From positions 18,817 through 82,816 of the forward strand of contig DASXQT010000070.1 in NCBI GenBank assembly GCA_036507005.1: DNA of 64,000 bases, given 5' to 3'. The stretch is from Candidatus Eiseniibacteriota bacterium (GTDB taxonomy: Bacteria; Eisenbacteria; RBG-16-71-46). Of this stretch, positions 1-64,000 are shown piece after piece; position 1 is the stretch's first letter, and the number at the start of each line of letters is the position of its first letter. Both the position numbers and the translations under genes were made by a program. Below the pieces are notes generated by a model, which was not told where the DNA came from, did no database searches, and saw nothing but the letters and a program-made list of their open reading frames with translations.

Positions 1-125
1 ACCCGGAAGCGGAAGAAGTTGTAGATGCGCGGCAGCTGCTCCGCGTACAGCGCATCCCAATCCTCCTCGCGCGCCGGAATCACCCAGGTCCACGCCCGGT
101 GGATCGCCATCGTGTCGTTGGCCAT
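1..125 (-). CDS. 5' end of a sigma-70/ECF-type sigma factor gene (partial, runs off the window start)
   Basis: ATG at 125 on the minus strand. The translation MANDTMAIHRAWTWVIPAREEDWDALYAEQLPRIYNFFRFR resembles the start of region 2 of ECF sigma factors. Only 41 codons are visible. Confidence 0.35.
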   Translation of the reverse strand, partial: MANDTMAIHRAWTWVIPAREEDWDALYAEQLPRIYNFFRFR

Positions 126-228
126 GGCAGAGAATGATACGGATCAGGCCGCCGAGTATCACGTCGGGGGTGAAAAGACGAGGGCGACGAGGTCGGCATC
201 CCCTCGTCGCCCTGGTTGCAACGCTACT

Positions 229-2439
229 TCACTTCACGAACAGCATCTCCCGATACTTGGGCAGGCTCCACAGCTCGTCGGCGACCATGTGCTCGAGCCG
301 GTCCGCCGCATCGCGCGCCTCGGCCATCATCGGCCGCAGCTCGTCGGCGAGCCTCCGCGCCCGCGCCGCCTCGTCGTGCATCGAGTCGGTCTCGCTGAGG
401 AGCCTCTGGATCTTCTCGACGCCTGCGAGCACGCTGCCCATCGTCGTTCCCAGCGCCTTGACCCGCGCTTCGAGCGCGTGAGCCGCCGCGGGCGCCGATT
501 CCGCCGCCGCCGCCGCCGCTGCGGATTCCACGAGCTGCTTCTCCGCCGCCGGGATCACGTGGGTGTTCAGGATCTCGACCAGCGTCTCGGCCTCGAGAGT
601 GACCACCTTGATGTAACGCTCGAGCGCCACCACGTAGCGACTGTGCAGCTCGCGCTCGCTGAAGACGCCCATCTCCCGCAGGAACGCGGTGCGGCGCGAA
701 TCGCGCATCACCTCGAGCGCCGCGGGCGTGTCGGGCAGGTTGGGCAGGCCGCGGCGGCCGGCCTCGAGCTTCCACTCCTCGCTGTAGCCGTTGCCCTCGA
801 AGCGCACCGGCGACGTCTCGCGGAAGATCTCGCGCAGCAGCTCGAGCAACGCCGCGTCGCGCTCCTGTCCGGCGCCGAGGCGGGTCTGGAGCCGCTCGCC
901 CATCTCCGCCATCGCGTCCGCGACCGCCGCCAGGAGCACCGCCATCGGGGCCGCGGTGTTCATCGAGCTGCCCACCGCGCGGAACTCGAACTTGTTCCCG
1001 GTGAACGCGAACGGCGACGTGCGGTTGCGGTCGGTGTAGTCGCGGGCGAGCTGGGGCAGCTTGCCCACACCGATGTCGACCACGAAGTGCTCGGCGTCCT
1101 CGCCCTGGGCGCCCTCGATGATCCGGTCGAGGATGCGGGCGATCAGCTCGCCCACGAACACGCTGATGATCGCGGGAGGAGCCTCGTTGGCTCCGAGCCG
1201 GAGATCGTTGTTGGCGTTCGCGATCGAGGCCCGCAGCGCGTCGGCATGATCGTGGACCGCCTTCAGGCACACCGCCATGAAGGCCAGGAACCTCAGATTC
1301 TGGTGGGGGGTTCGCCCGGGCTCGAGCAGGTTCTCGCCGCGGTCGGTCACCAGGCTCCAGTTCGAGTGCTTGCCGCTGCCGTTCAGCCCCTCGAAAGGCT
1401 TCTCGTGGAACACGCACGCGAAGTGATGCCGGAGCGCGACCCGGCGCGCGATGTCCATGGCCAGGGCGTTGTGGTCGTTGGCGGTATTGACGTCCTCGAA
1501 CACCGGGGCCATCTCGAACTGCATGGGCGCGACTTCGTTGTGCCGGGTCTTGACCGGGATGCCCAGGCGGTAGAGCTCGAACTCCATCTCCTCCATGAAC
1601 GCCAGCACGCGGGTCGGGATCGAGCCGAAGTAGTGATCCTCGAACTGCTGTCCGCGCGGCGATGCGGCGCCGACCAGCGTGCGGTCGCACATCACGAGGT
1701 CGGGACGCATCGTGTAGTGGTCGCGATCCACCAGGAAGTACTCCTGCTCGACGCCCAGCGTCGCTCCCACCGACCGGACGTCCACGTCTCCCAGCAGCTT
1801 GAGGAACGCCACGCCGTGGCGGTTCACCGCCTCGAGCGCTCGGAGCAGCGGCGTCTTCTGGTCGAGGCTGTCGCCGAAGTAGCTGATGAACACCGACGGC
1901 ACGCACAGCGTGCGGCCGTTCACGCTCTCGACCAGGAACATCGGCGAGCTCGGGTCCCAGGCGGTGTAGCCCCGCGCCTCGAACGTGGTCCGCATGCCTC
2001 CGGAGGGGAACGAGCTCGCGTCCGGCTCGCTCTGGATCAGCTGCGAGCCCGAGAACCGCTCGAGCACCTTGGCCTCGCCCGGCATGGCGGCGTTGAGGTC
2101 GATGAAGCTGTCGTGCTTCTCGGCGGTCAGGCCGGTCATGGGCTGGAACCAGTGCGTGAAATGGGTCGCGCCGTGCGAGGTCGCCCACTCGCGCGCCACC
2201 GCGGCAATGGTCTCCGCCGTCCCGCGGGAGAGCGGCGTGCCCTTCGTCAGGGTCGCGAGCAGCGCCTGGTAGGCCTCGCGCGGCAGGCGCTCCTTGAACT
2301 TCAGCAGGTCGAGGACGTGCCCGCCGAAATAGGTGCTGACCGGGGCGCGCTGGCCGTCGGCCTGGCGCGGGGACTCGAAGGTGCGGGGTTCGCGATGCGG
2401 GGCGAGGGGACGCGTCGTCCGGCGTGAAAGCAGCGACAT
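229..2439 (-). CDS. glnN: Glutamine synthetase, type III
   Basis: 736-aa ORF in the size class of GSIII. It has the GSIII N-terminal region (FGGHVLDLLKFKERLP...THFTHWFQP) and catalytic-core motifs (VEQEYFLV, HNEVAPMQFE, NGSGKHSNWS). Confidence 0.9.
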   Translation of the reverse strand: MSLLSRRTTRPLAPHREPRTFESPRQADGQRAPVSTYFGGHVLDLLKFKERLPREAYQALLATLTKGTPLSRGTAETIAAVAREWATSHGATHFTHWFQPMTGLTAEKHDSFIDLNAAMPGEAKVLERFSGSQLIQSEPDASSFPSGGMRTTFEARGYTAWDPSSPMFLVESVNGRTLCVPSVFISYFGDSLDQKTPLLRALEAVNRHGVAFLKLLGDVDVRSVGATLGVEQEYFLVDRDHYTMRPDLVMCDRTLVGAASPRGQQFEDHYFGSIPTRVLAFMEEMEFELYRLGIPVKTRHNEVAPMQFEMAPVFEDVNTANDHNALAMDIARRVALRHHFACVFHEKPFEGLNGSGKHSNWSLVTDRGENLLEPGRTPHQNLRFLAFMAVCLKAVHDHADALRASIANANNDLRLGANEAPPAIISVFVGELIARILDRIIEGAQGEDAEHFVVDIGVGKLPQLARDYTDRNRTSPFAFTGNKFEFRAVGSSMNTAAPMAVLLAAVADAMAEMGERLQTRLGAGQERDAALLELLREIFRETSPVRFEGNGYSEEWKLEAGRRGLPNLPDTPAALEVMRDSRRTAFLREMGVFSERELHSRYVVALERYIKVVTLEAETLVEILNTHVIPAAEKQLVESAAAAAAAESAPAAAHALEARVKALGTTMGSVLAGVEKIQRLLSETDSMHDEAARARRLADELRPMMAEARDAADRLEHMVADELWSLPKYREMLFVK

Positions 2440-2619
2440 GGATCCAATCTCCTTTGTCCGACCGCGGAGAGCCTTCTCGACCCGCAGCGATCGCGTGGAT
2501 GGGGCCCTCGGAGCGAGCCAAGCCCGCCCGAAGCTAGATCAATTGTGCCAGAGTTCCATGCCCTTTGGCTATGAGATTTCAGGTCCTCGGGAAGGTTTTG
2601 GGTGGAACCAGCATGCAAA

Positions 2620-2647
2620 CGGGCCCGGGGATGGCACCCCGGGCCCG
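2620..2647 (-). terminator. GC-rich hairpin downstream of the DUF4331 gene (candidate intrinsic terminator)
   Basis: Perfect 11-bp stem CGGGCCCGGGG / CCCCGGGCCCG with a 6-nt loop, 45 nt past the stop at 2692. Only a short TTTG follows on the minus strand, so the U-tract is weak. Confidence 0.4.
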
Positions 2648-2691
2648 TCGCGCGCCCCGCGCCCCGCGTACGGGGCCTGGGCTCGATCCGG

Positions 2692-4449
2692 CTACTGGAG
2701 CACGATCTTGCGCTCCGTGATCTGGCCGCCCGCGGTGAGACGGGCGAAGTAGACGCCGGGACCGCTCGCAGCGCCCGTGTCGTCACGGCCGTCCCAGCGC
2801 GCCACGAAGGTGCCGGGCGCCGCGTCCTGGTTCACCAGCGTCCGGACCTGACGGCCCTGGAGATCGTAGACCTTGAGCGTCACCCGAGCCGCGCTCGGGA
2901 CCGTGAACTCGAGGCGGCTGTCCGGGCCGGGGTTGGCGCCCTGGATCCGCATCCGCGGCGGGCCGGCGGCAGCGGCTGCCCCGCCCTCGGCAGAGGTCTC
3001 GGTGGCCCGGTCGTCGTCCCCGCCGTTGCCGTCGTGCCGGCTGCTCCGCCCCGACTTGCCGTTCTGCTCGGCGTGATGCGAGTGGTCGAACGGGTCGTGG
3101 GGAGGCGCCACGTACGGGAAGTAGGGAAGGAACGGGCGGTCGTTGGCGTCGACGCCGTCGCCGAGCTGGTTGTTGGGCGCGACGTTGAACGCCGCCGTGA
3201 ACGGCGTGGCGCCGGCCACGACGCGCTCGGCGATGTCGACCACGTCGTCGGACAGCCGGCGTCCGTTGGGGAAGCCGCTCAAATCACTGCCGAGGATGCC
3301 GAAGCGGCTCGGGTGCTCGCTCGGGGCGACGCCCATGTTGAGGCGCAACATCTCGCACGGCACCTGGCCCGGGCCCGCCGGCTGGTTGAGGCCGGGGATG
3401 CCGGTGAGGAACACCGCCACCAGGTCGTTGCGCGGCGCAGGCGGCGTCGGGATGCCGTAGAGCGCGGTGAGCAGGCCGCCCAGCTCGGGCGCCACCACGT
3501 ACGGGAGGAACGCGCCGTCGCCGGTGGGCTTGGTGGCGTTGAACTTGTCCTTGTCCTTGAGCGGGATCACGACCTCGTTGACCAGGGGGTTGCCGAGCCG
3601 CGAGACCTGGATCAGGCTGCCGCTGACGCTGACGGTGCCGTCCCCGTTGAGCGTCCGCAGGGCGGGCCGCTCGGCCGAGTCGTAGATGCCGATCACGGAG
3701 TTGCCGGCGTTCGGGCTCGCGCCGTCCTTGGTCAGGTGCGTCATCGGAATCTGGATCGCGATGGTGAGGCAGTCGAAGCCGCCCAGGCCGTCCACGCCCT
3801 TGCCCTTGTTGCCGGGCACCTTGCGGATCGTGAGCAGGTCGAAGATCGCCGCCAGGTCGACGAAGAACGGATCGTCCCGCGGGCCGATGAAGATCCGCGT
3901 GCCGTCCGGCAGCTCGCGGATGGCCGAGCGCCACAGCGATTCGTAGTTGGGCATCGAGACCGGTCCCACGAAGTTGGGCGCCACCTGCACGTCGGTGGCG
4001 AGCACCGTCGGAACCCCGTTGACGTAACGGGTGACGGTGCAGAACTGGCGCACGTTGAGGTCCGGGTCGCCGAGCGAGGTCACCACCCCCACGTTGTAGA
4101 GAAACGTATTGGGATTGGCCCGCTCGGTGCGGAACCTGAACAGGTAGCGGATGTGATCCTGGGCATCGCCCACGTTGTCGACGTTGATCCAGTAGTAGAC
4201 GTCCTCGTCGAAGCCGTAGAAGTTAGGGCCGCCGTTCGGCTCGAGCAGCGGGACCCAGTTGCCGACGATCGTCACCTTGTCGCGGGCGTCACCGCTCACC
4301 CACGCGTAGAGGTCGGTGTCGTCGGCGAGGCGGTCCTTCGAGGTGCCGGGGGCCTCGCTGTGGCTCGAGGCCAGGGCGGACGAAGCGGTGAGGGCTGCGA
4401 GGAGAGCCAAGGCCGGCGCTCGCAGGGCCCTCCAAATCGGGCGTCTCAT
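2692..4449 (-). CDS. Secreted DUF4331-family protein with C-terminal FlgD-Ig/T9SS-like sorting domain
   Basis: GGGAGAAAGGAAG Shine-Dalgarno just upstream of ATG 4449. Signal peptide MRRPIWRALRAPALALLAALTASSALA. SSHSEAPG...DDTDLYAW is the typical DUF4331 start. The last ~75 aa (VTLKVYDLQGRQV...GVYFARL) look like a C-terminal sorting domain. I prefer ATG 4449 over the track start at 4533. Confidence 0.75.
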   Translation of the reverse strand: MRRPIWRALRAPALALLAALTASSALASSHSEAPGTSKDRLADDTDLYAWVSGDARDKVTIVGNWVPLLEPNGGPNFYGFDEDVYYWINVDNVGDAQDHIRYLFRFRTERANPNTFLYNVGVVTSLGDPDLNVRQFCTVTRYVNGVPTVLATDVQVAPNFVGPVSMPNYESLWRSAIRELPDGTRIFIGPRDDPFFVDLAAIFDLLTIRKVPGNKGKGVDGLGGFDCLTIAIQIPMTHLTKDGASPNAGNSVIGIYDSAERPALRTLNGDGTVSVSGSLIQVSRLGNPLVNEVVIPLKDKDKFNATKPTGDGAFLPYVVAPELGGLLTALYGIPTPPAPRNDLVAVFLTGIPGLNQPAGPGQVPCEMLRLNMGVAPSEHPSRFGILGSDLSGFPNGRRLSDDVVDIAERVVAGATPFTAAFNVAPNNQLGDGVDANDRPFLPYFPYVAPPHDPFDHSHHAEQNGKSGRSSRHDGNGGDDDRATETSAEGGAAAAAGPPRMRIQGANPGPDSRLEFTVPSAARVTLKVYDLQGRQVRTLVNQDAAPGTFVARWDGRDDTGAASGPGVYFARLTAGGQITERKIVLQ

Positions 4450-4731
4450 GGTCTTCCTTTCTCCCGCCTCGGGCGGGCAGGTTGGGCCGCGGGCTTCCGC
4501 GGGCCAGGGCGGGCCGCGTGGGGGCGCGGCCATGGCGGGCCTTGTGGATCGGCCTCACGCTCCCATTACGGCGCGGGCGCGCGGCCGGATGAGGCGGCGC
4601 GGGGGGTTGTCCCCGCCGCCGCATGCTCCTAAGGTGTCGCCGCCGCCCGCCCTCGTCCGGAAACCCGCGGGCGACGTAGTGGGAGCAGAGGCCGTACGGT
4701 GAAGGAACTCGGATAGGGGACCGCCGCCGCA

Positions 4732-5292
4732 ATGACCGACCAGGAACTCGACCGCCGGTGCATGGATCGGCTGCGCGCCGGCGACCCGAAAGCCCTGGAG
4801 GAGCTCTACGATCGCCACACGCCGCTGCTCTACGGGATGGTGCTTCGCATCGTCGGCCGCGCCCCGGATGCGGAGGAGGTGCTCCAGGATGCCTGGATCA
4901 AGGTCTGGCGCAGCGCGGAGACCTGGGATCCCGAGAGGGGAAGCGTGGTCGCCTGGCTCCTGACCCTGGCGCGCAGCCGGGCCATCGACCGCCTGCGCAG
5001 CGCGGCGTCGCGGTCGCGCGCCGAGGGCGCTTCGGGCGGCGAGGAGACGATGGCCGCCGCTCCGGAGCCCGCGGCGAGCGCCGCGCACCGTGAGCTGCAC
5101 GAGCGCGTGGTGTCGGCGCTCGGGGAGCTGGGGTCGAAGCAGCGCGAGGTCCTGGAGCTCGCCTACTTCGCCGGTCTCAGCCAGTCCGAGATCGCGTCCC
5201 GCGTGGGCGCGCCGCTCGGGACCGTGAAGTCGTGGACGCGCCAGGGCCTGATGCGCCTGCGCGCGCTCGTGCCGAGGGAGGAACCGGCGTGA
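4732..5292 (+). CDS. ECF (sigma-70 family) RNA polymerase sigma factor
   Basis: Region 2 (LYDRHTPLLYGMVLRIVG...DAEEVLQDAWIKVW) and region 4 (REVLELAYFAGLSQSEIASRVGAPLGTVKSW) are recognisable. The stop overlaps the start of the next gene (GTGA). Confidence 0.9.
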   Translation: MTDQELDRRCMDRLRAGDPKALEELYDRHTPLLYGMVLRIVGRAPDAEEVLQDAWIKVWRSAETWDPERGSVVAWLLTLARSRAIDRLRSAASRSRAEGASGGEETMAAAPEPAASAAHRELHERVVSALGELGSKQREVLELAYFAGLSQSEIASRVGAPLGTVKSWTRQGLMRLRALVPREEPA

Positions 5293-6119
5293 CCGCTCAT
5301 CGCGAAGAGTATCTCGATCTGTGCGCCGCCGTGCTGGCGGGCTCGGTCGACGAGGCCGACCGGCTCGAGCTCGAGCGCCACCTGGCCGGCGGGTGCCCGG
5401 CGTGCGAGCGCGCGCTCGCCGAGATGAGCCACGGGATCGAGTCCCTGGCGGCCGCGGCTCCCCCGCGCATGCCGAGCCCGCGGGTGCGCGAGCGGGTGCT
5501 CTCGGTGGTGCGGGCCGAAGCCGAGGCTGCAGGCGGTCGCGCCCGCCCGGCGTCCGCCGCGGCGCGGCGCGTGATCGAGCTTCCCTCCCGCCCGCGCCGG
5601 GCGTGGCCGGAGTGGGCGCTCGCGGTGGCGGCCGCCATCTTGGCCGTCGCCACGTTCGCGTACTGGCGGCAGGCCTCGGTGCTCGACGGTCAGCTCCGTG
5701 GTGCGCGCGAGCGCATCGCGCAGGTCGCGCGCGAGCTGGCCGAGGAGCGTGCGTGGGCCGCGGTGCCCGCGAGCCCGGGCGCGCGCGTGGCCGATCTCGC
5801 CCCGCTTCCGTCGGGAGTCACGCTCCCGCGCGTGCGCGCGATCTACGACCCCGGCTCGCGGCGCGCCATCATCGCCTTCGACGGCCTCGTCACCCCGCCG
5901 GGCGCGGACTTCGAGCTGTGGGCGGTGCTGCCCGACGGCCCCAGGAGCCTGGGTGTGGTGCGCGCCGACCCCTCGGGCCACGCCGAGGTGCGCGTGCCCG
6001 ACGCGGGCGAGCCGGCCCTGCTCTCGGCGTTCGCGGTCTCGCTCGAGCACGAGGGCGGCTCGACCAACCCGCGCAAGCCGGGCGGGCCGGTGGTGCTCGC
6101 CGGGACGCTCAAGAGCTGA
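5289..6119 (+). CDS. Anti-sigma factor (zf-HC2 N-terminus, RskA-like C-terminal domain)
   Basis: GTG 5289 overlaps the sigma stop codon. HLAGGCPACERAL is a zf-HC2 motif. A single TM segment (WALAVAAAILAVATFAYW) is followed by an extracytoplasmic RskA-like domain (YELWAV-type: DFELWAVLPDG). Confidence 0.8.
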   Translation: MTAHREEYLDLCAAVLAGSVDEADRLELERHLAGGCPACERALAEMSHGIESLAAAAPPRMPSPRVRERVLSVVRAEAEAAGGRARPASAAARRVIELPSRPRRAWPEWALAVAAAILAVATFAYWRQASVLDGQLRGARERIAQVARELAEERAWAAVPASPGARVADLAPLPSGVTLPRVRAIYDPGSRRAIIAFDGLVTPPGADFELWAVLPDGPRSLGVVRADPSGHAEVRVPDAGEPALLSAFAVSLEHEGGSTNPRKPGGPVVLAGTLKS

Positions 6120-6237
6120 GGCGCCCGCGGGCGGCGGCTCCGGGCCGCTCGGAGCTCGGCGGCCGGTCGTGGTATAAAGAGTGCGCCCCGGCGACTGTCG
6201 GCCCCCGAACCACCATCGGCCGCAGGAGATTCGGGTC

Positions 6238-6417
6238 ATGAACTACTCCCAGTCCCACGTCGACGATCAGGCTCTGCTGAAGGGTCTGAAGGAAGCCGCC
6301 GCCAAGGAGCGCGCCAGCATCGCCGCGCTGCGCGCCCTCGTTGCCGAATTAGATGCGCGCGGGCTCCAAGTGCCGGAGGCCGTCCGTGAGCTGCTGGCGG
6401 ACGTCGACGACCCATGA
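6238..6417 (+). CDS. Small hypothetical protein (59 aa), possibly a relic of the N-terminus of an HNH-endonuclease-type protein
   Basis: AGGAGA lies 9 nt upstream of ATG 6238. The stop overlaps the mntA-like start (ATGA). DDQALLKGLKEAAAKERASIAALRALVAELDARGL resembles the conserved N-terminal helix of long HNH endonucleases, but no HNH domain follows. Confidence 0.35.
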   Translation: MNYSQSHVDDQALLKGLKEAAAKERASIAALRALVAELDARGLQVPEAVRELLADVDDP

Positions 6418-6722
6418 CCGGTGTTCTCGAAAGCAAGCGGCAAGCGATATCCGACGCTTGCGTGCGTCACCGCGTGGCGCGCTTGGACGCGTTTGGCTCG
6501 GCGTTGCGTGATGACTTCAGGCCAGGCGAAAGCGACCTGGACTTGCTGGTGGAGTTCGGGCCGATGGAGCCGTACGCTCGAGTCGATGCCTACTTCGGCA
6601 TGCTGGAAGATCTGAGGGCCTTGTTGGGGATGGAGATCGACCTGGTGATGGCGGGAGCCGTCAAGAATCCGTACATCGCCCGCGAAATCGAGCGCACGAA
6701 GCGGCTGCTCTATGCCGCGTGA
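6414..6722 (+). CDS. mntA: Nucleotidyltransferase (MNT-type antitoxin of a HEPN/MNT toxin-antitoxin pair)
   Basis: 102 aa. GSALRDDFRPGESDLDLLVEF is the minimal nucleotidyltransferase G-S...D-x-D motif. It is followed by, and overlaps, a DUF86/HEPN gene. Confidence 0.8.
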   Translation: MTGVLESKRQAISDACVRHRVARLDAFGSALRDDFRPGESDLDLLVEFGPMEPYARVDAYFGMLEDLRALLGMEIDLVMAGAVKNPYIAREIERTKRLLYAA

Positions 6723-7074
6723 TGCTCGCGCCTACTTGTCGGACATTGTGGAGTCCTGCGAAGCGATCACAAACGCCGTCCGAGGCCTCGATCTCGCCGG
6801 GTATGAAGGCAATCGTCTCGTCCGCTCATCCGTCGAGCGCGAGTTCATCATCATCGGCGAAGCCGCTTCGGCGCTCGCACGGATCGCGCCGAAGGCGTTC
6901 GATGCGATCACGCGGGCGCGCCGCATCGTGGACTTCCGTAACCAACTGACGCACGAGTATCCGACGGTCGACAACGCTCTCGTGTGGGCAATCGCCGAAC
7001 ACGACGTGCCGGTGCTCCGCCGCGAGTGCTCGGCACTCATGCAGGGCATTGCGCCTGCGCAAGACGCGGGCTGA
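6712..7074 (+). CDS. hepT: HEPN-domain (DUF86) toxin HepT
   Basis: 120 aa. RNQLTHEY matches the R-x4-6-H HEPN motif. It overlaps the upstream MNT gene by 11 nt. Confidence 0.8.
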   Translation: MPRDARAYLSDIVESCEAITNAVRGLDLAGYEGNRLVRSSVEREFIIIGEAASALARIAPKAFDAITRARRIVDFRNQLTHEYPTVDNALVWAIAEHDVPVLRRECSALMQGIAPAQDAG

Positions 7075-7117
7075 GGACAACCACCAACATTCAGGGCCGG
7101 GCCGCCTCACCTCTTCT

Positions 7118-7173
7118 GTCGGGAGTCACGCTCCCCGCGCGTGCGCGCCATCTACGACCCCGGCTCGCGGGCG
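7118..7173 (+). repeat. ~56-bp diverged copy of an internal segment of the anti-sigma gene (5810-5865)
   Basis: GTCGGGAGTCACGCTCC(C)CGCGCGTGCGCGC(G/C)ATCTACGACCCCGGCTCGCGG occurs at both positions with one indel and a few substitutions. The second copy is non-coding and lies between hepT and the stop of the giant surface-protein gene. Confidence 0.7.
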
Positions 7174-7183
7174 GCGCCGGCGC

Positions 7184-10100
7184 CTACTTCACGATGAGGG
7201 CCTTCGCCACTCCCACGCGGGGTCCCTGGGTGAGGCGCACGAAGTAGAGCCCGGCGGGGAGCCGGTCGCCTACGTCGATCCGGTGGCGGCCGGGCCCGAG
7301 CGGGCCGACCTCCCGCAGGGTAACGCGCCGGCCGGACACGTCCAGCACCTCGAGCCTCGCCCGCTCACCTTCCCCGAGGCTGAACTCGACGCTCAAGCGG
7401 TCGCGCGCGGGGACGGGCATGACCCCGTGCAGGGCGAAGCCGGACCGCGGCCGCTCTTCCAGCGTTGCGGACATCTCCTGGCTCTGCGCCACCGGACCGC
7501 TCGCCTCGATGTGCAGCAGCGCCACTCCCGCCTGGTTCCCGTCGAACGCCCACGCGGTCCGGTGTCCGGTCCCCGTCACCACGAATGCCAGCGCGTTCCC
7601 GCTCGCCCAGCCCGCCCGGCTCACCACCTCCTGCACCACGGCCGAAAGGTCGGGCGTGCGCTGGTTCTCCCCCACCTCCCCCACCGCCCAGGGCGCCGGA
7701 GCCCAGCTCACCGAAGCCGCCGTCCGCGCCCGCGACGTGACGTTGGCGGTCGTGGCCGTGAACGTCCCCGCGTTGTCCGCTGCCTGGCCCTGGATCGTGA
7801 GCGCCGTCGCCTCGCTCTGCGCCTCCCTGGCTTCGAACTGCACGAAGGCCCGCGTGATCGTCGCCCCGCGCGGGATCGCGACGTTCGCGAAGCGCAGCCC
7901 GATCTTCTGAACCCCCGAGTCGTACACCAGCTCGATGTCCGAGCTGTAGAGCAGCACCGTCCCGGCGGCGTTCTCCTCGACATCGTCGGTCCCCGCCGCC
8001 ACCCGCCGCTCCAGGGTGATCGACCCGGTCGGCGGCGGCGCCGCGGCCTTGACCACGATCGTCACCGAATCCCTGGCGCTCAGCGCCCCGTCGCTCGCCG
8101 TCAGCCGCAGCACGTAGGTACCCGGCGTCGCGAACGAGGCCCGGGTGTCGACCGCGCCCGCATCCGCGAACGCCACCGGCCCCGGCCCGCTCCCCTCGCT
8201 CCACTGGGTCGTCAGCGCCGGCGGGCTCGGCAGCCCGTCGTCCGTCACCGTCCCGTTCAGCGCGGCATCCGCGGGCAGCGTGAGGGTCTGGTTCGCCCCG
8301 GCGTCCACCACCGGCGCCGCGTTCGAAGGCGGCGGCGGCGAGCCGCTGCCCGCCTCGATGTGCAGCAGCGCCCCGCCTGTCGCCTTGCCCTCGTACGCCC
8401 ATGCCGTGCGGTGCCCGGTGCCGGTCACCACCAGCGCCAGCGCGTTCCCGCTCGCCCACCCCGCGCGGTTCACCACCTCCTGCACCACCGCCGAGAGGTC
8501 CGGCGTGCGCTGATTCGCTCCCAGCTCGCCTGCCGCCCACGGGGCCGGCGCCCAGCTCACCGCCGCCGCCGTGCGCGAGCGCGACGACACGTTGCCGGTC
8601 GTGGCCGCGAATGTCGCCGCGTTGTCCGCCGCCTGGGCCTGGATCCTGAGCGACGTCGCCTCGCTCTGGGACTCCTTGGCCTCGAACTGCACGTAGGCCC
8701 GCGTGATGGTCGCTCCCCGCGGGATCGCGATGTTGGTGAAGCGCAGACCCACCTTCTGGAGCGAGATGTCGTACACCAGCTCGATGTCGGTGCTGTAGAG
8801 CAGTACGGTACCGGCTGGGTCCTCCTCGACATCGTCGGTCCCCACCGACGCCACCCGCCGCTCCAGCGTGATCGAGCCGGTCGGCGGTGGCGGGGTCGCC
8901 GCGGTCACCACGATCGTCACCGAGTCCCCGGCGCTCAGCGCCCCGTCGCTCGCCGTCAGCCGCAGCACGTAGGTGCCCGGCGTCGTGAACGAGGCCCGGG
9001 TGTCGACCGCGCCCGCGTCCGCGAACGCCACCAGCCCCGGCCCGCTCCCCTCGCTCCACTGGGTCGTCAGCGCCGGCGGGCTCGGCAGCCCGTCGTCCGT
9101 CACCGTCCCGTTGAGCGCTGCGTCCGCGGGCAGCGTGAGGGCCTGGCTCGGCCCCGCGTCCACCACCGGCGCCGCGTTCGAAGGCGGCGGCGGCGGACCG
9201 CCTCCGGTCTCGACGTGAAGCAGCGCAGCTCCCGCCGGCTTGCCCTCGAACGACCACGCGGTGCGGTGCCCGCTCCCCGTCACCACCAGCGCCAGCGCAT
9301 TCCCGCTCGCCCAGCCCGCGCGGTTCACCACCTCCTGCACCACGGCCGACAGGTCGGGCGTGCGCTGATTCGGCCCCACCTCGCCCACCGCCCACGCCAC
9401 CGGCGTCCAGCTCACCGCCGCCGCCGTGCGCGAGCGCGACGACACGTTGCCGGTCGTGGCCGCGAACGTCGCCGCGTTGTCCGCCGCCTGGGCCTGGATC
9501 GTCAGCGCCGTCGCCTCGCTCTGCGCCTCCTTGGCCTCGAACTGCACGTAGGCCCGCGTGATCGTCGTCCCCCGCGGGATCGTCACGTTGGGGAAGCGCA
9601 GCCCCACCTTCTGGACCCCGAGGTCGTACACCAGCTCGATGTCCGAGCTGTAGAGCAGCACCGTCCCGGCCGCGTTCTCCTCGACATCGTCGGTCCCCGC
9701 CGTGACCCGCCGTTCGAGCGTGATCGCCCCCGGCGGCGGCGCGGCATTCACCACGATCGTCACCGAGTCGGTGGCGCTCAGCGCCCCGTCGCTCGCCGTC
9801 AGCCGCAGCACGTAGGTGCCCGCGGCCGTGAACGAGGCCCGCGTGTCGACCGCGCCCGCATCCGCGAACGCCACCGGCCCCGGCCCGCTCCCCTCGCTCC
9901 ACTGGGTCGTCAGCGCCGGCGGGCTCGGGAGCCCGTCGTCCGTCACCGTCCCGTTCAACGCCGCGTCCGCGGGCAGCGTGAGGGTCTGGCCCGGCCCCGC
10001 GTCCACCACCGGCGCCGTGTTCACCGGCGCCGCCCTCACCACGATCGTCACCGAGGCGGCGGCGCTCAGCTCCCCGTCGCTCGCCGTGAGCCGCAGCACG

Positions 10101-12055
10101 TAGGTGCCCGCGGTCGTGAACGACGCCCCGGTGTGCAGCGCGCCCGGATCCCCGAACGCGACCGGCCCCGGCCCGCTCCCCTCGCTCCACTGCGTGGTCA
10201 GCGCCGGCGGGCTCGGCAGCCCGTCCTCCGTCACCGTCCCGTTCAGCACCGCCTCCGCCGGCAGCGTGATGGTCTGGCTCGCCCCCGCGCTCACCACTGG
10301 CGCCGCATTCGGCGGCGGCGGCGGCGGAACGCCGCCCACCTCGATGTGCAGCAACGCCGCTCCCGCCGGGTTCCCGTCGAACGCCCACGCGGTGCGGTGC
10401 CCGCTGCCCGTCACCACCAGCACCAGCGCGTTCCCGCTCGCCCACCCTGCCCGGTTCACCACCTCCTGCAGCACAGCCGCAAGGTCCGGCGTGCGCTGGT
10501 TGGCTCCCACCTCGCCCGCCACCCACGCCGCCGGCGTCCAGCTCACGGCGGCCGCCGTCCGCCCCCGCGTCGACACGTTGCCCGCGGTGAACGCGAAGGT
10601 CCCCGCGTTGTCCGCCGCCTGGCCCTGGATCGTCAGCGCCGTCGCTTCGCTCTGCCCTTCCTTGGCGCCGAACTGGACGTACGCCCGGCTGATCGTCGCC
10701 CCCCGCGGGATCGTCACGTTGCTGAAGCGCATCCCGACTTTCTGGATCCCGAGGTCGTACATCAGCTCGAGGTCCGAGCTGGAGAGCGCCATGGTCCCCG
10801 CGGCGTTCTCTTCGGCGTCGTCGCTCCCCGTCGCCACCCGCCGCTCCAGGGTGATCGATCCCGCGGGCGGCCCGCTGCCGCCGGACTCGAAGGCTCCCAG
10901 GTCGGGGGCGCTCCCCAGGTAGGCGGTCGGAGACAGGTTCACGATCGTCTCCCCTCGCCACTGGAACAGCGCCACGCCCGCGTCGATCGCCAGGCTGCCC
11001 GACTTCGGCCGGAAGTCCGAGGCCAACTGGGGGTCGAACCGCGACGTGGTGGACAGGTCCACGTTGCTGGTCTCGTTGTCGAGGCCGTTGTTCCAGAACA
11101 GGTTGTGCGCGGCGATCGAGTTCCCCGCTATGCGCCGGAACGCGCTGTTCGGGATGCTCTCGAGGATGTTGTTCACCGCCACCGTGTTCGCCCCGCCCAC
11201 GACCCCGTAGAAGTCCCCGACCACCGTGTTGTTGATGAACTCGACTCGCTCCGCGATCGGCGCCCCGGTGAAGTCCTCGTTGGTGAGCTGGTCGGGCATG
11301 CACCCGACGGTCGCCCTCCCGTTCCTCTCGAACAGATTCCGCTCGACCCGGATGCGCCGGCTCGAGGAGTCGGGGGAGTCGATCAGCTGGATTCCGTCCG
11401 ACCCGTTGCCGATGAACTGGTTCCCGATCACCACGATGTCGAGCGTCGGCCCGGTGTAGGGGTACATCCGGAACTCGATCCCGTCCTCGTGGTTGTTGAG
11501 CACGATGTTGTCGATGACCCGTATCGCCAGGCGGCCGTTGAGATCGATCCCGTCGTCGGTCTGGTTGCGAAACACGTTGTTGGCGATCAAGCCGCCGGAG
11601 CCGGCCGAGTAGTTGATCGCGTCCTCGGTCCCGTAGATGTGGCAGTAGCGCACGTCCACCGGCGAAGACGAGCGCACCCCCTTGACCGCCCCGGTGATGG
11701 TGAGCCCGATCACCGCGCCGCCCGAATGCGTGCCGATGTCGAACGTCGCGTCTCCGGTGCAGCCTGGGTCGGCCGGGCAGTAGCCGACGGCCAGGCCGCT
11801 GAGCACGGTCTGGGCGATGTACGACGTGTCGCCGGTGGTCAGGAACCGCGAGGCGAACACCAGAGACTTGTTGTCGAGCCACACCCCGCCCAGGTAGGTG
11901 CCGGGGGCGAACAGGATGGTGTCACCGCTGGCGGCCGCGGCCACCGCCGCTTGGAGGTTGGGCTGCCTGGCGGGCACGTCGATGGTCGCGGCCCACGACG
12001 GAGAGGCAGCGAGGAGACCGAAGGCGAAGAATGTGGTTGGGCGGAAGGGACGCAT
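7184..12055 (-). CDS. Giant secreted surface protein: parallel beta-helix domain, 4 x unnamed ~185-aa module, 5 PKD/Ig-like domains, C-terminal FlgD-Ig/T9SS-like sorting domain
   Basis: 1623 aa. Signal peptide MRPFRPTTFFAFGLLAASPSWA. N-terminal pectate-lyase-like beta-helix repeats (NNVFRNQTDDGIDL, DNIVLNNHEDGIEF, GNQFIGNGSDGIQL). The repeated module starts GSITLERRV..DDVEE. PKD-like units read APVVDAG..QTLTLPADAALNGTVTDDGLPSPPALTTQWS. The C-terminal tail is ARLEVLDVSGRRV...GLYFVRL. Confidence 0.85.
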   Translation of the reverse strand: MRPFRPTTFFAFGLLAASPSWAATIDVPARQPNLQAAVAAAASGDTILFAPGTYLGGVWLDNKSLVFASRFLTTGDTSYIAQTVLSGLAVGYCPADPGCTGDATFDIGTHSGGAVIGLTITGAVKGVRSSSPVDVRYCHIYGTEDAINYSAGSGGLIANNVFRNQTDDGIDLNGRLAIRVIDNIVLNNHEDGIEFRMYPYTGPTLDIVVIGNQFIGNGSDGIQLIDSPDSSSRRIRVERNLFERNGRATVGCMPDQLTNEDFTGAPIAERVEFINNTVVGDFYGVVGGANTVAVNNILESIPNSAFRRIAGNSIAAHNLFWNNGLDNETSNVDLSTTSRFDPQLASDFRPKSGSLAIDAGVALFQWRGETIVNLSPTAYLGSAPDLGAFESGGSGPPAGSITLERRVATGSDDAEENAAGTMALSSSDLELMYDLGIQKVGMRFSNVTIPRGATISRAYVQFGAKEGQSEATALTIQGQAADNAGTFAFTAGNVSTRGRTAAAVSWTPAAWVAGEVGANQRTPDLAAVLQEVVNRAGWASGNALVLVVTGSGHRTAWAFDGNPAGAALLHIEVGGVPPPPPPNAAPVVSAGASQTITLPAEAVLNGTVTEDGLPSPPALTTQWSEGSGPGPVAFGDPGALHTGASFTTAGTYVLRLTASDGELSAAASVTIVVRAAPVNTAPVVDAGPGQTLTLPADAALNGTVTDDGLPSPPALTTQWSEGSGPGPVAFADAGAVDTRASFTAAGTYVLRLTASDGALSATDSVTIVVNAAPPPGAITLERRVTAGTDDVEENAAGTVLLYSSDIELVYDLGVQKVGLRFPNVTIPRGTTITRAYVQFEAKEAQSEATALTIQAQAADNAATFAATTGNVSSRSRTAAAVSWTPVAWAVGEVGPNQRTPDLSAVVQEVVNRAGWASGNALALVVTGSGHRTAWSFEGKPAGAALLHVETGGGPPPPPSNAAPVVDAGPSQALTLPADAALNGTVTDDGLPSPPALTTQWSEGSGPGLVAFADAGAVDTRASFTTPGTYVLRLTASDGALSAGDSVTIVVTAATPPPPTGSITLERRVASVGTDDVEEDPAGTVLLYSTDIELVYDISLQKVGLRFTNIAIPRGATITRAYVQFEAKESQSEATSLRIQAQAADNAATFAATTGNVSSRSRTAAAVSWAPAPWAAGELGANQRTPDLSAVVQEVVNRAGWASGNALALVVTGTGHRTAWAYEGKATGGALLHIEAGSGSPPPPSNAAPVVDAGANQTLTLPADAALNGTVTDDGLPSPPALTTQWSEGSGPGPVAFADAGAVDTRASFATPGTYVLRLTASDGALSARDSVTIVVKAAAPPPTGSITLERRVAAGTDDVEENAAGTVLLYSSDIELVYDSGVQKIGLRFANVAIPRGATITRAFVQFEAREAQSEATALTIQGQAADNAGTFTATTANVTSRARTAASVSWAPAPWAVGEVGENQRTPDLSAVVQEVVSRAGWASGNALAFVVTGTGHRTAWAFDGNQAGVALLHIEASGPVAQSQEMSATLEERPRSGFALHGVMPVPARDRLSVEFSLGEGERARLEVLDVSGRRVTLREVGPLGPGRHRIDVGDRLPAGLYFVRLTQGPRVGVAKALIVK
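7500..10862 (-). repeat. Tandem in-gene DNA repeats (module + PKD unit, period ~852 bp; an extra PKD copy in the first unit)
   Basis: Module N-termini (G[SA]ITLE codons) fall at about 10862, 9730, 8878 and 8026. Long nearly identical strings recur at about 8085, 8935, 9778 and 10070, e.g. CAGCGCCCCGTCGCTCGCCGTCAGCCGCAGCACGTAGGTGCCCGG. Confidence 0.85.
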
Positions 12056-12568
12056 GAATCGTCAATATCATCCAGTAAAATGCGAATTGCACTGGCGACT
12101 CCACTACAATACGTAATCCTATCATAATCATGTATATGTGTTGACCCATGTTATTGTGAATAAATTCTACGGGGTGCAATTGACATAACGCGCGTGGACG
12201 TCGGACCACCGGGATGCCCTTCCCGGGAGCCACGCGGCGGGCCCGCAGCACAGGGGCGCTGGAGCACCGATGGGCCGGAAGGCAGGGGGGGGCCGGCGCA
12301 AGCGCGGCGCCGTCGACGGCTTGAACCGGGAGGGGCTGCCGGTGCCGAAGCCGACCTCCGAGGGGGAGTTCGTCGAGGTGGAGGCCGCCTGAACTGATGC
12401 CGCGCCGAGCCCGGCTCAGCAGAGCCGTCGATGCTCGACCCGGCATGGTGGCCTCCCAGCTTCCCCTCGTCGCTGGCGCTGATCGCGGGTGTTGGCAACC
12501 GCATGGGCCGTGCTATCGTCGGCAGGCCCTTCTTGCAGCGAGGGCCGGTGCCTCTAGGAGGTGTCCCA

Positions 12569-12808
12569 ATGAACTGGCGCGAGCACATCACGGTTGATCC
12601 AGCAATCTGCCACGGAGCTCCTTGCTTCAAAGGAACCCGAGTGATGGTCTCCATCGTGCTGGACAACCTCGCCGCCGGCCGTACCGTGGAGGAAATCCTC
12701 AGGGACTACCCTTCGCTTCGGCCTGAGGCCCTCCCGGCGGCCATCGCGTACGCCGCGGAGTTGGCTCGGGAGCGGATCATCGAAATGCCCGGCTCCGACG
12801 CTGCATGA
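12569..12808 (+). CDS. DUF433-family protein (antitoxin-like partner of DUF5615/PIN-like toxins)
   Basis: AGGAGG at 12556-12561 precedes ATG 12569. DPAICHGAPCFKGTRVMVSIVLDNLAAGRTVEEILRDYPSL matches the DUF433 signature. The upstream 46 codons of the track ORF look non-coding. Confidence 0.8.
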   Translation: MNWREHITVDPAICHGAPCFKGTRVMVSIVLDNLAAGRTVEEILRDYPSLRPEALPAAIAYAAELARERIIEMPGSDAA

Positions 12809-12921
12809 GATTCAAGCTCGACGAGAACCTCCCAACCCGTGCAGCGGAGGTTCTGCGAGCCGCCGGCAGGCCCTCGCCGCGCCCGCCTCAGTACAGCCGC
12901 CGCAGCTCGATCCCGGTGTAG
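12805..12921 (+). pseudogene. Truncated DUF5615-type (PIN-like) toxin gene remnant
   Basis: ATG 12805 overlaps the DUF433 stop (ATGA). MRFKLDENLPTRAAEVLRAAG matches the DUF5615 N-terminus. Similarity is then lost and the frame ends after 38 codons, inside the 3' end of the convergent spoIID-like gene. Confidence 0.55.
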
Positions 12922-14258
12922 TAGCGCCGCAGGATCTCCTCGCCGATCTTGCCGGCGCGCGCCATCCCCAGCGCCCCGGTCTGGCACAGGCCTACGCCGT
13001 GCCCGGAGCCCGCGCCGGTCGCCACCACCGCGATGGCGCGCCCGGCCCTGGCATCGCGGCGCACGTCCACCTTGAACAGGTTCGAGCGCAGGATCGCGCT
13101 CCCGTTCCCGCCCCGCCTCAGCACCTGCCGCAGCGAGTACGCCGGGATCTCGATCTCGCCGGTCGTGGTGCGCACACTGAGCCGCCACACGCGGCCCGAG
13201 CGCGAGCGCGCGAGCACGCGCACGTCCACGATCTCCCCCACGCCTCCGGCGGGCAGCGGCACGCCGAACGAGGGGCCGTAGCGCGTGAGGTTGGCGGCGA
13301 ACTCCTTCGCGCTCCACTCCTCGCGCCAGCGGTGGTGCGGCGAGGCGGCGCACGCATCCTCGCCGCTGTCGCGGTCGCGGCGGCTCTGGAGGTACGGAAG
13401 CGGATCGGCGGGCCATCCCTCCCACACCTCGGCGGTGATGCCGCCGCAGGTCGAGCAGTAGTTGGCGCGGATCGGCCAGCCGCCGGAGAGCGCGAGCAGG
13501 CCCCGGGTGCCAAGGACGCAGCGCGTGGCGAGCGGGCGCTCCCCTTCGACCGGCCCGTAGACCTGGTCCTCGACCGTGCCGTAGAGGTCGAACCCCTCGT
13601 CCGCGCGCCGGCCGCGGTAGAACAGCGTGTAGCTGCGGGCCGCGACGGCCTGCGCGCGCCCGGCCTCGACCAGCTCGTCCGCGAGGGCGCCGATCTCGCC
13701 CGGCACCACGCCGAGTAGGTAGGTCTCGAGCGCCAGGCGGTCGGCGATCGTGAGCTTGCCGCGCGGGTTGAGGAACACCTTGAGCGTGCCGCGCCAGGTC
13801 TTGCCGTTCCAGCGCGCGCGGCTGCTGTCGGAGCGCTCCGCCGGGTCGGCAGCGAGCCACAGCGTGTCGCCCGGCTCGAGCGACCAGCGGCCGTCCTCTC
13901 CGAGCGCCACGACCAATCCCCTTCCGCCCGAGACGCGGATCGCGACGCCGCCGAAGTTGCCGCTCACGATCGGGCGCGGCTCCGCCCCCGGCCGCTGGAT
14001 CGAGGCGCCCGTGATCTGCACCGACTCGAGCCTCAGGCTGTCGAGATCCCACGCGAGCCCGACGTCGATCGCGGGCTCGCCGTGGATCTCGAACCTCTCG
14101 GGCACGCGCGGCGGCGCGGGAGTCGGGACGCCACCCGGCGCGCGCGGGGGTTGCGGCGCGCCACCCGGCGGAGGCACGGTCGCGCACGATGCGGCGAGCG
14201 CGGCGAGGGCGACCGCGGCCGCTAGCCGGAGCGCGCCGGAGAGGAGCGCGCGCCTCAC
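12888..14258 (-). CDS. SpoIID/LytB-domain peptidoglycan-remodelling lipoprotein
   Basis: GTG 14258 overlaps the anmK stop (GTGA). Lipoprotein-type signal LAAAVALAALAASC. SpoIID signatures are present (ALEAQAVAARSY-like GRAQAVAARSYTLF, CSTCGGITAEV, GHGVGLCQTGALGMA). Confidence 0.8.
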   Translation of the reverse strand: MRRALLSGALRLAAAVALAALAASCATVPPPGGAPQPPRAPGGVPTPAPPRVPERFEIHGEPAIDVGLAWDLDSLRLESVQITGASIQRPGAEPRPIVSGNFGGVAIRVSGGRGLVVALGEDGRWSLEPGDTLWLAADPAERSDSSRARWNGKTWRGTLKVFLNPRGKLTIADRLALETYLLGVVPGEIGALADELVEAGRAQAVAARSYTLFYRGRRADEGFDLYGTVEDQVYGPVEGERPLATRCVLGTRGLLALSGGWPIRANYCSTCGGITAEVWEGWPADPLPYLQSRRDRDSGEDACAASPHHRWREEWSAKEFAANLTRYGPSFGVPLPAGGVGEIVDVRVLARSRSGRVWRLSVRTTTGEIEIPAYSLRQVLRRGGNGSAILRSNLFKVDVRRDARAGRAIAVVATGAGSGHGVGLCQTGALGMARAGKIGEEILRRYYTGIELRRLY

Positions 14259-15556
14259 GCCGCCGCTCCGGGCGTGATCTCGCCCAGCACCACGGCGCGC
14301 GCCGCACCCGTGGCCGAGGGCACGTTCCCGGGCAGGCCGCACAGCGTCTGGTGCGCGAGGAACGCAAAGGCGAGCGCCTCCTTGGCCGCCGGCGGCACGC
14401 CCAGCTCGTCGAGCGAATGGAGCCGCGCGGGCGCGAGCCTGCGCCCGAGCGCCCGCATGAGCGTCGCGTTCGCAACTCCTCCCCCGCTCGCGTAGATCGC
14501 GTCCACGCCCGCCCGCGGCACGAGGAAGCGCTTGATCGCGGCCTCCACGGCGGCGGCGGTCAGCTCGACCGCGGTCGCGAGCACGTCGTCGTCCGCGAGC
14601 CCCATCGAGAGCCCCATCTTGCGGAGCGTGACCGCGTAGTGCTCGCCGTAGTGCTCGCGCCCGGTCGAGCGCGGCGGCGCCTGCGCGAAGAACGGGTCGG
14701 AGAGCAGCTCGGAGAGCAGCGGCTCGCTCACCGTTCCGCGCGCGGCCGCCGCCCCGCCCGCATCCTGTCGCTCAGCGCCCCGGGTGCGCAGGCTCACGAG
14801 CGCATCGAGCACCGCGTTGCCGGGGCCGGTGTCGAAGGCCAGCACCTGGTCGAGCGCGCCACCGCGCGGCAGGTAGGTGACGTTCGCTATTCCGCCCAGG
14901 TTCAAGAGCACGCGCGATTCGCTCGGCGAGCGGAACAGCCACCAGTCGGCGAGCGGGACGAGCGGGGCGCCCTCGCCGCCGGCGGCGGCGTCGCGCACCC
15001 GGAAGTTGGAGACCACGGCGATCCCGGTGCGCTCGGCCAGGATCGCGGCCGAGCCGAGCTGGAGCGTGAGCGTCGTGCCTCCCGACTCGCGCGGCAGGTG
15101 GCGCACGGTCTGCCCGTGGGAGCCGATCGCGCTCACCGCTCCCGGATCGGTCCCGGCCTCGGCGAGCAGCTCGAACACCGCAGCGGCGTAGCGCTCGCCG
15201 AGTGCCGCATCGAGCCGCATCAACTGCTCGGGCTCGAGCGTGCGCGCCGCGGCCACGTCGAGGATCTCGCGCCGCAGCGCCGTCTCGAGCGGGGTCTCGC
15301 GGTAGGCGACGAGCGTGTGCCGGGTCTCGGGCCCGATCCCGCGGAAGCGCACCAGCGCCGCATCCACCGCGTCCGCCGAGGTGCCGGTCATGAGCCCCAC
15401 CACCAGCCGCTCGTCGCGCGCGCGGTAGTCGCGCACGCCGGCGAGCGCATCGTGCGCGCCCGGCGCCGCGGGCGCGTGAGCCGCGGGCGCATGAGGCGCC
15501 GCCTTGGCCGCGCTCCCCGCGGGCGCGTGAGCCGTCCCCTTCGCCGCGCGCTTCAC
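14255..15556 (-). CDS. anmK: Anhydro-N-acetylmuramic acid kinase
   Basis: VVGLMTGTSADAVDAALV matches the anmK N-terminal GLMSGTS.DG.D motif, and the rest aligns by eye to the AnmK family. The proposed GTG start at 15556 overlaps the permease stop (GTGA) and adds an Ala/Pro-rich N-terminal extension. The start is uncertain. Confidence 0.75.
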   Translation of the reverse strand: MKRAAKGTAHAPAGSAAKAAPHAPAAHAPAAPGAHDALAGVRDYRARDERLVVGLMTGTSADAVDAALVRFRGIGPETRHTLVAYRETPLETALRREILDVAAARTLEPEQLMRLDAALGERYAAAVFELLAEAGTDPGAVSAIGSHGQTVRHLPRESGGTTLTLQLGSAAILAERTGIAVVSNFRVRDAAAGGEGAPLVPLADWWLFRSPSESRVLLNLGGIANVTYLPRGGALDQVLAFDTGPGNAVLDALVSLRTRGAERQDAGGAAAARGTVSEPLLSELLSDPFFAQAPPRSTGREHYGEHYAVTLRKMGLSMGLADDDVLATAVELTAAAVEAAIKRFLVPRAGVDAIYASGGGVANATLMRALGRRLAPARLHSLDELGVPPAAKEALAFAFLAHQTLCGLPGNVPSATGAARAVVLGEITPGAAA

Positions 15557-16413
15557 TTCTCCGCTCCCGCCAGCACCCCGGAGAGGATCTGGCGCTGGAA
15601 CGCCGCGAACACGGCGAGCACCGGCAGCGACGCCAGCGTCGAGCCCGCCATGAGGAATCCCCAGTCCACGCTGTGCTCGGTCTGGGAGAGCAGCGCGAGG
15701 CCCACCGGCAGCGTGCGAAGCCGATCGGAGTCCACGAAGATCAGCGGGTAGAGGAACGAGTTCCAGTTGGCGAGGAACGACTGGATCGCCACCACCGCCA
15801 GCACCGGCTTCATCAGGGGCAGCATGATATCGCGGAAGATCGCCCAGTCCGAGGCGCCGTCCACGCGCGCCGCCTCCTCCAGCTCGTGGGGCAGGCCGAT
15901 CACGTACTGGCGCACCAGGAAGATGCTGAACGCGTCGACCGCGAACGGCAGGATGAGGGCGCCGTAGGTGTCGATCAGGTGGAGGCGGCTCATCACCAGG
16001 TAGAGCGGCACCATCAGCACCTGCTTGGGCAGCATGAGCGTGGCCACGATCCCCAGCGTCCAGAACTTCTCCCCCGGCACGCGCCTGCGCCCCAGCACGT
16101 AGCCCACCATGGCGGCGGTGGCGACGTTGAGCCCCACCACCGCGGCCGCGACCAGCGCGCTGTTGGCGAGGTAGGTGCCGATCGGCGCCACCAGGAACAG
16201 CGCGCGGTAGTGCTCGAGCGTGAGCCCGGCCGAGAGCGCCCGCGCGAACGAGCCGCCCGAGACCGGAGCGAGCGAGACCGCGAGCATCCACGCGAACGGC
16301 ACGAGCATCGTGAGCAGCACCGGGCCGAGCCACAGCCAGCGCAGCGCCGAGCGGCTCCAGGCGGGCGGGATCGCCGCGGCCTCACCGCCGCGCGCAGGCG
16401 CCTCGCTCCTCAT
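15553..16413 (-). CDS. Carbohydrate ABC transporter permease (MalG-like)
   Basis: 286 aa, six predicted TM segments, and the EAA-loop region ELEEAARVDGASDWAIFRDIMLPLMKP. ATG 16413 overlaps the upstream permease stop (ATGA). Confidence 0.85.
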   Translation of the reverse strand: MRSEAPARGGEAAAIPPAWSRSALRWLWLGPVLLTMLVPFAWMLAVSLAPVSGGSFARALSAGLTLEHYRALFLVAPIGTYLANSALVAAAVVGLNVATAAMVGYVLGRRRVPGEKFWTLGIVATLMLPKQVLMVPLYLVMSRLHLIDTYGALILPFAVDAFSIFLVRQYVIGLPHELEEAARVDGASDWAIFRDIMLPLMKPVLAVVAIQSFLANWNSFLYPLIFVDSDRLRTLPVGLALLSQTEHSVDWGFLMAGSTLASLPVLAVFAAFQRQILSGVLAGAEK

Positions 16414-17393
16414 CGCGCCGCCTCCGCCGGCTTGCCCACCAGACGGAGCTGCACCTCGGCCAGGACCAGCGTGAGCAGGAACAGCAGGTACGCCACCGCG
16501 CACGCGTAGCCCAGGTTGAAGCGGTAGAACGCCTCTTCGTACAAGTAGTAGACCACGGTGGTGGTGCGGTGGAGCGGCCCGCCGCGCGTCATCACGAATA
16601 CCTCGGCGAAGATCTGGAGGCTCCGCACCGTGTTCACCACCAGCACGAACAGCAGCGTCGGCCTGAGCAGCGGGAGCGTGATGCTCGTGAGGCAGTCCCA
16701 GCCCGTCGCCCCCTCGAGGCGCGCCGCGTCGTAGAGATCGCGCGGGATGGCCTCGAGCCCGGCGAGGAAGATCACCATGTAGTAGCCGCTCGCCGACCAC
16801 ACGTCCATCGCCATGATCGCGGGCAGCGCCGTGGCGGGGTCGAGCAGCCAGGCCGGCGTGCGCAGCCCGAGCGCGCGCAGCACCGCGTTGAGCGGGCCGT
16901 CGGGCGCGTAGAGCCCCTTGAACACCAGCGACAGCACCACGATCGACACCACGCTCGGCACGAAGAAGCCGACCCGGAAGAGCGTGCGCCCGCGGAACGC
17001 GGGCTGCACCGCGAGCGCCAGCAGCAGCGCAAGCGCGGTGGTGAAGGGGATCGTTCCCAGCACGAAGAACGCCGTGTTCCCGAGTGCCCCCCAGAACGCC
17101 GGATCGGTGAGCGCGCGCCCGTAGTTCGAGAGCCCCACCCAGCGCGTGTGTCCGGAGTGGATCGGCGAGTAATCCGAGAACGAGGCCGCGAGGGAGAACA
17201 CGAAGGGGAAGAGCCCGAACAAGGCGAACGAGATCGCCCAGGGCGAGAGCAGCGTCCACGAGGTCACCGCCGGCCCGTCGATTCTCAGCGCCCGGACGCG
17301 CGTAAGCGCCGCAGTGCCCCATGCGCGGGAACGCGCCAGTGCCGCAGTGCTCCAAGCCTGAATCCGCGCTAGCGCGCGCGTGCGGTCATCCAT
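16410..17393 (-). CDS. Carbohydrate ABC transporter permease (MalF-like)
   Basis: EAA loop DLYDAARLEGATGWDCLTSITLPLLRP and multiple TM segments. ATG 17393 (MDDRTR...) is preferred over the track start. The first codons and leader are a copy of the murQ start region. Confidence 0.8.
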   Translation of the reverse strand: MDDRTRALARIQAWSTAALARSRAWGTAALTRVRALRIDGPAVTSWTLLSPWAISFALFGLFPFVFSLAASFSDYSPIHSGHTRWVGLSNYGRALTDPAFWGALGNTAFFVLGTIPFTTALALLLALAVQPAFRGRTLFRVGFFVPSVVSIVVLSLVFKGLYAPDGPLNAVLRALGLRTPAWLLDPATALPAIMAMDVWSASGYYMVIFLAGLEAIPRDLYDAARLEGATGWDCLTSITLPLLRPTLLFVLVVNTVRSLQIFAEVFVMTRGGPLHRTTTVVYYLYEEAFYRFNLGYACAVAYLLFLLTLVLAEVQLRLVGKPAEAAR

Positions 17394-17435
17394 GACGCGC
17401 GGAAGATGCCACGCGGCGCCCGCGAAGCGCAATGG
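17375..17435 (-). repeat. ~60-bp copy of the murQ leader plus first 6 codons (partner at 24138-24197)
   Basis: About 80% identity by hand alignment, including identical GCGCGTGCGGTC, CATG, AAGATGCCA and AGCGCAAT blocks. Both genes therefore start M-(D/S)-D-R-T-R. Confidence 0.7.
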
Positions 17436-17724
17436 CAGGTCCGGCTTGACGCGCGAGGACGCTCTGTGGCTCACACAGTTCGCTCAGGATCGACGATCAT
17501 CCACCGGAAGGACTCTCGGACCTCGAATACCCTGTTTCAGGCTCCTCGAGCGCCTCGCTATCTGGCCCGCCTGCTCGGCATTGCGCGCCCTCGTAGGAGA
17601 GTGGGACGCGCGCCCCGGACGCGCGCGCCGCGTGTTCGCAGCCCACTCCCTGTCAGCACCTTCTGGGTCAATGCGGCCGCGCGGAACACTCTGGCGACGA
17701 GTAGGTACGCCGAGTGACTACTGG

Positions 17725-18501
17725 TCACGCGGGTTGGATGTTGAGCTTGAACTCGCGTTCCGCTGGGACTGCACGCAGCAGTTCGATCTTGGGTTTGCGC
17801 CGCGCCACCAGGTCCTTCACGCGAGCCTCGTCGTCGGGCGACACTCTGCAACCCAAGATGACGCCGTCCAGCGCCCCAGGATCGAACTGGACTGGGCCAA
17901 GGCCCGCGTGCCGCACGATGCGCCACTCGCGCTCGTGCTCCCAGACCTTGGCCTTCATCGCCACCAACAGTTGGGTGCGTCGGAACCCGCTGACGCGGTA
18001 GAAGGCGAAGGCGGGGTAGTCGACCAAGTACGTAAGAGGCATCAGCATGGAGTCGTCCCATCCGACAAGCGATGGAACTCGAAAGCGCAGACAGATGCCC
18101 ATGTGCGAATCCGCGTAATAGGCCCACATTGGAAGGTCGTCGGGGATTTCGCTGAGGCAGGAGACTCCGTAAGTGGCCACTTCTTCACCAATCCTGTCCC
18201 GCATCAGCTTGCGCTCATCATCGGGGGACAGCGTGATGAGGTGATCCACCTGCGCCTGTGTGGCAACGCCCTCTCGCACGCGGCGTTCCCAGAATGCCCG
18301 CTTCTCCTGCTCGGTGCCCTCAGGTGTGGGCCACACGCCGCCGTCGAACGGGTCATTCAGTTTGGCGTAGCTGGAGAAGAAAAGCTCGGATCGCACTGTG
18401 ACGTCGTAGAGACGGCCGAACCCTTCTCCTCGAAGGCTCCTGTAGCGATACAGGTGGTCCAGCAGTTCCACCCGCCTACCCCATTCTGCGAGGGTCGCCA
18501 T
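17725..18501 (-). CDS. DUF2971-family protein
   Basis: LYRYRSL...FFSSYAKLNDPFDG and VSCLSEIPDDLPMWAYYADSHMGICLRF match the two conserved DUF2971 blocks. ATG 18501 is preferred, since 18597 would overlap the upstream gene. Confidence 0.7.
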   Translation of the reverse strand: MATLAEWGRRVELLDHLYRYRSLRGEGFGRLYDVTVRSELFFSSYAKLNDPFDGGVWPTPEGTEQEKRAFWERRVREGVATQAQVDHLITLSPDDERKLMRDRIGEEVATYGVSCLSEIPDDLPMWAYYADSHMGICLRFRVPSLVGWDDSMLMPLTYLVDYPAFAFYRVSGFRRTQLLVAMKAKVWEHEREWRIVRHAGLGPVQFDPGALDGVILGCRVSPDDEARVKDLVARRKPKIELLRAVPAEREFKLNIQPA

Positions 18502-18542
18502 GTCTTCTGGCGTGGCGTGCCCCTCTGTGATGCTCACGGCGT

Positions 18543-19751
18543 CTACTTGCCCTGCACCGGCACGCTCTGCCGATAGCGGGCCTTCACTCCGCCCCACGTC
18601 TCCCGCCGGGCTACGGTCGGGGCGTCCACAACGAGCTTGAGCGCATCAACCCTTGCGTTCCAGATTCGAATCGTTAGATCCAGTCCGCTCCCACTCGCCC
18701 ACTCGGTGGGTATCGGCCGTTCGATCCAACCTTCCCAGTTCGGAGTCCCTGGGAATTCGTCGCTCGGCGACCAACAGGTATGGTAGTCATCGCAGTCTTG
18801 ATCCTGGGAGTTGAATACCCCTGGATAAAGGCGGACAGCGTGCCACAACGGCGAGTACGGGCCCATCTGGAGGTAGAGCCTAAGAGTGAGGGACTTGATC
18901 GCTGAGGTGCCTCCGTAGGGAGCCAGGTCGAAGTTGGCCGCGACGGCGTCGAGGTACCCCTGCGATTGGCCAGTCGCGAAATAGTCAACATACACACACG
19001 GCTCGATTCGCGGGGCGTAGGAGCCGTCGTTCTCTGCAATCTCCGGCAGAATGTTCTGAATCGCAGGGCTCCCGCCGCAGCCGCCATAGTCGTCCTCGAA
19101 CCCCACGGCGTACGTGGGCATTCCGGGGGCAGGCGGGGGCGCCGAGCGCGTGGTCACAACCAGCGTGATCGCGTCCAGCTTTGCGTTCCAAAGCCGCAGC
19201 GAAAGATCGAGATCGTTTCCAGATGCCCAGTAGGAGGGAACCCGGCGCTCAACCCAGCCTTCCCAGCCGTCAGTGCCGGGGAACTCATCGGTCACGGTCC
19301 AGCAAGTGCCCGGATTGTCGCAATCCTCGTCCGTCTGACTGAAAGCGCCGGGGTAGAGTCTGATAGCGTGCCAACTATCGGAATACGTTCCCTTCCGCAG
19401 ATAGACGCGAAGCAGAAGGCTGTCGATTATTGCTCCGTCGCCAACTGGTGACAGGTCGAAATGGAGAGAGACCGCATCGAGGAAACCCTGGGATGCCCCC
19501 GTCGCGAAGTAGTCGTAGACGACGCAGGGCTCCAGCCTCGGTGCGTAGGCTCCGTCGAGGGCAAAGACCTCCGAGGTCACGTCTTGCTGAACAGGGGCGA
19601 CACCGCAGCCTTCGAAGTCGTCCTCGTAACCGATCGCAGATCCGGGTGCTACTTCTGTCGTTGACAACAGGGCAGACGCTGATGCTATGGAAGCCGTCAG
19701 CGCGAGGATGAAGATTCCCGCGCAGACGTAGAAGAATTGTTTGGCGACCAT
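18543..19751 (-). CDS. Secreted protein with two tandem copies of an unnamed ~190-aa Cys-rich domain
   Basis: Signal peptide MVAKQFFYVCAGIFILALTASIASASA. The two halves align along their length (GYEDDFEGCG...EPCVVYDYFATG...DEDCDNPGTCW...LRLWNAKLDAITLVV versus GFEDDYGGCG...EPCVYVDYFATG...DQDCDDYHTCW...IRIWNARVDALKLVV). Confidence 0.65.
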   Translation of the reverse strand: MVAKQFFYVCAGIFILALTASIASASALLSTTEVAPGSAIGYEDDFEGCGVAPVQQDVTSEVFALDGAYAPRLEPCVVYDYFATGASQGFLDAVSLHFDLSPVGDGAIIDSLLLRVYLRKGTYSDSWHAIRLYPGAFSQTDEDCDNPGTCWTVTDEFPGTDGWEGWVERRVPSYWASGNDLDLSLRLWNAKLDAITLVVTTRSAPPPAPGMPTYAVGFEDDYGGCGGSPAIQNILPEIAENDGSYAPRIEPCVYVDYFATGQSQGYLDAVAANFDLAPYGGTSAIKSLTLRLYLQMGPYSPLWHAVRLYPGVFNSQDQDCDDYHTCWSPSDEFPGTPNWEGWIERPIPTEWASGSGLDLTIRIWNARVDALKLVVDAPTVARRETWGGVKARYRQSVPVQGK

Positions 19752-19961
19752 GACGGCCCTCCGAGGTTGTGGACCCGCCTCCGTGGCCAGGTGGAGGCCC
19801 GAGTATACGCCTGCGAGGTTGCGGCCGCTTCGTGCGGCCGCAACACGTAGCTCCTCGCCGCGCATCTCGCAACGGACATCTGATCGCCCGAACTGACCGA
19901 AGACGAGCCCCTCCTTGAGGGGGCTTCTTCGTTCTCGGTATGTGCCGTAAGCTGTGGTCGC

Positions 19962-21266
19962 ATGGCCGCTCTCGACGAACTTCTCAAGGTAGCTCAGGAC
20001 ACGTCGGTTCCGGTGTCGGTGGTTCTTCGCAAGGCCTTCGCGCTGGCATCAACTGCGGGCGACGAACCCTTCAAGATGTGGCTCAACTACGAGCTGAACG
20101 GCTATGGCCCGTCGAAGGACATACCCGACTATCGCCGGCCGAAGGGAATGCTTCTAGCCTACGGTCGCTATGGAGGCATAACGCCCGTGATGTTCCGCGC
20201 CAAGGAGATCGAGCTTGAGGAGCTGATGTGTTGCCCTCCAATTGGGCTCCCCATCACGAAGATCGAGGCGGAACTGGATACGCACAGAGGCGACCGTACG
20301 ATCATGACAACCGCGAATCCCGTGACGATGGAGGCCGTGCGGGAACACTGGGGGGTCGAGTGTGCCGGGATTCAGTACACCGTCGGCGACTTCCAACACC
20401 TTCTGGAGGGTGCTCGCACTCGGATGGTCACCAGTCTCGCCGAACTTCGCAGAGCGCTTCCGGAGGCTTCCATCCCGGACATATCGCGTCGGCCGAGACG
20501 GTCGGCGATTCTGAATCGCGAGTGGTGGCGCGATCAAGTCTTCTCCAAAGTCGTCGCCCAGGTGATCCTTTGGGTGCTTGCCGGTATCGCGACGATCCTC
20601 TTGGCCCTCATCGCAGGCCCATTCAAGAGGCAAACGCAATCCCCGGCGACCCAGCCAGTTCAGTCGGGAGGCGACAGCATTCCTTCGCCAGTCGGTCCGC
20701 CCGTGGGAAAGACAGGCGAGGGAGCGGGAGGGGATCAGCGGTCGCCATCCCGGTCACCGAATAACCCGAGTGGCGGGGCCACGGGCGAGGCGGGCGCTCA
20801 ACACCTCAAGCCTGGGCCGAAGTCGCGTGCTGCCCCGCCCCTGCCTCTCGGCTCTTCTGCTTCGGGCGTCATTGCAGATTCTGCAGCCCAAGAGACCTTG
20901 GACAAGGAGAAGACGCCGGCCGAGATTGTCAGCGCGTGCCGAAGCGACCCTACGGGCGAGAGATCGATGTTCGACCGTTTTTTCAAGGGCAAGAAGATTT
21001 CCGCAGAAGGTTGGAGCGGTCTAGCAAAGGGCGCCCCCTTCTTTTACGACTCGTCCGACGTGTGGTATCTCGAACTCGTCGAGGAGGGCACACATAGCGA
21101 GCTGATGGTGCACGGCGTTCACCAGTCAGCCGTTAAGACGATTCGCAAGGACACGAGGGTCACAGTTCGTGGTCGCCTCGACCGCTATGGATCTCATGCC
21201 GTCCCTCCATTCGTCATTAACGAAGCAGTCATACTTGCCATCGACAGCAAACCCATTAAGCGTTAA
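19962..21266 (+). CDS. AbiTii-like N-terminal domain protein with central TM segment, disordered linker and unknown C-terminal domain
   Basis: MAALDELLKVAQDTSVPVSVVLRKAFALASTAGDEPFKMWLNYELNGYGPSKDIPDYRRP matches my recollection of the AbiTii domain signature (LLRKA..LA....F..W...ELNGY....PDYR). TM segment VVAQVILWVLAGIATILLALIAG. The linker is Pro/Gly/Ser-rich. Confidence 0.55.
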   Translation: MAALDELLKVAQDTSVPVSVVLRKAFALASTAGDEPFKMWLNYELNGYGPSKDIPDYRRPKGMLLAYGRYGGITPVMFRAKEIELEELMCCPPIGLPITKIEAELDTHRGDRTIMTTANPVTMEAVREHWGVECAGIQYTVGDFQHLLEGARTRMVTSLAELRRALPEASIPDISRRPRRSAILNREWWRDQVFSKVVAQVILWVLAGIATILLALIAGPFKRQTQSPATQPVQSGGDSIPSPVGPPVGKTGEGAGGDQRSPSRSPNNPSGGATGEAGAQHLKPGPKSRAAPPLPLGSSASGVIADSAAQETLDKEKTPAEIVSACRSDPTGERSMFDRFFKGKKISAEGWSGLAKGAPFFYDSSDVWYLELVEEGTHSELMVHGVHQSAVKTIRKDTRVTVRGRLDRYGSHAVPPFVINEAVILAIDSKPIKR

Positions 21267-21592
21267 CCGTGCACTCCACGTCCCGGAGACGAGTGCCTTG
21301 AGGTTCTCTACGAGCCAGCCACCCGCCCATTCCTGGGTACAACTCACTTCCGACCCGTGCCTCGTGCAGAGGCGCAATGGTGACGCTGGTCGTCTGGGCG
21401 TGGACGAGCGCGCTGTGTTTCTCGACGATCACGTCGTGCCACTCGGCCACAGCGACCCAGAACGTGCTGAGGGTGTCGAGTTTCCTTGAAAGGAAATGGT
21501 CAGCAAGCCAACGAACCTGGGACCGACGGTCGAGCGCAAGAGAGCCTTCGAGGCCAATCCGCAGCGACACACGCACAAGGAGGCGTAGAGAC

Positions 21593-21940
21593 GTGACCAC
21601 GAAGAAAACCACCAGGAAGAAGCGGGCAACCAGCAACGCCGTGGAGATCCTCCACCGGCGCTACGTCGCCGGCCGACCCAAGCAGGAAGCCGCACTCGAG
21701 GAAGTGCGCCTCAATGCCGCGATTGCCCAGCAGATCTACGACCTTCGCTCCAAGGCCGGCCTGACCCAGAAGCAGCTCGCGAACCTGGTCGGCACCACGC
21801 ACTCGGTCATCTCGCGCTTGGAGGATGCTGACTACGATGGCCACTCGCTGAGCATGCTTCAGCGGATCAGCAGCGCCCTCCGCTACCGGCTGCAGGTTCG
21901 CTTCGTTCCCGCCGGAGCAAGACGCAGGATTCCAGCGTAA
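21593..21940 (+). CDS. XRE-family helix-turn-helix protein (HigA-like antitoxin/regulator)
   Basis: AAGGAGG lies upstream of GTG 21593. IYDLRSKAGLTQKQLANLVGTTHSVISRLEDADYDGHSLSMLQRISSAL is a typical XRE HTH of antitoxin type. No intact partner toxin was found upstream. Confidence 0.7.
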   Translation: MTTKKTTRKKRATSNAVEILHRRYVAGRPKQEAALEEVRLNAAIAQQIYDLRSKAGLTQKQLANLVGTTHSVISRLEDADYDGHSLSMLQRISSALRYRLQVRFVPAGARRRIPA

Positions 21941-22006
21941 CCGCGGGCCGTCACCTTCGCGGAGGGTTGTTTCGGCGCGCGTGCGCGAAGATCTGGGGAT
22001 TTCGAG

Positions 22007-23239
22007 CTACTTCTTCGCCGTCAGCTCGCCCAGCCGCTTGTGCGCGGCCGCAATCGCCTCGCGCGCGGTCTTCTTGTCGTAGAGCGCCTGCTCCACCTCG
22101 TCCTCGATCGCCGCCTCCATCTCGACCCACGCCGGATGGTTGGGCGTGGGGACCGCGGTCTCGAACTGGCGGATCATGACCTGCTGCTCGGGCCGCTCGC
22201 GGTAGTAGGCGAACGTGTCGGCATCGAGCGTGGCGGGCTGGACACTCATCGCCGCCTGGGCCAGCGCCATCGCGTTCTCGGGGCGCACCAGGAAGCGCGC
22301 GAGCGTCAGCGCCGGGCCCTTCTGCTTCGAGCCCGCGAAGCTCACCAGCACCTCGCCGCCCGCGAACGAGGCGTGCGTTCCGCGCTCGGGCTCCGGGCGC
22401 GGCACCAGCGCCACGCCGTAGCGGAGACCGGGCGCGTCCTTGGGGATCGAGCGGAACAGCCACGCCCCCGAGATCTCGAGCCCCAGCCTCCCCTCCTTGA
22501 ACTCGCGGTCCAGCTCGTCCTGGCGGCCGAGCGTGCCGACCTGGCGCAGCTTGAGGTAGAACTCCAGCGCCTCGCGGTTCCGCGCCGAGTCGAACTCGGA
22601 CTTGGTGAGGTCGTCCGACAGCACCCGCCCGCCGTTCCCCCACGCGAACGGCATGAACTTCTTGAACAGCACGTAGCGCTCGCCGACCTGCACCCCGTAG
22701 CCATGGGTCGAGTCGCCGAGCTTCTGGATGCGCTCCGCCGCGTCGTACAGCTCGTCCCAGGTCTCGGGCGCCCGGTTCGAGTCGAGCCCGGCCTGGGCGA
22801 ACAGGGTCTTGTTGTAGAACAGCGCGCGCGTGCCCATCACCCACGGCAGCCCGTAGTGGCGGCCGCCCACCGAGCACAGCTCCCAGCCGCGCAGCCGCGG
22901 CACCAGGTCGTGCACGCTGCGGGTCCAGTCGCTGAGCGAGCCCGCGGCCAGCATGCGCGGGATCCAGGTCGAGCCCAGCTCGCACAGGTCCGGCGGGTTG
23001 CCGGCCGCGACCGCGGCCGTGATCTTCTCGAGCCCGCTCTGCCAGGTGAGCTGCTCCATGCGCACGTGGAGCGCGGGGTTCTCGCGCTCGAACTTCTCGA
23101 CCAGCGGCGTGACCACATCGGTCGGCCAGAACTGCCAGAACACGACCTCCTCGCCGCGCTTGGCCGGCGCGCACCCGAGCGCCAGCGCGAGCGCGGCGAT
23201 CGCGCCGAGCGCGAGGCGCCGCGAAGCTCCGGGGGTCAT
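22007..23239 (-). CDS. ABC transporter extracellular solute-binding protein (family 1, sugar)
   Basis: Lipoprotein signal LALGAIAALALALGC. A family-1 SBP pattern runs throughout. ATG 23239 overlaps the murQ stop (ATGA). Confidence 0.85.
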   Translation of the reverse strand: MTPGASRRLALGAIAALALALGCAPAKRGEEVVFWQFWPTDVVTPLVEKFERENPALHVRMEQLTWQSGLEKITAAVAAGNPPDLCELGSTWIPRMLAAGSLSDWTRSVHDLVPRLRGWELCSVGGRHYGLPWVMGTRALFYNKTLFAQAGLDSNRAPETWDELYDAAERIQKLGDSTHGYGVQVGERYVLFKKFMPFAWGNGGRVLSDDLTKSEFDSARNREALEFYLKLRQVGTLGRQDELDREFKEGRLGLEISGAWLFRSIPKDAPGLRYGVALVPRPEPERGTHASFAGGEVLVSFAGSKQKGPALTLARFLVRPENAMALAQAAMSVQPATLDADTFAYYRERPEQQVMIRQFETAVPTPNHPAWVEMEAAIEDEVEQALYDKKTAREAIAAAHKRLGELTAKK

Positions 23240-24156
23240 TCCCCGTCTCCCAGGGCCGCGCGCACGAAGCCGCCGGCACGCTGGAGGCGCGCTTCGGCCT
23301 CGGCGCGGCCGCAGCCCAGCTTGAGCATCACGATCGCCGTCTTCACGCTCTTGCCCGCCTCGTCGATCGCACGCGCCGCCGCCTCGTAGTCCACGCCCGC
23401 CACCGTCATCACGGTGCGCCGCGAGCGCTCGATCAGCTTCTCGCTGGTCGCCATCAGGTCCACCATCATGTTCTCGTAGACCTTGCCGGTGCGCACGAAG
23501 GCCGCGGTGGTGATCATGTTGAGCACCAGCTTCTGCGCCGTGCCCGCCTTCATGCGGGTCGAGCCCATCAGCACCTCGGGGCCCACCTCGGGGCAGATCG
23601 CCACGTCGATGTCGAGCGCGAACTCGCTGCGCGGCGTGCAGGTCACGTAAGCCGTGCGCGCCCCCAGTCGCTTGGCCACGCGCAGCGCCGCCACCACGAA
23701 GGGCGTGCGGCGGCTCGCGGCGAGGCCGATCACCGTGTCCTTGGGTCCCACCTGCTTCTCGAGGATCGCGCGCTCGCCCTCGTCCTCGCGGTCCTCCGCC
23801 CCTTCGACCGCGTGCACCAGCGCGTCGTACCCGCCGGCGATGATGCCCTGCACCTGCTCGGGATCGGAGCCGAAGGTGGGCGGGCATTCCGAGGCGTCCA
23901 GCACCCCGAGGCGGCCGCTGGTGCCCGCGCCCACGTAGATCAGGCGCCCGCCTTCGCGGAAGGAGGCGATCACCAACTCGACCGCCTTGGCGATCGCCGG
24001 CACCTCCTTGGCCACCGCCGCCTGCACCGCGCGGTCCTCGTCGGAGATGAGCTTGAGGAGCGCCCCGATCTCCAGGCGGTCCAGCTCGGTGGTGCGGGGA
24101 TTGCGCTGCTCGGTGGCGAGGCGGGCGAACTCGTCGAAGCGCGTGCGGTCGCTCAT
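23236..24156 (-). CDS. murQ: N-acetylmuramic acid 6-phosphate etherase
   Basis: TEQRNPRTTELD, the SIS domain GRLIYVGAGTSGRLGVLDASECPPTFG, and LMATSEKLIERS are typical of MurQ. ATG 24156 is preferred over the track start. Confidence 0.9.
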   Translation of the reverse strand: MSDRTRFDEFARLATEQRNPRTTELDRLEIGALLKLISDEDRAVQAAVAKEVPAIAKAVELVIASFREGGRLIYVGAGTSGRLGVLDASECPPTFGSDPEQVQGIIAGGYDALVHAVEGAEDREDEGERAILEKQVGPKDTVIGLAASRRTPFVVAALRVAKRLGARTAYVTCTPRSEFALDIDVAICPEVGPEVLMGSTRMKAGTAQKLVLNMITTAAFVRTGKVYENMMVDLMATSEKLIERSRRTVMTVAGVDYEAAARAIDEAGKSVKTAIVMLKLGCGRAEAEARLQRAGGFVRAALGDGE

Positions 24157-24325
24157 GCGCGGGCGAAGATGCCATGCGGGGCGCGGGGAGCGCAATCGGT
24201 GAATCAGCTGGCTGTACAGAGCAGATGATCTGGCCGGTCTTGGCGAGTGAATGACCGGACCCACGGGGGGTTACTCGGTCTTGCGGGCCCGCACCCCAAA
24301 TCCCGATCCACGGCCGCAAATCGGC

Positions 24326-27088
24326 TCACTCGACCCGAACGCTGTTGGCCAGCCCGAGTTCCTGCAAGATCTGCCGAAGGTCGGCGGCAAGACCTACGGC
24401 ACTCTCGGCCCTCACAGTGACGCAGAACTCCAGGCTGACCTTGAGGTCGGAGCCCGACCGAAGCTTTGGCAGAATCCTCGTCCCCAGGCGGTTCCAAAGC
24501 TCCGGTGGAATCGCGCCCACGAGGCGCAGGGTCTTGGTGGCGGCACCTGGTGCTGGCTCTGGCACAGAGGTGGGGCCAGGCTCCGGCGGTAGTAGTGGCC
24601 CTGCCATCGGACCCGGCTGGGGCACGACCTGAGAACTAGCGGCAAGACCGGCCTTGAGCGCCTCCGCCACAGCCTTTCGTAGCAGGAACACGCCGGCCTC
24701 GAAGGCGACCTCGTCGGGCGCCACGAGCTCCTGGAGCCACACCCGCTCGTAGCTGCCGTCGGGCTTCTGGCCCGAGGCCAGCCCGAACTCTCCGAGTCCA
24801 ACGAACTCGACAATCTTGCTCCGAAGAATCACGTCCGGATCAACAAGCCTCGTGAGCGAGCCGTTGAGGAAGCTCTGCCGCATGCTCGCGAGGGGCCACG
24901 CGCCTGATTGCTTGAGGGCCGGCGGCCAGTTTCGCTCGATGTAGCCCGCGCCCACAGCTTCATTCAGGAGCGCCTGGGACTTGAGCGCGGCGATCACACG
25001 ACCACAGAGCGTCTCATTGCCGCTCGAATGCCCTGCGCCGAGGTCGATCACCTTCAGCCCGTCCGCTTCTTGGCTGTCGGCGAGAACAGCAAACCGGTAG
25101 CCGCCCCAGACCTCATCCTTGGCGGCGTCCTCCGCGTCCTTCATCTTCGCCTGAAGCTCTGCCCGGTCGCTCTTGTCAAATTCACCACCGAGCGTGCCCT
25201 GGGCGACCTCGCGCGCCACGCGCTTCCACGCGAGCCCCAGCTCCGCCTTGTCGCGCAGGTCCCTGCCCGGCTTCTTCAGGCACCAGACGAGCGCTCCCGG
25301 ATAGAGCCGGGGCGATTTTCCGCGCTGGCGTGTCCACTCGGCGAGCTGCGCACGCAACGAGCCGCCTCCCGACCATTCCACCTCCGGATCAGCTATGAGG
25401 AGAGTTAGTTTCGGCGTGTCCGGGATCTCAGCCCCATCGTGCGGAAAGGCCACGACGGGGATGCTGGCGCCGCGTCGGAACTCTTCCTCAACGAGCTTGC
25501 GCATCGCGGGCTTGACCTCGGTTTCCTCGTCGAGCGAAGCGCGCCGGTCGCTCACCACCTTCTTCATGGTCGGCTGGTAGCCGATGCGGAAGCCGTCCGC
25601 GCCCGTCTTGCGGATGAAGTACGACCTGCCTTCGAGAACAATTGCGGCGTTGTCGATTGAAGTCGTGTCAAGCTCGGGCTCGCCGAGCGCGAAGCGCAGC
25701 TCGGGGAGATGCGCGACCTTGTCGGTCTGCCCGCCCGACGACTCGAAGAGGATCGCGGTACCGACGCGCCGGTGGATGTCCCGTAGCGGCCCCTTGGTAT
25801 CCGCGTCGAGTGCCATGCTGTGCGCCTGCTCGCCGGCGATGTCCGTTTCGATCGCGGCGACGAGGCGCGACTCGCCGAGCTGACCCAGTACGACGCTCCG
25901 GAATCCGGGCTCCGCGAGTGGGGCCGATCCAAGCGTGAGGAGCGGCTCCGTACGAGCCTTGCGAAAACCCTCCTGCGCCGCGATCGAGATCCACTGCGCC
26001 AGCATCGCCAGTGTGCCGCGCGTCTGCTGGTACTGGGGCAGCGCCTGCCACTTGCGCTGGAACACCGACAGCGTCGCCGGATGGAACGGGTAGCAGGCCT
26101 CGAAGCGGCGCTGTAGCAACTCGCGCGCTTTGGCCTCGGTCGCGGCCGAGTCCACGGCGGTCCACTCGGGCGGGAGCTGCGCCCGCCGCTCGAAGCACCA
26201 GTCGCCGTAGGCTTTGGCGACGTTCTTCCGAATCTTCTCGCTCCCGAGGTCCTGGAAGAGTCGCCTTCGGACGACTTCGCTGATCTCAGTCTCGTCGTTG
26301 GCGATCAGGTCCTTCGCCACGCGCCGCACGATCTTCGAGATCCTCTCCTGCCACTCCTGATCCCACTCCGTCATCTCGACCTGGCTGCGCGGCAGGCTGA
26401 TCACCGCCGCGCCATGCGTGGTGCCGGTGGTCGCGACCGTCAAGTTCTGGATGAAGGCGTGGAACGATTCGGCGCTGCCGCGGTGGCGGTTCAGGTAGTT
26501 CAGCACCTCATCGAAGAGCAGAAGCACCGGCGCGCCAGCTGCCTGGAAGACCCGCGCGATGGCATCGGTGCCGGGAGGCGTGGCCTTGGCCGCGGAACCA
26601 AGCGCCACGATGCCCTTGTCGCCCGCGAGCTGGCGGGCGATGTCGATCCACGGCGTCTCGCGCCCCGGCTGCGGGTCCCAGGCGTTGCCCACGAACACGG
26701 CGACCTTCGCCTTGGGCACAGAACCTAAGCCCGCTTCGCGCACCAGCTCGGCGACTCCATTGTGGCCGGCCACGGCGTCTCCGTTCTTCACCAGGTGGTA
26801 CAGCGTGGTGAGCGTGTGCGTCTTGCCGCCACCGAACTGGGTGATGAGCGTAAGCACAGGCGACGTGTTGTCGGTTCTCCCGGAGAGCCGGCGCAGCACC
26901 ATGCCCGCGTGCTCGCGTAGGGCGCGCGTGAAGCAGGTGCGCGCGAAGAACTGCGCAGGGTCGCGATAGTCCTCCGGCGCCGTCCCGGCCACGACCTGCT
27001 CGAGGGCGATGGCGAACTCGTCCGGGTTGAACGAGCGGCCTTCGCGCACTTCCTTGCGTGGTGTCGCGACCTTGTACCAGGGTTCCAT
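24326..27088 (-). CDS. DUF499-family P-loop ATPase (BrxC/PglY-like)
   Basis: MEPWYKVATPRKEVREGRSFNPDEFAIALEQVV is a typical DUF499 N-terminus. Walker A is QFGGGKTHTL. 920 aa. It starts 2 nt after the DUF4276 stop. Confidence 0.8.
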   Translation of the reverse strand: MEPWYKVATPRKEVREGRSFNPDEFAIALEQVVAGTAPEDYRDPAQFFARTCFTRALREHAGMVLRRLSGRTDNTSPVLTLITQFGGGKTHTLTTLYHLVKNGDAVAGHNGVAELVREAGLGSVPKAKVAVFVGNAWDPQPGRETPWIDIARQLAGDKGIVALGSAAKATPPGTDAIARVFQAAGAPVLLLFDEVLNYLNRHRGSAESFHAFIQNLTVATTGTTHGAAVISLPRSQVEMTEWDQEWQERISKIVRRVAKDLIANDETEISEVVRRRLFQDLGSEKIRKNVAKAYGDWCFERRAQLPPEWTAVDSAATEAKARELLQRRFEACYPFHPATLSVFQRKWQALPQYQQTRGTLAMLAQWISIAAQEGFRKARTEPLLTLGSAPLAEPGFRSVVLGQLGESRLVAAIETDIAGEQAHSMALDADTKGPLRDIHRRVGTAILFESSGGQTDKVAHLPELRFALGEPELDTTSIDNAAIVLEGRSYFIRKTGADGFRIGYQPTMKKVVSDRRASLDEETEVKPAMRKLVEEEFRRGASIPVVAFPHDGAEIPDTPKLTLLIADPEVEWSGGGSLRAQLAEWTRQRGKSPRLYPGALVWCLKKPGRDLRDKAELGLAWKRVAREVAQGTLGGEFDKSDRAELQAKMKDAEDAAKDEVWGGYRFAVLADSQEADGLKVIDLGAGHSSGNETLCGRVIAALKSQALLNEAVGAGYIERNWPPALKQSGAWPLASMRQSFLNGSLTRLVDPDVILRSKIVEFVGLGEFGLASGQKPDGSYERVWLQELVAPDEVAFEAGVFLLRKAVAEALKAGLAASSQVVPQPGPMAGPLLPPEPGPTSVPEPAPGAATKTLRLVGAIPPELWNRLGTRILPKLRSGSDLKVSLEFCVTVRAESAVGLAADLRQILQELGLANSVRVE

Positions 27089-27089
27089 G

Positions 27090-27737
27090 TCAACGCTCGT
27101 CGGTCCGCGCGCCGCTGGTTGTCGCCCACGAGACCGGGGGCCAGGCATCTACTTGGACCCCGTGGGCTCGAAGCAGCGAGCCGAATGCACTGGTCATGTG
27201 ACGAAAGCTGCGACTGCGCCGGTGGGCCGTGGCCATATCAAACATTGCTGTCAGAGCGGGCTGATCCGCCGTCTCGTGATAGCTGGCATCGGCGGCCATG
27301 AGGTCCTCGAGAGCCGCCTTCGCGCCCCTGGGTGCTTCCGGATCAAATGGGATCGCTGCATCAGGCCGGATACCGCGCTGTCCCCGCAGGGATTCGACCG
27401 CAGCGAGGAACCAGGCCTCGTACTCGCGATGAGCCATGACGACAGAGCATGGAATCCCGGCTGATGCAGCTGCTGCCCACCCCTGAATCCGGGGCGCCAG
27501 ATCGCGGGGACAATCCTCATCCCCGTCAAAGAGAATCAGGATCGCGTTGCAGTGCGCCTGCCTTCGAGCCAGTTCGACCGCCTGACAGAGGGATTCCTCT
27601 CGCACCAGCTGCGAACGATGACGACGAATGGGTCCCCCTACTTGGAGATGGAAAGCCCCCGCCTCATCACGAAGGCGGCGGAGCAGCACAGGCACCGCCT
27701 CCACCTCGCCGTGCCCCTCGACGATCGGCTGGATCAC
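27090..27737 (-). CDS. DUF4276-family (TOPRIM-like) protein
   Basis: 215 aa. The N-terminal IVEGHGEVEAVPVLL (conserved Glu) and ILILFDGDEDCP (DxD) fit a TOPRIM-like metal site. The start overlaps the AAA ATPase stop. Confidence 0.65.
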   Translation of the reverse strand: MIQPIVEGHGEVEAVPVLLRRLRDEAGAFHLQVGGPIRRHRSQLVREESLCQAVELARRQAHCNAILILFDGDEDCPRDLAPRIQGWAAAASAGIPCSVVMAHREYEAWFLAAVESLRGQRGIRPDAAIPFDPEAPRGAKAALEDLMAADASYHETADQPALTAMFDMATAHRRSRSFRHMTSAFGSLLRAHGVQVDAWPPVSWATTSGARTDER

Positions 27738-29002
27738 TCGTCTACTCTTTCGAAGAGATTGGGCTCCGGAGGATTCGACACATTCTCGAAGAGGGGTTCA
27801 GCTCGCAAGGCATTCGATCGAAGCAGCTCGCCGGCCCCCATCACGTGATCGCGAAGTGCTTCCCGAGTCGCCTCCGAGAGGTCGCCGACACGCGTGGCTC
27901 CATGGCCCCATTCAACGATCCGCAGGTGCTCCGCCCGAATCCACTTGGCGTCGAGAACCTCGGGGCTGTGAGTCGTCACCACCACCTGCATGCTCCTCGC
28001 AGCGTGCCGAATGACGTCGAGCACGGCACCTAGAGCGCCGGGATGTATCGTCGCCTCGGGTTCCTCGACCGCAACCAATGAGGGTGACGGACGTTGGAAA
28101 ACTGCGGTCAGAAGTCCGAGTGCCCGCAGTGTGCCGTCCGACATGTTGAACGCTTCGAAGCGAAGACTCTTTGGAGCACCCTTCGGCGGCTTGTCTGCGA
28201 CCCTCCACTTTCCACTCTCTCCCCCCGCATCGTCCCATTCTTGCGTGAACTCGAGGGACAGCTTATTGCCGTGCTTCCTCACGCGGACGGCACGAGTATT
28301 GGGAACGATCGTAGCCAAGATTTCGCAGAGGCGGTCCAACTGTTCCTCGGACTGCCGCCCGATCTCCTGGAGCACGCTGGCGGCGTTGCTCCCGTCCTTC
28401 CGCAGGCTGGTGCCGCCGTCCGGGTCTTGCATCTCTCGCAGCTTTGGGGGCTCGATCGAATAGGCGCGGAACCGCGACAGCGTGGAAACGACCGGCGCGA
28501 AACTGGCGTGGCCGCCCACGAGGGGTAGCGAGAGGGCGGTCGATTCCAAGGCCGGGTCGAGCCCCTTCACGTTCGTACGGAAGGACTTCTTCTCCCGTTC
28601 GAACCAGAATCGAGATTCCTTCGAGTTCTTGACGAGGCATTGTTCCTTCACGACTTCGAAGCCGTAGTTGGGAAGCGCCCGAACCTCAAAGGCATAGCGC
28701 CCGCCGGTTGCATCACCGTTGATCGGCCCGAAGACGACGCCGAGGCCGAGATTGGGCGGATAGCCTCCCTTTTCAGAGGTGCGATTCCGAACGGCAGTGA
28801 TTCCTCCGCGACGGTCGAAGACGGCCTGTAGCGGCACGGCCATAGAGTCCGCCAGGAACGAAAAGGCATCGACCAGATTGCTCTTCCCGGACCCGTTCCG
28901 GCCCACGAGAAACGTTGGATTGTCGAACTCAATGCGCTCACTCGGAATGCTGCGAAAGCGCTTTAGAATCAGACTTCGGACCACCGGCTTCACCATGCTC
29001 AC
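27734..29002 (-). CDS. AAA/ABC-type ATPase (AAA_15/AAA_21-like, SMC-like head)
   Basis: Walker A GRNGSGKSN, signature-like SDGTLRALGLL, Walker B LVAVEEPEATIHP and H-loop VVTTHSPEVL. The start overlaps the methylase stop. Confidence 0.85.
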   Translation of the reverse strand: MSMVKPVVRSLILKRFRSIPSERIEFDNPTFLVGRNGSGKSNLVDAFSFLADSMAVPLQAVFDRRGGITAVRNRTSEKGGYPPNLGLGVVFGPINGDATGGRYAFEVRALPNYGFEVVKEQCLVKNSKESRFWFEREKKSFRTNVKGLDPALESTALSLPLVGGHASFAPVVSTLSRFRAYSIEPPKLREMQDPDGGTSLRKDGSNAASVLQEIGRQSEEQLDRLCEILATIVPNTRAVRVRKHGNKLSLEFTQEWDDAGGESGKWRVADKPPKGAPKSLRFEAFNMSDGTLRALGLLTAVFQRPSPSLVAVEEPEATIHPGALGAVLDVIRHAARSMQVVVTTHSPEVLDAKWIRAEHLRIVEWGHGATRVGDLSEATREALRDHVMGAGELLRSNALRAEPLFENVSNPPEPNLFERVDE

Positions 29003-32000
29003 CTCGGAATGACCACCAGCATCGCGTCGAGCAGGCGCTTCTCCTCGCTCCCCTTAGGGTATAGGGCTGAGAGCGCGTTGGCGAGGCGCAGGAAGTCCGG
29101 GCCGCGCTCCTGCTCGGCCTTGAGCAGCGCACGCAGCGCGTTGGTGCGGCCGCCGGCCTGCAGGAGCATGGCCGCGTGGACGCGGTCGAGGGTCGTCGCC
29201 TCGCGGGCGGCGGCCAGGCTCTCGTCGGAAACGTCGACGTTGCCTCGTGTCCCGCGGATCCGGCCTCGCCCGCGGATCGCGGGAGCAGGGCTGGGCCGCA
29301 TGTCCGGGAAGAGCATCCCCTGGAGCGGGTTGGTGCCGACGGCCACCTCCTGCTCCAGCCGCGCGGCAACAGCTTGCGCGCCGTCCTCGCCGAAGAGTTG
29401 CTTCGCGCGCTCCGCGATCGGCAGCAGGCGCACCACGCCCTTTTTGGTCTCGATGACGCGGCCTTCCCACTTGGGAAGGTCGATGCCGAGCGGCTGCGCG
29501 AAGCGACGCACGACGTCGAAGACGAGCGAGAAGCCCTTGGCCTTGCCGCGGGAGGAGCCCTCTTCGTCGTCGTCCTCGTCGGACGGCTCGTCGTTGTCGC
29601 CTTCATCGCCCGCGGCGTCCGCCGTCTCGCCAACCGTACTCTGGAGCGTCCATAGAAAGAGCGCCGTGAGCCGCGCGTCTTCCTCGACGGCTCCGGCAGC
29701 GCCGTTGCGGGCCTTGGCCTCGGAGGTGCCGAGCACCTGCGCAAGGGCGCTTCGGCCCACGACCTCCCAGACTTTTTCCAGGTACTCGGCAAGGGCGACC
29801 TCGCGCCCGTCGGCGGTTTCAACCTTCGCGTAGCGGCTGAAGACCTCGAGCGCCGGCCCGATGCAGGCGAAGACGAGGTCGGCGCCGCGGATACCCTCGC
29901 CTTGCAGGCGCTCCATCCAATCGCCGACGCGGTTCGGAAGCTCGCGCAGAACGTCGGCCCAGTCGCCTACGCCGGCGTTGTCAGGGCGGGGGCGGCAGAT
30001 AAGGTGGACGCTCGTGGCGAGGGCGGCGGATTCACGGGCTCGGAGGCGTGTCGCCATCTCCGTGGCGATTGGCCACGAGCCGGTGATCGTCCAGCCACCA
30101 CGGATCATGCCAGACAGCAGCGCTTCCCATCCCTCAGTGGTCTTGTGTGCGAAAACCACGGATCCGACGCCGTCTTGACGGAGCACGCGCCGGCCTTCCG
30201 CGAACGCGCGCGCCATCGTTTCCTCGAACCACGCGCGGTTCTTCGGTCGACCGTTGTCTCGCTTCGTCTCATCTTGGACGGCTTCGCGTCGCTTCGGCGA
30301 GAGCGGATTGGCCGGATCAAACGGATCGCGCAGCGGCAGGTAGCCCGGCAGCACTCGCTTGAGCCAAACGAGAAAGAAGTCGGAGAGGTCCGCGTAGGGG
30401 ACCGCATCGTAGTACGGGGGATCGGTGAACCATACGGTCGCGGTCTCATCGGGAAGTGGATGCTCGGCCGCGTCGGCACTCTGCACCTGACCGCCGCGTG
30501 GCGCCGGTGCGGCTTCGATACATTTCGCGATCCACTCCAGCGCCCCGTTGAAGCCAACAGCTGAGAAGACTGGTGCTTCGGCCGTATTCCATTGGGGAGC
30601 GAGCACCTGTCTGGCGAAGACGTGATCTACGAACTCTCTTGAGTCGTGCCAATAGACCAGCGCAGCGCACTTGTCCACAACCCGGTCCACGACCAGCGCA
30701 AGCGTTTCGAGGACGGCGGTTGACTGGATCGAGCCGTCTCTCGCAACGTCTCTGATCGAGTCAATCATCCTCACGAGCGCCACCTTCTGTCGCGCCGTGA
30801 AGAGGTCGCCCCACTGAAGCATGCCGTACCGCTGGACGCTGAACGCGCGGCCAGCGCCCGAGCCGCCACCGGCAGGCGTTGGCTCATCCGGCACCGGGCA
30901 GAGGCCCGGCTTCCCGCCGCGCTCCCACTCAGCGAGGATCGCCGCGAGCCGCTCCTGCGCTTTGCGAGCGCCCTCGTAGTCCCGTTCGGAAGGCAGCCGG
31001 TAGTGCCGCCCCTGCTCGCCGGGTCGGAGCGTAACCACCGCGAGCATTCGCGCCCCGCCCGTACGGCGGCCATTCGCGTCGAAGACGACGTCGGCTCCGC
31101 CGCGCTGCGCGGCGAGCTGCGCACGCACGCGCTCCGGCGGGAGCACTGCGCCGCAGGCGACGCACGCTGCCTTCGCACGGGTCACCGTGCCTGCCGGCAC
31201 ATCCTTCTCCGTCTTCGGCTCGAAGACCTCGAACTCGACTCGCGGCGGCTCGCCTGCGGGCCGCACGACTCGATGCTTAAGCGCCCGCCTGCGCTCCGCC
31301 TTCTTGCAGAGCCAGAGCGAACGCGCGAGCGGGATCTCCGCGCCGCAGTTGGGGGCCTCGCAGCGCACGGTCCGCGCCCAGAGGTAGGCGATCGGCGTCG
31401 CGCCGTCCGGATCCTTCGGGTAGAGGTCCGCCAGCTCCTCTCCTGCTTGTTTCTTGATCTCCGTCCCGACACGGCGCAGCTCCTCGACAAGCTTTGACCC
31501 GTGGCGCGGAATGTCCTCGAGCATCACCTTGAGGATCAGGCATGCGACCGGGTTCAGGTCGCTCGCAAAAGCCTCGCACCCCAGCCGCAGCGCCTCGAGC
31601 GGGATCGAGCCACCCCCCGCAAACGGGTCCACGACCAGCGGCGGCTCCTCGCCGTGCGCCGCCTTCACCAGCGCCCGGCTCACCTCGAGATAGGTGCGTT
31701 GCGCCGCGTTATCCCAGTTCGCGAAGTCCGCGATGAACTTGAGCAGTGCCTTGCGCAGGTCCTCGTCCGTGGTCCCGGGATTGCAGCCGCCCACCTGCGG
31801 CAAGAGCTTTCGCGCCTGCTCCTTGAATTCCATCGGGCAAAGCGGATCGCACGGGTCCGGATACAGCAGCGCGAGCAGCACCGCTCGGCTCGACGCCAGC
31901 GGCCGCCGCGCCCACCACAGGTGCAGCGTGCTCGGATGCCCGTGGCGGATCGACTTCTCCCGCGCCGCGTGCCGCGAAACTTCCGCGATCGGGAAATCCA

Positions 32001-32034
32001 CCTCGGCGAGGCGCTTGCAGTCCTTGGGGATCAC
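28999..32034 (-). CDS. DUF1156-domain DNA methyltransferase (N6-adenine/N4-cytosine type)
   Basis: DUF1156 N-terminus (EVDFPIAEVSRHAAREKSIRHGHPSTLHLWWARRP). AdoMet motif VVDPFAGGGS. Catalytic motif FTDPPYYD. The GTG start at 32034 overlaps the DUF3644 stop (GTGA). Confidence 0.85.
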   Translation of the reverse strand: MIPKDCKRLAEVDFPIAEVSRHAAREKSIRHGHPSTLHLWWARRPLASSRAVLLALLYPDPCDPLCPMEFKEQARKLLPQVGGCNPGTTDEDLRKALLKFIADFANWDNAAQRTYLEVSRALVKAAHGEEPPLVVDPFAGGGSIPLEALRLGCEAFASDLNPVACLILKVMLEDIPRHGSKLVEELRRVGTEIKKQAGEELADLYPKDPDGATPIAYLWARTVRCEAPNCGAEIPLARSLWLCKKAERRRALKHRVVRPAGEPPRVEFEVFEPKTEKDVPAGTVTRAKAACVACGAVLPPERVRAQLAAQRGGADVVFDANGRRTGGARMLAVVTLRPGEQGRHYRLPSERDYEGARKAQERLAAILAEWERGGKPGLCPVPDEPTPAGGGSGAGRAFSVQRYGMLQWGDLFTARQKVALVRMIDSIRDVARDGSIQSTAVLETLALVVDRVVDKCAALVYWHDSREFVDHVFARQVLAPQWNTAEAPVFSAVGFNGALEWIAKCIEAAPAPRGGQVQSADAAEHPLPDETATVWFTDPPYYDAVPYADLSDFFLVWLKRVLPGYLPLRDPFDPANPLSPKRREAVQDETKRDNGRPKNRAWFEETMARAFAEGRRVLRQDGVGSVVFAHKTTEGWEALLSGMIRGGWTITGSWPIATEMATRLRARESAALATSVHLICRPRPDNAGVGDWADVLRELPNRVGDWMERLQGEGIRGADLVFACIGPALEVFSRYAKVETADGREVALAEYLEKVWEVVGRSALAQVLGTSEAKARNGAAGAVEEDARLTALFLWTLQSTVGETADAAGDEGDNDEPSDEDDDEEGSSRGKAKGFSLVFDVVRRFAQPLGIDLPKWEGRVIETKKGVVRLLPIAERAKQLFGEDGAQAVAARLEQEVAVGTNPLQGMLFPDMRPSPAPAIRGRGRIRGTRGNVDVSDESLAAAREATTLDRVHAAMLLQAGGRTNALRALLKAEQERGPDFLRLANALSALYPKGSEEKRLLDAMLVVIPR

Positions 32035-33107
32035 GAGGTTGCGCTCCTGGCTTCAATGGGCTTCGCGGTGGCCTTTCTTCTCGTGATGATGTTCGCGTAG
32101 AGCGCAAGATCAGCGAGCCTCTCCCCAAGGAAGTCGACCCACTGCCGCGTGTAGCAGTAGTCCTTGTGGAGATCATCGTAGACACAGAACTGAGGGTTGC
32201 ACGATGACGGATCCGGTGCCCTGCTTGTCGGCCGGATCTTGAAATGCTCATAGCAAAGCTTGTGGTCGTAAGTCGTGAACCGCTTGCCGAGCTTGGTCGC
32301 AACTTGGTTTGCCACCTGCGTCGGCTTCAACAGGCCCAGATTTGCGATCTGCACCTCCTTCGGCTTGATCATCGCCACTACCTTGTCGTAGTTCCTCATC
32401 TCCTCAGGCTTCGAGGGATCGTACTTGACCCATTCCACTGCAACTGAATCCTTGCTCGCGTGATTGCCGATCTTCGGAACGAGGAAGACTTTGAAGCTGT
32501 ACGCCAGATCGTTCTGCACGTCCGCGCTCAGACTCGACCTGAAGGCGTCCACGTATTGCTTGATCGCCTTGAATGCTCCAGCAGTAGCTTTGGCGGCCGG
32601 CGCCGATGAACCCTTCGGAATGACATGTGAGAACTGCAAGGCAAACGTGAGACCGCCGCGAATCGCGTACCGGTCACCAAAATCCGAAACCAGCAAGGAC
32701 TCGAAGTTCAGCAGCAGCGCTTGGCATTCGCCGAAGACTTCTGGATCGATCTGCGCAAGTGAACGATGCTCGATCTTGTTGCGGAGCCCAATGAAGAACT
32801 CGAGATTACGCCGGGCGGCAGGGTTAGTCGCCTTGTAGTGTTGCTGCAGACACTCCTTGAGCTCCCAGCGTCGAGGCTCGCCATCGATTCGGTCGTACCG
32901 TCTTGATCCGGGCTTTCGGTAGTACGGCTTGGTTCCATTGCGAAGGAACATCGCGTGAAAGAGGGACGTCCAGGCGATGATCATCAGGACGACATACGCG
33001 CCTGACCGGAAGCTCGCCGTGGGGCGGTTGTAGGTCTCCACAGCGAGCAGGGCGGTCTCCCTCGCCTTTTCGACGAGAGCCTTGACATCGTAGGGCAGCC
33101 CCCTCAT
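32031..33107 (-). CDS. DUF3644-family protein
   Basis: ARETALLAVETYNRPTASFRSGAYVVLMIIAWTSLFHAMFL matches the conserved DUF3644 N-terminal block. 358 aa. Confidence 0.6.
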   Translation of the reverse strand: MRGLPYDVKALVEKARETALLAVETYNRPTASFRSGAYVVLMIIAWTSLFHAMFLRNGTKPYYRKPGSRRYDRIDGEPRRWELKECLQQHYKATNPAARRNLEFFIGLRNKIEHRSLAQIDPEVFGECQALLLNFESLLVSDFGDRYAIRGGLTFALQFSHVIPKGSSAPAAKATAGAFKAIKQYVDAFRSSLSADVQNDLAYSFKVFLVPKIGNHASKDSVAVEWVKYDPSKPEEMRNYDKVVAMIKPKEVQIANLGLLKPTQVANQVATKLGKRFTTYDHKLCYEHFKIRPTSRAPDPSSCNPQFCVYDDLHKDYCYTRQWVDFLGERLADLALYANIITRRKATAKPIEARSATS

Positions 33108-33238
33108 GGGGTCTCATCCCTCAACGCGGGCGTACTCGGATGCCCGTGCCGGACAGACTTCTGCCGCGCCGCGTGCCGCGAAACTTCCGCGATCGGGAAG
33201 TCCACCTCGGCCAGGCGCTTGCAGTCCTTCGGGATCAC
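33104..33238 (-). pseudogene. 44-codon relic of the DUF1156 methylase 5' end
   Basis: 33135-33238 is about 92% identical to 31931-32034. It encodes VIPKDCKRLAEVDFPIAEVSRHAARQKSVRHGHP then diverges. Its GTG overlaps the AIPR stop (GTGA) and its TGA overlaps the DUF3644 ATG (ATGA). Confidence 0.8.
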
Positions 33239-35019
33239 TGGGCCATCTCCACGTCGAGCGCCTTACGAAACTTCGCCCACGCGCGATTGAACGCCGTTCG
33301 CGACCTGTTCCCGGAACCGCGCCACTGCTTGCCGAACTCCTTGTGCAGGTTGCGGCGCTGGAAGAACGTCGAGACGTCGATGGCCTTCTGTCCGGAGCCG
33401 CGCTTGTCGCGGTAGAACCGCAGGACCGCCACGAAAACCGCGTCGATCGCCCGGAGCAGCGGAGTCACGACGTCCGCGGTGTCGCGCTCACAGGCATTCC
33501 GGAACGCCTCAGTCTGGGTACGCTTCCGGCAGACTGACTCGAGGGAAACCCAGAGGAAGTTCAGCACCAGCCACTTCGCGTAGGCTCGCTCCGGATAGCC
33601 CCGCGCGGCGTAACTCACCTCGCGCATAAGCCAGTACCGCGACAGGTAGTAGTTCGGATCAGCCGTGGGGAAAATCTGCCCGTACCATCGTTCCTCGAAG
33701 AGGCGCTCCTTGCCCTCGCGAACGATCGAGGGATCGAGGTCACAGCCGGCCACGGCCTGTGCGATCTCCTCCTTCTTCACCAAGCGCAGATGTCGCGTGC
33801 CTGCAGCCCGCCGAGCCTCCCCCTTTGTCGTCCGTTTGCGGAGGTAGAGGTAGTGCAGCTTGCGGAGCTGACGTTCGATCTCGATCTGGCGCCGATCGTT
33901 CGACATCAGGTCCGACGGGCGAATCGCGTTCTGCCAATTCGTTGCCGAGACTATGCGGGATACTAGCGTCTCGAAGTTGTTGCCATTCTGGCTCGGTGAC
34001 CGCGGAACACGGATCACCCGGACAAGCACGCTCGCGCGCGGCCCCTTGCGTACGCTGCGCGCAAGGGTGCGCGTGGTTTGCTGGCCGTTGATCACCTGCG
34101 GATTAGTGACGCGCAGGATGTTCCTTCCTCGGCTCGACTCCTGCGTCGCGTCGTCGCAGACGATGGTGACTCCGTTGTTGTAGTACCAGAAGTACTCGGG
34201 CTCGTCCGTGAGCGTGGCTTCCATGCCTCGGTTGATCTCGCTGCTGCCGAGGAAGCCGCGGACATTTCTGGCAAAGAGCCGAGTGCCGGCCCGCTCGAAC
34301 AGGCCGGCCACTGCGAGATCGGTCATGGAGAACACCCACGATTCGATGTCGGTCTTGCTGTCGTAACGATTGAAGACGCCAGCCGTGCGCACGCCACCAC
34401 CCGACTCGATGTCGAGGTCGAGCGACGGCACGGGCGGCGCCACACCATCGAGGTAGTCGGCAAGCAGCAGAAGGATGCGCTTGCCGTCGAAGAGCTGGAA
34501 GGTGACCGTGCTGCCTGCTGCGCGGACGATGCGACTCGCCTCGTCATGGAGTGCACTGCTGCACTTGCCCAGTGTCACGTAGAACATGTGCAGCGCGTAT
34601 CCGCGCTTGCGGATTCGGCCGCGGGCGTCCTCGAGCCGGCCGAGCACCTCCGAGGAGATATCCTTGGCGAGGCTCGCGAAGGCCGCTCCGTCTCCGCAGA
34701 GATCCACGGCGAGTTGCGCGAACCCGGCCACATCTCCCCGGTGTTCGTTCTTCGTGGCGACCTTCTGACGGTACTTGCCCTGAACCACGAACACGATCCG
34801 CGCGGGATCGTCGATCAGGACGGCGTCCACTCCCTTGTCACGCGGTCCACCGCACAAGCCCGCCGTTGCCGCGGACTCGTCCTCGGCCACGAAGGCGCGC
34901 AGGAAAAAAAGGACGAACAGCTCGTCGTCGCCTAGCTTCGGGTAGCGGTCCCGGAACTCGGCGAGTTCGCGGCGTAGGTCGGTTTCGGTGAGATGGGCGT
35001 TGGCCATGGGCGTCAGCAT
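33235..35019 (-). CDS. AIPR-family abortive-infection protein with N-terminal PD-(D/E)xK-like module
   Basis: YYNNGVTIVCD and VINGQQTTRTL match AIPR core motifs. N-terminal DKGVDAVLIDD...VFVVQGKY looks like a restriction-endonuclease-fold motif. The start is ATG 35019 or 35007. Confidence 0.75.
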   Translation of the reverse strand: MLTPMANAHLTETDLRRELAEFRDRYPKLGDDELFVLFFLRAFVAEDESAATAGLCGGPRDKGVDAVLIDDPARIVFVVQGKYRQKVATKNEHRGDVAGFAQLAVDLCGDGAAFASLAKDISSEVLGRLEDARGRIRKRGYALHMFYVTLGKCSSALHDEASRIVRAAGSTVTFQLFDGKRILLLLADYLDGVAPPVPSLDLDIESGGGVRTAGVFNRYDSKTDIESWVFSMTDLAVAGLFERAGTRLFARNVRGFLGSSEINRGMEATLTDEPEYFWYYNNGVTIVCDDATQESSRGRNILRVTNPQVINGQQTTRTLARSVRKGPRASVLVRVIRVPRSPSQNGNNFETLVSRIVSATNWQNAIRPSDLMSNDRRQIEIERQLRKLHYLYLRKRTTKGEARRAAGTRHLRLVKKEEIAQAVAGCDLDPSIVREGKERLFEERWYGQIFPTADPNYYLSRYWLMREVSYAARGYPERAYAKWLVLNFLWVSLESVCRKRTQTEAFRNACERDTADVVTPLLRAIDAVFVAVLRFYRDKRGSGQKAIDVSTFFQRRNLHKEFGKQWRGSGNRSRTAFNRAWAKFRKALDVEMAQ

Positions 35020-38000
35020 CCTGTTCCGTAAGGCGGCGAGTCCTCGCGCACCTGCATCGGCTTCGTCATCGCGTTCACCGCCAAGTAGTAGTGGGCCACC
35101 TTCGTCACCTCGTTCCAGTCGAGGCGCGCCGGGTCACGAATCGGCTCCTGGAGTCGAGGAGCATTGTCGCAGTCGGTGACGACGTAGAGCCAGAAACAGT
35201 CGGGGCGGTCTTCTGCCACGCGCCGCTCATTGGGCGTGAGCAGTATTGTGCCGGTCGCTGCGCCAAGCCCCTTCACCTCGATGAGGCGCAGCTCTCCGGA
35301 GGCCAGATCGAGGCTCGTGACGTCGTAGCCCAGATTCTTCTCGGAGACGTCGTAGACCTGCCGGCCCTGCGCCCTCTCGCGCTCCATGACCACGCGCATG
35401 GCGATGGCTTCGGTCTCGAAGTTCGGCCTGAGACGCCGGACCTCTGGCGCCTCGCGCTCAGGGTGCGGCAGCGCGAGGACGCTCGCGAGCCGCTCGACCG
35501 CCTGGAGCGTGAGCGCCCGCTGGCGATCGAGGTCGACCCTGCGGCGCTCGCGGCGGGCCAGCAGCTCCGCGTGGCGCGCTTCAGCCTGTGCGAGCCGTCC
35601 CTCGGCACCGGGAAGCTTCTGTTCCACGTCGGCCGCGGCGCGGCCGATCTCCTCGTCCGCGCGCTGGAGCAGCTCGGTGAGCGAAAGCTCGACGTGGGCG
35701 CTGACCCGCTCGACCTCGGAGAGGCGTTCCTTGCGGGTCTCTTCGAGGAACGGTGCGAGCGCGTGCTCGTGGAGCCAGGTCGTCGCCTCGGGGAGGGTCG
35801 CGACCGCGGGCATCTGGGCCGGCGGGTCTGCAGGCGCGAAGTTGCCAAGCAGGCCAGGCTCCTGGAGCCGAGGTTCGCCGTCCTCGGGGATCTCCACCGC
35901 GAACAGCCGCTCGTGGACCACCTGCCCGAGTCCGTCCACCACGCGCGCCCGGTAGAAGTCGATGCGCGCCGGGTTTTCGTGCTGGAGCGAGTGGAAGGTC
36001 GCGCCCGTGCCGAGCACGTCGACCGCCCGCGCGTGGGTGTGCCGCCGGATCGCCTCGAAGAGCGGATGACCGGGCGTGACCCACTCCAGCTTCTCGGTCT
36101 CGGCGGCCTCGCGGTCCGTGGAGCAGCGCGGATAGCGGTCCGCGAGCGCGGGAAGCTTCCAGTCCTGGTCCTTCTCGTAACGACGAAGGATCGAGGGCGT
36201 GCGCGCCGGCTCGAAGGCGTGCGGCACGCTCGGGATGGTCTTGAGGGTGAGCGGCACAAACTCGGCCGCCTCACGGAGAAAACGCGCGATGGTCTCCGGC
36301 ACGACCCGCCGCTCTTGCGCCTGCGCGCGCCGCTCGATCAGCATCTCGAGGTTGAGCTTCTTGCTTGCGAGGCCCTCGAGGGCGTTTTGGCAGATGGCGC
36401 GGAACTGCGCTTCGTCCACATCGCGGAGCATGCGCTCCTCGAGATCCGCGTCGCCGAGCTTGCCGGCGTAGTAGTCGCGCAGCACGCGTTCGACGTGGGC
36501 TGCAGGCAGGACCTCGCCGACGACGTTGAAGACGGCGTCATCGTCCAGCGCGTCGCGAATCTCCTGCAGCTTTTCGTGCAGCCGCTGCAGGACGCGGCCC
36601 TCGATGGTGTTCGTAGCCACGAAGTTGAAGATCAGGCAGTCCTTGCGCTGCCCGTAGCGGTGGATGCGGCCCATCCGCTGCTCGAGGCGGTTCGGGTTCC
36701 ACGGGATGTCGTAGTTGAAGAGGATGTTGCAGACCTGGAGGTTGATCCCCTCGCCCGCGGCCTCGGTGGCAACAAGAACCTGGATCTCACCTTCGCGGAA
36801 CTGCTGCTCGGCGTGGAGGCGGGTGCCCGGCTCGTCACGCGACCCCGGCTTCATGCCGCCGTGGATGTAGCCGACGCGGAAACCCCACGACTTGAGTCGA
36901 TCAACGAGGTAGTCCAATGTGTCCTTGAACTCGGTGAAGAGAAGCAGTCGCTGGTCCGCGTGGTCGAAGAAGCCCTGCTCGTGGAGCAGGGCCTTGAGAT
37001 TCGAGAGCTTGGCCTCGGTGCCCGCGTCCTCGACCACCTGCGCCTGGGCCGCGAGGTGTCGCAGCTCCTCGACCTCGTTGCGAACCTGCTCCGCGCTCCC
37101 GGCGAGCGTGATGGCCTCGAGCATGGTTTCGAGCCGCTCGCGCTCGCTCTCCTCCATCTCCTCCAGCTCCTCCGGATCGGGGAGATCCGGCGGCGCCAAA
37201 CGCGCCAACTCCTGCGCTCGCTTAAGCCCCTCTTCAAGGCGTCGCACCCGATTCTCAAGCGACCGCCGCATGGCATGCGTGCTGGAAGCAAGCCGACGCT
37301 GGTAGAGCGACATCAGGAAGCCGATTGCCCGGGCGCGTGGATCTTCGCCCCCGGCCGCCGCGCGAGCGCTCTCACGCTTCACGAAGCGCGTTACGTCCCG
37401 GTACAGCTCGAACTCCGCCCCGTCGATCTGGAAGTCCACCGTGTGCGGAATCCGCTTGGTGAAGATCGGCTTGGCGGCCCAGCTGCCGTCCGTCTGCCGC
37501 TCCGGGAAATAGACCATTGCCTCTTTGGTCCGGCGCAGATAGAACGGCGCGCGCCGCTGGTCCATCGCTTGGCGGATGGACCGGACGTCCGCGTACGCGT
37601 CGGCATCGAGGAGCTGCAGGAAAAGGCTGAAGTTTTTTGGGTCGCCCTTGTGCGGGGTCGCTGTGAGCAGCAGGAGGTGGTCGGAGATGTCGCGCAGCAG
37701 CTCCCCCAGCCGGTAGCGCAGGCTCTTGTGCGACTCGTCCGCCGCCGACATGCGGTGCGCCTCGTCGACGATGACGAGATCCCAGTGGACCTGCCGCAGC
37801 CCGGGCAAGATCTCGCTGCGTTTGGCTAGGTCGAGGGACGTGATGAGCCGGTTCCGCTCCAGCCACTGGTTCACGCCGAACTGATCGCGGATGTCCTGGC
37901 CCTTGAGCACGAGGAACTTCGCGTCGAACTTCTCTTTGAGCTCGCGCTGCCACTGGAACGCGAGGTTGGCCGGACAGACGATGAGAATGCGCTCGGCGAG

Positions 38001-38450
38001 TCCGCGCAGCTCGAGCTCACGAATCAGTAGCCCCGCCATGATGGTCTTCCCCGCCCCGGCGTCGTCGGCGAGGAGGAAGCGCACGCGTGGCAGCTTCAGC
38101 AGGTGGTCGTAGATCGCCTCGAGTTGGTGCGGCAGCGGATCCACGCGAGAGATCGAAAGCCCGAAGTATGGATCGAACTCGTAGGCGATACCGAGGGCGT
38201 AGGCCTGGAGACCCAGCCGGAGGAGGCGTCCGTCGCCAGCGAAGGAATGCCGGGCGTCCAGGACCGCGAGGCGCTCGATCTCTTCGGCGCTGAGCGTCAC
38301 TTTGCGGAAGCGCTCCGATTGTGTGCCGACCATCCCAACGACCCAACTCGCCGGGCCATTGGGTTGCACAGTCTCGACGCGCATCGGCTCGTTGAAGTGC
38401 GGGCCGGTGAGGATCTGGCCCGGGTGCAGGGGTGGGGTTCCAACCGTCAT
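35013..38450 (-). CDS. SNF2-family helicase with C-terminal DUF3883 (PD-(D/E)xK-like) domain
   Basis: Motif I LADDAGAGKT, motif II VIVDEAHRM, motif III LLLTATP, motif VI QRMGRIHRYGQ. The C-terminal YDVTSLD...LRLIEVKG...CFWLYVV is DUF3883-like. The start is uncertain (ATG 38450, 38480 or 38543). Confidence 0.85.
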   Translation of the reverse strand: MTVGTPPLHPGQILTGPHFNEPMRVETVQPNGPASWVVGMVGTQSERFRKVTLSAEEIERLAVLDARHSFAGDGRLLRLGLQAYALGIAYEFDPYFGLSISRVDPLPHQLEAIYDHLLKLPRVRFLLADDAGAGKTIMAGLLIRELELRGLAERILIVCPANLAFQWQRELKEKFDAKFLVLKGQDIRDQFGVNQWLERNRLITSLDLAKRSEILPGLRQVHWDLVIVDEAHRMSAADESHKSLRYRLGELLRDISDHLLLLTATPHKGDPKNFSLFLQLLDADAYADVRSIRQAMDQRRAPFYLRRTKEAMVYFPERQTDGSWAAKPIFTKRIPHTVDFQIDGAEFELYRDVTRFVKRESARAAAGGEDPRARAIGFLMSLYQRRLASSTHAMRRSLENRVRRLEEGLKRAQELARLAPPDLPDPEELEEMEESERERLETMLEAITLAGSAEQVRNEVEELRHLAAQAQVVEDAGTEAKLSNLKALLHEQGFFDHADQRLLLFTEFKDTLDYLVDRLKSWGFRVGYIHGGMKPGSRDEPGTRLHAEQQFREGEIQVLVATEAAGEGINLQVCNILFNYDIPWNPNRLEQRMGRIHRYGQRKDCLIFNFVATNTIEGRVLQRLHEKLQEIRDALDDDAVFNVVGEVLPAAHVERVLRDYYAGKLGDADLEERMLRDVDEAQFRAICQNALEGLASKKLNLEMLIERRAQAQERRVVPETIARFLREAAEFVPLTLKTIPSVPHAFEPARTPSILRRYEKDQDWKLPALADRYPRCSTDREAAETEKLEWVTPGHPLFEAIRRHTHARAVDVLGTGATFHSLQHENPARIDFYRARVVDGLGQVVHERLFAVEIPEDGEPRLQEPGLLGNFAPADPPAQMPAVATLPEATTWLHEHALAPFLEETRKERLSEVERVSAHVELSLTELLQRADEEIGRAAADVEQKLPGAEGRLAQAEARHAELLARRERRRVDLDRQRALTLQAVERLASVLALPHPEREAPEVRRLRPNFETEAIAMRVVMERERAQGRQVYDVSEKNLGYDVTSLDLASGELRLIEVKGLGAATGTILLTPNERRVAEDRPDCFWLYVVTDCDNAPRLQEPIRDPARLDWNEVTKVAHYYLAVNAMTKPMQVREDSPPYGTGC

Positions 38451-38563
38451 GCTGCCGCGACCTTCAAGGACACTCCCCATTCCGACTCTGGCGGGTTGTC
38501 GAAACGCCGGCAGGCCCTCGCACCGTCGGGACACCCACCGCAACCGACCAGCTCCATCAACTC

Positions 38564-38592
38564 TTGCGCCCGTTAGCTGAGTAAGCTAGCGT
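38564..38592 (+). promoter_or_regulatory. Candidate sigma-70-type promoter for the XRE/ImmA pair (near-leaderless)
   Basis: TTGCGC-N17-TAGCGT, 8 nt before ATG 38601. This is the same -10 hexamer as both fpg copies. A small TAGCT-N5-AGCTA palindrome overlaps the spacer. It lies in the divergent region shared with the helicase operon. Confidence 0.35.
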
Positions 38593-38600
38593 TGCTTCCG

Positions 38601-38981
38601 ATGGCACGTCAAGAGGTGACTCTGGGCAGCGAAATCCGACGGCTCCGGTCACTCTCGGGGTCGACCCTTCGGGGCTTCGCAAAGCGGATCGGCGTATCGG
38701 CGCCGCACCTCTCCGACATCGAGCATGATCGCCGCCGGCCATCGAAGGAACTGCTGAAGAAGATCGCCCACGAGCTGCGTTCCGTGGGGGCGACCTACGA
38801 GGCGCTCGACAAGCTGGACCCACGTCCGGAAAAAGATGTGCGCGAGTGGGCCGCTGAGACACCTGAAGCGAGGACCATGCTGCGCATGGCGCGTGATGCG
38901 ACCGAGTCGGGCCGCCCGATGGCGGACGTACTCAAGAAACTGGAGCGCGCACTGAAGCAGCGGCGTGGGAGGGGCGACTGA
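38601..38981 (+). CDS. XRE-family HTH transcriptional regulator (CapH-like)
   Basis: LGSEIRRLRSLSGSTLRGFAKRIGVSAPHLSDIEHDRRRPS is a canonical XRE HTH. It is followed by an ImmA-type peptidase gene. Confidence 0.8.
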   Translation: MARQEVTLGSEIRRLRSLSGSTLRGFAKRIGVSAPHLSDIEHDRRRPSKELLKKIAHELRSVGATYEALDKLDPRPEKDVREWAAETPEARTMLRMARDATESGRPMADVLKKLERALKQRRGRGD

Positions 38982-39052
38982 AGATCACCTCCGATTCATC
39001 GAGCCCGTGGGGCCGTCGGGTCTGGTTCGACGACCGCGACTTCGACGGCATC

Positions 39053-39721
39053 ATGGAGGAGGTGCGCGCCCGAGTCGGCCCGGACGTCTTCGCGCCGGGG
39101 GCGGGCGTTGACGTTGACGCGGTGCTCGAGCACGCGTTCGGCGTGGTTCCGGATTTTGTGGACCTCCCTGAAGGTCTGCTGGGGCGCACGCACTTCGCAG
39201 CGGACGGACAGTTCACAGTTGAAGTGAGCCGCGTCCTTTCAGAGCGTGCAGAGCACGATCACGTCGCGCGTCGGCGCCTGCGGAGCACGCTTGGGCACGA
39301 GTGCGGCCACGGCGCCTACCATGCCCATCTCCACCTCGCCGACGAGAAGACCTTGTCGCTCTTTGGAGACTCCACCACTCCGCGCGCGGCGCGTATCCTG
39401 TGCCGCCACGAAAGCGTCGACGCGGTGTCGGCGGGCGCAAGGCCCCGATACAACGGGCACTGGTGGGAGTACCAAGCCAACCGCGGTATGGCAGCACTTC
39501 TCCTGCCCCGACGCCACTTCGCCGATCGGGTCAGCACCGCTTGCGCCACGCGGGGTGTCGCCACCGTCGAGGCGGTCGTGCGCACCGGCGAGGGCGAGCC
39601 GCTCGTGCGAGCGCTAGCGGACGTGTTCGACGTGAACCCGGTCATGGTGCTCTACCGGCTACAGGACCTCGGCTACCTGCCCCGGGACGTGTCGCAGGAG
39701 GTGCTGAGTCTCACGGATTGA
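39053..39721 (+). CDS. ImmA/IrrE-family zinc metallopeptidase (CapP-like)
   Basis: HEXXH motif LGHECGHGAYH. The size and its position after an XRE gene fit the family. The frame is open back to about 38897 without a canonical start, so the N-terminus is uncertain. Confidence 0.7.
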   Translation: MEEVRARVGPDVFAPGAGVDVDAVLEHAFGVVPDFVDLPEGLLGRTHFAADGQFTVEVSRVLSERAEHDHVARRRLRSTLGHECGHGAYHAHLHLADEKTLSLFGDSTTPRAARILCRHESVDAVSAGARPRYNGHWWEYQANRGMAALLLPRRHFADRVSTACATRGVATVEAVVRTGEGEPLVRALADVFDVNPVMVLYRLQDLGYLPRDVSQEVLSLTD

Positions 39722-39725
39722 TGAT

Positions 39726-39757
39726 GTTGTTGTTGTTGTCGTTGTTTTTTTTTTTTT
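39726..39757 (+). repeat. (GTT)n microsatellite running into a T13 homopolymer
   Basis: GTTGTTGTTGTTGTCGTTG followed by 13 consecutive T (39745-39757). It starts right after the ImmA stop and ends 112 nt upstream of the protease ATG. Confidence 0.9.
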
Positions 39758-39868
39758 GCGGTTGGCGTTACTGAAGTGTGCTAACGTCAGGGAATAGTCG
39801 GTGGTTGCCCGCCGCCGGCGCTCGCGGCCCGCACGCGGGGACCAGGGCCACAAGAGGAGTACGCCACC

Positions 39869-41092
39869 ATGGCGTTTGATCCAAAGGACGGACGTGAGCG
39901 GCGCCGAGAGCTCCTGAGGAAGATCGGCCAGATTCGCGGGTCGTCAGTTATTGGTTACATCTGTTCTGACCGGCAACACCCATTCGCGTTCGCAGCCATC
40001 TCAGCAGACATCATCAGGCCGATGTACGACCACCTCTTGGCACTTGGCAACCTTTCGTCGGAGAAGGGGAAGCTCGACCTCTTCATCTACAGCAGGGGCG
40101 GGGACGTCTCGGTTCCTTGGACGCTTGTCAGCATGGTGCGTGAGTGCTACCAGCACTTCAACGTGCTCATTCCGTTCCGGGCGCACAGCGCTGCGACGAT
40201 GATCGCCATCGGCGCCGACAACATCATCATGGGCCGCAAGGGAGAGCTCGGTCCGATCGATCCAACGCTTTCACGGCAGTCGCAGGTGGGCGCACCGCCG
40301 GCCGAGATCCCCGTGGAAGACGTGTCCTCCTACTTGAACTTCATCAAGGAGCGTGCAGGGATCACCGATCAGTCGGCGCTTGCACAGTGCACAACGAGTC
40401 TCGCGGAGCAGCTCCAGCCGCTGACACTCGGGTCAGTCAACCGCATGTACAGCCACATCCGGTCGGTGGCGAAGAAGCTCCTCACCGCCCGAGCGGACAA
40501 GAAGCTCGACGAGGAGCGCATCCGCGTCATCACCGAGGTCCTGACGGAGAAGATCTACTATCACGGGCACAGCATCAGCCGCCGCGAAGCGCAGGAGTTG
40601 GGCCTTGCTGTGGCCGAGGACGTCTCCGGGGAGCTGGAGACGCTCATGTGGGCGCTCTTCGAAGAGTACGAGCGGTTTTTGCAGCTCCGCGAGCCGATCG
40701 ACCCGATGTACCTGCTGGATCAGGGAAAGGCGGAGGAACTCTCACTCAAGGACGTGGCGATCGGGTGCATCGAGTCAGACCAAGGGCTGCACCTCTTCCA
40801 GCACGACATCACGTTTGCTCGGCAGCGCAGAATCCCGCCGAACCCAAACATCAACATCAACCTGAACCTTCAAATGCCACAGCCCGCGGGCTTGCCGGCG
40901 GGGGCCCCGATGCCGATGCCCGCCCTGCCGCAGCAAGTAGTGGATCAGCTCATGCAGCAGATCCAGCAGACCGTCCGGCAGCAAATCATCCAGCAGTCCG
41001 AAGTCGTCGGACTTCAGGTGCGGATGGCCAACGGTTCGTGGCGGGAGATCGAACTAACGAAGAGCGGTGGCGCCGGGGACGGAAAGTCGTAG
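39869..41092 (+). CDS. SDH-family Clp-fold (S49/SppA-like) serine proteinase with Q/N/P-rich C-terminal tail
   Basis: KLDLFIYSRGGDVSVPW...LIPFRAHSAATMIAIGADNIIMGRKGELGPIDPTL matches the serine-dehydrogenase-proteinase (Clp-fold) family. The tail reads PNPNININLNLQMPQP...QQVVDQLMQQIQQTVRQQIIQQ. Confidence 0.75.
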   Translation: MAFDPKDGRERRRELLRKIGQIRGSSVIGYICSDRQHPFAFAAISADIIRPMYDHLLALGNLSSEKGKLDLFIYSRGGDVSVPWTLVSMVRECYQHFNVLIPFRAHSAATMIAIGADNIIMGRKGELGPIDPTLSRQSQVGAPPAEIPVEDVSSYLNFIKERAGITDQSALAQCTTSLAEQLQPLTLGSVNRMYSHIRSVAKKLLTARADKKLDEERIRVITEVLTEKIYYHGHSISRREAQELGLAVAEDVSGELETLMWALFEEYERFLQLREPIDPMYLLDQGKAEELSLKDVAIGCIESDQGLHLFQHDITFARQRRIPPNPNININLNLQMPQPAGLPAGAPMPMPALPQQVVDQLMQQIQQTVRQQIIQQSEVVGLQVRMANGSWREIELTKSGGAGDGKS

Positions 41093-41757
41093 ATCAGTAG
41101 TGCCCGCCGACGTGCTCGGAGTGCCGTAGAGGATGAAGGGGCTGGGCTCTGGCGACGGTTGCGCGGGCGCTTGTTCAGGCTGCGGCGCTGCCTCGCGGAT
41201 ACTGATCCGCACAGATGGCGCCTGGACCATCTCGATCGTGACCTGTGCGTTGATCAATTGCCGCCTCCGAGGCAAGGGAGAAGTACTGGGCTGCCTAGCT
41301 TAGCAGGTTGTCGGCGGCCAGCCGACCTCCCTTTAGTGCATGTTACCCCAGACGGGCCTCTTCCGTTCCCTTGTCAAAGAATGATGGAGTTCATTCTACA
41401 CCCTGGCGAGACCCCCAGGGGCCCGTCGGGGGCCGCAACAAGGCGGCCCCCCGACCCAACGTCAGCCCCGGCGGCGCCCGAGAACGGGCCGAGGAGACGC
41501 CCCGGCAGCAGCGCCGGCGGATAGTACTCCACGTCCTTGACGGTCCGCGGAACGCCGCGCAAGGCTGCAAGTTCTTGCTATTCTTGTGCGACGATAACGG
41601 CGACGTGGGCTTCGTGCCACACGGCCGCTGAGTGGCGCCTTGCTTTGACACCCGGTCTGGCAGCCGCCGGGCCGCGTTGCCTCTCGGGGTGGCCCCCTAC
41701 GCGAGGACTAGTTGCATCATCGCGCCTTAGGGTGACGCGCTCGCATCTGCGCGCCCC

Positions 41758-41786
41758 TTGACGCTCCGCCGCCCTCCTCCTAGCGT
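41758..41786 (+). promoter_or_regulatory. Candidate promoter of the fpg pseudogene copy (leaderless geometry)
   Basis: TTGACG-N17-TAGCGT, 6 nt before ATG 41793. It is a duplicate of the arrangement at 42762-42791. Confidence 0.4.
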
Positions 41787-41792
41787 CGCCCC

Positions 41793-42325
41793 ATGCCCGA
41801 GCTGCCCGAAGTCGAAACCGTGCGCCGCATGCTCGAGACCCACGTCGTGGGGCGCACTGTGCGCGCGGTGCGGCTCTCGGGGCTCGCGCTTCGCGAGCAG
41901 GTGTCCCGCGGCCTTGCGCGTGGGCTGCGGGGGCGCTCGATCCGCGGCGTGTCGAGGCGCGGGAAGTTCCTCGTCTTCGAGCGGGACGAGGGGCTGGCGC
42001 TCCTCTCCCGCCTCGGCATGAGCGGCCGCTGGCTCTTCTCGGACGGCGAGCGGGTCGAGCCGCTCCCCCACATCCACGCGCGCATCGGCTTCACCGACGG
42101 CATCGAGTTGCGCTTCCGGGATCCGCGGCGCTTCGGGCTTCTCCGCCTGGTGCGCGCCGAGCAGCTCGCGCGCGATCGCGCGATCGCATCGACCCGATCG
42201 CGAGCCCGCCCACGGGCGACTCGCTGCGAGCGCGCGCCCGCGGGCTCACGGCGAGCGTCAAGAGCTCCTGCTCGAATACGGCGATCCGCTCCGCGTCTAC
42301 GACCGCGCGCGCGCGCCCTGCGATC
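41793..42325 (+). pseudogene. Decayed copy of fpg/mutM (intact N-terminal ~128 codons, then frameshift and large internal deletion)
   Basis: PELPEVETVRRMLE...RFGLLRLV aligns with the intact copy at roughly 80-85% nucleotide identity. A short (about 8-nt) deletion after CGCGATCGC shifts the frame. Similarity then jumps to the ...VYDRARAPC region, so the H2TH and most of the zinc finger are missing. Confidence 0.75.
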
Positions 42326-42404
42326 CCCCCAACTTCTCCCGCATGAACGCCAACATCGCGCCGAGCGGCGCCGGCGAACGTGCCGAGCGATGGAGGAGAC
42401 GAAA

Positions 42405-42698
42405 ATGGTGATGACCATTCTCGAGGCGCGGGTAGCCCCGGAACGCGTGGGCGATCTCGAGCGCGCCTATCGGGAGGCGGTCCTGGAGTTCCCGCCGGGC
42501 CTCGTCGAGACGTTCCTCGCCCGCGACACGGGCGATCCGGCGGTCTTCCGCATCATGACCGTGTGGGCCAGCCGCGATGCGCTGGAGAAGATGCGCGCCT
42601 CGGGCGTGAAGCCCAAGGGCGTGCAGATCTTCGAGGCAGCGGGAGCCACACCGACGCTGTCGATCTTCGAGGTGGTCCAAAAGGCCGGCGTAAGCTAG
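42405..42698 (+). CDS. Small ABM/Dabb-fold (antibiotic-biosynthesis-monooxygenase-like) protein
   Basis: GGAGGAG lies 6 nt upstream of ATG 42405. The 97-aa product MVMTILEARVAPERVGDLERAYREAV...FRIMTVWASRDALEKM fits the ferredoxin-like ABM pattern. Confidence 0.5.
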   Translation: MVMTILEARVAPERVGDLERAYREAVLEFPPGLVETFLARDTGDPAVFRIMTVWASRDALEKMRASGVKPKGVQIFEAAGATPTLSIFEVVQKAGVS

Positions 42699-42761
42699 CC
42701 GCCTGCGCGGCCCGCCCACGTGGCGCGCGGCTGAGCCTCGGCGCCCCGCACGGCCCCCGGG

Positions 42762-42791
42762 TTGACGCTGCGGGAGCGCGCCCCCTAGCGT
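42762..42791 (+). promoter_or_regulatory. Candidate promoter of intact fpg (leaderless geometry)
   Basis: TTGACG-N18-TAGCGT, 6 nt before ATG 42798. No Shine-Dalgarno is present. Confidence 0.4.
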
Positions 42792-42797
42792 CGCCCC

Positions 42798-43643
42798 ATG
42801 CCCGAGCTGCCCGAAGTCGAGACCGTGCGCCGCATGCTCGAGGCCCACGTGGTGGGACGCACGGTGCGCGCGGTCTCGCTCTCGGGGTTGGCACTCCGCG
42901 AACCAGTCTCGCGCGGCCTCGCACGGGGGCTCAAGGGGCGCGCGATCCGCGGCGTCTCGCGCCGCGGCAAGTTCCTGATGTTCGAGCTCGAGGGCGATCT
43001 CGTGCTCCTCTCCCACCTCGGCATGAGCGGCCGCTGGCTCTTCTTCCAGCCCGCGGGCGAGAGCCTCCCCCACGTGCACGCGCGCATCGGCTTCGCGGAC
43101 GGGAGCGAGCTGTGGTTCCAGGACCCGCGCCGCTTCGGGCTGCTGCGGCTCGTGCGCGCCGAGCGCCTGGCCCGCGACCGCGCGATCGCGGCTCTCGGCC
43201 CCGACCCGATCGCGAGCCCGCCCACGGGCGAGGCCCTCGGGGAGCGCGCCCGCGGGCTCAAGGTGAGCGTCAAGAACTTCCTGCTCGACCAGAAGAAGAT
43301 CTCCGGGATCGGCAACATCTACGCGAGCGAGATCCTGCACCGCGCCCGCGTCGACCCGCGGCGGCGCGCGGGCTCGATCGGCGGGCCCGAGTGGGAGGCG
43401 ATCGCCTCCGGCATCCGGACCGTGCTCGCCGAGGCGATCGCGCGCTCCGGCACCACGTTCAGCATGTACCGCACGCTCTGGAACGAGCCGGGCGCCTACG
43501 GCGAGCAGCTCCGGGTCTACGACCGGGCGCGGGCGCCCTGCCCCCGCTGCGGGACGCCGATCCGCAGGATCGTCCAGGGGCAGCGGGCGACGTTCTTCTG
43601 CCCGAGCTGCCAGTCGCGCCGCGCCTTCGGGCGGGGGTCCTGA
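42798..43643 (+). CDS. mutM: Formamidopyrimidine-DNA glycosylase
   Basis: N-terminal PELPEVE, H2TH region LLDQKKISGIGNIYASEILHRA, and C-terminal zinc finger CPRCGTPIRRIVQGQRATFFCPSCQ. Confidence 0.9.
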   Translation: MPELPEVETVRRMLEAHVVGRTVRAVSLSGLALREPVSRGLARGLKGRAIRGVSRRGKFLMFELEGDLVLLSHLGMSGRWLFFQPAGESLPHVHARIGFADGSELWFQDPRRFGLLRLVRAERLARDRAIAALGPDPIASPPTGEALGERARGLKVSVKNFLLDQKKISGIGNIYASEILHRARVDPRRRAGSIGGPEWEAIASGIRTVLAEAIARSGTTFSMYRTLWNEPGAYGEQLRVYDRARAPCPRCGTPIRRIVQGQRATFFCPSCQSRRAFGRGS

Positions 43644-43867
43644 CCCCTCGACAGGCCCCATCCCCCTCTCCCGGAGGCCCCGTACCCCCCCTCCGGAGCC
43701 GCGTCTTTCGCGGGCCTACGCGATTTTCGTTCGATTCTGCGTAAATTCATTGCCGAAAGGCGCTTCGCACCCTAACCTGTAGCCTAGAAGCGGGTCCCTG
43801 CTCCCCTGGACGGCGGTCGCTACGTAGAACCCGCAAAGCGCCGCCACTCAACCTACACGGAGGTTTC

Positions 43868-45451
43868 GTGTCGTTCGCATCGTTCGGGCTGCCAACCCCG
43901 ATCTTGAAGGGCATTCGCGCCTCGGGCTTCACCGACCCGACTGCCATCCAGAGCCGGGCAATCCCGGTCATCCTGCAGGGGAACGACCTGATCGGCGTCA
44001 CCCAGAGCGGGAGCGGGAAGACCGGGGCCTATTGCATTCCGATCCTGGGGCGCCTGATCGAGAACACCGGGCGCCTCACCGCCCTGGTCCTGGTCCCGAC
44101 CCGCGATCTGGCGAGCTACGTCGAGACGCGCGCCCGCGACTTCGCCCGCTTCACCAACATCCACATGGGCGTGGTGTTCACCGGCGTCCCGATCGCCCCC
44201 CAGGAGCGCACGCTGCGCGATCAGCCCATCGACGTGCTGGTCGCCACCCCGGGAAGGCTGCTCGAGCTCCACGCCCGCGGCGCGGTCAACTTCGAGGACA
44301 TCGAGATCCTGGTGCTCGACGAGGCCGACCGCATGGTGGCGCTCGGCCTCGCGCCCGACCTCCGCAAGCTGCTCAAGCTCCTGCCCGAGACCCGCCAGAC
44401 GCTGATGTTCACGGTGAACATGCCGCCCGAGCTGAACCGGCTCGCCAAGGAGGCGCTGATCGAGCCGGTGCGCGTGGACATGGCCCCGCCCGCCAAGCCC
44501 AGCACCGGGATCACGCAGGCGGTCTACCCGGTGCCCAAGGAGCTGAAACCCGATCTGCTCGACGAGATGCTGTCGCGGGCCGAGGTGCGGAGCACGGTCC
44601 TCCTCTGCCGCTCGCGGGCCGCGTCCGAGCGCGTCGCCAAGCAGCTCCAGCGCCGCGGCTACACCGTGGCGATCCTGGACGAGCACCCGAGCCAGGGCGA
44701 GCGCGAGCAGGCGCTCGAGGACCTGCTGCGCGGGCGCATCCAGATCCTGGTCGCGAGCGACGCGTCGGCGCGCAGCCTCGATGTGACCGGAGCCTCGCAC
44801 GTGATCAACTTCGACGTGCCCCAGACCCCGGAGGACTACGTCCACCGCCTGGGGCGCGCGGGACGCGTCGAGGCCGTGGGCGACGTCTTCACGCTCATGA
44901 GCCCCGAGGAGCAGGAGGGCATGGCGGCGATCGAGCGCCTGCTCGGGCGCGCGATCCCGCGCGTCATGCTCCCCGACTTCGACTACGGCATGCACCCGGG
45001 CGAGCTCAAGCGCGTGGTGAGCTACGACGAGCAGATGGGGCCGGCCGGAGCGCTGAGCGAGGGCGGCGTGGCGGTCGCCGCGACCCGCATCGCGGCGGTG
45101 CCGCGCGCGGGGAGGAACGGCCACGGCGTGGTGCGCGGCGCGGCCAAGCCCGCAGCGCACGGGTCGGGAGCGGCGCGCGGCTCGGCAGCGGTGCGCAGCG
45201 CGGCGAAGCCCGCGGCGCGCGGCTCGGCAGCGGTGCGCGGCGCGGCGAAGCCCGCGGCGCACGGCTCGGGCGGCTCGGGAATGGCGCGCGCCGCGGGCAG
45301 CAACTCGAAGCGTCCCGCCTCGGGTACGCGCCCCAAGGCGAACGTCCGCGCCAAGGCGAGCCCGGCGAAGAAGTCGCGCCCGCGGCCCAGCCGTTCGATG
45401 AAGCTGGCGCGAGGCAAGAGCGCCCGGCGCCCGGCGGGGCGCGGCCGCTAG
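43868..45451 (+). CDS. DEAD-box ATP-dependent RNA helicase (RhlE-like) with basic Ala/Lys/Arg-rich repeat tail
   Basis: Q motif FTDPTAIQ, motif I TQSGSGKT, motif II VLDEADRM and motif VI HRLGRAGR. Motif III reads TVN where SAT is expected. The C-terminal tail contains 45-bp tandem repeats. Confidence 0.85.
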   Translation: MSFASFGLPTPILKGIRASGFTDPTAIQSRAIPVILQGNDLIGVTQSGSGKTGAYCIPILGRLIENTGRLTALVLVPTRDLASYVETRARDFARFTNIHMGVVFTGVPIAPQERTLRDQPIDVLVATPGRLLELHARGAVNFEDIEILVLDEADRMVALGLAPDLRKLLKLLPETRQTLMFTVNMPPELNRLAKEALIEPVRVDMAPPAKPSTGITQAVYPVPKELKPDLLDEMLSRAEVRSTVLLCRSRAASERVAKQLQRRGYTVAILDEHPSQGEREQALEDLLRGRIQILVASDASARSLDVTGASHVINFDVPQTPEDYVHRLGRAGRVEAVGDVFTLMSPEEQEGMAAIERLLGRAIPRVMLPDFDYGMHPGELKRVVSYDEQMGPAGALSEGGVAVAATRIAAVPRAGRNGHGVVRGAAKPAAHGSGAARGSAAVRSAAKPAARGSAAVRGAAKPAAHGSGGSGMARAAGSNSKRPASGTRPKANVRAKASPAKKSRPRPSRSMKLARGKSARRPAGRGR

Positions 45452-47550
45452 CGGCGCACGGCCGCGCGCGCCGCGGCCGCGGCTTCGCGGTCGCCGAGGC
45501 GATCGTAGAGGTCGGCCATGGCGCGGCGCGTCGAGTCATCCCCCGCCACTCCGATTGCCGGCCGCCACGTGGCCGCCGCCTCGGCTTCGCGGCCGAGCCG
45601 GAGCTGGACCCAGCCGAGCCCGATCCGGTAGCGCGGCTGGCCGGGATCGAGCGCCAGCGCCTGCGAGTAGGCGCCCTCCGCCTCGGCGAGCCGGCCCAGC
45701 TCGCGCAGCGCCTCCCCCGCGAGTGCCCAGCCCATGGTGTCGCGCGGCTCCGCGCGGGTCGCGCGCCCGGCCTGCGCGAGCGCTTCCGCCCAGCGGCCCT
45801 CGTCGAGGGCGTAGGCGGCGAGCAGGTTCCGGTCGCGCACGCCCACCGAGTCGGGGTTCGCGAGCGCCACCACGCGCACCCAGTGCACGCGGCTCGCGAT
45901 CGGGTCGCCGAACCACGCCGGATCGCGGCCGAAGTCGGCGCCGATCCGGTAGACCACGCTCGCATGCTCGTCGGTGACGTGCACGGCCGAGAGCCCGGGG
46001 ACCGCCGAGGTGGTGTCGAGCAGGTAGGAGAAGTCCGGCCGGATCTGGACCTCGAGCCACGAGTAGTAGAGGAACCTCGCATCCTGCCGCCGGCAGTGGT
46101 CGGCCAGCTCGCCGAGCGTCGCCAAGCGCGGGAAGGAGGTGACGGCGAGCCCCGAGTAGTAGCCGATGTGCCCCTTGCGGCTCACCACCCGATCGCCCGG
46201 CGCGGCGGCTTGCTTCAGCGCGCGGCCGGCCTCGATCACCTCGATCGGCACCTGCGTCGCGGCGCGCGCTTGGTCGCTCGCGTTCCGTCCGAGGGCGAGC
46301 GCGATCGGGAGCAGCGCGACGAGCGGCTTGAGCGGGACGCCCGCGCGGCCCGCGAGCAGGGCGTAGCGCGGCGAGGCGATCGCCGCGCCGGCGAGCGAGA
46401 GGTAGAACGGCGCGACCGGCAGCGAGTAGCGGGCGCTGTAGAAGATCGGCACGAGCGCGAGGAAGAGCGCGGCGCCCGGGATCGCGAGCGCCGCGAGCCC
46501 GCGCGGGCGGCGCTCGAGGAGCAGGAGCGCGAGGCCGAGGATCGAGAGCGCCGCGAGCGGCCAGCCGAGCAGCTCGCCCGCGTCCCTCGCCAGGTGCTCC
46601 GGGATCGCGCGCAGCCATCCGAGCGCGAGCGACCCCGCGTCGCGCCTCACCAGCTCGCCGAACGAGGTCGTGGGCGGTGCCGCGCCCGAGAAGTCGCCAG
46701 GCCAGTCCTGGGTGTTGCGCCAGGCATCGGGCGTCGCGTAGTAGACGAAGTTCCGCGCCAGCATGCTGCCGGGGACCTGCCCATGGGCGAGCGAGTACGC
46801 GAGCCAGGGAGCGGCGACGATCGCGAAGCCCGCCGCGAAGAGCAGCGCAACGCGCTTGCGCGAGGCGCCTTCCTGCACCCAGCCCCAGGCCACGCAGAGC
46901 AGCCCCGCGGGCAGCAGAGCGAGCGCGCTGTAGCGCGTGAGCGCGGCCAGCGCCGCGAGCGCGCCGGAAGCGAGCGGGGCGTACCGCCCGCGCGCGCCGA
47001 GCAGGGCGAAGAGGCACGCCGCCTCGAGGCACGCGGCGAGCATGTCGGTGGTGGCCGAGTACCCGTAGCGCGTGAAGTGCGTGTTGACCGCGAGCAGGAC
47101 CACGGTCCAGAACCCCGTCGTAGCGCCCGCGAGCCGCGCGAGCAGCGCGAGCCACAGCAGAATCGCCCCGCACGCCGCCGCGACCGAGAGCAGCTTGGCG
47201 GCCGTGAAGAGATCGGGCACGGCGAGGCCGACCAGGGCGACCGCGGCGTCGTAGACCGGCCCCACGACGATGTAGCGCGAGACGTCGAGCCGACCATGGC
47301 GGATGAGCGCGGCTCCCTCGGCGTAGCCGCCGTAGAAGTCGCTCTCGGTGAGGTAGTCGCCGACCGGGTGGCGCGCGATCGCGATCCAGAGGAGCACCGC
47401 TCCCACGGCCGCGATCACGAGCCACGCGGCGGGCATCGCCCAGCGCGGATCGCCGCCGCCCGGCGGAGCGTGGAGCTGGATCGGCGGGGGCGCCGCCGGA
47501 GCCTGCGGCGAGCGCGGAGACTTGCGGGCCGGTCCGCCTGCGGCGGTCAT
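45448..47550 (-). CDS. Polytopic GT-C-fold (family 39/83-like) membrane glycosyltransferase with C-terminal TPR domain
   Basis: The N-terminal half has about 10 TM segments and an acidic first loop (TESDFYGGY). The C-terminal TPR-like repeats read ALAGEALRELGRLAEAEGAYSQALALDP. ATG 47550 overlaps the alaX stop. Confidence 0.55.
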   Translation of the reverse strand: MTAAGGPARKSPRSPQAPAAPPPIQLHAPPGGGDPRWAMPAAWLVIAAVGAVLLWIAIARHPVGDYLTESDFYGGYAEGAALIRHGRLDVSRYIVVGPVYDAAVALVGLAVPDLFTAAKLLSVAAACGAILLWLALLARLAGATTGFWTVVLLAVNTHFTRYGYSATTDMLAACLEAACLFALLGARGRYAPLASGALAALAALTRYSALALLPAGLLCVAWGWVQEGASRKRVALLFAAGFAIVAAPWLAYSLAHGQVPGSMLARNFVYYATPDAWRNTQDWPGDFSGAAPPTTSFGELVRRDAGSLALGWLRAIPEHLARDAGELLGWPLAALSILGLALLLLERRPRGLAALAIPGAALFLALVPIFYSARYSLPVAPFYLSLAGAAIASPRYALLAGRAGVPLKPLVALLPIALALGRNASDQARAATQVPIEVIEAGRALKQAAAPGDRVVSRKGHIGYYSGLAVTSFPRLATLGELADHCRRQDARFLYYSWLEVQIRPDFSYLLDTTSAVPGLSAVHVTDEHASVVYRIGADFGRDPAWFGDPIASRVHWVRVVALANPDSVGVRDRNLLAAYALDEGRWAEALAQAGRATRAEPRDTMGWALAGEALRELGRLAEAEGAYSQALALDPGQPRYRIGLGWVQLRLGREAEAAATWRPAIGVAGDDSTRRAMADLYDRLGDREAAAAARAAVRR

Positions 47551-48734
47551 CCGCGGGCGAGCCGCGCCGCGGCCTGCTGCCAAGCCTCCTCGGCCTTCGC
47601 GGCGTCGGCGGCAGCGATCTGGACGAAATCCGGCGCGCCGCCGCCCTTGCCCTGGGCGAGCGCGAGCAGGTCGGGGAGCATCGCCTTGAGGTCCAGGCCC
47701 GCGCCCTTCGCGCGCCCCACGATCAGCGCGGGCTCGGGCGCCGCGACGCCCAGCACCACCCATGGCGCACCCGCCTCCAGGCACTTGAGCGCCAGCGTGC
47801 GCAGCTCGTCGCGCGCGCGCTCGGGGAAGAACTCGGAGACCGCGCGCGGCGGATCGCCCGTGCGCTCGCGCGCCTCGGCCGCCACCGCGCGCGCGGTCAG
47901 CTCGCGCAGGCGCTTGGCCAGCTCGTCGCGCTCGGCCGCGGCGCGCTCCAGATGCGCGATCAGCTCGCGGTCCTTGAGCGTGCGCCGCTTCGCCGCCTCG
48001 AGCAGCGCCTCGGTGCGCCAGGCGTGGTCGCGCAGCGCGCGCGCTCCGCACAGGAACTCGAAGCGCAGGTTGCCGCGCACCTTCTCCCAGCGCACGATCT
48101 TGATGGTCCCCACCTCGCCGGTGCGGCGCGTGTGGGTGCCGCCGCAGGCCGAGACGTCCCAGTCCGGGATCTCGACGATGCGGATCCGCCCGCTCACCGC
48201 CGGAGGCTTGCGCAGCGCGAAGCGCTTGACGCCCTCGTCGTCCACCCAGTGGCGCTCGATCGGGCGGTCCTCCCACACCACGCGGTTCGCGGCCTCCTCG
48301 ATCCGCTCCACGGTGCGCCAGTCGGTGTCCCCGAGCGCGAGCTCGATCGAGCTTCGCTCCTCGCCGAGATGGGAGGAGAGCGTGGCGGCGTCCAGCACGC
48401 GCTCGAACGCGGCGGAGAGCACGTGCTGGCCGGTGTGCTGCTGCATGTGGTCGAAGCGCCGCGCCCAGTCCACCTCGGCCTCCGCCTCGCCCGCGGGCGG
48501 GGCGGCGTCCGCGGCAATCACGTGCCACACGCGCCCGTCGTCGCCGGCCTGGACGTCGAGCACCGGCACGCGCCCGATCGCGCCGCGGTCCGCCTCCTGC
48601 CCGCCGCTCTCGGGATAGAAGTACGTGGCCTCGAGCTCGAGAGCCGGGCGCCCGCGGTGCGAGCCCGCGCCCAGCACGCGGGCCGTGAAGCGCGTGGTGT
48701 AGGCGTCGTCGTAGTCGAGGCGGACGGTGGGCAC
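47547..48734 (-). CDS. alaX: Alanyl-tRNA editing protein (AlaX-L type)
   Basis: HTGQH (HxxxH) and CGGTH zinc/editing motifs of the Thr/Ala-tRNA synthetase second additional domain. The C-terminal part is DHHA1-like. GTG start at 48734. Confidence 0.75.
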   Translation of the reverse strand: MPTVRLDYDDAYTTRFTARVLGAGSHRGRPALELEATYFYPESGGQEADRGAIGRVPVLDVQAGDDGRVWHVIAADAAPPAGEAEAEVDWARRFDHMQQHTGQHVLSAAFERVLDAATLSSHLGEERSSIELALGDTDWRTVERIEEAANRVVWEDRPIERHWVDDEGVKRFALRKPPAVSGRIRIVEIPDWDVSACGGTHTRRTGEVGTIKIVRWEKVRGNLRFEFLCGARALRDHAWRTEALLEAAKRRTLKDRELIAHLERAAAERDELAKRLRELTARAVAAEARERTGDPPRAVSEFFPERARDELRTLALKCLEAGAPWVVLGVAAPEPALIVGRAKGAGLDLKAMLPDLLALAQGKGGGAPDFVQIAAADAAKAEEAWQQAAARLARG

Positions 48735-49883
<1,149 letters not shown>

Positions 49884-49995
49884 GTGGGACGGGCCACGGG
49901 GACCAGATTTGCGGCCGATCACGGGCGGCATGTTTCAAAATGCCACGCTTGGAGGCGGCGCGTCAAGCGCCCGCACGACAAATGGGGCGGGGCGC

Positions 49996-50925
49996 TCAGG
50001 CGGGCTCGGTCTCGACCGGCTCCATCGGCGACTCGGATCGGGCCGGGCTGGGCTGGATCGGGTCGGCCACGGCAGCCGCCAGCGCGTCGGGAGTTCCGGG
50101 CTCGGCGGCGGCAGGCGGCGCCGGCGCCTCCCCCTCCCGCATCGGCTCCGACGCGGGAGCTGCGGCTTCGGCGTACATGGGACCCACCTCGACGCCGGGT
50201 GAATCGATCTCCGAAAGGCGCAGGTAGAAGAAGGTCCAGGCGTAGAGCACGATCGGCGTCCAGGCCGCGAAGAGCAGCAGCGCGGCGGTGAACCACCAGC
50301 GCGGCACGGGGTCCGAGCCGATCAACGTCCGCATCGCGATCGCGAACCACACCAGGATCACGGGAAGCGCGGAGGCGATGCAGAGCTCGAGCCAGCGCTC
50401 GAAGCGCCGGGTCGAGAGCCGGAACGAGCGCTCGAAGGCGGCGGAGAGATGGGGCTCGTCGAGGGTGACGGCCTCGGCGGCGAGCGAGAGCCGGTAGCCG
50501 AGCACGATGCCGGGGACGATGAAGAAGAGGAGCCCGAACGCCGCCCCCAGGTTGCGCACCACCTCGGTCACGACCAGCCAGGGCAGGCGCGCGAGCCCGC
50601 GCGCGTAGCAGTCGAGCGCGGGCGCGGGCCGGGTGCCGGGCGCGGCGTCGAACACCGAGCGCGCGCGCAGGCGCAGCATGGCGCTGGTGATCGTGAGCGT
50701 CAGGTAGTCGCCGAGGAGCGCCAGGCTCCCGAGCAGCACGGCGCGGCGCGGGCCCTCGGATTCGTCGCCGGGCGAGAGCAGCGCGATCGTCAGGATCCAC
50801 GGGGCGCGCAGCAGTACCGGGACCACGATCGACTGGAGCGGATCGCGGCGCAGGGCGAGGTCGAGCGCCAGCGCGAGCGCGCGGCGGGTCGAGACGGGCG
50901 GGCGTTCGCGAAACGGGGTGGACAT
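49996..50925 (-). CDS. Hypothetical polytopic membrane protein with acidic/Pro-rich C-terminal tail
   Basis: 309 aa with about 6 hydrophobic segments. No family was recognised by eye. Confidence 0.5.
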   Translation of the reverse strand: MSTPFRERPPVSTRRALALALDLALRRDPLQSIVVPVLLRAPWILTIALLSPGDESEGPRRAVLLGSLALLGDYLTLTITSAMLRLRARSVFDAAPGTRPAPALDCYARGLARLPWLVVTEVVRNLGAAFGLLFFIVPGIVLGYRLSLAAEAVTLDEPHLSAAFERSFRLSTRRFERWLELCIASALPVILVWFAIAMRTLIGSDPVPRWWFTAALLLFAAWTPIVLYAWTFFYLRLSEIDSPGVEVGPMYAEAAAPASEPMREGEAPAPPAAAEPGTPDALAAAVADPIQPSPARSESPMEPVETEPA

Positions 50926-50955
50926 GGAGTTGGCCCGCGCGGAACGCGGGCCAAA

Positions 50956-50987
50956 TTGACACTAGGAGCGGCCCTCACTAGTGTCAA
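50956..50987. promoter_or_regulatory. Perfect palindrome forming two overlapping divergent promoter candidates
   Basis: TTGACACTAG-N12-CTAGTGTCAA. On each strand it reads TTGACA-N17-TAGTGT. The plus-strand version sits 8 nt before ATG 50993 of moaC. The minus-strand version faces the membrane-protein gene. Confidence 0.45.
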
Positions 50988-50992
50988 GCGCC

Positions 50993-51475
50993 ATGCCCCG
51001 CAGGCTCTCGCACCTCACGGACGCAGGCGAATTCCGCATGGTGGACGTGAGCGCGAAGCCGGTCAGCGCGCGCGAGGCGGTGGCCCGCGGGCGGGTGTAC
51101 ATGCACCGCGAGACGCTCGCCCTGGTGCGCGAAGATCGAGCCGCCAAGGGCAACGTGCTCGCCGCCGCCCACCTCGCGGGCGTGATGGCCGCCAAGCGCA
51201 CCGGAACGCTCATCCCCCTCGCCCACAACCTGCCGATCGACAGCGTCGAGATGGCGTTCTCGCTCGACGACCCGACCTCGTCGGTCGGGATCGAGTCGCG
51301 CGTCCGCACCCGCGGGCGCACCGGCGTCGAGATGGAGGCGCTCACGGCGGTGATGGCCGCGGCGCTCACGCTCTACGACATGCTCAAGGCGGCCGACCGC
51401 GGCATGGTGATGGGCGAGTTCGCGCTGTGGGAGAAGCGCGGAGGCCGAAGTGGCGTCTACCGCCGCCGGGGCTGA
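50993..51475 (+). CDS. moaC: Cyclic pyranopterin monophosphate synthase
   Basis: LTHLD-like LSHLTDAGEFRMVDVSAK, TGTLIPLAHNLPI and GVEMEALTAVMAAALTLYDM are typical MoaC blocks. ATG 50993 is preferred to the GTG at 50981. Confidence 0.9.
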   Translation: MPRRLSHLTDAGEFRMVDVSAKPVSAREAVARGRVYMHRETLALVREDRAAKGNVLAAAHLAGVMAAKRTGTLIPLAHNLPIDSVEMAFSLDDPTSSVGIESRVRTRGRTGVEMEALTAVMAAALTLYDMLKAADRGMVMGEFALWEKRGGRSGVYRRRG

Positions 51476-52709
51476 GAGCCTCTCCTACCCCGAGGCCCGC
51501 GCGCGCGTGCTCGAGGCCGCGCGGCCGCTTCCCGAGACCACGATCCCGCTCGCCGAGGGCCGCGGGCGCGCGCTCCGCCGCCGGGTGACGGCGCCCCACG
51601 CGCTCCCCCCCTTCCGCAACTCGTCCATGGACGGCTTCGCGGTGCGCGCCGCGGACCTCGCGCGCGCGAGCCGCGAGGCCCCCGCGCTGCTCCCTTTGGC
51701 CGGGACGCTGGCGGCGGGCAGCGTGTTCGCCCGCGCGCTCGCGCCCGGCGAAGCGCTCAAGATCATGACCGGCGCCATGCTCCCCGAGGGAGCGGACGCG
51801 GTGATTCCGGTCGAGGAGGCCGAGGCCATGAGCGCGCCCGACGGTGCCTCGCGGGTGCGCATCGCGCGCCCGGCGCGCCCGCGCGAGAACGTGCGCGAGG
51901 CCGGGCTCGACCTCGCGGCCGGGGCGGTGGCGCTCGAACCGGGGCGCGAGCTCTCGGCCCACGATCTCGCGCTGCTCGCCTCGCTCGGACAGACGCGCAT
52001 CGCGGTGGGGCCGCGGGCCAAGGCCGCGGTGCTCTCCACCGGCGACGAGCTGCTCGAAGTGGACGAGCCGCTCCGGCCGGGAGCGATCCGCGACAGCAAC
52101 CGGCTCATGCTCGGCGCGCTCCTCGAGGAGTGCGGGGCGCAGGTGGTGGCCTCGCGGCGCCTGCCCGACGATCCCGCGCGCGTGGCCGAGGGTCTCGTCC
52201 GCTCGCTCGAGGTCGCGGACGTGGTGCTCACCGTGGGCGGCGTCTCGGCCGGCGACTTCGACCCGGTCAAGCTCGCGCTTCCCGAGGTGGGCGAGATCGC
52301 GCTGTGGCGCGTGGCGATGAAGCCCGGCCGCCCGCAGGCGTTCGGCGTGCCGGGCGGCCGGCTCTACTTCGGGCTGCCCGGGAACCCGGCCTCGGTGGCG
52401 TGCGTGTTCGAGGCGCTGGTGCGGCCCGCGCTGCGGAAGCTCATGGGGTTCGCCTCGCTCGACCGCCCGCGGATCCCGGTGCGGGCCGCGGAGCGCATCG
52501 AGTCGCGCGCGGGGCGCACCGACTTCGTACGCGTCACGCTCGAGCGCCGCGGCGAGGCGTGGTGGGCGAAGCCCGCGGGCGACCAGACCTCGGGGCACGT
52601 CTCGCCGCAGTCGCGCGCGCATGCGCTGCTCGTGGTGCCCGGCGAAACGCCGGCGCTGGAGGAAGGCGGGACCGCCGAGGCCCTGCTCCTGCGCTGGCCC
52701 GATTCGTAG
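51450..52709 (+). CDS. moeA: Molybdopterin molybdenumtransferase
   Basis: PPFRNSSMDGFAV and the GVSAGDFD and GLPGNPAS blocks are typical of MoeA. The GTG start at 51450 overlaps the moaC end. The start is uncertain. Confidence 0.85.
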   Translation: MASTAAGAESLSYPEARARVLEAARPLPETTIPLAEGRGRALRRRVTAPHALPPFRNSSMDGFAVRAADLARASREAPALLPLAGTLAAGSVFARALAPGEALKIMTGAMLPEGADAVIPVEEAEAMSAPDGASRVRIARPARPRENVREAGLDLAAGAVALEPGRELSAHDLALLASLGQTRIAVGPRAKAAVLSTGDELLEVDEPLRPGAIRDSNRLMLGALLEECGAQVVASRRLPDDPARVAEGLVRSLEVADVVLTVGGVSAGDFDPVKLALPEVGEIALWRVAMKPGRPQAFGVPGGRLYFGLPGNPASVACVFEALVRPALRKLMGFASLDRPRIPVRAAERIESRAGRTDFVRVTLERRGEAWWAKPAGDQTSGHVSPQSRAHALLVVPGETPALEEGGTAEALLLRWPDS

Positions 52710-52718
52710 GCGCGGCGT

Positions 52719-52870
52719 GCGCGCGGGGGCGCGGGGGGACAGGGTTTCGCGGCGCTCTCGCGACGCGCGGGAGGCAGGAGCCGGAGCGCGTCGCGAGGAG
52801 CGAGGCGGAGCCAGGGATGGCGGAGCCGAGCGGGCGGCGCGAAACCCTGTCCCCCCGCGCCCCCGCGCGC
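52719..52870. repeat. 152-bp palindromic element with perfect 33-bp terminal inverted repeats and a nested 12-bp inverted repeat
   Basis: GCGCGCGGGGGCGCGGGGGGACAGGGTTTCGCG (52719-52751) is the exact reverse complement of 52838-52870. An inner CTCGCGACGCGC / GCGCGTCGCGAG pair sits at about 52756 and 52786. The element lies between convergent moeA and nuoN. Confidence 0.85.
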
Positions 52871-52883
52871 CGGCCGCGGCGCG

Positions 52884-54356
52884 CTACAGCAGCCCGCGCA
52901 CCGACTCCTGGGCGGCGACCAGCAGCGCCTGGGCCTGGATGCCCCACCACAGCGTGATCGCGAGCGTCGCGAGCAGCGCCAGCGTGGAGGGCGCCGCCCA
53001 CGAGACCTCGACCGGCCCCGCCGCCGGCTCCTCGGTCATGTACATCGCGACCGTGACGCGCAGGTAGTAGAACACCGAGATCACGCTGTTGAGCACGCCC
53101 ACCACCACCAGCGGCAGCAGCCCGGCCTGGAGCGCGGCGCCGAAGACGTAGACCTTGCCCATGAAGCCCGCGGTCGGCGGGATCCCGCCGAGCGAGATCA
53201 TGAACACCGTCATCGCGAGCCCGAGCAGGGGCTGGCGGAACCCGAGCCCGGCGAGGTCGGCGAGCAGCACGCGCTCCTCCTGCCCGCGGCCCAGCAGGGC
53301 GAGGATGCCGAAGGCGCCGAGGTTCATGAACGAGTAGGCCGCGAGGTAGAAGAGCGCCGCGGAGTTGCCCTCGGTCCCGCCGGCGGCCACCGCCACCAGG
53401 ACGTACCCGGCGTGCGCGATGCTCGAGTAGGCCAGCATCCGCTTCACGTTGGTCTGGAGCAGGGCGGTCACGTTCCCCACCGTCATGGTGAGGATCGCGA
53501 CCCCGGTCAGGATCGGGCGCCAGTCCACGTCGATCCCGGGGAGCGCGCTCGCCGCGACCCGCAGCAGCGCCGCGAAGCCCGCCGCCTTGGCGCCGGCCGA
53601 CATGAACGCGGTGACCGAGGTGGGCGCGCCCTCGTAGGCGTCGGGGGTCCACATGTGGAACGGCACGGCCGCCACCTTGAACCCGAACCCGACCAGCACC
53701 AGCAGCGCCCCGACGATCAAGAGCGCGCTCCCCGCGAGCGGCGAGTCGGAGAGGAACTGGGCGATGGTGCGCAGGTTGGTGGAGCCGGTCGCGCCGTAGA
53801 GCAGGGCGATGCCGTAGAGCAGGAAGCCGCTCGCGAACGCGCCGAGCAGGAAGTACTTGAGCGCTGCCTCGTTCGACTCGAGCTGCGAGCGGCGGAAGCC
53901 GACCATCACGTAGAGCGCGAGCGACATCAGCTCGAGGCCCAGGAACACGGTGATCAGGTCGTTCGAGGCCGCCATCACCACCATGCCGAGCACGGCGCAC
54001 AGCAGGAGCGTGTAGTACTCGGCCCCCGGGAGCCGCAGCCGCTTCACGTAGTCCCAGGAGATGAGGACGCTGACGAGGCCGATGGCGCAGAACAGCAGGG
54101 TGAAGAACACCGTGAACCCGTCGTGCACGAACATGCCGCCGAAGATCGCGCGCCGCGCCTCCCGCACCCGCAGCACCGAGGCGGCGGCCGCGACCAGCGT
54201 GATCACCGTGACGGCCGCGGCGCGGTTCGCGGAGCCGCGCCCGGGGAGGAGCTCGAGGAGGAGCAGGAGCAGCGCGCCGGCGCTGAGCGCGATCACCGCG
54301 CCGAGCGCCCACCAGTCCACCGCGAGCAGGGCGGGCACGGCCGGCGGCGTCATCAT
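52884..54356 (-). CDS. nuoN: NADH-quinone oxidoreductase subunit N
   Basis: 490-aa polytopic antiporter-like subunit. The start overlaps the nuoM stop (ATGA). Its position is last in the nuo cluster. Confidence 0.9.
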   Translation of the reverse strand: MMTPPAVPALLAVDWWALGAVIALSAGALLLLLLELLPGRGSANRAAAVTVITLVAAAASVLRVREARRAIFGGMFVHDGFTVFFTLLFCAIGLVSVLISWDYVKRLRLPGAEYYTLLLCAVLGMVVMAASNDLITVFLGLELMSLALYVMVGFRRSQLESNEAALKYFLLGAFASGFLLYGIALLYGATGSTNLRTIAQFLSDSPLAGSALLIVGALLVLVGFGFKVAAVPFHMWTPDAYEGAPTSVTAFMSAGAKAAGFAALLRVAASALPGIDVDWRPILTGVAILTMTVGNVTALLQTNVKRMLAYSSIAHAGYVLVAVAAGGTEGNSAALFYLAAYSFMNLGAFGILALLGRGQEERVLLADLAGLGFRQPLLGLAMTVFMISLGGIPPTAGFMGKVYVFGAALQAGLLPLVVVGVLNSVISVFYYLRVTVAMYMTEEPAAGPVEVSWAAPSTLALLATLAITLWWGIQAQALLVAAQESVRGLL

Positions 54357-55987
54357 GGCGTCCGCTCCGTGGTGCTGCCGTCCGCGACGGTCGCCGCGCC
54401 CGCGCCGGGCGCCGGGGTCGGAGCGCCGGGTGCCGCCGCGGCGGGCGCTGCCGAGATTGCCGCCGCCGCCGGCCCGCCGGAGTGCATCGCGAGCCGCTGC
54501 TCGGCGATCGCGAGCGCGCGGTCGAGCGCGGGCTGCATGCGGTCGAGGAACGGCTGGGGGGCGACGCCCATCCACACGATGAGCACCAGGAGCGGCGCGA
54601 ACACCAGGCGCTCGCGGAGCGTGAGATCCGGGAGCTTCTCGTTCTCCGGGTGCGTGACCGGGCCGAACATCACGCGCTGGAACATCCACAGCATGTAGCA
54701 GGCCGAGAGGATCACGCCGGTCGCGGCGAACACCGCCCACACCGGGCGCGCGCGGAACGCGCCGACCAGCACCAGGAACTCGCCCACGAAGCCGTTGGTG
54801 CCGGGGAGCCCGATCGAGGAGAGCATCACCACCAGGAAGATCGCGGCGTAGACCGGGAGCGGCTTCCACAGGCCGCCGAAGTCCGCGATCATGCGGGTGT
54901 GGCGGCGCTCGTAGATCACCCCCACGAGCAGGAACAGCGCCCCGGTCGAGACCCCGTGGTTCAGCATGGTGAGCATCGCCCCGGCGAAGCCGGCCGGGTT
55001 CATGGCGTAGAGCCCCAGCATGCAGAAGCCGAGGTGGCTCACCGAGGAGTAGGCCACGAGCTTCTTCAGGTCGGGCTGCACCATCGCGACCAGCGCGCCG
55101 TAGACGATCCCGACGATCGCGAGCGCCGCGATCCACGGCCCGAGCGCGGCCGAGGCGACCGGGAAGAGCGGGATCGCGAAGCGCACGAAGCCGTAGGTCC
55201 CCATCTTGAGGAGGATCGCGGCCAGGATCACCGAGCCCGCGGTGGGCGCCTCGACGTGCGCGTCGGGGAGCCAGGTGTGGAACGGGAACATCGGCACCTT
55301 GATCGCGAACGCGAGCGCGAACGCGAGGAACAGCCAGGTCTGAGCCCCGGCCGGGATCGGCAGCGCGTAGAACGCGTCCAGCTCGAAGGTGGGCGTCCCG
55401 CTCACCGCCTTCTGGAGGAAGTAGAGCCACAGGATCCCGACCAGCATGAGCACGCTGCCCGCCATGGTGTAGAGGAAGAACTTGATCGCCGCGTAGATGC
55501 GGCGCGGTCCCCCCCACACGCCGATCAGCACGTACATCGGGATCAGCATCGCCTCCCAGAACACGTAGAACAGCAGGAGGTCGAGGCACAGGAAGGTCCC
55601 GATCATCCCGGTCTCGAGCGCCAGGATCACGGCGTAGAACTCGCGCGCGCGCTTCTCGACCGCACGGCTCGCGCTCAGCACCGCGACCGCGGTCAGGATC
55701 GTGGTGAGCAGGACGAGCAGCGCCGAGATCCCGTCCGCCCCCAGGTGGTAGCTGGCGCCCAGGGCGGGGAGCCACCGGAGCTTCTCCTCGAACTGCCAGC
55801 CCGGGTTCGCGGACTCGAGCCGCCACCAGAGCGGCAGGGAGAAGAGCACCTCGGCGAACACGACGGCGATCGCCCAGCGCCGGATCGCGCGCTCGGCGGT
55901 CGCGGGCAGCAGCACGATCAGCACCGCCGAGAGCAGCGGGAAGAACACCAGCCAGGAGAGCCAGGGGAACTCGCTCACGTCACCCAT
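54353..55987 (-). CDS. nuoM: NADH-quinone oxidoreductase subunit M
   Basis: 544-aa antiporter-like subunit with typical NuoM blocks (WLPDAHVEAPTAGSVILA). Confidence 0.9.
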   Translation of the reverse strand: MGDVSEFPWLSWLVFFPLLSAVLIVLLPATAERAIRRWAIAVVFAEVLFSLPLWWRLESANPGWQFEEKLRWLPALGASYHLGADGISALLVLLTTILTAVAVLSASRAVEKRAREFYAVILALETGMIGTFLCLDLLLFYVFWEAMLIPMYVLIGVWGGPRRIYAAIKFFLYTMAGSVLMLVGILWLYFLQKAVSGTPTFELDAFYALPIPAGAQTWLFLAFALAFAIKVPMFPFHTWLPDAHVEAPTAGSVILAAILLKMGTYGFVRFAIPLFPVASAALGPWIAALAIVGIVYGALVAMVQPDLKKLVAYSSVSHLGFCMLGLYAMNPAGFAGAMLTMLNHGVSTGALFLLVGVIYERRHTRMIADFGGLWKPLPVYAAIFLVVMLSSIGLPGTNGFVGEFLVLVGAFRARPVWAVFAATGVILSACYMLWMFQRVMFGPVTHPENEKLPDLTLRERLVFAPLLVLIVWMGVAPQPFLDRMQPALDRALAIAEQRLAMHSGGPAAAAISAAPAAAAPGAPTPAPGAGAATVADGSTTERTP

Positions 55988-57896
55988 GCCTCAGGAAGTG
56001 GAGCAGGAGCACCACGACGCCGAGCGTGAAGAACAGCGCGTAGGTCCCGACGAAGCCGGTCTGGAACAGGCGCAGCAGCGCCGAGGTTCCCTCCATCAGG
56101 TACGCGATCCCGTTCACCGCGCCGTCCACCACCTTCTCGTCCCAGAAGGTCCACAGCCGCTGGCTCAGGCTGTACACGGTGCGCACCACCGCGCGGTCGT
56201 AGAGCTCGTCCACCCAGTACTTGTGGACCAGGGTCGCGTAGAGGCGCGGCGCGGCGCGCTCGAGCGGCTCCGCGGTGCTCCTGCCGTAGAAGGCGAAGGC
56301 GAGCCCGAGGCCCGCCACCGCCACGGCGACCGAGGCCCCGACCAGCGCCCACTCGGCTCCGGCGGAGAGCGGGGCGTGCGCCGCCTCGCGCGCGCCCTCG
56401 AAGACCGGCGCGAGCCAGCGCGCGAACAGCGACTCGCCCTCCCGGAACGGCGCCCCGACCCCGATCCAGCCCCCGACGACGGAGAGCAGAGCGAGCACCG
56501 CGAGCGGGATCACCATGCTGGGCGGCGACTCGTGGAGGTGGTGCTCGGCCTCGGGGGTGAGGCGCGGCTCGCCCCGGAAGGCCAGCAGGTAGAGCCGGAA
56601 CATGTAGAAGCCGGTGAGTGCCGCCCCGACCAACCCCACCGCCCACACGCCGTAGTGTCCCGAGGCGAAGGCGTCGGCGAGGATCTCGTCCTTGCTGAAG
56701 AAGCCCGCGAAGGGCGGGAGCCCCGCGATCGCCACGGTCCCCGCCAGCATGGTGCGGTGCGTCCACGGCAGACGGCTCGCCAGCCCGCCCATGTAGCGCA
56801 GGTCCTGCTCGCCCGAGAGCGCGTGGATCACCGAGCCCGCGCCGAGGAAGAGCAGCGCCTTGAAGAAGGCGTGGGTCATGAGGTGGAACACGCCGGCGCC
56901 GAAGCCGCCCACGCCGCAGGCGAAGAACATGTAGCCGAGCTGGCTCACGGTGGAGTAGGCCAGCACGCGCTTGATGTCGTTCTGCACGAGCCCGATGGTC
57001 GCGGCGAAGAGCGCGGTCGCAGCGCCCACCACCGCCACGGTCTCGAGCGAGAGCGGGGCGAGCTGGAAGAGCACGTGGCAGCGCGCCACCATGTAGACGC
57101 CCGCGGTGACCATGGTGGCGGCGTGGATCAGCGCGGAGACCGGCGTGGGGCCCTCCATCGCGTCCGGGAGCCAGGTGTAGAGCGGGATCTGGGCGCTCTT
57201 GCCGGTGGCGCCGAGGAAGAGCAGCAGGGTCGCGGCGGTGACCCCGGCCGATCCGACCGCGAACACCAGGGGCGCCAGCGCGAACACCTGCTTGAACTCG
57301 AGGGTGCCGCACCACGCCAGGATCAGGAGCATGCCGAGGATGAATCCGAAGTCCCCGATCCGGTTCATGATGAACGCCTTCTTCCCCGCCTCGGCGGCCG
57401 CGGGGCGCTCGTACCAGAACCCGATCAGCAGGTAGGAGCACAGCCCCACGCCCTCCCAGCCCACGAACAGCAGCAGGAAGTTGTCCGCCAGCACCAGGGT
57501 GAGCATGGCCCACATGAAGAGGTTCAGGTAGAGGAAGAAGCGCCGGAACGAGGGGTCGTGGGCCATGTAGCCGACCGAGTAGACGTGGATCAGGAATCCC
57601 ACCCCGGTCACGACCAGCACCATCACGGCGGAGAGCGGATCGAGCAGGAACGAGACGTCCACGCGGAAGTCGCCGACCTGCATCCAGGTGTAGGCGTGCT
57701 CCACGATCGTGCGCTCCGCCGCCGGGCGCGAGGCGAGCTCGAGCACCGCGCGCACCGCGGCCGCGAACGCGAGCGCGACCGACCCGCACCCCAGCCAGGC
57801 CGTGCCCGCCTTGCGCAGGCGGTCACCCGCGAGCAGGTTGAGCGCCACCGCGCCGAGCGGGAGCGCGGGGATGATCCACAGCAGCGGCAGGCTCAC
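55980..57896 (-). CDS. nuoL: NADH-quinone oxidoreductase subunit L
   Basis: 638 aa with typical NuoL blocks (WLPDAMEGPTPVSALIHAATMV) and the long C-terminal extension. Confidence 0.9.
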   Translation of the reverse strand: MSLPLLWIIPALPLGAVALNLLAGDRLRKAGTAWLGCGSVALAFAAAVRAVLELASRPAAERTIVEHAYTWMQVGDFRVDVSFLLDPLSAVMVLVVTGVGFLIHVYSVGYMAHDPSFRRFFLYLNLFMWAMLTLVLADNFLLLFVGWEGVGLCSYLLIGFWYERPAAAEAGKKAFIMNRIGDFGFILGMLLILAWCGTLEFKQVFALAPLVFAVGSAGVTAATLLLFLGATGKSAQIPLYTWLPDAMEGPTPVSALIHAATMVTAGVYMVARCHVLFQLAPLSLETVAVVGAATALFAATIGLVQNDIKRVLAYSTVSQLGYMFFACGVGGFGAGVFHLMTHAFFKALLFLGAGSVIHALSGEQDLRYMGGLASRLPWTHRTMLAGTVAIAGLPPFAGFFSKDEILADAFASGHYGVWAVGLVGAALTGFYMFRLYLLAFRGEPRLTPEAEHHLHESPPSMVIPLAVLALLSVVGGWIGVGAPFREGESLFARWLAPVFEGAREAAHAPLSAGAEWALVGASVAVAVAGLGLAFAFYGRSTAEPLERAAPRLYATLVHKYWVDELYDRAVVRTVYSLSQRLWTFWDEKVVDGAVNGIAYLMEGTSALLRLFQTGFVGTYALFFTLGVVVLLLHFLRHG

Positions 57897-57903
57897 GTCG
57901 CGC

Positions 57904-58202
57904 TCATCCCTTGAGGAGGTTGATCTCGTCCACGAACACGGTCTCGCGCAGCCGGAACAGGTTCACGATGATCGCGAGCCCCACCGCCACCTCCGCGGCG
58001 GCCACCGTCATGACGAAGAACACGAACACCTGTCCGTCCAGCGAGCCCATCGAGCGCGCGAAGGCCACGAACGCCAGGTTCGCGGCGTTGAGCATCAGCT
58101 CGATGGACATGAAGATCACGAGCGCGTTGCGCCGCACCAGCACGCCCACCACGCCGAGCGTGAACACGACCGCGGAGACCCCGAGCGTCCAGGGCAGCGG
58201 GA

Positions 58203-58206
<4 letters not shown>
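57904..58206 (-). CDS. nuoK: NADH-quinone oxidoreductase subunit K
   Basis: 100 aa with three TM segments and the [13 protein letters not shown] motif. Confidence 0.9.
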
Positions 58207-58720
<514 letters not shown>

Positions 58721-58724
<4 letters not shown>

Positions 58725-59746
58725 CGCGACCCCACCCAGTACTCCCACGCCGAGGTGACCACGATGTTGGCGAGCGCGATCGGGAGCAGCACCTTCCAGC
58801 CGAAGTGCATGAGCTGGTCGTAGCGCAGGCGCGGGTAGGTCCACCGCACCCAGATGAAGAAGAACAGCAGCACGCCGAGCTTGGCGAAGAACCACACGAA
58901 CTTGAGCGGCTCCGGCAGCCACGGCCCGTTCCAGCCGCCGAGGAAGAGCGTGACCGCGATCGAGCAGATCGTGATCACGTTCGCGAACTCGCCCAGGAAG
59001 AACAGCCCGAACTTCATGCTCGAGTACTCGGTGTGGAACCCCGCCACCAGCTCGGCCTCCGCCTCCGGCAGGTCGAAGGGCGCGCGGTTGGTCTCGGCGA
59101 ACGCGGTGATCATGAAGATCACGAACGCGATCGGCTGCGCGAACACGAACCAGCGCGGCACCGGCAGAAACCAGAGGTGGAAGAAGCCGGACTGGGCGCG
59201 CACGATCTCCACCATCGAGAGCGACCCCGCGAGCAGCAGCACGCCGATGGTCGAGAGCCCCATCGCCAGCTCGTAGGAGATCATCTGGGCCGCCGACCGC
59301 AGGCCGCCGAGCAGGGCGTACTTGTTGTTCGACGACCAGCCCGCCAGCGTGATCGAGTAGACGCCCAGGCTCGACATGGCGAGGAACAGCAGCAGGCCGA
59401 CGTTGAGGTCGGTGACCAGGAACGCGGGCCCGATCGGGACCACCGCGAACGACACCAGGGCCGGCACCACCGCCAGCACCGGCGCGAGGTGGAAGACCAC
59501 CGTGCTCGCGCCGGCCGGCATGAACTCCTCCTTGAAGAAGAGCTTCATCACGTCGGCGATCGGCTGGAGGAGCCCGAGCGGGCCCACGCGGTTGGGCCCG
59601 GTGCGCGCCTGCATGTGGCCGGCGATCTTGCGCTCGGCATAGATCATGTAGGAGACCATGCCCAGCATCCCGTTCAGGATCACGGTGATCTTGACCACCG
59701 TCCAGAACACGAACTGGAAGTCCGGGTGGGACCAGATCGCGGCCAT
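58721..59746 (-). CDS. nuoH: NADH-quinone oxidoreductase subunit H
   Basis: 341 aa. AERKIAGHMQARTGPNRVGP and AETNRAPFDLPEAEAELVAGFHTEYS are typical of NuoH. Confidence 0.9.
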
Positions 59747-59751
59747 GGCTC

Positions 59752-62439
59752 CTAGCGCTCCACCCTTTCGGCCTCCGCCGCCTTGCGGGCGCGGACCCGG
59801 AGCCCTGCGCCCGCGGGCGAGCCCAGGCGGTTGAGCTCGACGCCGGGGAACGCGTAGGGCACGAACACCGAGCCCGGCGGGACCGCGTCGTCGATCGACG
59901 CGGGCAGCTCGAGCGCTCCCGTCGGGCCCGCGAGCTCGAGGGCCTCACCCTCGCCCACGCCGAGGCGCCGCGCCTCGCCCGGGTTCAGGAACGCGCGCCC
60001 GGGCTTGGCGAGCCGCGGCAGCAGCTCGGTGCGGTGCGAGAGGCTGCCCTGGAGGAAGAGCGTCCCGCCCGAGAGCAGCCACAGCCCGTCGGCCGGCCCG
60101 GCGGCCGGGCGCAGGTCTTCGGCCGGGGCGAGCGCGCCGCCCACCGGAGCCTCGCGCGACCACTGGGGCCCGAGCGGCAGCAGCGTGGCCCAGCTCGTGC
60201 CCGCGAAGCCAGGTGCCAGGCGCGCGATCTCGCGGTACACGTCCTCGGGGCCGCGGTGGCTCCACGAGGCGCCGAGGGCGCGCGCCACGGCGGTGAAGAT
60301 CTCGGCGTCGCTGCGCGCCCCGCGCCGGGGCGCGAGCGCCCGCGCGGCGCGCTGGATGCGGCGCTCGCAGTTGACCGTGGTCCCCTCCTTCTCGGCGAAG
60401 GCGGCGGCCGCGAACACGACGTGCGCGTGGCGCGCGGTGTCGGTGAGGAACAGGTCGTTCACGATCACGAGCTCGGCCCGCTCCAGCGCGCGCTCGGCGA
60501 GCGCGCGGTCGGGGGCGCTCCGGAGCCAGTGGTCACCCGCGATCCACAGCGCGCGGACCCTCCCCTCGGCCGCCGCGGCCAGGATCTCGGGCGCGGTCAT
60601 GCCGGCCACGCGGTTCAAGCTCTTCCCCCACTGCTGCTCGAACGGCCGGCGCGCGTCCGGGTCCGCGACCGGGACGTATCCCGGCAGCCGGTCGGGCACG
60701 AGGCCCATGTCGAGCGCGCCCTGGCTGTTGTGGTGGGGCCCCAGGTACATCACGCGCGAGCCGTCTGAGCGCAGCGCGCCGCTCACCCACCCCAGGTTGC
60801 CGATCGCGAGGAGGAGCGCTACCGCCTTGGGGTGCTCGGCCACCCCGCGGCCGAAGAGCACCGCCTTCCGCCCCGCCGCGCGCAGCCGCGTCGCCGCCGC
60901 GCGCAGCGCCTCCGCCGGCACGCCGCTCTCCTCTGCCGCGCGCTCCACCGTCCAGGCCGCGAGCGCGCCCTTCAGGCCCGGCAGCCCGGCCGCGATCTCG
61001 CGCGGCAGATCGGGCGGGTCGCCGGCATCGAGCGCGGCGCGCGTGAGCCCGTGGAGGAGCGCGAGCTCGCCCCCGGGCTTGACGCCCAGCCACTCGCCGC
61101 GGAACTTGGGGCGCGCGAGCTTCACCCGCCGCGCGTGCGCGACGGTGAGGTGGACGCCGAGCTGGTGCTGGCCGCGGATCAGCGCCGCCTGGGCGAGCGG
61201 CGCCTCGCCCTGCAGGTCCTCGAGCAGGACCAGCACCTCCTCGGCGCGCTCCAGGTCGCTGAAGGAGAGCGCCGGGCGGCCCCCGCCCGTGGCCTCGAGC
61301 AGCGCGGCGCCGGGAACGGGCGAGACGAAGCGCGTGCGCGCGTCCACGTGGTTCGTGCCGATCACGCCGCGCGCCAGTTTCTGGAACAGGTACTGCTCCT
61401 CGAGGTAGAGCTTCTCGCCCCCCAGGAACGCGACCGCCTCCGGGCCGTGGGTGGCGGCGATCGACTCGAGCCGCGCCGCGGCGAAGGCCACCGCCTCGTC
61501 GAAGCTCGCGGGCGTGTGCGCGCCGCCGGCGCGCAGCAGCGGCCGCGAGAGCCGCTCCTCGCGATTCACGAACTCGTAGCCGAAGCGCCCGCGCACGCAC
61601 AGGTACTCCTGGTTCACGCCGCGGTACTCGGTGCCGCGCGCGCGCAGGATCTCCGCGCCGCGCACGCCGAGCCGCACGCTGCAGCCGTTCGAGCACCACG
61701 GGCAGATCGTGACGTGCTGGCGCAGGTCCCAGGGCCGCGCCTGGAAGCGGTAGGGCAGCGCGGTGAGCGCCCCGACCGGGCAGACCTCGATGCAGTTGCC
61801 GCACTGCTCGCAGTCGAGCGGGCGGCGGTCGAACGAGGAGATCTCGGTGCGCACGCCGCGCTGGTGCGCGGTCAGCGCGTCGTCGCCCATGATCTCGTCG
61901 CAGTAGCGCACGCAGCGCATGCACACGATGCAGCGGTTGGCCTCCTTCTTCACCACCGGCCCCAGATCCTCGGAGACGAACGTGCGCTTGGCCTCGTCCA
62001 TTCGCGAGAAGTCGGCGCCGAAGGCGAAGGCCAGGTCCTGGAGCTGGCACTCGCCGCCCTCGTCGCACACCGGGCAGTCGAGCGGGTGGTTGACGAGCAG
62101 GAACTCCATGACGCCCTTGCGCGCCTTGACCGCCCCCGGCGACTCGGTCGCGACCACCATGCCCTCGGCGACCGTGGTGGTGCACCCGGTCTGGGGCTTC
62201 GGCATCCACGCGATCTCGGGCGCGCCGTCGGCGCCCAAGACCGGCTTCCCCTCGCGATCGCGCTTCGGCATCCCGATCTCGACCACGCAGATCCGGCAGG
62301 CGCCGAGCGGCGGGAGCTTCTGGTGCGAGCAGAAGATCGGGACGTGCACCTCCGCCATGCGCGCGGCGTCGGTGACCAGCGTGCCGGCCGGGACGGCGAG
62401 CGTGCGGCCGTTGATCGTGACGCGCACCGAGCCGCTCAT
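59752..62439 (-). CDS. nuoG: NADH-quinone oxidoreductase subunit G
   Basis: 895 aa. N-terminal 2Fe-2S and 4Fe-4S cysteine clusters (CSHQKLPPLGACRIC, CPVCDEGGEC, CIVCMRCVRYC, CEQCGNCIEVCPVGA), then a molybdopterin-oxidoreductase-like domain. Confidence 0.9.
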   Translation of the reverse strand: MSGSVRVTINGRTLAVPAGTLVTDAARMAEVHVPIFCSHQKLPPLGACRICVVEIGMPKRDREGKPVLGADGAPEIAWMPKPQTGCTTTVAEGMVVATESPGAVKARKGVMEFLLVNHPLDCPVCDEGGECQLQDLAFAFGADFSRMDEAKRTFVSEDLGPVVKKEANRCIVCMRCVRYCDEIMGDDALTAHQRGVRTEISSFDRRPLDCEQCGNCIEVCPVGALTALPYRFQARPWDLRQHVTICPWCSNGCSVRLGVRGAEILRARGTEYRGVNQEYLCVRGRFGYEFVNREERLSRPLLRAGGAHTPASFDEAVAFAAARLESIAATHGPEAVAFLGGEKLYLEEQYLFQKLARGVIGTNHVDARTRFVSPVPGAALLEATGGGRPALSFSDLERAEEVLVLLEDLQGEAPLAQAALIRGQHQLGVHLTVAHARRVKLARPKFRGEWLGVKPGGELALLHGLTRAALDAGDPPDLPREIAAGLPGLKGALAAWTVERAAEESGVPAEALRAAATRLRAAGRKAVLFGRGVAEHPKAVALLLAIGNLGWVSGALRSDGSRVMYLGPHHNSQGALDMGLVPDRLPGYVPVADPDARRPFEQQWGKSLNRVAGMTAPEILAAAAEGRVRALWIAGDHWLRSAPDRALAERALERAELVIVNDLFLTDTARHAHVVFAAAAFAEKEGTTVNCERRIQRAARALAPRRGARSDAEIFTAVARALGASWSHRGPEDVYREIARLAPGFAGTSWATLLPLGPQWSREAPVGGALAPAEDLRPAAGPADGLWLLSGGTLFLQGSLSHRTELLPRLAKPGRAFLNPGEARRLGVGEGEALELAGPTGALELPASIDDAVPPGSVFVPYAFPGVELNRLGSPAGAGLRVRARKAAEAERVER

Positions 62440-63749
62440 GCCGGGACCGCCTCCGCCTGGCGCTCGGTCAGCCCCGGCGCGCGCCGGTTCACCAGGCAGC
62501 GGCGCTCGCGCACGTGGAACTCGAACTCGTCGCGGAAGTGCTGGATCGCGCCCAGCACCGGCATGGCCGCGGCGTCCCCGAGCGCGCAGAACGACTTGCC
62601 CAGGATGTTGTCCGAGACGTCGCTCAACAGGTCGATGTCGCTCTCCCGGCCCTCGCCGCGCTCGAGCCGCTCGAACACCTCGCTCATCCAGTAGGTGCCC
62701 TCGCGGCACGGGGTGCACTTGCCGCAGGACTCGTGCTCGTAGAAGCGCGTGATGTTCCAGAGCGCGTCCACGATGCAGGTCTGGTCGTCGATCACGATCA
62801 CGCCGCCCGACCCGAGCAGGGTGCCGGCCGCGACCATGGACTCGAAGTCGAGCCCGGTCGAGAGCTTCGAGGCCGGAAGCAGGGGCACCGAGGAGCCGCC
62901 CGGGATCACGGCCTTGATCGCCATGCCCCCCAGCAGGCCGCCGCAGTGCTCCTCGATCAGGGTCGAGAGCGGGAGCCCCATCGGCACCTCGTAGTTCCCC
63001 GGCTTCCGCACCGGGCCCGAGACGCTCAGGATCTTGGTGCCCGGGCTCTTCTCGGTGCCCCACTGCCGGAACCACGGCGCGCCGTTCTTCAAGATCGGCG
63101 GCACGTTCATCAGGGTCTCGACGTTGTTCACCACGGTCGGGCAGGCGTAGAGCCCCTCCACCGCCGGGAACGGAGGCTTCAGGCGCGGCTGGCCGCGGTA
63201 GCCCTCGAGCGAGGAGAGGAGCGCGGTCTCCTCGCCGCAGATGTAGGCGCCGGCGCCGAGGTGGGTGTGGATCTCGAGCGCGAAGCCCCGGCCCGCCACC
63301 GCGGGGCCGAGGAATCCCGCCGCCCGCGCCTCGGCGATCGCGCGGTCGAGGATCTGCTGGATGTACTCGAACTCGCCGCGCAGGTAGATGTAGCCGACGT
63401 GGGCCTGGATCGCCCACGCGGCGAGGATCATGCCCTCGAGGAGCAGATGGGGGTTCTTCTCCATCAGCTCGCGGTCCTTGAAGGTGCCGGGCTCGCTCTC
63501 GTCGGCGTTGCACACCAGGTAGCGGGGCTTGGGCGAGTCCTTGGGCACGAAGCCCCACTTGAGCCCGGTCGGGAATCCCGCGCCGCCGCGGCCGCGGAGC
63601 CCCGAGGCCTTCACCACGTCGATGCATTCTCCCGGCGGCTTCACGCCCACCATCGCCGATGCGGCCTCGTAGCCGCCGCCCTTGCGGTAGGTCTCGATCG
63701 AGGCGAGCCCCGGGGTGTCGATGTCGCTGAAGAGCAGCGGCCCCCTCAC
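62436..63749 (-). CDS. nuoF: NADH-quinone oxidoreductase subunit F
   Basis: GLRGRGGAGFPTGLKW, the NADESEPGTFKDR FMN/NADH site and the C-terminal ESCGKCTPCREG cluster. The GTG start at 63749 overlaps the nuoE stop (GTGA). Confidence 0.9.
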   Translation of the reverse strand: MRGPLLFSDIDTPGLASIETYRKGGGYEAASAMVGVKPPGECIDVVKASGLRGRGGAGFPTGLKWGFVPKDSPKPRYLVCNADESEPGTFKDRELMEKNPHLLLEGMILAAWAIQAHVGYIYLRGEFEYIQQILDRAIAEARAAGFLGPAVAGRGFALEIHTHLGAGAYICGEETALLSSLEGYRGQPRLKPPFPAVEGLYACPTVVNNVETLMNVPPILKNGAPWFRQWGTEKSPGTKILSVSGPVRKPGNYEVPMGLPLSTLIEEHCGGLLGGMAIKAVIPGGSSVPLLPASKLSTGLDFESMVAAGTLLGSGGVIVIDDQTCIVDALWNITRFYEHESCGKCTPCREGTYWMSEVFERLERGEGRESDIDLLSDVSDNILGKSFCALGDAAAMPVLGAIQHFRDEFEFHVRERRCLVNRRAPGLTERQAEAVPA

Positions 63750-64000
63750 GGCAGCTTCTCCAGCAGGGCGTCCACCTTGGCCTCGTCGAGATTCTCGTGG
63801 TAGTCGAAGCCGACCTGCATGCACGGGGCGCCGCCGCACGCGGCCAGGCACTCCACGCGCCGCAGGGTGAAGCGCCCGTCGGGCGTGGTCTCGCCGTGGC
63901 CGATCCCGAGCTTCCGCTCGAGGTGGCGGAACAGGCGGTCTGCGCCCATCAGCGAGCACGACAGCGTGCGGCACACCTGGAGGTGGTGGCGGCCCACCGG
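63746..64000 (-). CDS. nuoE: NADH-quinone oxidoreductase subunit E (3' part; 5' end beyond the window)
   Basis: HLQVCRTLSCSLMGA...VECLAACGGAPCMQV is the thioredoxin-like 2Fe-2S motif of NuoE. The frame is still open at the window edge. Confidence 0.85.
   Translation of the reverse strand, partial: PVGRHHLQVCRTLSCSLMGADRLFRHLERKLGIGHGETTPDGRFTLRRVECLAACGGAPCMQVGFDYHENLDEAKVDALLEKLP

Follow-up and report, generated by a model that had tools for sequence, protein, structure and literature searches.

The window analyzed here is a 64,000-nucleotide stretch of DNA from Candidatus Eiseniibacteriota bacterium. Between positions 24326 and 38450 we identified seven intact, co-directional genes, all on the minus strand, and a 44-codon relic of the start of the methylase gene. 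In the order of transcription, the genes encode an SNF2-family helicase (hmaA), an AIPR-family protein, a DUF3644 protein, a DUF1156 methyltransferase (hmaB), an ABC-type ATPase, a DUF4276 protein, and a DUF499 ATPase (hmaC), with the relic lying between the AIPR and DUF3644 genes. Gene prediction repeated independently on the source contig placed the starts at the same positions.

The preliminary description of seven co-directional, tightly joined ORFs was confirmed, with junctions consisting of overlaps of 4 to 7 nt or gaps of 1 to 2 nt. The helicase and AIPR genes overlap by 7 nt (or are 5 nt apart if a second ATG is used), and GTGA overlaps join AIPR to the relic, DUF3644 to the methylase, the methylase to the ATPase (alternatively a 2-nt gap), and the ATPase to DUF4276 (4 nt). 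The relic joins DUF3644 through an ATGA overlap, and DUF4276 is separated from DUF499 by 1 nt. If the relic ORF is left out of the count, a 127-nt gap separates AIPR from DUF3644. A terminator scan revealed no terminator-like site between the operon genes (4 sites found versus 10.4 expected by chance), and the sole minus-strand site within the operon, a weak one, falls in the coding region of the AIPR gene. On the plus strand, the long ORFs of this region matched no Pfam family and are shadow ORFs of the sort common in GC-rich DNA. Pfam supported every domain named earlier (DUF499, DUF1156, DUF3883, AIPR, DUF3644, and DUF4276), and PADLOC models assigned a name to every gene.

Core genes and embedded cassettes

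The hmaA gene (35013 to 38450, minus strand, 1145 aa) encodes an SNF2-family helicase with a C-terminal NOV_C (DUF3883) PD-(D/E)xK nuclease. It matched the PADLOC HmaA model (1.5e-173, residues 11 to 1092) and the Pfam families SNF2-rel_dom, Helicase_C, and NOV_C. The helicase motifs (I, Ia, II, III, V, and VI) are intact, with GAGKT, DEAH, TATP, and QRMGRIHR present, and the NOV_C tail carries D...EVK. The hmaB gene (28999 to 32034, minus strand, 1011 aa) encodes a DUF1156 N6-adenine DNA methyltransferase (PADLOC HmaB, 1.3e-111; N-terminal Pfam DUF1156, 6e-22) with the motifs WWARRP, FAGGG (residue 138), and DPPY (residue 538). A hypervariable segment spans about residues 422 to 514: DNA from about 30770 to 30490 could not be aligned to any of the seven relatives compared, whereas both flanks aligned at about 72 to 90% identity.

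The hmaC gene (24326 to 27088, minus strand, 920 aa) encodes a DUF499 AAA+ ATPase of the ORC/Cdc6 type (PADLOC HmaC, 2.7e-91, residues 1 to 782; Pfam DUF499). The catalytic motifs of the helicase, methylase, and DUF499 protein are thus intact as first described, with the qualification that the P-loop of HmaC (QFGGGKT at residue 86) retains the GK[ST] core and lacks the first G of GxxxxGKT; LLLFDE (Walker B) is also present. HmaC lacks the N-terminal HEPN fusion that about 56% of type-1 systems carry (PMC12839542).

The first cassette, between hmaA and hmaB, is a gene for an AIPR-family (AbiU-like) abortive-infection protein (33235 to 35019, minus strand, 594 aa). The match to Pfam AIPR was strong (4e-42, 145 bits versus a cutoff of 25), and the PADLOC AbiU model matched (1.4e-41) over residues 247 to 514 only; AbiU proper is a lactococcal protein. 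Assignment as MzaE was rejected (73 bits versus a cutoff of 1050). The second cassette, in the same slot, encodes a HEPN-type DUF3644 protein (32031 to 33107, minus strand, 358 aa; N-terminal Pfam DUF3644, 2.2e-51) that belongs to a family with 2,756 relatives. Its HEPN Rx4H motif, RNKIEH (residues 109 to 114), is invariant among homologs down to 46% identity. The PADLOC candidate PDC-S19 matched at 1.3e-134 over residues 1 to 346, essentially the full length.

The third cassette, between hmaB and hmaC, is a pair of genes. The first (27734 to 29002, or starting from an ATG at 28996; minus strand, 420 to 422 aa) encodes an ABC-type ATPase (AAA_21/AAA_15) that matched HEC-01A (PADLOC, 3.2e-107; Pfam AAA_21, 5.6e-31) and has a Walker A motif, a signature-like SDGT, the Walker B motif EEPE, and TTHS. 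The second (27090 to 27737, minus strand, 215 aa) encodes a TOPRIM-like DUF4276 nuclease that matched HEC-01B (PADLOC, 3.1e-66; Pfam DUF4276) and carries VEGHGE and DGDED motifs. The adjacent order of ABC ATPase and then TOPRIM/DUF4276 is that of HEC-01. PARIS, which responds to anti-restriction proteins, likewise pairs an OLD-type ABC ATPase (AriA) with a downstream DUF4276/TOPRIM nuclease (AriB); however, the best PADLOC models here are those of HEC-01, AriA matched only through a generic AAA_21 profile, and AriB had no PADLOC match at E≤1e-3. HEC-01 has been tested in two studies, one of which saw no protection (10.1101/2024.01.29.577857), whereas the other found E. coli B protected by a HEC-01 representative (PMC12881386).

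Relation to named defense systems

The locus is a complete copy of the described Hma system carrying three separately known defense modules. Hma (helicase-nuclease, DNA methylase, and ATPase) is a PADLOC system (Payne et al. 2021), since renamed a type-1 DUF499-centered BREX-related system in an analysis of the whole family (NAR 2026; PMC12839542). The locus shares with Hma the SNF2 helicase with NOV_C nuclease, the DUF1156 methylase, and the DUF499 ATPase in identical order and strand, with both slots filled as usual, and it differs in nothing essential, the lack of a HEPN fusion and the particular cassette set aside. The survey of Payne et al. 2024 required the three genes to share a strand and a locus and allowed each slot no more than three embedded genes; here, each slot holds two genes, plus the uncalled relic ORF. 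The preliminary description had supposed that the seven-gene composite might be undescribed, to be refuted if DefenseFinder or PADLOC assigned the whole cluster to one defined system with this gene set. That is largely what we found, with PADLOC placing every gene in an already defined family; moreover, a whole study has been devoted to cassettes nested in Hma, and its models name HEC-01 (10.1101/2024.01.29.577857). Published figures put embedded genes in 62.7% of 1,485 Hma systems.

BREX type 3 has homologs of all three core proteins, namely BrxC for the ATPase, BrxXI/PglXI for the methylase, and BrxHII for the SNF2 helicase (PMC12839542), and the PADLOC BrxHII model matched HmaA at 3.5e-90. 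The reported absence of PglZ, BrxA/B, and BrxL was upheld by profile scans: PglZ, BrxA, BrxB, BrxF, and BrxL had no match among the 17 proteins encoded between 17.7 and 41.5 kb, at the thresholds of the two scans (E≤1e-3 and E≤1e-2), and we rejected BREX proper (types 1 to 6) on this basis. The earlier view of a methylation-based, BREX-related defense system of a poorly characterized class stands as to the BREX-related defense operon built on the trio (PMC12839542) and falls as to its novelty, the trio being the already characterized Hma.

MANTIS, the sister type-2 system, combines ATPase-loaded methylation with helicase-nuclease restriction (10.64898/2026.09.23.753747) and is the sole close relative with its mechanism worked out. 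MANTIS/Gao_RL shares with this locus a DUF499 AAA+ ATPase, a DUF1156-type N6-adenine methylase, and a helicase-nuclease effector. Unlike in MANTIS, the nuclease is PD-(D/E)xK rather than HKD/PLD, and there is no MtsB (DUF3870). With no PLD domain, no small MtsB-like gene, and NCBIfam equivalog scores far short of their cutoffs (199 versus 1000, 89 versus 1200, and 176 versus 1100), this assignment was rejected. The locus resembles MADS as a methylation-linked multigene defense operon with an ABC ATPase, and an overlap had been suggested; we rejected it, as mad6 to mad8, mandatory in the authors' model, had no match, mad2 matched weakly and partially (4e-8, about 86 residues), and the MAD3 match was weak (93 bits versus an NCBIfam cutoff of 420). 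DISARM, a system of DrmA, DrmB (DUF1998), and DrmC/DrmD/DrmE, was also rejected: DrmB is missing, and the DrmD-type matches to HmaA come down to the SNF2 core that the two proteins have in common (NCBIfam score of 368 versus a cutoff of 610).

Related Hma loci and the hmaB relic

We compared the locus with 80 related loci from more than 15 phyla. Every locus with two or more hma genes had the order A-B-C on one strand, so that the synteny survey proposed earlier yielded a conserved trio with variable slots between its genes. Slots longer than 600 nt were the rule, both between hmaA and hmaB (57 of 64 loci) and between hmaB and hmaC (55 of 69 loci); slot contents varied, with ABC ATPases predominating, and a bare trio was present only in L023 and L029. 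The AIPR gene occurs alone in L050, the relic with DUF3644 alone in L062 and L083, and a HEC-01 pair in L026; in both L050 and L098, an AIPR homolog (91 to 92%) occupies the slot that AIPR fills here. The exact three-cassette set was not found in full at any other locus examined, as is expected when 376 distinct Hma-embedded cassette sets are on record.

Each cassette being present alone in other Hma loci, we regard the three extra units as accessory, as the preliminary description had it. The alternative that the seven genes form one integrated, undescribed system, with AIPR, DUF3644, and the ATPase/TOPRIM pair as obligatory Hma subunits, could draw on the apparent translational coupling of all genes in a single operon and on the lack of a HEPN domain in HmaC, a function that the stand-alone DUF3644 HEPN could supply in trans. 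We consider it very unlikely: in related Hma loci, every cassette is found both separately and in other combinations and bare trios exist, DUF3644 homologs also adjoin unrelated RM systems, among them a Type III-like one, and by definition the units of the HEC-01 and PDC families are also found outside Hma (10.1101/2024.01.29.577857).

The methylase relic noted earlier proved genuine. It is a 44-codon mini-ORF (33104 to 33238, minus strand; VIPKDCKRLAEVDFPIAEVSRHAARQKSVRHGHPSTPALRDETP and a stop codon) that overlaps the AIPR stop and the DUF3644 start. Positions 33130 to 33238 share 93% identity with the opening 109 nt of hmaB (31926 to 32034, minus strand), the intact copy of this direct repeat and the true hmaB 5' end, and the relic ORF has a weak DUF1156 match. 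Relative to L050, the window carries a clean 1,204-nt insertion with the 109-nt repeat on its flanks. The relic-DUF3644 junction recurs in at least 12 other contigs (L062, L083, L088 to L093, L095, L096, L098, and L104), and the genes or cassettes upstream of it differ among the 13. In 11 of these 13 loci the relic reading frame is open and ends on the start codon of the next gene, and three of these 11 have in-frame deletions. About one in four related loci has embedded genes flanked by relics of hma gene ends, and a single locus can hold up to three. Of 78 loci, 11 to 12 carry a relic of the hmaB 5' end, 7 a relic of the hmaA 3' end, 2 a relic of the hmaB 3' end, and 1 a relic of the hmaC 5' end. 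The published Hma studies cited here make no mention of such relics.

The truncated copy of the hmaB start, like the frameshifted or IS-interrupted hma genes of some related loci (e.g., L037 and L121), might be read as a sign of pseudogenization under way in a decaying or inactive locus. This is less probable still, since all seven genes are full length relative to their models with catalytic motifs intact, the relic sits between genes with a full hmaB downstream, and its frame has been kept in 11 of 13 loci, three of them with in-frame deletions.

The shared relic junction and the other hma-end relics point to recombination at the conserved ends of hma genes as the means by which cassettes are exchanged. 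The 109-nt relic upstream of DUF3644 is very probably a footprint of recombination between Hma loci, and in most loci it is a still-open leader ORF finishing on the DUF3644 start codon. Our fullest reading, which we offer tentatively and with a little less than even confidence, is that hma gene ends, above all the first ~60 to 235 nt of hmaB, are portable homology arms, that the DUF3644 unit arose once, and that the leader ORF was kept. With such arms, Hma loci could swap and stack defense cassettes with no need of a dedicated recombinase, and truncated copies would stay behind as relics between cassettes. The unit of relic, linker, DUF3644, and hmaB would have had a single origin and later been joined to differing upstream cassettes, here AIPR, and the relic would be retained as a translated leader ORF to which the inserted gene is translationally coupled.

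Horizontal origin and predicted mode of action

The operon has a GC content of 0.656, compared with 0.715 to 0.729 in its flanks, and block by block the locus has about 86 to 90% DNA identity to a locus in a Spirochaetota MAG. The same low-GC island includes divergent plus-strand neighbors of hmaA (38601 to 41092; Pfam/PADLOC) that encode an XRE HTH protein (38601 to 38981), an ImmA/IrrE-like HExxH protein (39053 to 39721), and an SDH-family ClpP-like protease (39869 to 41092), with capH-like (1.6e-8) and capP-like (4e-6) PADLOC matches. No homologs of these genes lie beside the 80 other Hma loci. We conclude that the locus is very probably a horizontally acquired Hma anti-phage operon with three independent defense cassettes embedded between its genes. 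The solved structure nearest to HmaA by sequence is that of the RNA-polymerase recycling factor RapA, but a housekeeping role for the trio in RapA-like transcription recycling or epigenetic regulation is the least probable reading of all, given the low-GC island, movement between phyla, the many abortive-infection-type genes, and the demonstrated anti-phage activity of the family (PMC11232893).

In the Hma system studied in Halomonas, HmaA alone defended, HmaB overexpression left T4 sensitivity unchanged, and the HmaA nuclease was required for defense against T4 (PMC11232893). An RM-like model has been put forward for the BREX-related family (PMC12839542). By analogy with its relatives, HmaB is predicted to tag host DNA with N6-methyladenine at a short motif, which its hypervariable target-recognition segment would set. 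HmaC, as an ORC/Cdc6-type AAA+ ATPase, would load and regulate the methylase and recognize unmodified DNA, the loading step being borrowed from type-2 systems, which have the additional protein MtsB. HmaA would then translocate on unmodified DNA and nick or cut it through its C-terminal PD-(D/E)xK nuclease. The cassettes may serve as second-line, probably abortive modules made from the same transcript, among them the AbiU-like AIPR protein and the DUF3644 HEPN protein, a putative RNase. The PARIS-like pair of ABC ATPase sensor and DUF4276/TOPRIM nuclease may be triggered by phage inhibition of the restriction arm. The fresh point in this locus is the relic, which illustrates how modules may be swapped into Hma.

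Gene content and family of the operon

Seven long minus-strand open reading frames (ORFs) lie between 24326 and 38450. They encode a helicase (35013 to 38450, 1,145 amino acids [aa]), an AIPR protein (33235 to 35019, 594 aa), a DUF3644 protein (32031 to 33107, 358 aa), a DUF1156 methylase (28999 to 32034, 1,011 aa), an AAA_21 ATPase (27734 to 29002, 420 to 422 aa), a DUF4276 protein (27090 to 27737, 215 aa), and a DUF499 ATPase (24326 to 27088, 920 aa). Gene calling done independently on the 137-kb metagenome contig that carries this sequence (JGI 3300036861, Ga0376049_0000085) agreed on all genes and their starts. Neighboring genes meet in 4-nt GTGA or ATGA overlaps, apart from one 7-nt overlap and one 1-nt gap, and the seeming 127-nt gap between the AIPR and DUF3644 genes is occupied by a 44-codon methylase-relic ORF (33104 to 33238). 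A scan found no plausible terminator between the operon genes, and the long plus-strand ORFs of the region, which had no match in a family search, are high-GC shadows.

The gene cluster set out in the preliminary description was confirmed in full, from ORFs and domains to junctions, motifs, and relic. A Pfam search supported each named domain, and all the listed motifs were found in the translated genes; the DUF499 P-loop reads QFGGGKT. The methylase relic is real; over 109 nt, its 5' end and that of the methylase gene share 93% identity. The operon, which lies within a compositional island, is modular and tightly coupled, with intact genes.

The PADLOC profile library assigned a name to every gene of the operon. 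The helicase matched HmaA (1.5e-173), the methylase HmaB (1.3e-111), and the DUF499 ATPase HmaC (2.7e-91), while the ATPase/DUF4276 pair matched HEC-01A (3.2e-107) and HEC-01B (3.1e-66), HEC being short for "Hma-embedded candidate." PDC-S19 was the match for the DUF3644 gene (1.3e-134) and AbiU that for the AIPR gene (1.4e-41). The DUF3644 protein carries an Rx4H motif, RNKIEH (residues 109 to 114), which homologues as distant as 46% identity retain without change. By sequence search, the nearest solved structure to HmaA was RapA, and none was found for HmaB or HmaC. All of the genes fall into already defined families, and the suggestion that the composite might be an undescribed system was not borne out: the system (Hma) and the phenomenon (embedding) are both known, and this precise combination of cassettes is novel only trivially, as hundreds of sets exist.

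Hma (Helicase, Methylase, ATPase) was defined in 2021 by Payne et al., and the genes nested in it are the subject of a preprint that found embedded genes in 62.7% of 1,485 Hma systems, with 376 distinct cassette sets, ABC ATPases as the commonest embedded family, and the orientation of the flanking system kept in 96.7% of cases; it describes DUF3644 as a HEPN domain (10.1101/2024.01.29.577857). Liu et al. reported insertions in 66.5% of hma loci and showed that Halomonas HmaA protects Escherichia coli from T4 and requires its NOV_C nickase (PMC11232893). A 2026 NAR study redescribed the trio as the type-1 "DUF499-centred BREX-related" system, present in 2,446 taxa, with proteins related to BrxC, the type-3 BREX methylase, and BrxHII, and with frequent recruitment of PARIS-like ABC-ATPase/TOPRIM modules (PMC12839542). 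HEC-01 was protective in one study and gave no protection in another.

Alternative systems were rejected on missing defining genes or subthreshold scores. MANTIS/Gao_RL was rejected with neither a PLD nuclease nor the small MtsB gene at the locus and with NCBIfam equivalog scores far under the cut-offs. An overlap with MADS, which had been thought possible, fell away, as the mandatory mad6-8 genes were absent from the profile matches. Profile searches for PglZ, BrxA, BrxB, and BrxL gave no match inside or around the locus, which upheld their reported absence and rules out BREX proper. DISARM and MzaE did not reach their NCBIfam cut-offs.

Core trio, accessory cassettes, and proposed mechanism

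We surveyed the 80 closest HmaB loci in species-representative genomes (57 to 80% identical, spanning over 15 phyla and almost all from metagenome-assembled genomes [MAGs]), with a best HmaB match among GTDB species representatives of 80% identity. Wherever at least two of the genes were present, the one-strand order hmaA-hmaB-hmaC was kept. A slot longer than 600 nt separated hmaA from hmaB in 57 of 64 loci and hmaB from hmaC in 55 of 69; a bare trio occurred only in two of the surveyed loci (L023 and L029). When 257 slot ORFs were classified with PADLOC, HEC-01A/AriA/Old/GajA-type ABC ATPases predominated.

Each cassette was also found apart from the others. In locus L050, the AIPR gene (91%) is the sole occupant of the first slot, and in L026 a HEC-01 pair (60% and 54%) fills the second. 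The DUF3644 protein has 2,756 relatives in the protein collection; one follows hmaA directly, without a relic, in L084 and L094, and another adjoins a Type III-like RM system in L086. The relic and DUF3644 stand behind a gene other than that of the window in L062 and L083, and the short contig of L098 mirrors the left half of the window (hmaA-AIPR-relic-DUF3644-hmaB). No other fetched locus had all three cassettes together. Because the cassettes occur separately elsewhere while the order of the trio holds, this synteny survey separates the trio as core from the remaining genes, which are accessory and modular, in agreement with the published picture.

By analogy with relatives, HmaB would methylate adenine at a motif dictated by a swappable target-recognition segment. 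A segment of hmaB between the FAGGG and DPPY motifs (about 30490 to 30770; residues ∼422 to 514) did not align at the DNA level with any of seven relatives, while its flanks did (∼72 to 90%), and it probably represents a swapped target-recognition domain determining which motif is methylated. The ATPase of the type-2 system MANTIS, homologous to HmaC, loads and regulates the methylase and recognizes unmodified sites, and HmaC may act likewise. HmaA would translocate and then nick or cut with its PD-(D/E)xK domain. The cassettes would probably be independent back-ups, with AIPR as a putative abortive-infection protein, DUF3644 as a predicted HEPN RNase, and the PARIS-like ATPase/TOPRIM pair possibly responding to anti-restriction proteins.

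The low-GC island and its surroundings

The GC content of the operon is 0.656, versus 0.715 to 0.729 in its flanks and 0.70 to 0.76 in the window outside the island, and a Spirochaetota MAG locus is ∼86 to 90% identical to the operon at the DNA level, block by block. The low GC content and the Spirochaetota similarity both point to recent horizontal transfer.

Divergent from hmaA, on the plus strand of the same island (38601 to 41092), lie genes for an XRE-family HTH protein (capH-like, 1.6e-8), an ImmA/IrrE-like HExxH protein (capP-like, 4e-6), and an SDH-family ClpP-like serine protease. These genes may form a regulator set that responds to damage, or a module of their own; as a conserved Hma regulator they were rejected, having no homologues beside the 80 other Hma loci. 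The 150-nt divergent intergenic region held no inverted repeat, and a scan of it found no sigma-70-like promoter. As for boundary markers, the window contained no tRNA genes or Rfam families, and there was no integrase among the ORFs examined from 38.5 to 42.8 kb. The 5' part of fpg/mutM is present a second time, in degraded form, at 41771 to 42698; this copy is 81 to 89% identical to the intact fpg (42798 to 43643), has indels and an internal deletion, and reads through into an ABM-domain ORF. The degraded copy, at the right edge of the island, may be a recombination scar from the island's arrival.

A second low-GC islet (0.62; 17475 to 22006) lies between murQ/sugar-binding-protein genes and ABC permease genes. 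It encodes a DUF2971 protein (PADLOC PDC-S31, 1.9e-43), an AbiTii-domain protein, an HTH protein, and a 440-aa protein that is internally duplicated and matches no family. The start regions of the permease ORF and murQ, both of which start M(D/S)DRTR, share a 58-nt direct repeat (76% identical; 17376 to 17433 and 24139 to 24196). Plus-strand AT skew is unusually strong and positive (0.18 to 0.30) at 15000 to 17000 and 53000 to 60000.

The hmaB relic and proposed cassette exchange

Compared with L050, the window from 38424 to 33130 forms one 5.3-kb block (89%) spanning the hmaA, AIPR, and first 109 nt of the intact hmaB of that locus, and 32033 to 30764 aligns to the same L050 hmaB start. Because both blocks align to one hmaB start, the window carries a 1,204-nt insertion relative to L050, which comprises a 22-nt linker and DUF3644 together with another copy of hmaB nt 1 to 109. 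Over its final ∼13 nt, the linker matches the native spacer between hmaA and DUF3644 in L094, a locus that lacks the relic. An identical relic-linker-DUF3644 junction is present in L062, L083, L088 to L093, L095, L096, L098, and L104, and the genes upstream of it vary among loci with enough upstream sequence. The shared junction and the varying upstream genes therefore indicate a single origin of the junction and repeated exchange of the upstream slot since.

In 11 to 12 of 78 loci, the intact hmaB is preceded upstream by truncated copies of its 5' end; other relics derive from the hmaA 3' end (7 loci), the hmaB 3' end (2 loci), and the hmaC 5' end (1 locus), and their breakpoints vary among Hma loci. 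Three relics per locus are found in L090/L102 (3478, 5870, 7074) and L095 (246, 5870, 7074), and L027 has three hmaA 3' copies. Multiple relics in related loci separate successive embedded genes, like punctuation. A repeat search of the window found no second relic flanking the AIPR or HEC-01 cassettes.

In 11 of 13 DUF3644-linked relics, three of them with in-frame deletions, the frame is open from an hmaB-type start codon to the ATGA overlap with DUF3644, and relics of L021, L040, and L070 also end on the start of the following gene. Relic indels were in frame in three cases versus frame-shifting in two, too few for significance regarding selection. The 109-nt copies from four loci were 88 to 97% identical pairwise, which gave no clear signal on their origin. 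We infer that Hma loci exchange cassettes through the conserved ends of hma genes, which serve as homology arms, and that the relic also functions as a leader ORF. The Hma literature that we searched made no mention of duplications, remnants, or recombination, and one Hma survey left out loci with duplicated or pseudogenized hma genes.

The Rokubacteria MAG GWA2_70_23 has two separate Hma loci (L001 and L021), each with an hmaB 5' relic, and the two loci could recombine with each other. In the Dehalococcoidia MAG locus L037, a 1.7-kb IS-like repeat, 99.4% identical (7286 to 9014 and 17874 to 19602 of that locus), interrupts hmaC.

As a defense locus, the operon is ordinary, one more cassette-bearing Hma system from an uncultured high-GC bacterium, and its overall interest is modest. 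With three different second-line modules stacked in one restriction-like operon, it could serve to test whether embedded modules act as back-up for the system around them. The relic is the part of the finding most worth pursuing: how genes become embedded was left open by the embedding study (10.1101/2024.01.29.577857), and the relic and the related loci provide a concrete, testable explanation of gene embedding in defense operons.

Follow-up and report, generated by a model that had tools for sequence, protein, structure and literature searches.

HEC-01, an ABC-type ATPase and DUF4276 gene pair embedded in an Hma operon

Gene pair and host operon

We analysed two adjacent minus-strand genes in the window, the whole 64,000-nucleotide stretch of DNA to which all positions refer. 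The ORF listing gives them as open reading frames of 215 aa (27090-27737) and 422 aa (27734-29002), and we call them HEC-01B and HEC-01A after the catalogued family described below. They lie between a DUF1156 methylase gene and a DUF499 ATPase gene, with all junctions coupled (Table 1). An earlier note on this DNA had placed an ATPase and DUF4276 pair between these two genes; both the ORFs and the Pfam assignments agree with that placement, and every motif quoted in the note was found. The genes are real and not chance ORFs: their homologues number 2,220 at E<=1e-3, and the representative clusters, 2,277 in all, come from many phyla.

Table 1 Features of the operon, in order of transcription (positions in the window).
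Feature	Position	Strand	Details
hmaA, SNF2 helicase with C-terminal NOV_C/DUF3883 nuclease-like domain	35013..38543	-	SNF2-rel_dom, Helicase_C, NOV_C; PADLOC HmaA 1.6e-173
AIPR (AbiU/MzaE-like) gene	33235..35019	-	Pfam AIPR 4e-42; PADLOC AbiU 1.4e-41
DUF3644 gene (PADLOC candidate PDC-S19)	32031..33107	-	Pfam 2.2e-51; PADLOC PDC-S19 1.3e-134
hmaB, DUF1156 N6-adenine DNA methyltransferase, upstream core gene	28999..32034	-	DUF1156 6.2e-22; PADLOC HmaB 1.4e-111
HEC-01A, ABC-type (OLD/SMC-like) ATPase	27734..28996	-	420 aa from ATG 28996; ORF open from GTG 29002
HEC-01B, DUF4276 Toprim-like putative metal-dependent nuclease	27090..27737	-	215 aa, GTG start
hmaC, DUF499 AAA+ ATPase, downstream core gene	24326..27088	-	Pfam DUF499; PADLOC HmaC 1.4e-91

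The most likely start of HEC-01A is the ATG in Table 1, which matches the gene callers. At this junction the last hmaB codons (CCG AGG TGA) supply the sequence GAGGTGA, which is the Shine-Dalgarno sequence of HEC-01A. The stop codon of the ATPase gene overlaps the GTG start of HEC-01B in the GTGA at 27734-27737, and hmaC most likely begins at the ATG at 27088, 1 nt past the HEC-01B stop, and not at 27148; the gene calls at loci L001/L002 agree with this start. A sigma-70 promoter scan of 24000-39200, which may not suit a high-G+C organism, returned zero sites, and thus gives no evidence for an internal promoter before the pair. The same region holds 4 terminator-like sites versus 9.7 expected.

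The operon that carries the pair is of the Hma type (HmaA/B/C), or Type-1 BREX-related, with all three core genes on the minus strand and hmaA as its first gene; HmaB also matches the NCBIfam model DUF1156_antiphage (1.1e-58). Two further cassettes are embedded in it. The AIPR gene occupies the hmaA-hmaB junction as the second cassette, and the DUF3644 gene, the third, lies between two copies of a 109-nt stretch from the hmaB 5' end. These copies form direct repeat D1 (31926-32034 versus 33130-33238, 93% identical). No direct repeats in the window bracket the HEC-01 pair; the hmaB 5' duplication around the DUF3644 gene is the only such case. The G+C content of the operon is 0.60-0.68 versus 0.70-0.75 in its flanks, and among 61 genomes from this taxonomic family only 1 carries the gene; the island was gained horizontally.

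Motifs and predicted folds of the two proteins

HEC-01A carries the nucleotide-binding motifs in full: Walker A (G34-R-N-G-S-G-K40-S-N), an ABC signature (M287-S-D-G-T291), Walker B (V-E313-E-P-E316) and an H-loop (T343-T-H345-S-P). Residues G34, K40, S288, G290, T291, E313-E316 and H345 are invariant in 40 HEC-01A homologues. Pfam assigns the protein to AAA_21 (5.6e-31), with SMC_N and AAA_15 also matching. Residues 5-404 align to positions 6-385 of the 399-position PADLOC profile PDLC04178 (4.8e-107), and the PADLOC AbiLi model matches at 3.3e-22. Sequence matches include SMC and PtuA chains. The AF2 model (pLDDT 89.5) retrieves Rad50, SMC and PtuA heads by Foldseek at E 3.5e-13 or weaker, with 582 matches at E<=0.001. 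Its modelled ABC head fold, together with the Walker A, signature, Walker B and H-loop motifs, identifies HEC-01A as an ABC-type ATPase and not an AAA+ protein.

HEC-01B contains two acidic motifs, I-V-E7-G-H-G-E and F-D71-G-D73-E-D75. Across 52 diverse DUF4276 homologues, E7, D71, E105 and E107 are invariant, and D73 (at least 90%) and K140 are nearly so. DUF4276 (2.9e-12) is its single Pfam match, even at E<=1, and residues 2-190 cover positions 4-193 of the 197-position PADLOC profile PDLC04196 (3.8e-66). Published analyses, including that of Payne et al. (10.1101/2024.01.29.577857), place DUF4276 in Toprim. The AF2 model (pLDDT 91.3) is ordered beta1-alpha-beta-alpha-beta3-alpha-beta4, with predicted strands at residues 2-6, ~33-38, 65-70 and 97-101 and helices between them. 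This is the layout of the four-stranded alpha/beta Toprim core, with E7 right after strand 1 and D71-x-D73 right after strand 3. A different, helical C-terminal part follows the Toprim domain and carries conserved Y153, Q159 and R176-S-F-R.

Fold searches with HEC-01B were less productive and did not convincingly retrieve a Toprim fold. Foldseek against the PDB gave nothing at E<0.001 (best E 0.011), and the search against BFVD gave no match at that threshold and none of relevance. XccOLD (6njv) ranked third in the PDB search (E 0.015, TM 0.37) amid generic alpha/beta folds and was the sole nuclease among the top matches. Both phmmer and a profile of the 52 sequences matched PDB sequences only spuriously (formate dehydrogenase gamma, a designed repeat protein). 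A profile alignment of HEC-01B to six OLD proteins by hhalign (E 0.002, at a probability of only 13%) pairs E7 with the Glu of the OLD VEGDSE motif and D71/D73 with the OLD DxD, and is the sole hhalign match to OLD proteins. The expectation that the 215-aa protein would model as a Toprim protein was thus borne out for strand order and for the placement of the Glu and DxD residues, but not for a PDB match at E<0.001. The broader description of the pair as a split OLD-like ATPase and Toprim protein agrees with the Foldseek matches of the ATPase head, the conserved Glu/DxD residues and their hhalign placement on OLD residues.

Family membership, known relatives and genomic context

By sequence, the pair is a member of HEC-01 (Hma-embedded candidate 01, PADLOC-DB v2; Payne, Hughes, Fineran & Jackson, bioRxiv 10.1101/2024.01.29.577857), an already catalogued candidate defence system, and is not new. 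Both the A and the B model match, and the genes are adjacent on the same strand with A before B. Payne et al. [quoted passage not shown] The pair studied here has the same two proteins with full-length HMM matches, the same Hma host and orientation, and the same predicted metal site. It differs in nothing of substance; its genome is high in G+C and ~3.6 Mb in size, and its operon also carries the AIPR and DUF3644/PDC-S19 genes. Since the arrangement is already catalogued as HEC-01, we regard the pair as an ordinary further example, one more instance of a PADLOC family. One HEC-01 representative gave no protection in E. coli against any phage assayed (10.1101/2024.01.29.577857), so a defence function of the family has never been demonstrated. 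The earlier note had called a DUF4276 pair nested in such an operon uncharacterised. That claim is superseded: the pair is published as HEC-01 and was assayed in E. coli, MAD3-MAD4 has been solved and assayed, and BREX-related systems have already been surveyed for OLD-ABC plus TOPRIM back-up modules.

MAD3-MAD4, a distantly related module from the MADS system of Pseudomonas aeruginosa, is the best experimental model for the pair. Here too a separate ABC-type ATPase and a small DUF4276-type Toprim protein lie inside a methylation-based defence operon. MAD3-MAD4 form a 2:2 complex with ATPase activity and Mg/Mn-dependent DNA nicking and cleavage (NAR 2026, PMC13662399), and ATP hydrolysis is uncoupled from cleavage in vitro (PMC13662399). 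MAD4 alone is insoluble, and toxicity appears only when both proteins are co-expressed (PMC13662399). Its site (D12, D81, E83, E119, E121, K164) binds Mg2+ in the solved structure (PMC13662399), and the acidic pocket and lysine of HEC-01B follow the same order with similar spacing, although MAD4 has Asp in place of Glu7. The hosts differ as well: MADS comprises 8 genes, including a kinase and a second ATPase-nuclease pair, whereas the operon in the window has hmaABC and no other mad genes. Orthology was rejected, as the NCBIfam MAD3 model reaches 93 bits where its cut-off is 420, PADLOC mad3 matches at only 5.2e-21, and no mad4 model matches. Because the pairs are not orthologous, we carry the MAD3-MAD4 biochemistry over to HEC-01 only as an analogy.

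PARIS likewise comprises two genes, an AriA ABC ATPase and an AriB Toprim nuclease, often near or inside R-M or BREX loci, and provides the model case of a nuclease set free when its ATPase detects an anti-restriction protein. AriB, however, is a DUF4435 protein that cleaves tRNA, whereas HEC-01B is DUF4276. HEC-01B has no AriB or DUF4435 match in PADLOC or Pfam, and its ATPase partner matches only the generic, AAA_21-derived AriA model; we therefore rejected orthology with PARIS. OLD nucleases and Gabija GajA share the order of ABC ATPase then Toprim, and their catalytic Glu and DxD positions agree with HEC-01B by profile alignment, but they are fusions, whereas the HEC-01 domains sit on two ORFs with a stop codon between. 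The OLD-like_TOPRIM model PF20469 has no match in HEC-01B and none in the genome to which the window belongs. The ATPase/RloB pairs of type I R-M loci and AbiL (AbiLi/AbiLii) are likewise embedded in restriction operons and join an ATPase to a small partner of the Toprim superfamily, but belong to other Pfam families. Similarity to RloB is marginal, with weak matches in 10 of the 52 DUF4276 homologues (best E 0.0025).

For the genomic context of the family, we surveyed 80 genome loci with 78 pairs and scanned the first ORF to either side. In 78/80 loci the DUF4276 gene immediately follows the ATPase gene, with a 4-nt stop/start overlap in 56; adjacency of the two genes is obligate across phyla. 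One distant homologue of 609 aa (P0271) fuses both domains in the OLD order. Hma operons hold only twelve of the 78 pairs, each at the hmaB-hmaC junction, and about six are in DISARM-like loci, next to DISARM DrmD or a type III methylase. All other pairs, which are the majority, are free-standing with unrelated genes at their flanks. Such pairs do occur in methylase loci, as the earlier note had supposed, but most close relatives are free-standing, so the association is not methylase-specific. Stacked loci show duplicated hmaB/hmaC ends.

Proposed function and cassette exchange

We consider HEC-01 to be, probably, a self-contained two-gene module that works independently of Hma and encodes a putative second-line nuclease; in this operon it sits at the hmaB-hmaC junction and is translationally coupled with Hma. 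By analogy with MAD3-MAD4, PARIS, Gabija and OLD, HEC-01A and HEC-01B would form a hetero-oligomer, probably A2B2, in which the ATPase dimer may hold and stabilise the nuclease. HEC-01A would then respond to a phage-derived cue as sensor or switch, upon which the predicted Toprim site (E7, D71/D73, E105/E107, K140, with Mg2+/Mn2+) would cut nucleic acid. Such cutting might provide a second line of defence once the methylation-based Hma is evaded or inhibited. Hma itself would be one of several landing sites of HEC-01, with no functional requirement for it. In this genome the pair could also guard the operon by sensing inhibitors of the Hma complex, and it may serve in anti-anti-restriction, the role for which the earlier note named comparable pairs. 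With an intact HEC-01 copy and two further cassettes, all coupled in a single operon, the locus is a reasonable test case for whether embedded modules guard their host.

The pair could instead be an integral effector arm of Hma, with the methylation-reading core recruiting or licensing the cutting of unmethylated DNA, comparable to MAD3-MAD4 in MADS. Co-orientation and translational coupling with hmaB and hmaC on both sides, and the shared hmaB-hmaC junction of all 12 Hma-embedded relatives, would fit such a role, as would the loss of MADS defence upon disruption of MAD3/MAD4. Rakesh & Krishnan further describe other nucleases, including TOPRIM, in or close to Type-1 BR loci in which the helicase has no nuclease fusion, a lack for which they likely compensate. 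HmaA, however, retains its C-terminal NOV_C nuclease-type domain, so compensation is not needed here. Some 85% of the closest relatives lie outside Hma, a good many of them adjoining housekeeping genes, and the same pair family also occurs in DISARM-like loci. The Hma context is moreover polyphyletic on the pair tree, with at least 5 changes, and we consider an integral role unlikely.

The negative outcome of the sole published HEC-01 assay would also be expected of a selfish, addiction-type or passenger cassette that plays no part against phages and is kept by its mobility and by the toxicity of the assembled complex. The toxicity of the related MAD3-MAD4 upon co-expression points the same way, as do the scattering of copies across phyla alongside unrelated genes and the existence of decayed copies (L017 with an internal stop; L082, an orphan DUF4276 gene). 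This seems improbable given that the residues for catalysis and nucleotide binding stay strongly conserved between phyla, at 50-80% identity, and that the pair recurs in three kinds of defence operon with constant orientation. Embedded genes in general are 96.7% co-oriented (Payne et al., 10.1101/2024.01.29.577857), and the related modules MAD3/4, AriA/B and GajA are genuine parts of defence systems. The self-contained second-line module is the reading we retain for HEC-01, a family that is widespread and strongly conserved and has no demonstrated phenotype.

We tentatively propose that recombination via conserved core-gene ends carries HEC-01 cassettes from one Hma operon to another, and also out of Hma, which we hold to be quite possible if somewhat short of probable. 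Payne et al. (10.1101/2024.01.29.577857), who define embedding, leave cassette exchange unaddressed, and the word 'recombination' is absent from their text. Under this proposal, the cassette would carry the last hmaB codons as its Shine-Dalgarno sequence and coupled leader reading frame, stacking of cassettes would leave scars in the form of duplicated gene ends, and many of the free-standing pairs would have escaped from Hma; the same may extend to embedded defence cassettes in general. Gene-end relics, namely the hmaB tails, the stacked hmaB/hmaC ends and the 109-nt hmaB 5' duplication, make this a concrete and testable picture of cassette exchange. In four free-standing copies, 29-40 codons of the hmaB 3' end persist as a relic, which points to recombinational exchange.

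The Hma operon and its embedded genes

The flagged ATPase and DUF4276 genes form part of a seven-gene co-directional series on the minus strand, as given by the ORF listing of the window (Table). Within Hma, the pair is a textbook HEC-01 (HEC for "Hma-embedded candidate"). Payne et al. [quoted passage not shown] The earlier note had described a split OLD-like pair nested in a DUF1156/DUF499 system; its structural reading stands, but its novelty does not, since this arrangement is already published. Rakesh & Krishnan, who renamed Hma "Type-1 BREX-related", reported at least 1,242 taxa in which BREX or related systems have an OLD-ABC ATPase paired with a TOPRIM or other nuclease as a back-up effector.

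The junctions around the pair are tight. The 3' end of hmaB reads CCG AGG TGA, and an ATG follows two bases on at 28996. This is most likely the start of HEC-01A, giving a protein of 420 aa, the version chosen by gene callers in two metagenomic copies; GAGGTGA is its ribosome-binding site. The HEC-01A stop and the GTG start of HEC-01B overlap in GTGA, and the likeliest start of hmaC is ATG 27088, a single base past the HEC-01B stop, rather than 27148. The AIPR/AbiU-like and DUF3644/PDC-S19 genes are two more embedded candidates, so that three cassettes are nested at the two Hma junctions.

Several genes near the operon were also observed. The 770-aa ORF that borders hmaC is over-extended: its solute-binding-protein domain is confined to residues 404-701, so the real gene is far smaller, and 24326 is the end of the Hma operon. 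A lower-G+C stretch just past the sugar-binding-protein gene that comes after hmaC could represent another small defence islet. Upstream of the operon lies a divergent protease gene, separated from hmaA by two small ORFs without Pfam matches.

Coordinates of the operon genes, their surroundings and the core-gene relics (L numbers are genome loci fetched as relatives of the pair)
Feature	Position	Strand	Details
hmaA, helicase	window 35013-38543	minus	1176 aa; PADLOC HmaA 1.6e-173
AbiU/AIPR gene	window 33235-35019	minus	594 aa; PADLOC AbiU/AIPR 1.4e-41
DUF3644 gene	window 32031-33107	minus	358 aa; PADLOC PDC-S19 1.3e-134
hmaB, methylase	window 28999-32034	minus	1011 aa; Pfam DUF1156; PADLOC HmaB 1.4e-111
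HEC-01A, ATPase ORF	window 27734-29002	minus	422 aa; PADLOC HEC-01A 4.8e-107, full length
HEC-01B, DUF4276 ORF	window 27090-27737	minus	215 aa; PADLOC HEC-01B 3.8e-66
hmaC ORF	window 24326-27148	minus	940 aa; Pfam DUF499; PADLOC HmaC 1.4e-91
Direct repeat, hmaB 5' end	window 31926-32034 and 33130-33238		109 nt; 93% identical
Over-extended ORF	window 22007-24319		770 aa; solute-binding-protein domain at residues 404-701
Possible defence islet	window 19962-21940		AbiTii-domain protein (434 aa) and HTH_3 protein; G+C 0.62
Protease gene	window 39869-41092		ClpP-like SDH-family serine protease
hmaB-tail relic	L003 8620-8739		free-standing pair
hmaB-tail relic	L004 8671-8781		free-standing pair
hmaB-tail relic	L036 8688-8774		free-standing pair
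hmaB-tail relic	L065 8676-8777		free-standing pair
Second hmaB tail	L023 8751-8783		embedded pair; E 0.49
Second hmaB tail	L044 836-874		embedded pair; E 0.02
hmaC 5' relic	L048 10693-10755		21 codons
hmaC N-terminal fragment	L077 6195-6544		118 aa
Orphan DUF4276 gene	L082 10001-10594		no ATPase gene upstream

The ATPase and its Toprim-like partner

The motifs named in the earlier note are present in both translations: GRNGSGKSN (G34-N42), VEEPE (E313-E316) and TTHSP (T343-P347) in the ATPase, and IVEGHGE (E7) and FDGDED (D71-D75) in the 215-aa protein. Pfam assigns AAA_21 (5.6e-31) and AAA_15 to the ATPase, together with SMC_N at its N-terminus. Its AlphaFold2 model, built from 40 homologues (pLDDT 89.5), has 582 PDB matches at E≤0.001, with the ABC heads of Rad50, SMC and PtuA at E about 1e-13, and the Walker A, signature, Walker B and H-loop residues do not vary across 40 sequences. 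These matches and invariant motifs identify it as an ABC ATPase and rule out the AAA+ class.

The small protein belongs to Pfam DUF4276 (2.9e-12), a family listed in the Toprim superfamily and one to which Mad4 of MADS is homologous (Menshen paper). In its AlphaFold2 model (pLDDT 91.3) strands alternate with helices, and the Toprim-defining positions are occupied, with E7 directly after strand 1 and D71-x-D73 directly after strand 3. E7, G8, D71, E105, E107, Y153 and Q159 are invariant among 52 homologues (36-55% identity), and D73 and K140 are conserved in at least 90% of them. Motifs and topology fit the Toprim-like metal site that the earlier note proposed. Direct fold similarity was weak: PDB and BFVD returned nothing at E <0.001, and in third place, amid generic alpha/beta folds, came the C-terminal part of the OLD protein from Xanthomonas (E 0.015, TM 0.37). 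Aligning DUF4276 by hhalign with a profile of six OLD-family proteins from related genomes gave one match, at E 0.002 but a probability of only 13%, in which E7 pairs with the invariant Glu of the OLD VEG motif and D71/D73 with the OLD DxD. Weak RloB matches occurred in 10 of the 52 homologues. Published structure predictions likewise describe the HEC-01 ATPase as ABC-type and the HEC-01B metal site as common with Burkholderia OLD (bioRxiv 10.1101/2024.01.29.577857).

The best experimental model for the pair comes from the MADS system of P. aeruginosa, in which MAD3-MAD4 was solved as a stable 2:2 heterotetramer. By itself MAD4 is insoluble and MAD3 lacks ATPase activity; together they hydrolyse ATP and, with Mg2+ or Mn2+, nick plasmid DNA or make it linear, and co-expression of both proteins is toxic. 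Mg2+ is bound in a MAD4 pocket of D12, D55, D81, E83, E119, E121 and K164 (2026 NAR, PMC13662399). HEC-01B residues E7, D71, D73, E105, E107 and K140 follow the same order with similar spacing. Orthology of the window's ATPase to MAD3 was rejected (NCBIfam MAD3, 93 bits against a cut-off of 420), and a mad4 model search of the pair gave no match even at E≤10. The two pairs are not orthologous, and the biochemistry is therefore carried over by analogy only.

Distribution of the pair and its probable role

A search of one genome per species yielded at least 516 relatives, of which the best 80 were taken with 10-kb flanks. These span Acidobacteriota, Planctomycetota, Chloroflexota, Verrucomicrobiota, Elusimicrobiota, Latescibacterota, Pseudomonadota, Actinomycetota and other phyla. 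Linkage of the two genes is obligate: in tblastn searches with the window's proteins, the ATPase gene lies immediately 5' of the DUF4276 gene in 78 of these 80 loci (the other two being a contig edge and an orphan DUF4276 gene), and 56 loci share the 4-nt stop/start overlap. Decayed copies occur in L017, with an internal stop at codon 143 of the DUF4276 match, and in L082, where an orphan DUF4276 gene stands without its ATPase gene. In a single library protein, P0271 (609 aa), an ATPase resembling HEC-01A (33% identical to that of the window) and a DUF4276 domain (residues 419-598) are fused in OLD order; the fusion may be natural and OLD-like, or it may reflect a sequencing error within the overlap of 4 nt.

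Only 12 of the best 80 loci have an Hma context, with hmaB immediately upstream in 12/12 and hmaC visible downstream in 9/12. About six pairs adjoin a DISARM-type DrmD helicase and/or a type III methylase, and the remaining 55 or so have unrelated flanks, e.g. GNAT acetyltransferases, RecA and transporters. The pair is not restricted to methylase loci. A well-supported HEC-01 clade adjoins the DrmD SNF2 helicase (PADLOC 6.9e-209) and type III-like methylases, upstream in L045, L047, L057 and L069 and downstream in L032 and L070; the module is thus embedded in DISARM-like loci too.

In a maximum-likelihood tree of the concatenated pair, Hma context requires at least five changes, and the tree does not agree with organismal phylogeny. 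Among the best 80 of at least 516 relatives, the closest to the window's pair (79% identity) is free-standing, in an Acidobacteriota MAG (L003). The gene was found in 1 of 61 genomes of the window's own taxonomic family, and the operon's G+C is below that of its flanks. Sparse occurrence, tree and composition together indicate that the island was horizontally acquired. The pair thus constitutes a self-contained mobile module, with Hma as one of several landing sites.

We consider it probable that the pair is a self-standing module in which the ATPase gates a Toprim nuclease, providing a second layer alongside the methylation-based Hma. The two proteins would probably assemble as an A2B2 complex, in which the ABC ATPase may stabilise the nuclease and act as sensor or switch for a putative trigger, and the acidic pocket would cleave a nucleic acid substrate in a metal-dependent manner, perhaps as a back-up. 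That the pair is instead an integral effector of the window's Hma system seems unlikely, since HmaA still has a nuclease-type C-terminal domain and most relatives of the pair lack Hma. Less likely again is a selfish or passenger cassette, a reading kept alive by the published assay in which HEC-01 protected E. coli against none of the tested phages (bioRxiv 10.1101/2024.01.29.577857).

Possible traces of cassette exchange

Scars at the cassette borders are the only part of this analysis that goes beyond the literature searched; Payne et al. (bioRxiv 10.1101/2024.01.29.577857) do not discuss cassette exchange by recombination. In four free-standing pairs, from unrelated MAGs, the ATPase start is immediately preceded by a remnant of the hmaB 3' end, in frame and comprising its last 29-40 codons (HMM E 5e-15 to 5e-21). 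Similarity stops sharply further upstream, and no other Hma parts occur within 10 kb. In the embedded pairs of L023 and L044, another insert follows hmaB and a second hmaB tail, of 11-13 codons and weakly matched, stands directly before HEC-01A. In L048, an hmaC 5' relic past HEC-01B is followed by another cassette and then by the real hmaC.

The window has a comparable feature, in that a direct repeat of the hmaB 5' end brackets the DUF3644 (PDC-S19) cassette and looks like the scar of an insertion at the hmaA-hmaB junction. Tail relics and duplicated core-gene ends fit a model in which cassettes are exchanged and stacked when the conserved core-gene ends recombine, a model that we infer from a small sample of sequences. 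The hmaB tail, carrying the ribosome-binding site of the ATPase, would then move along with HEC-01. An hmaC fragment also lies 2.3 kb upstream of the free-standing pair in L077.
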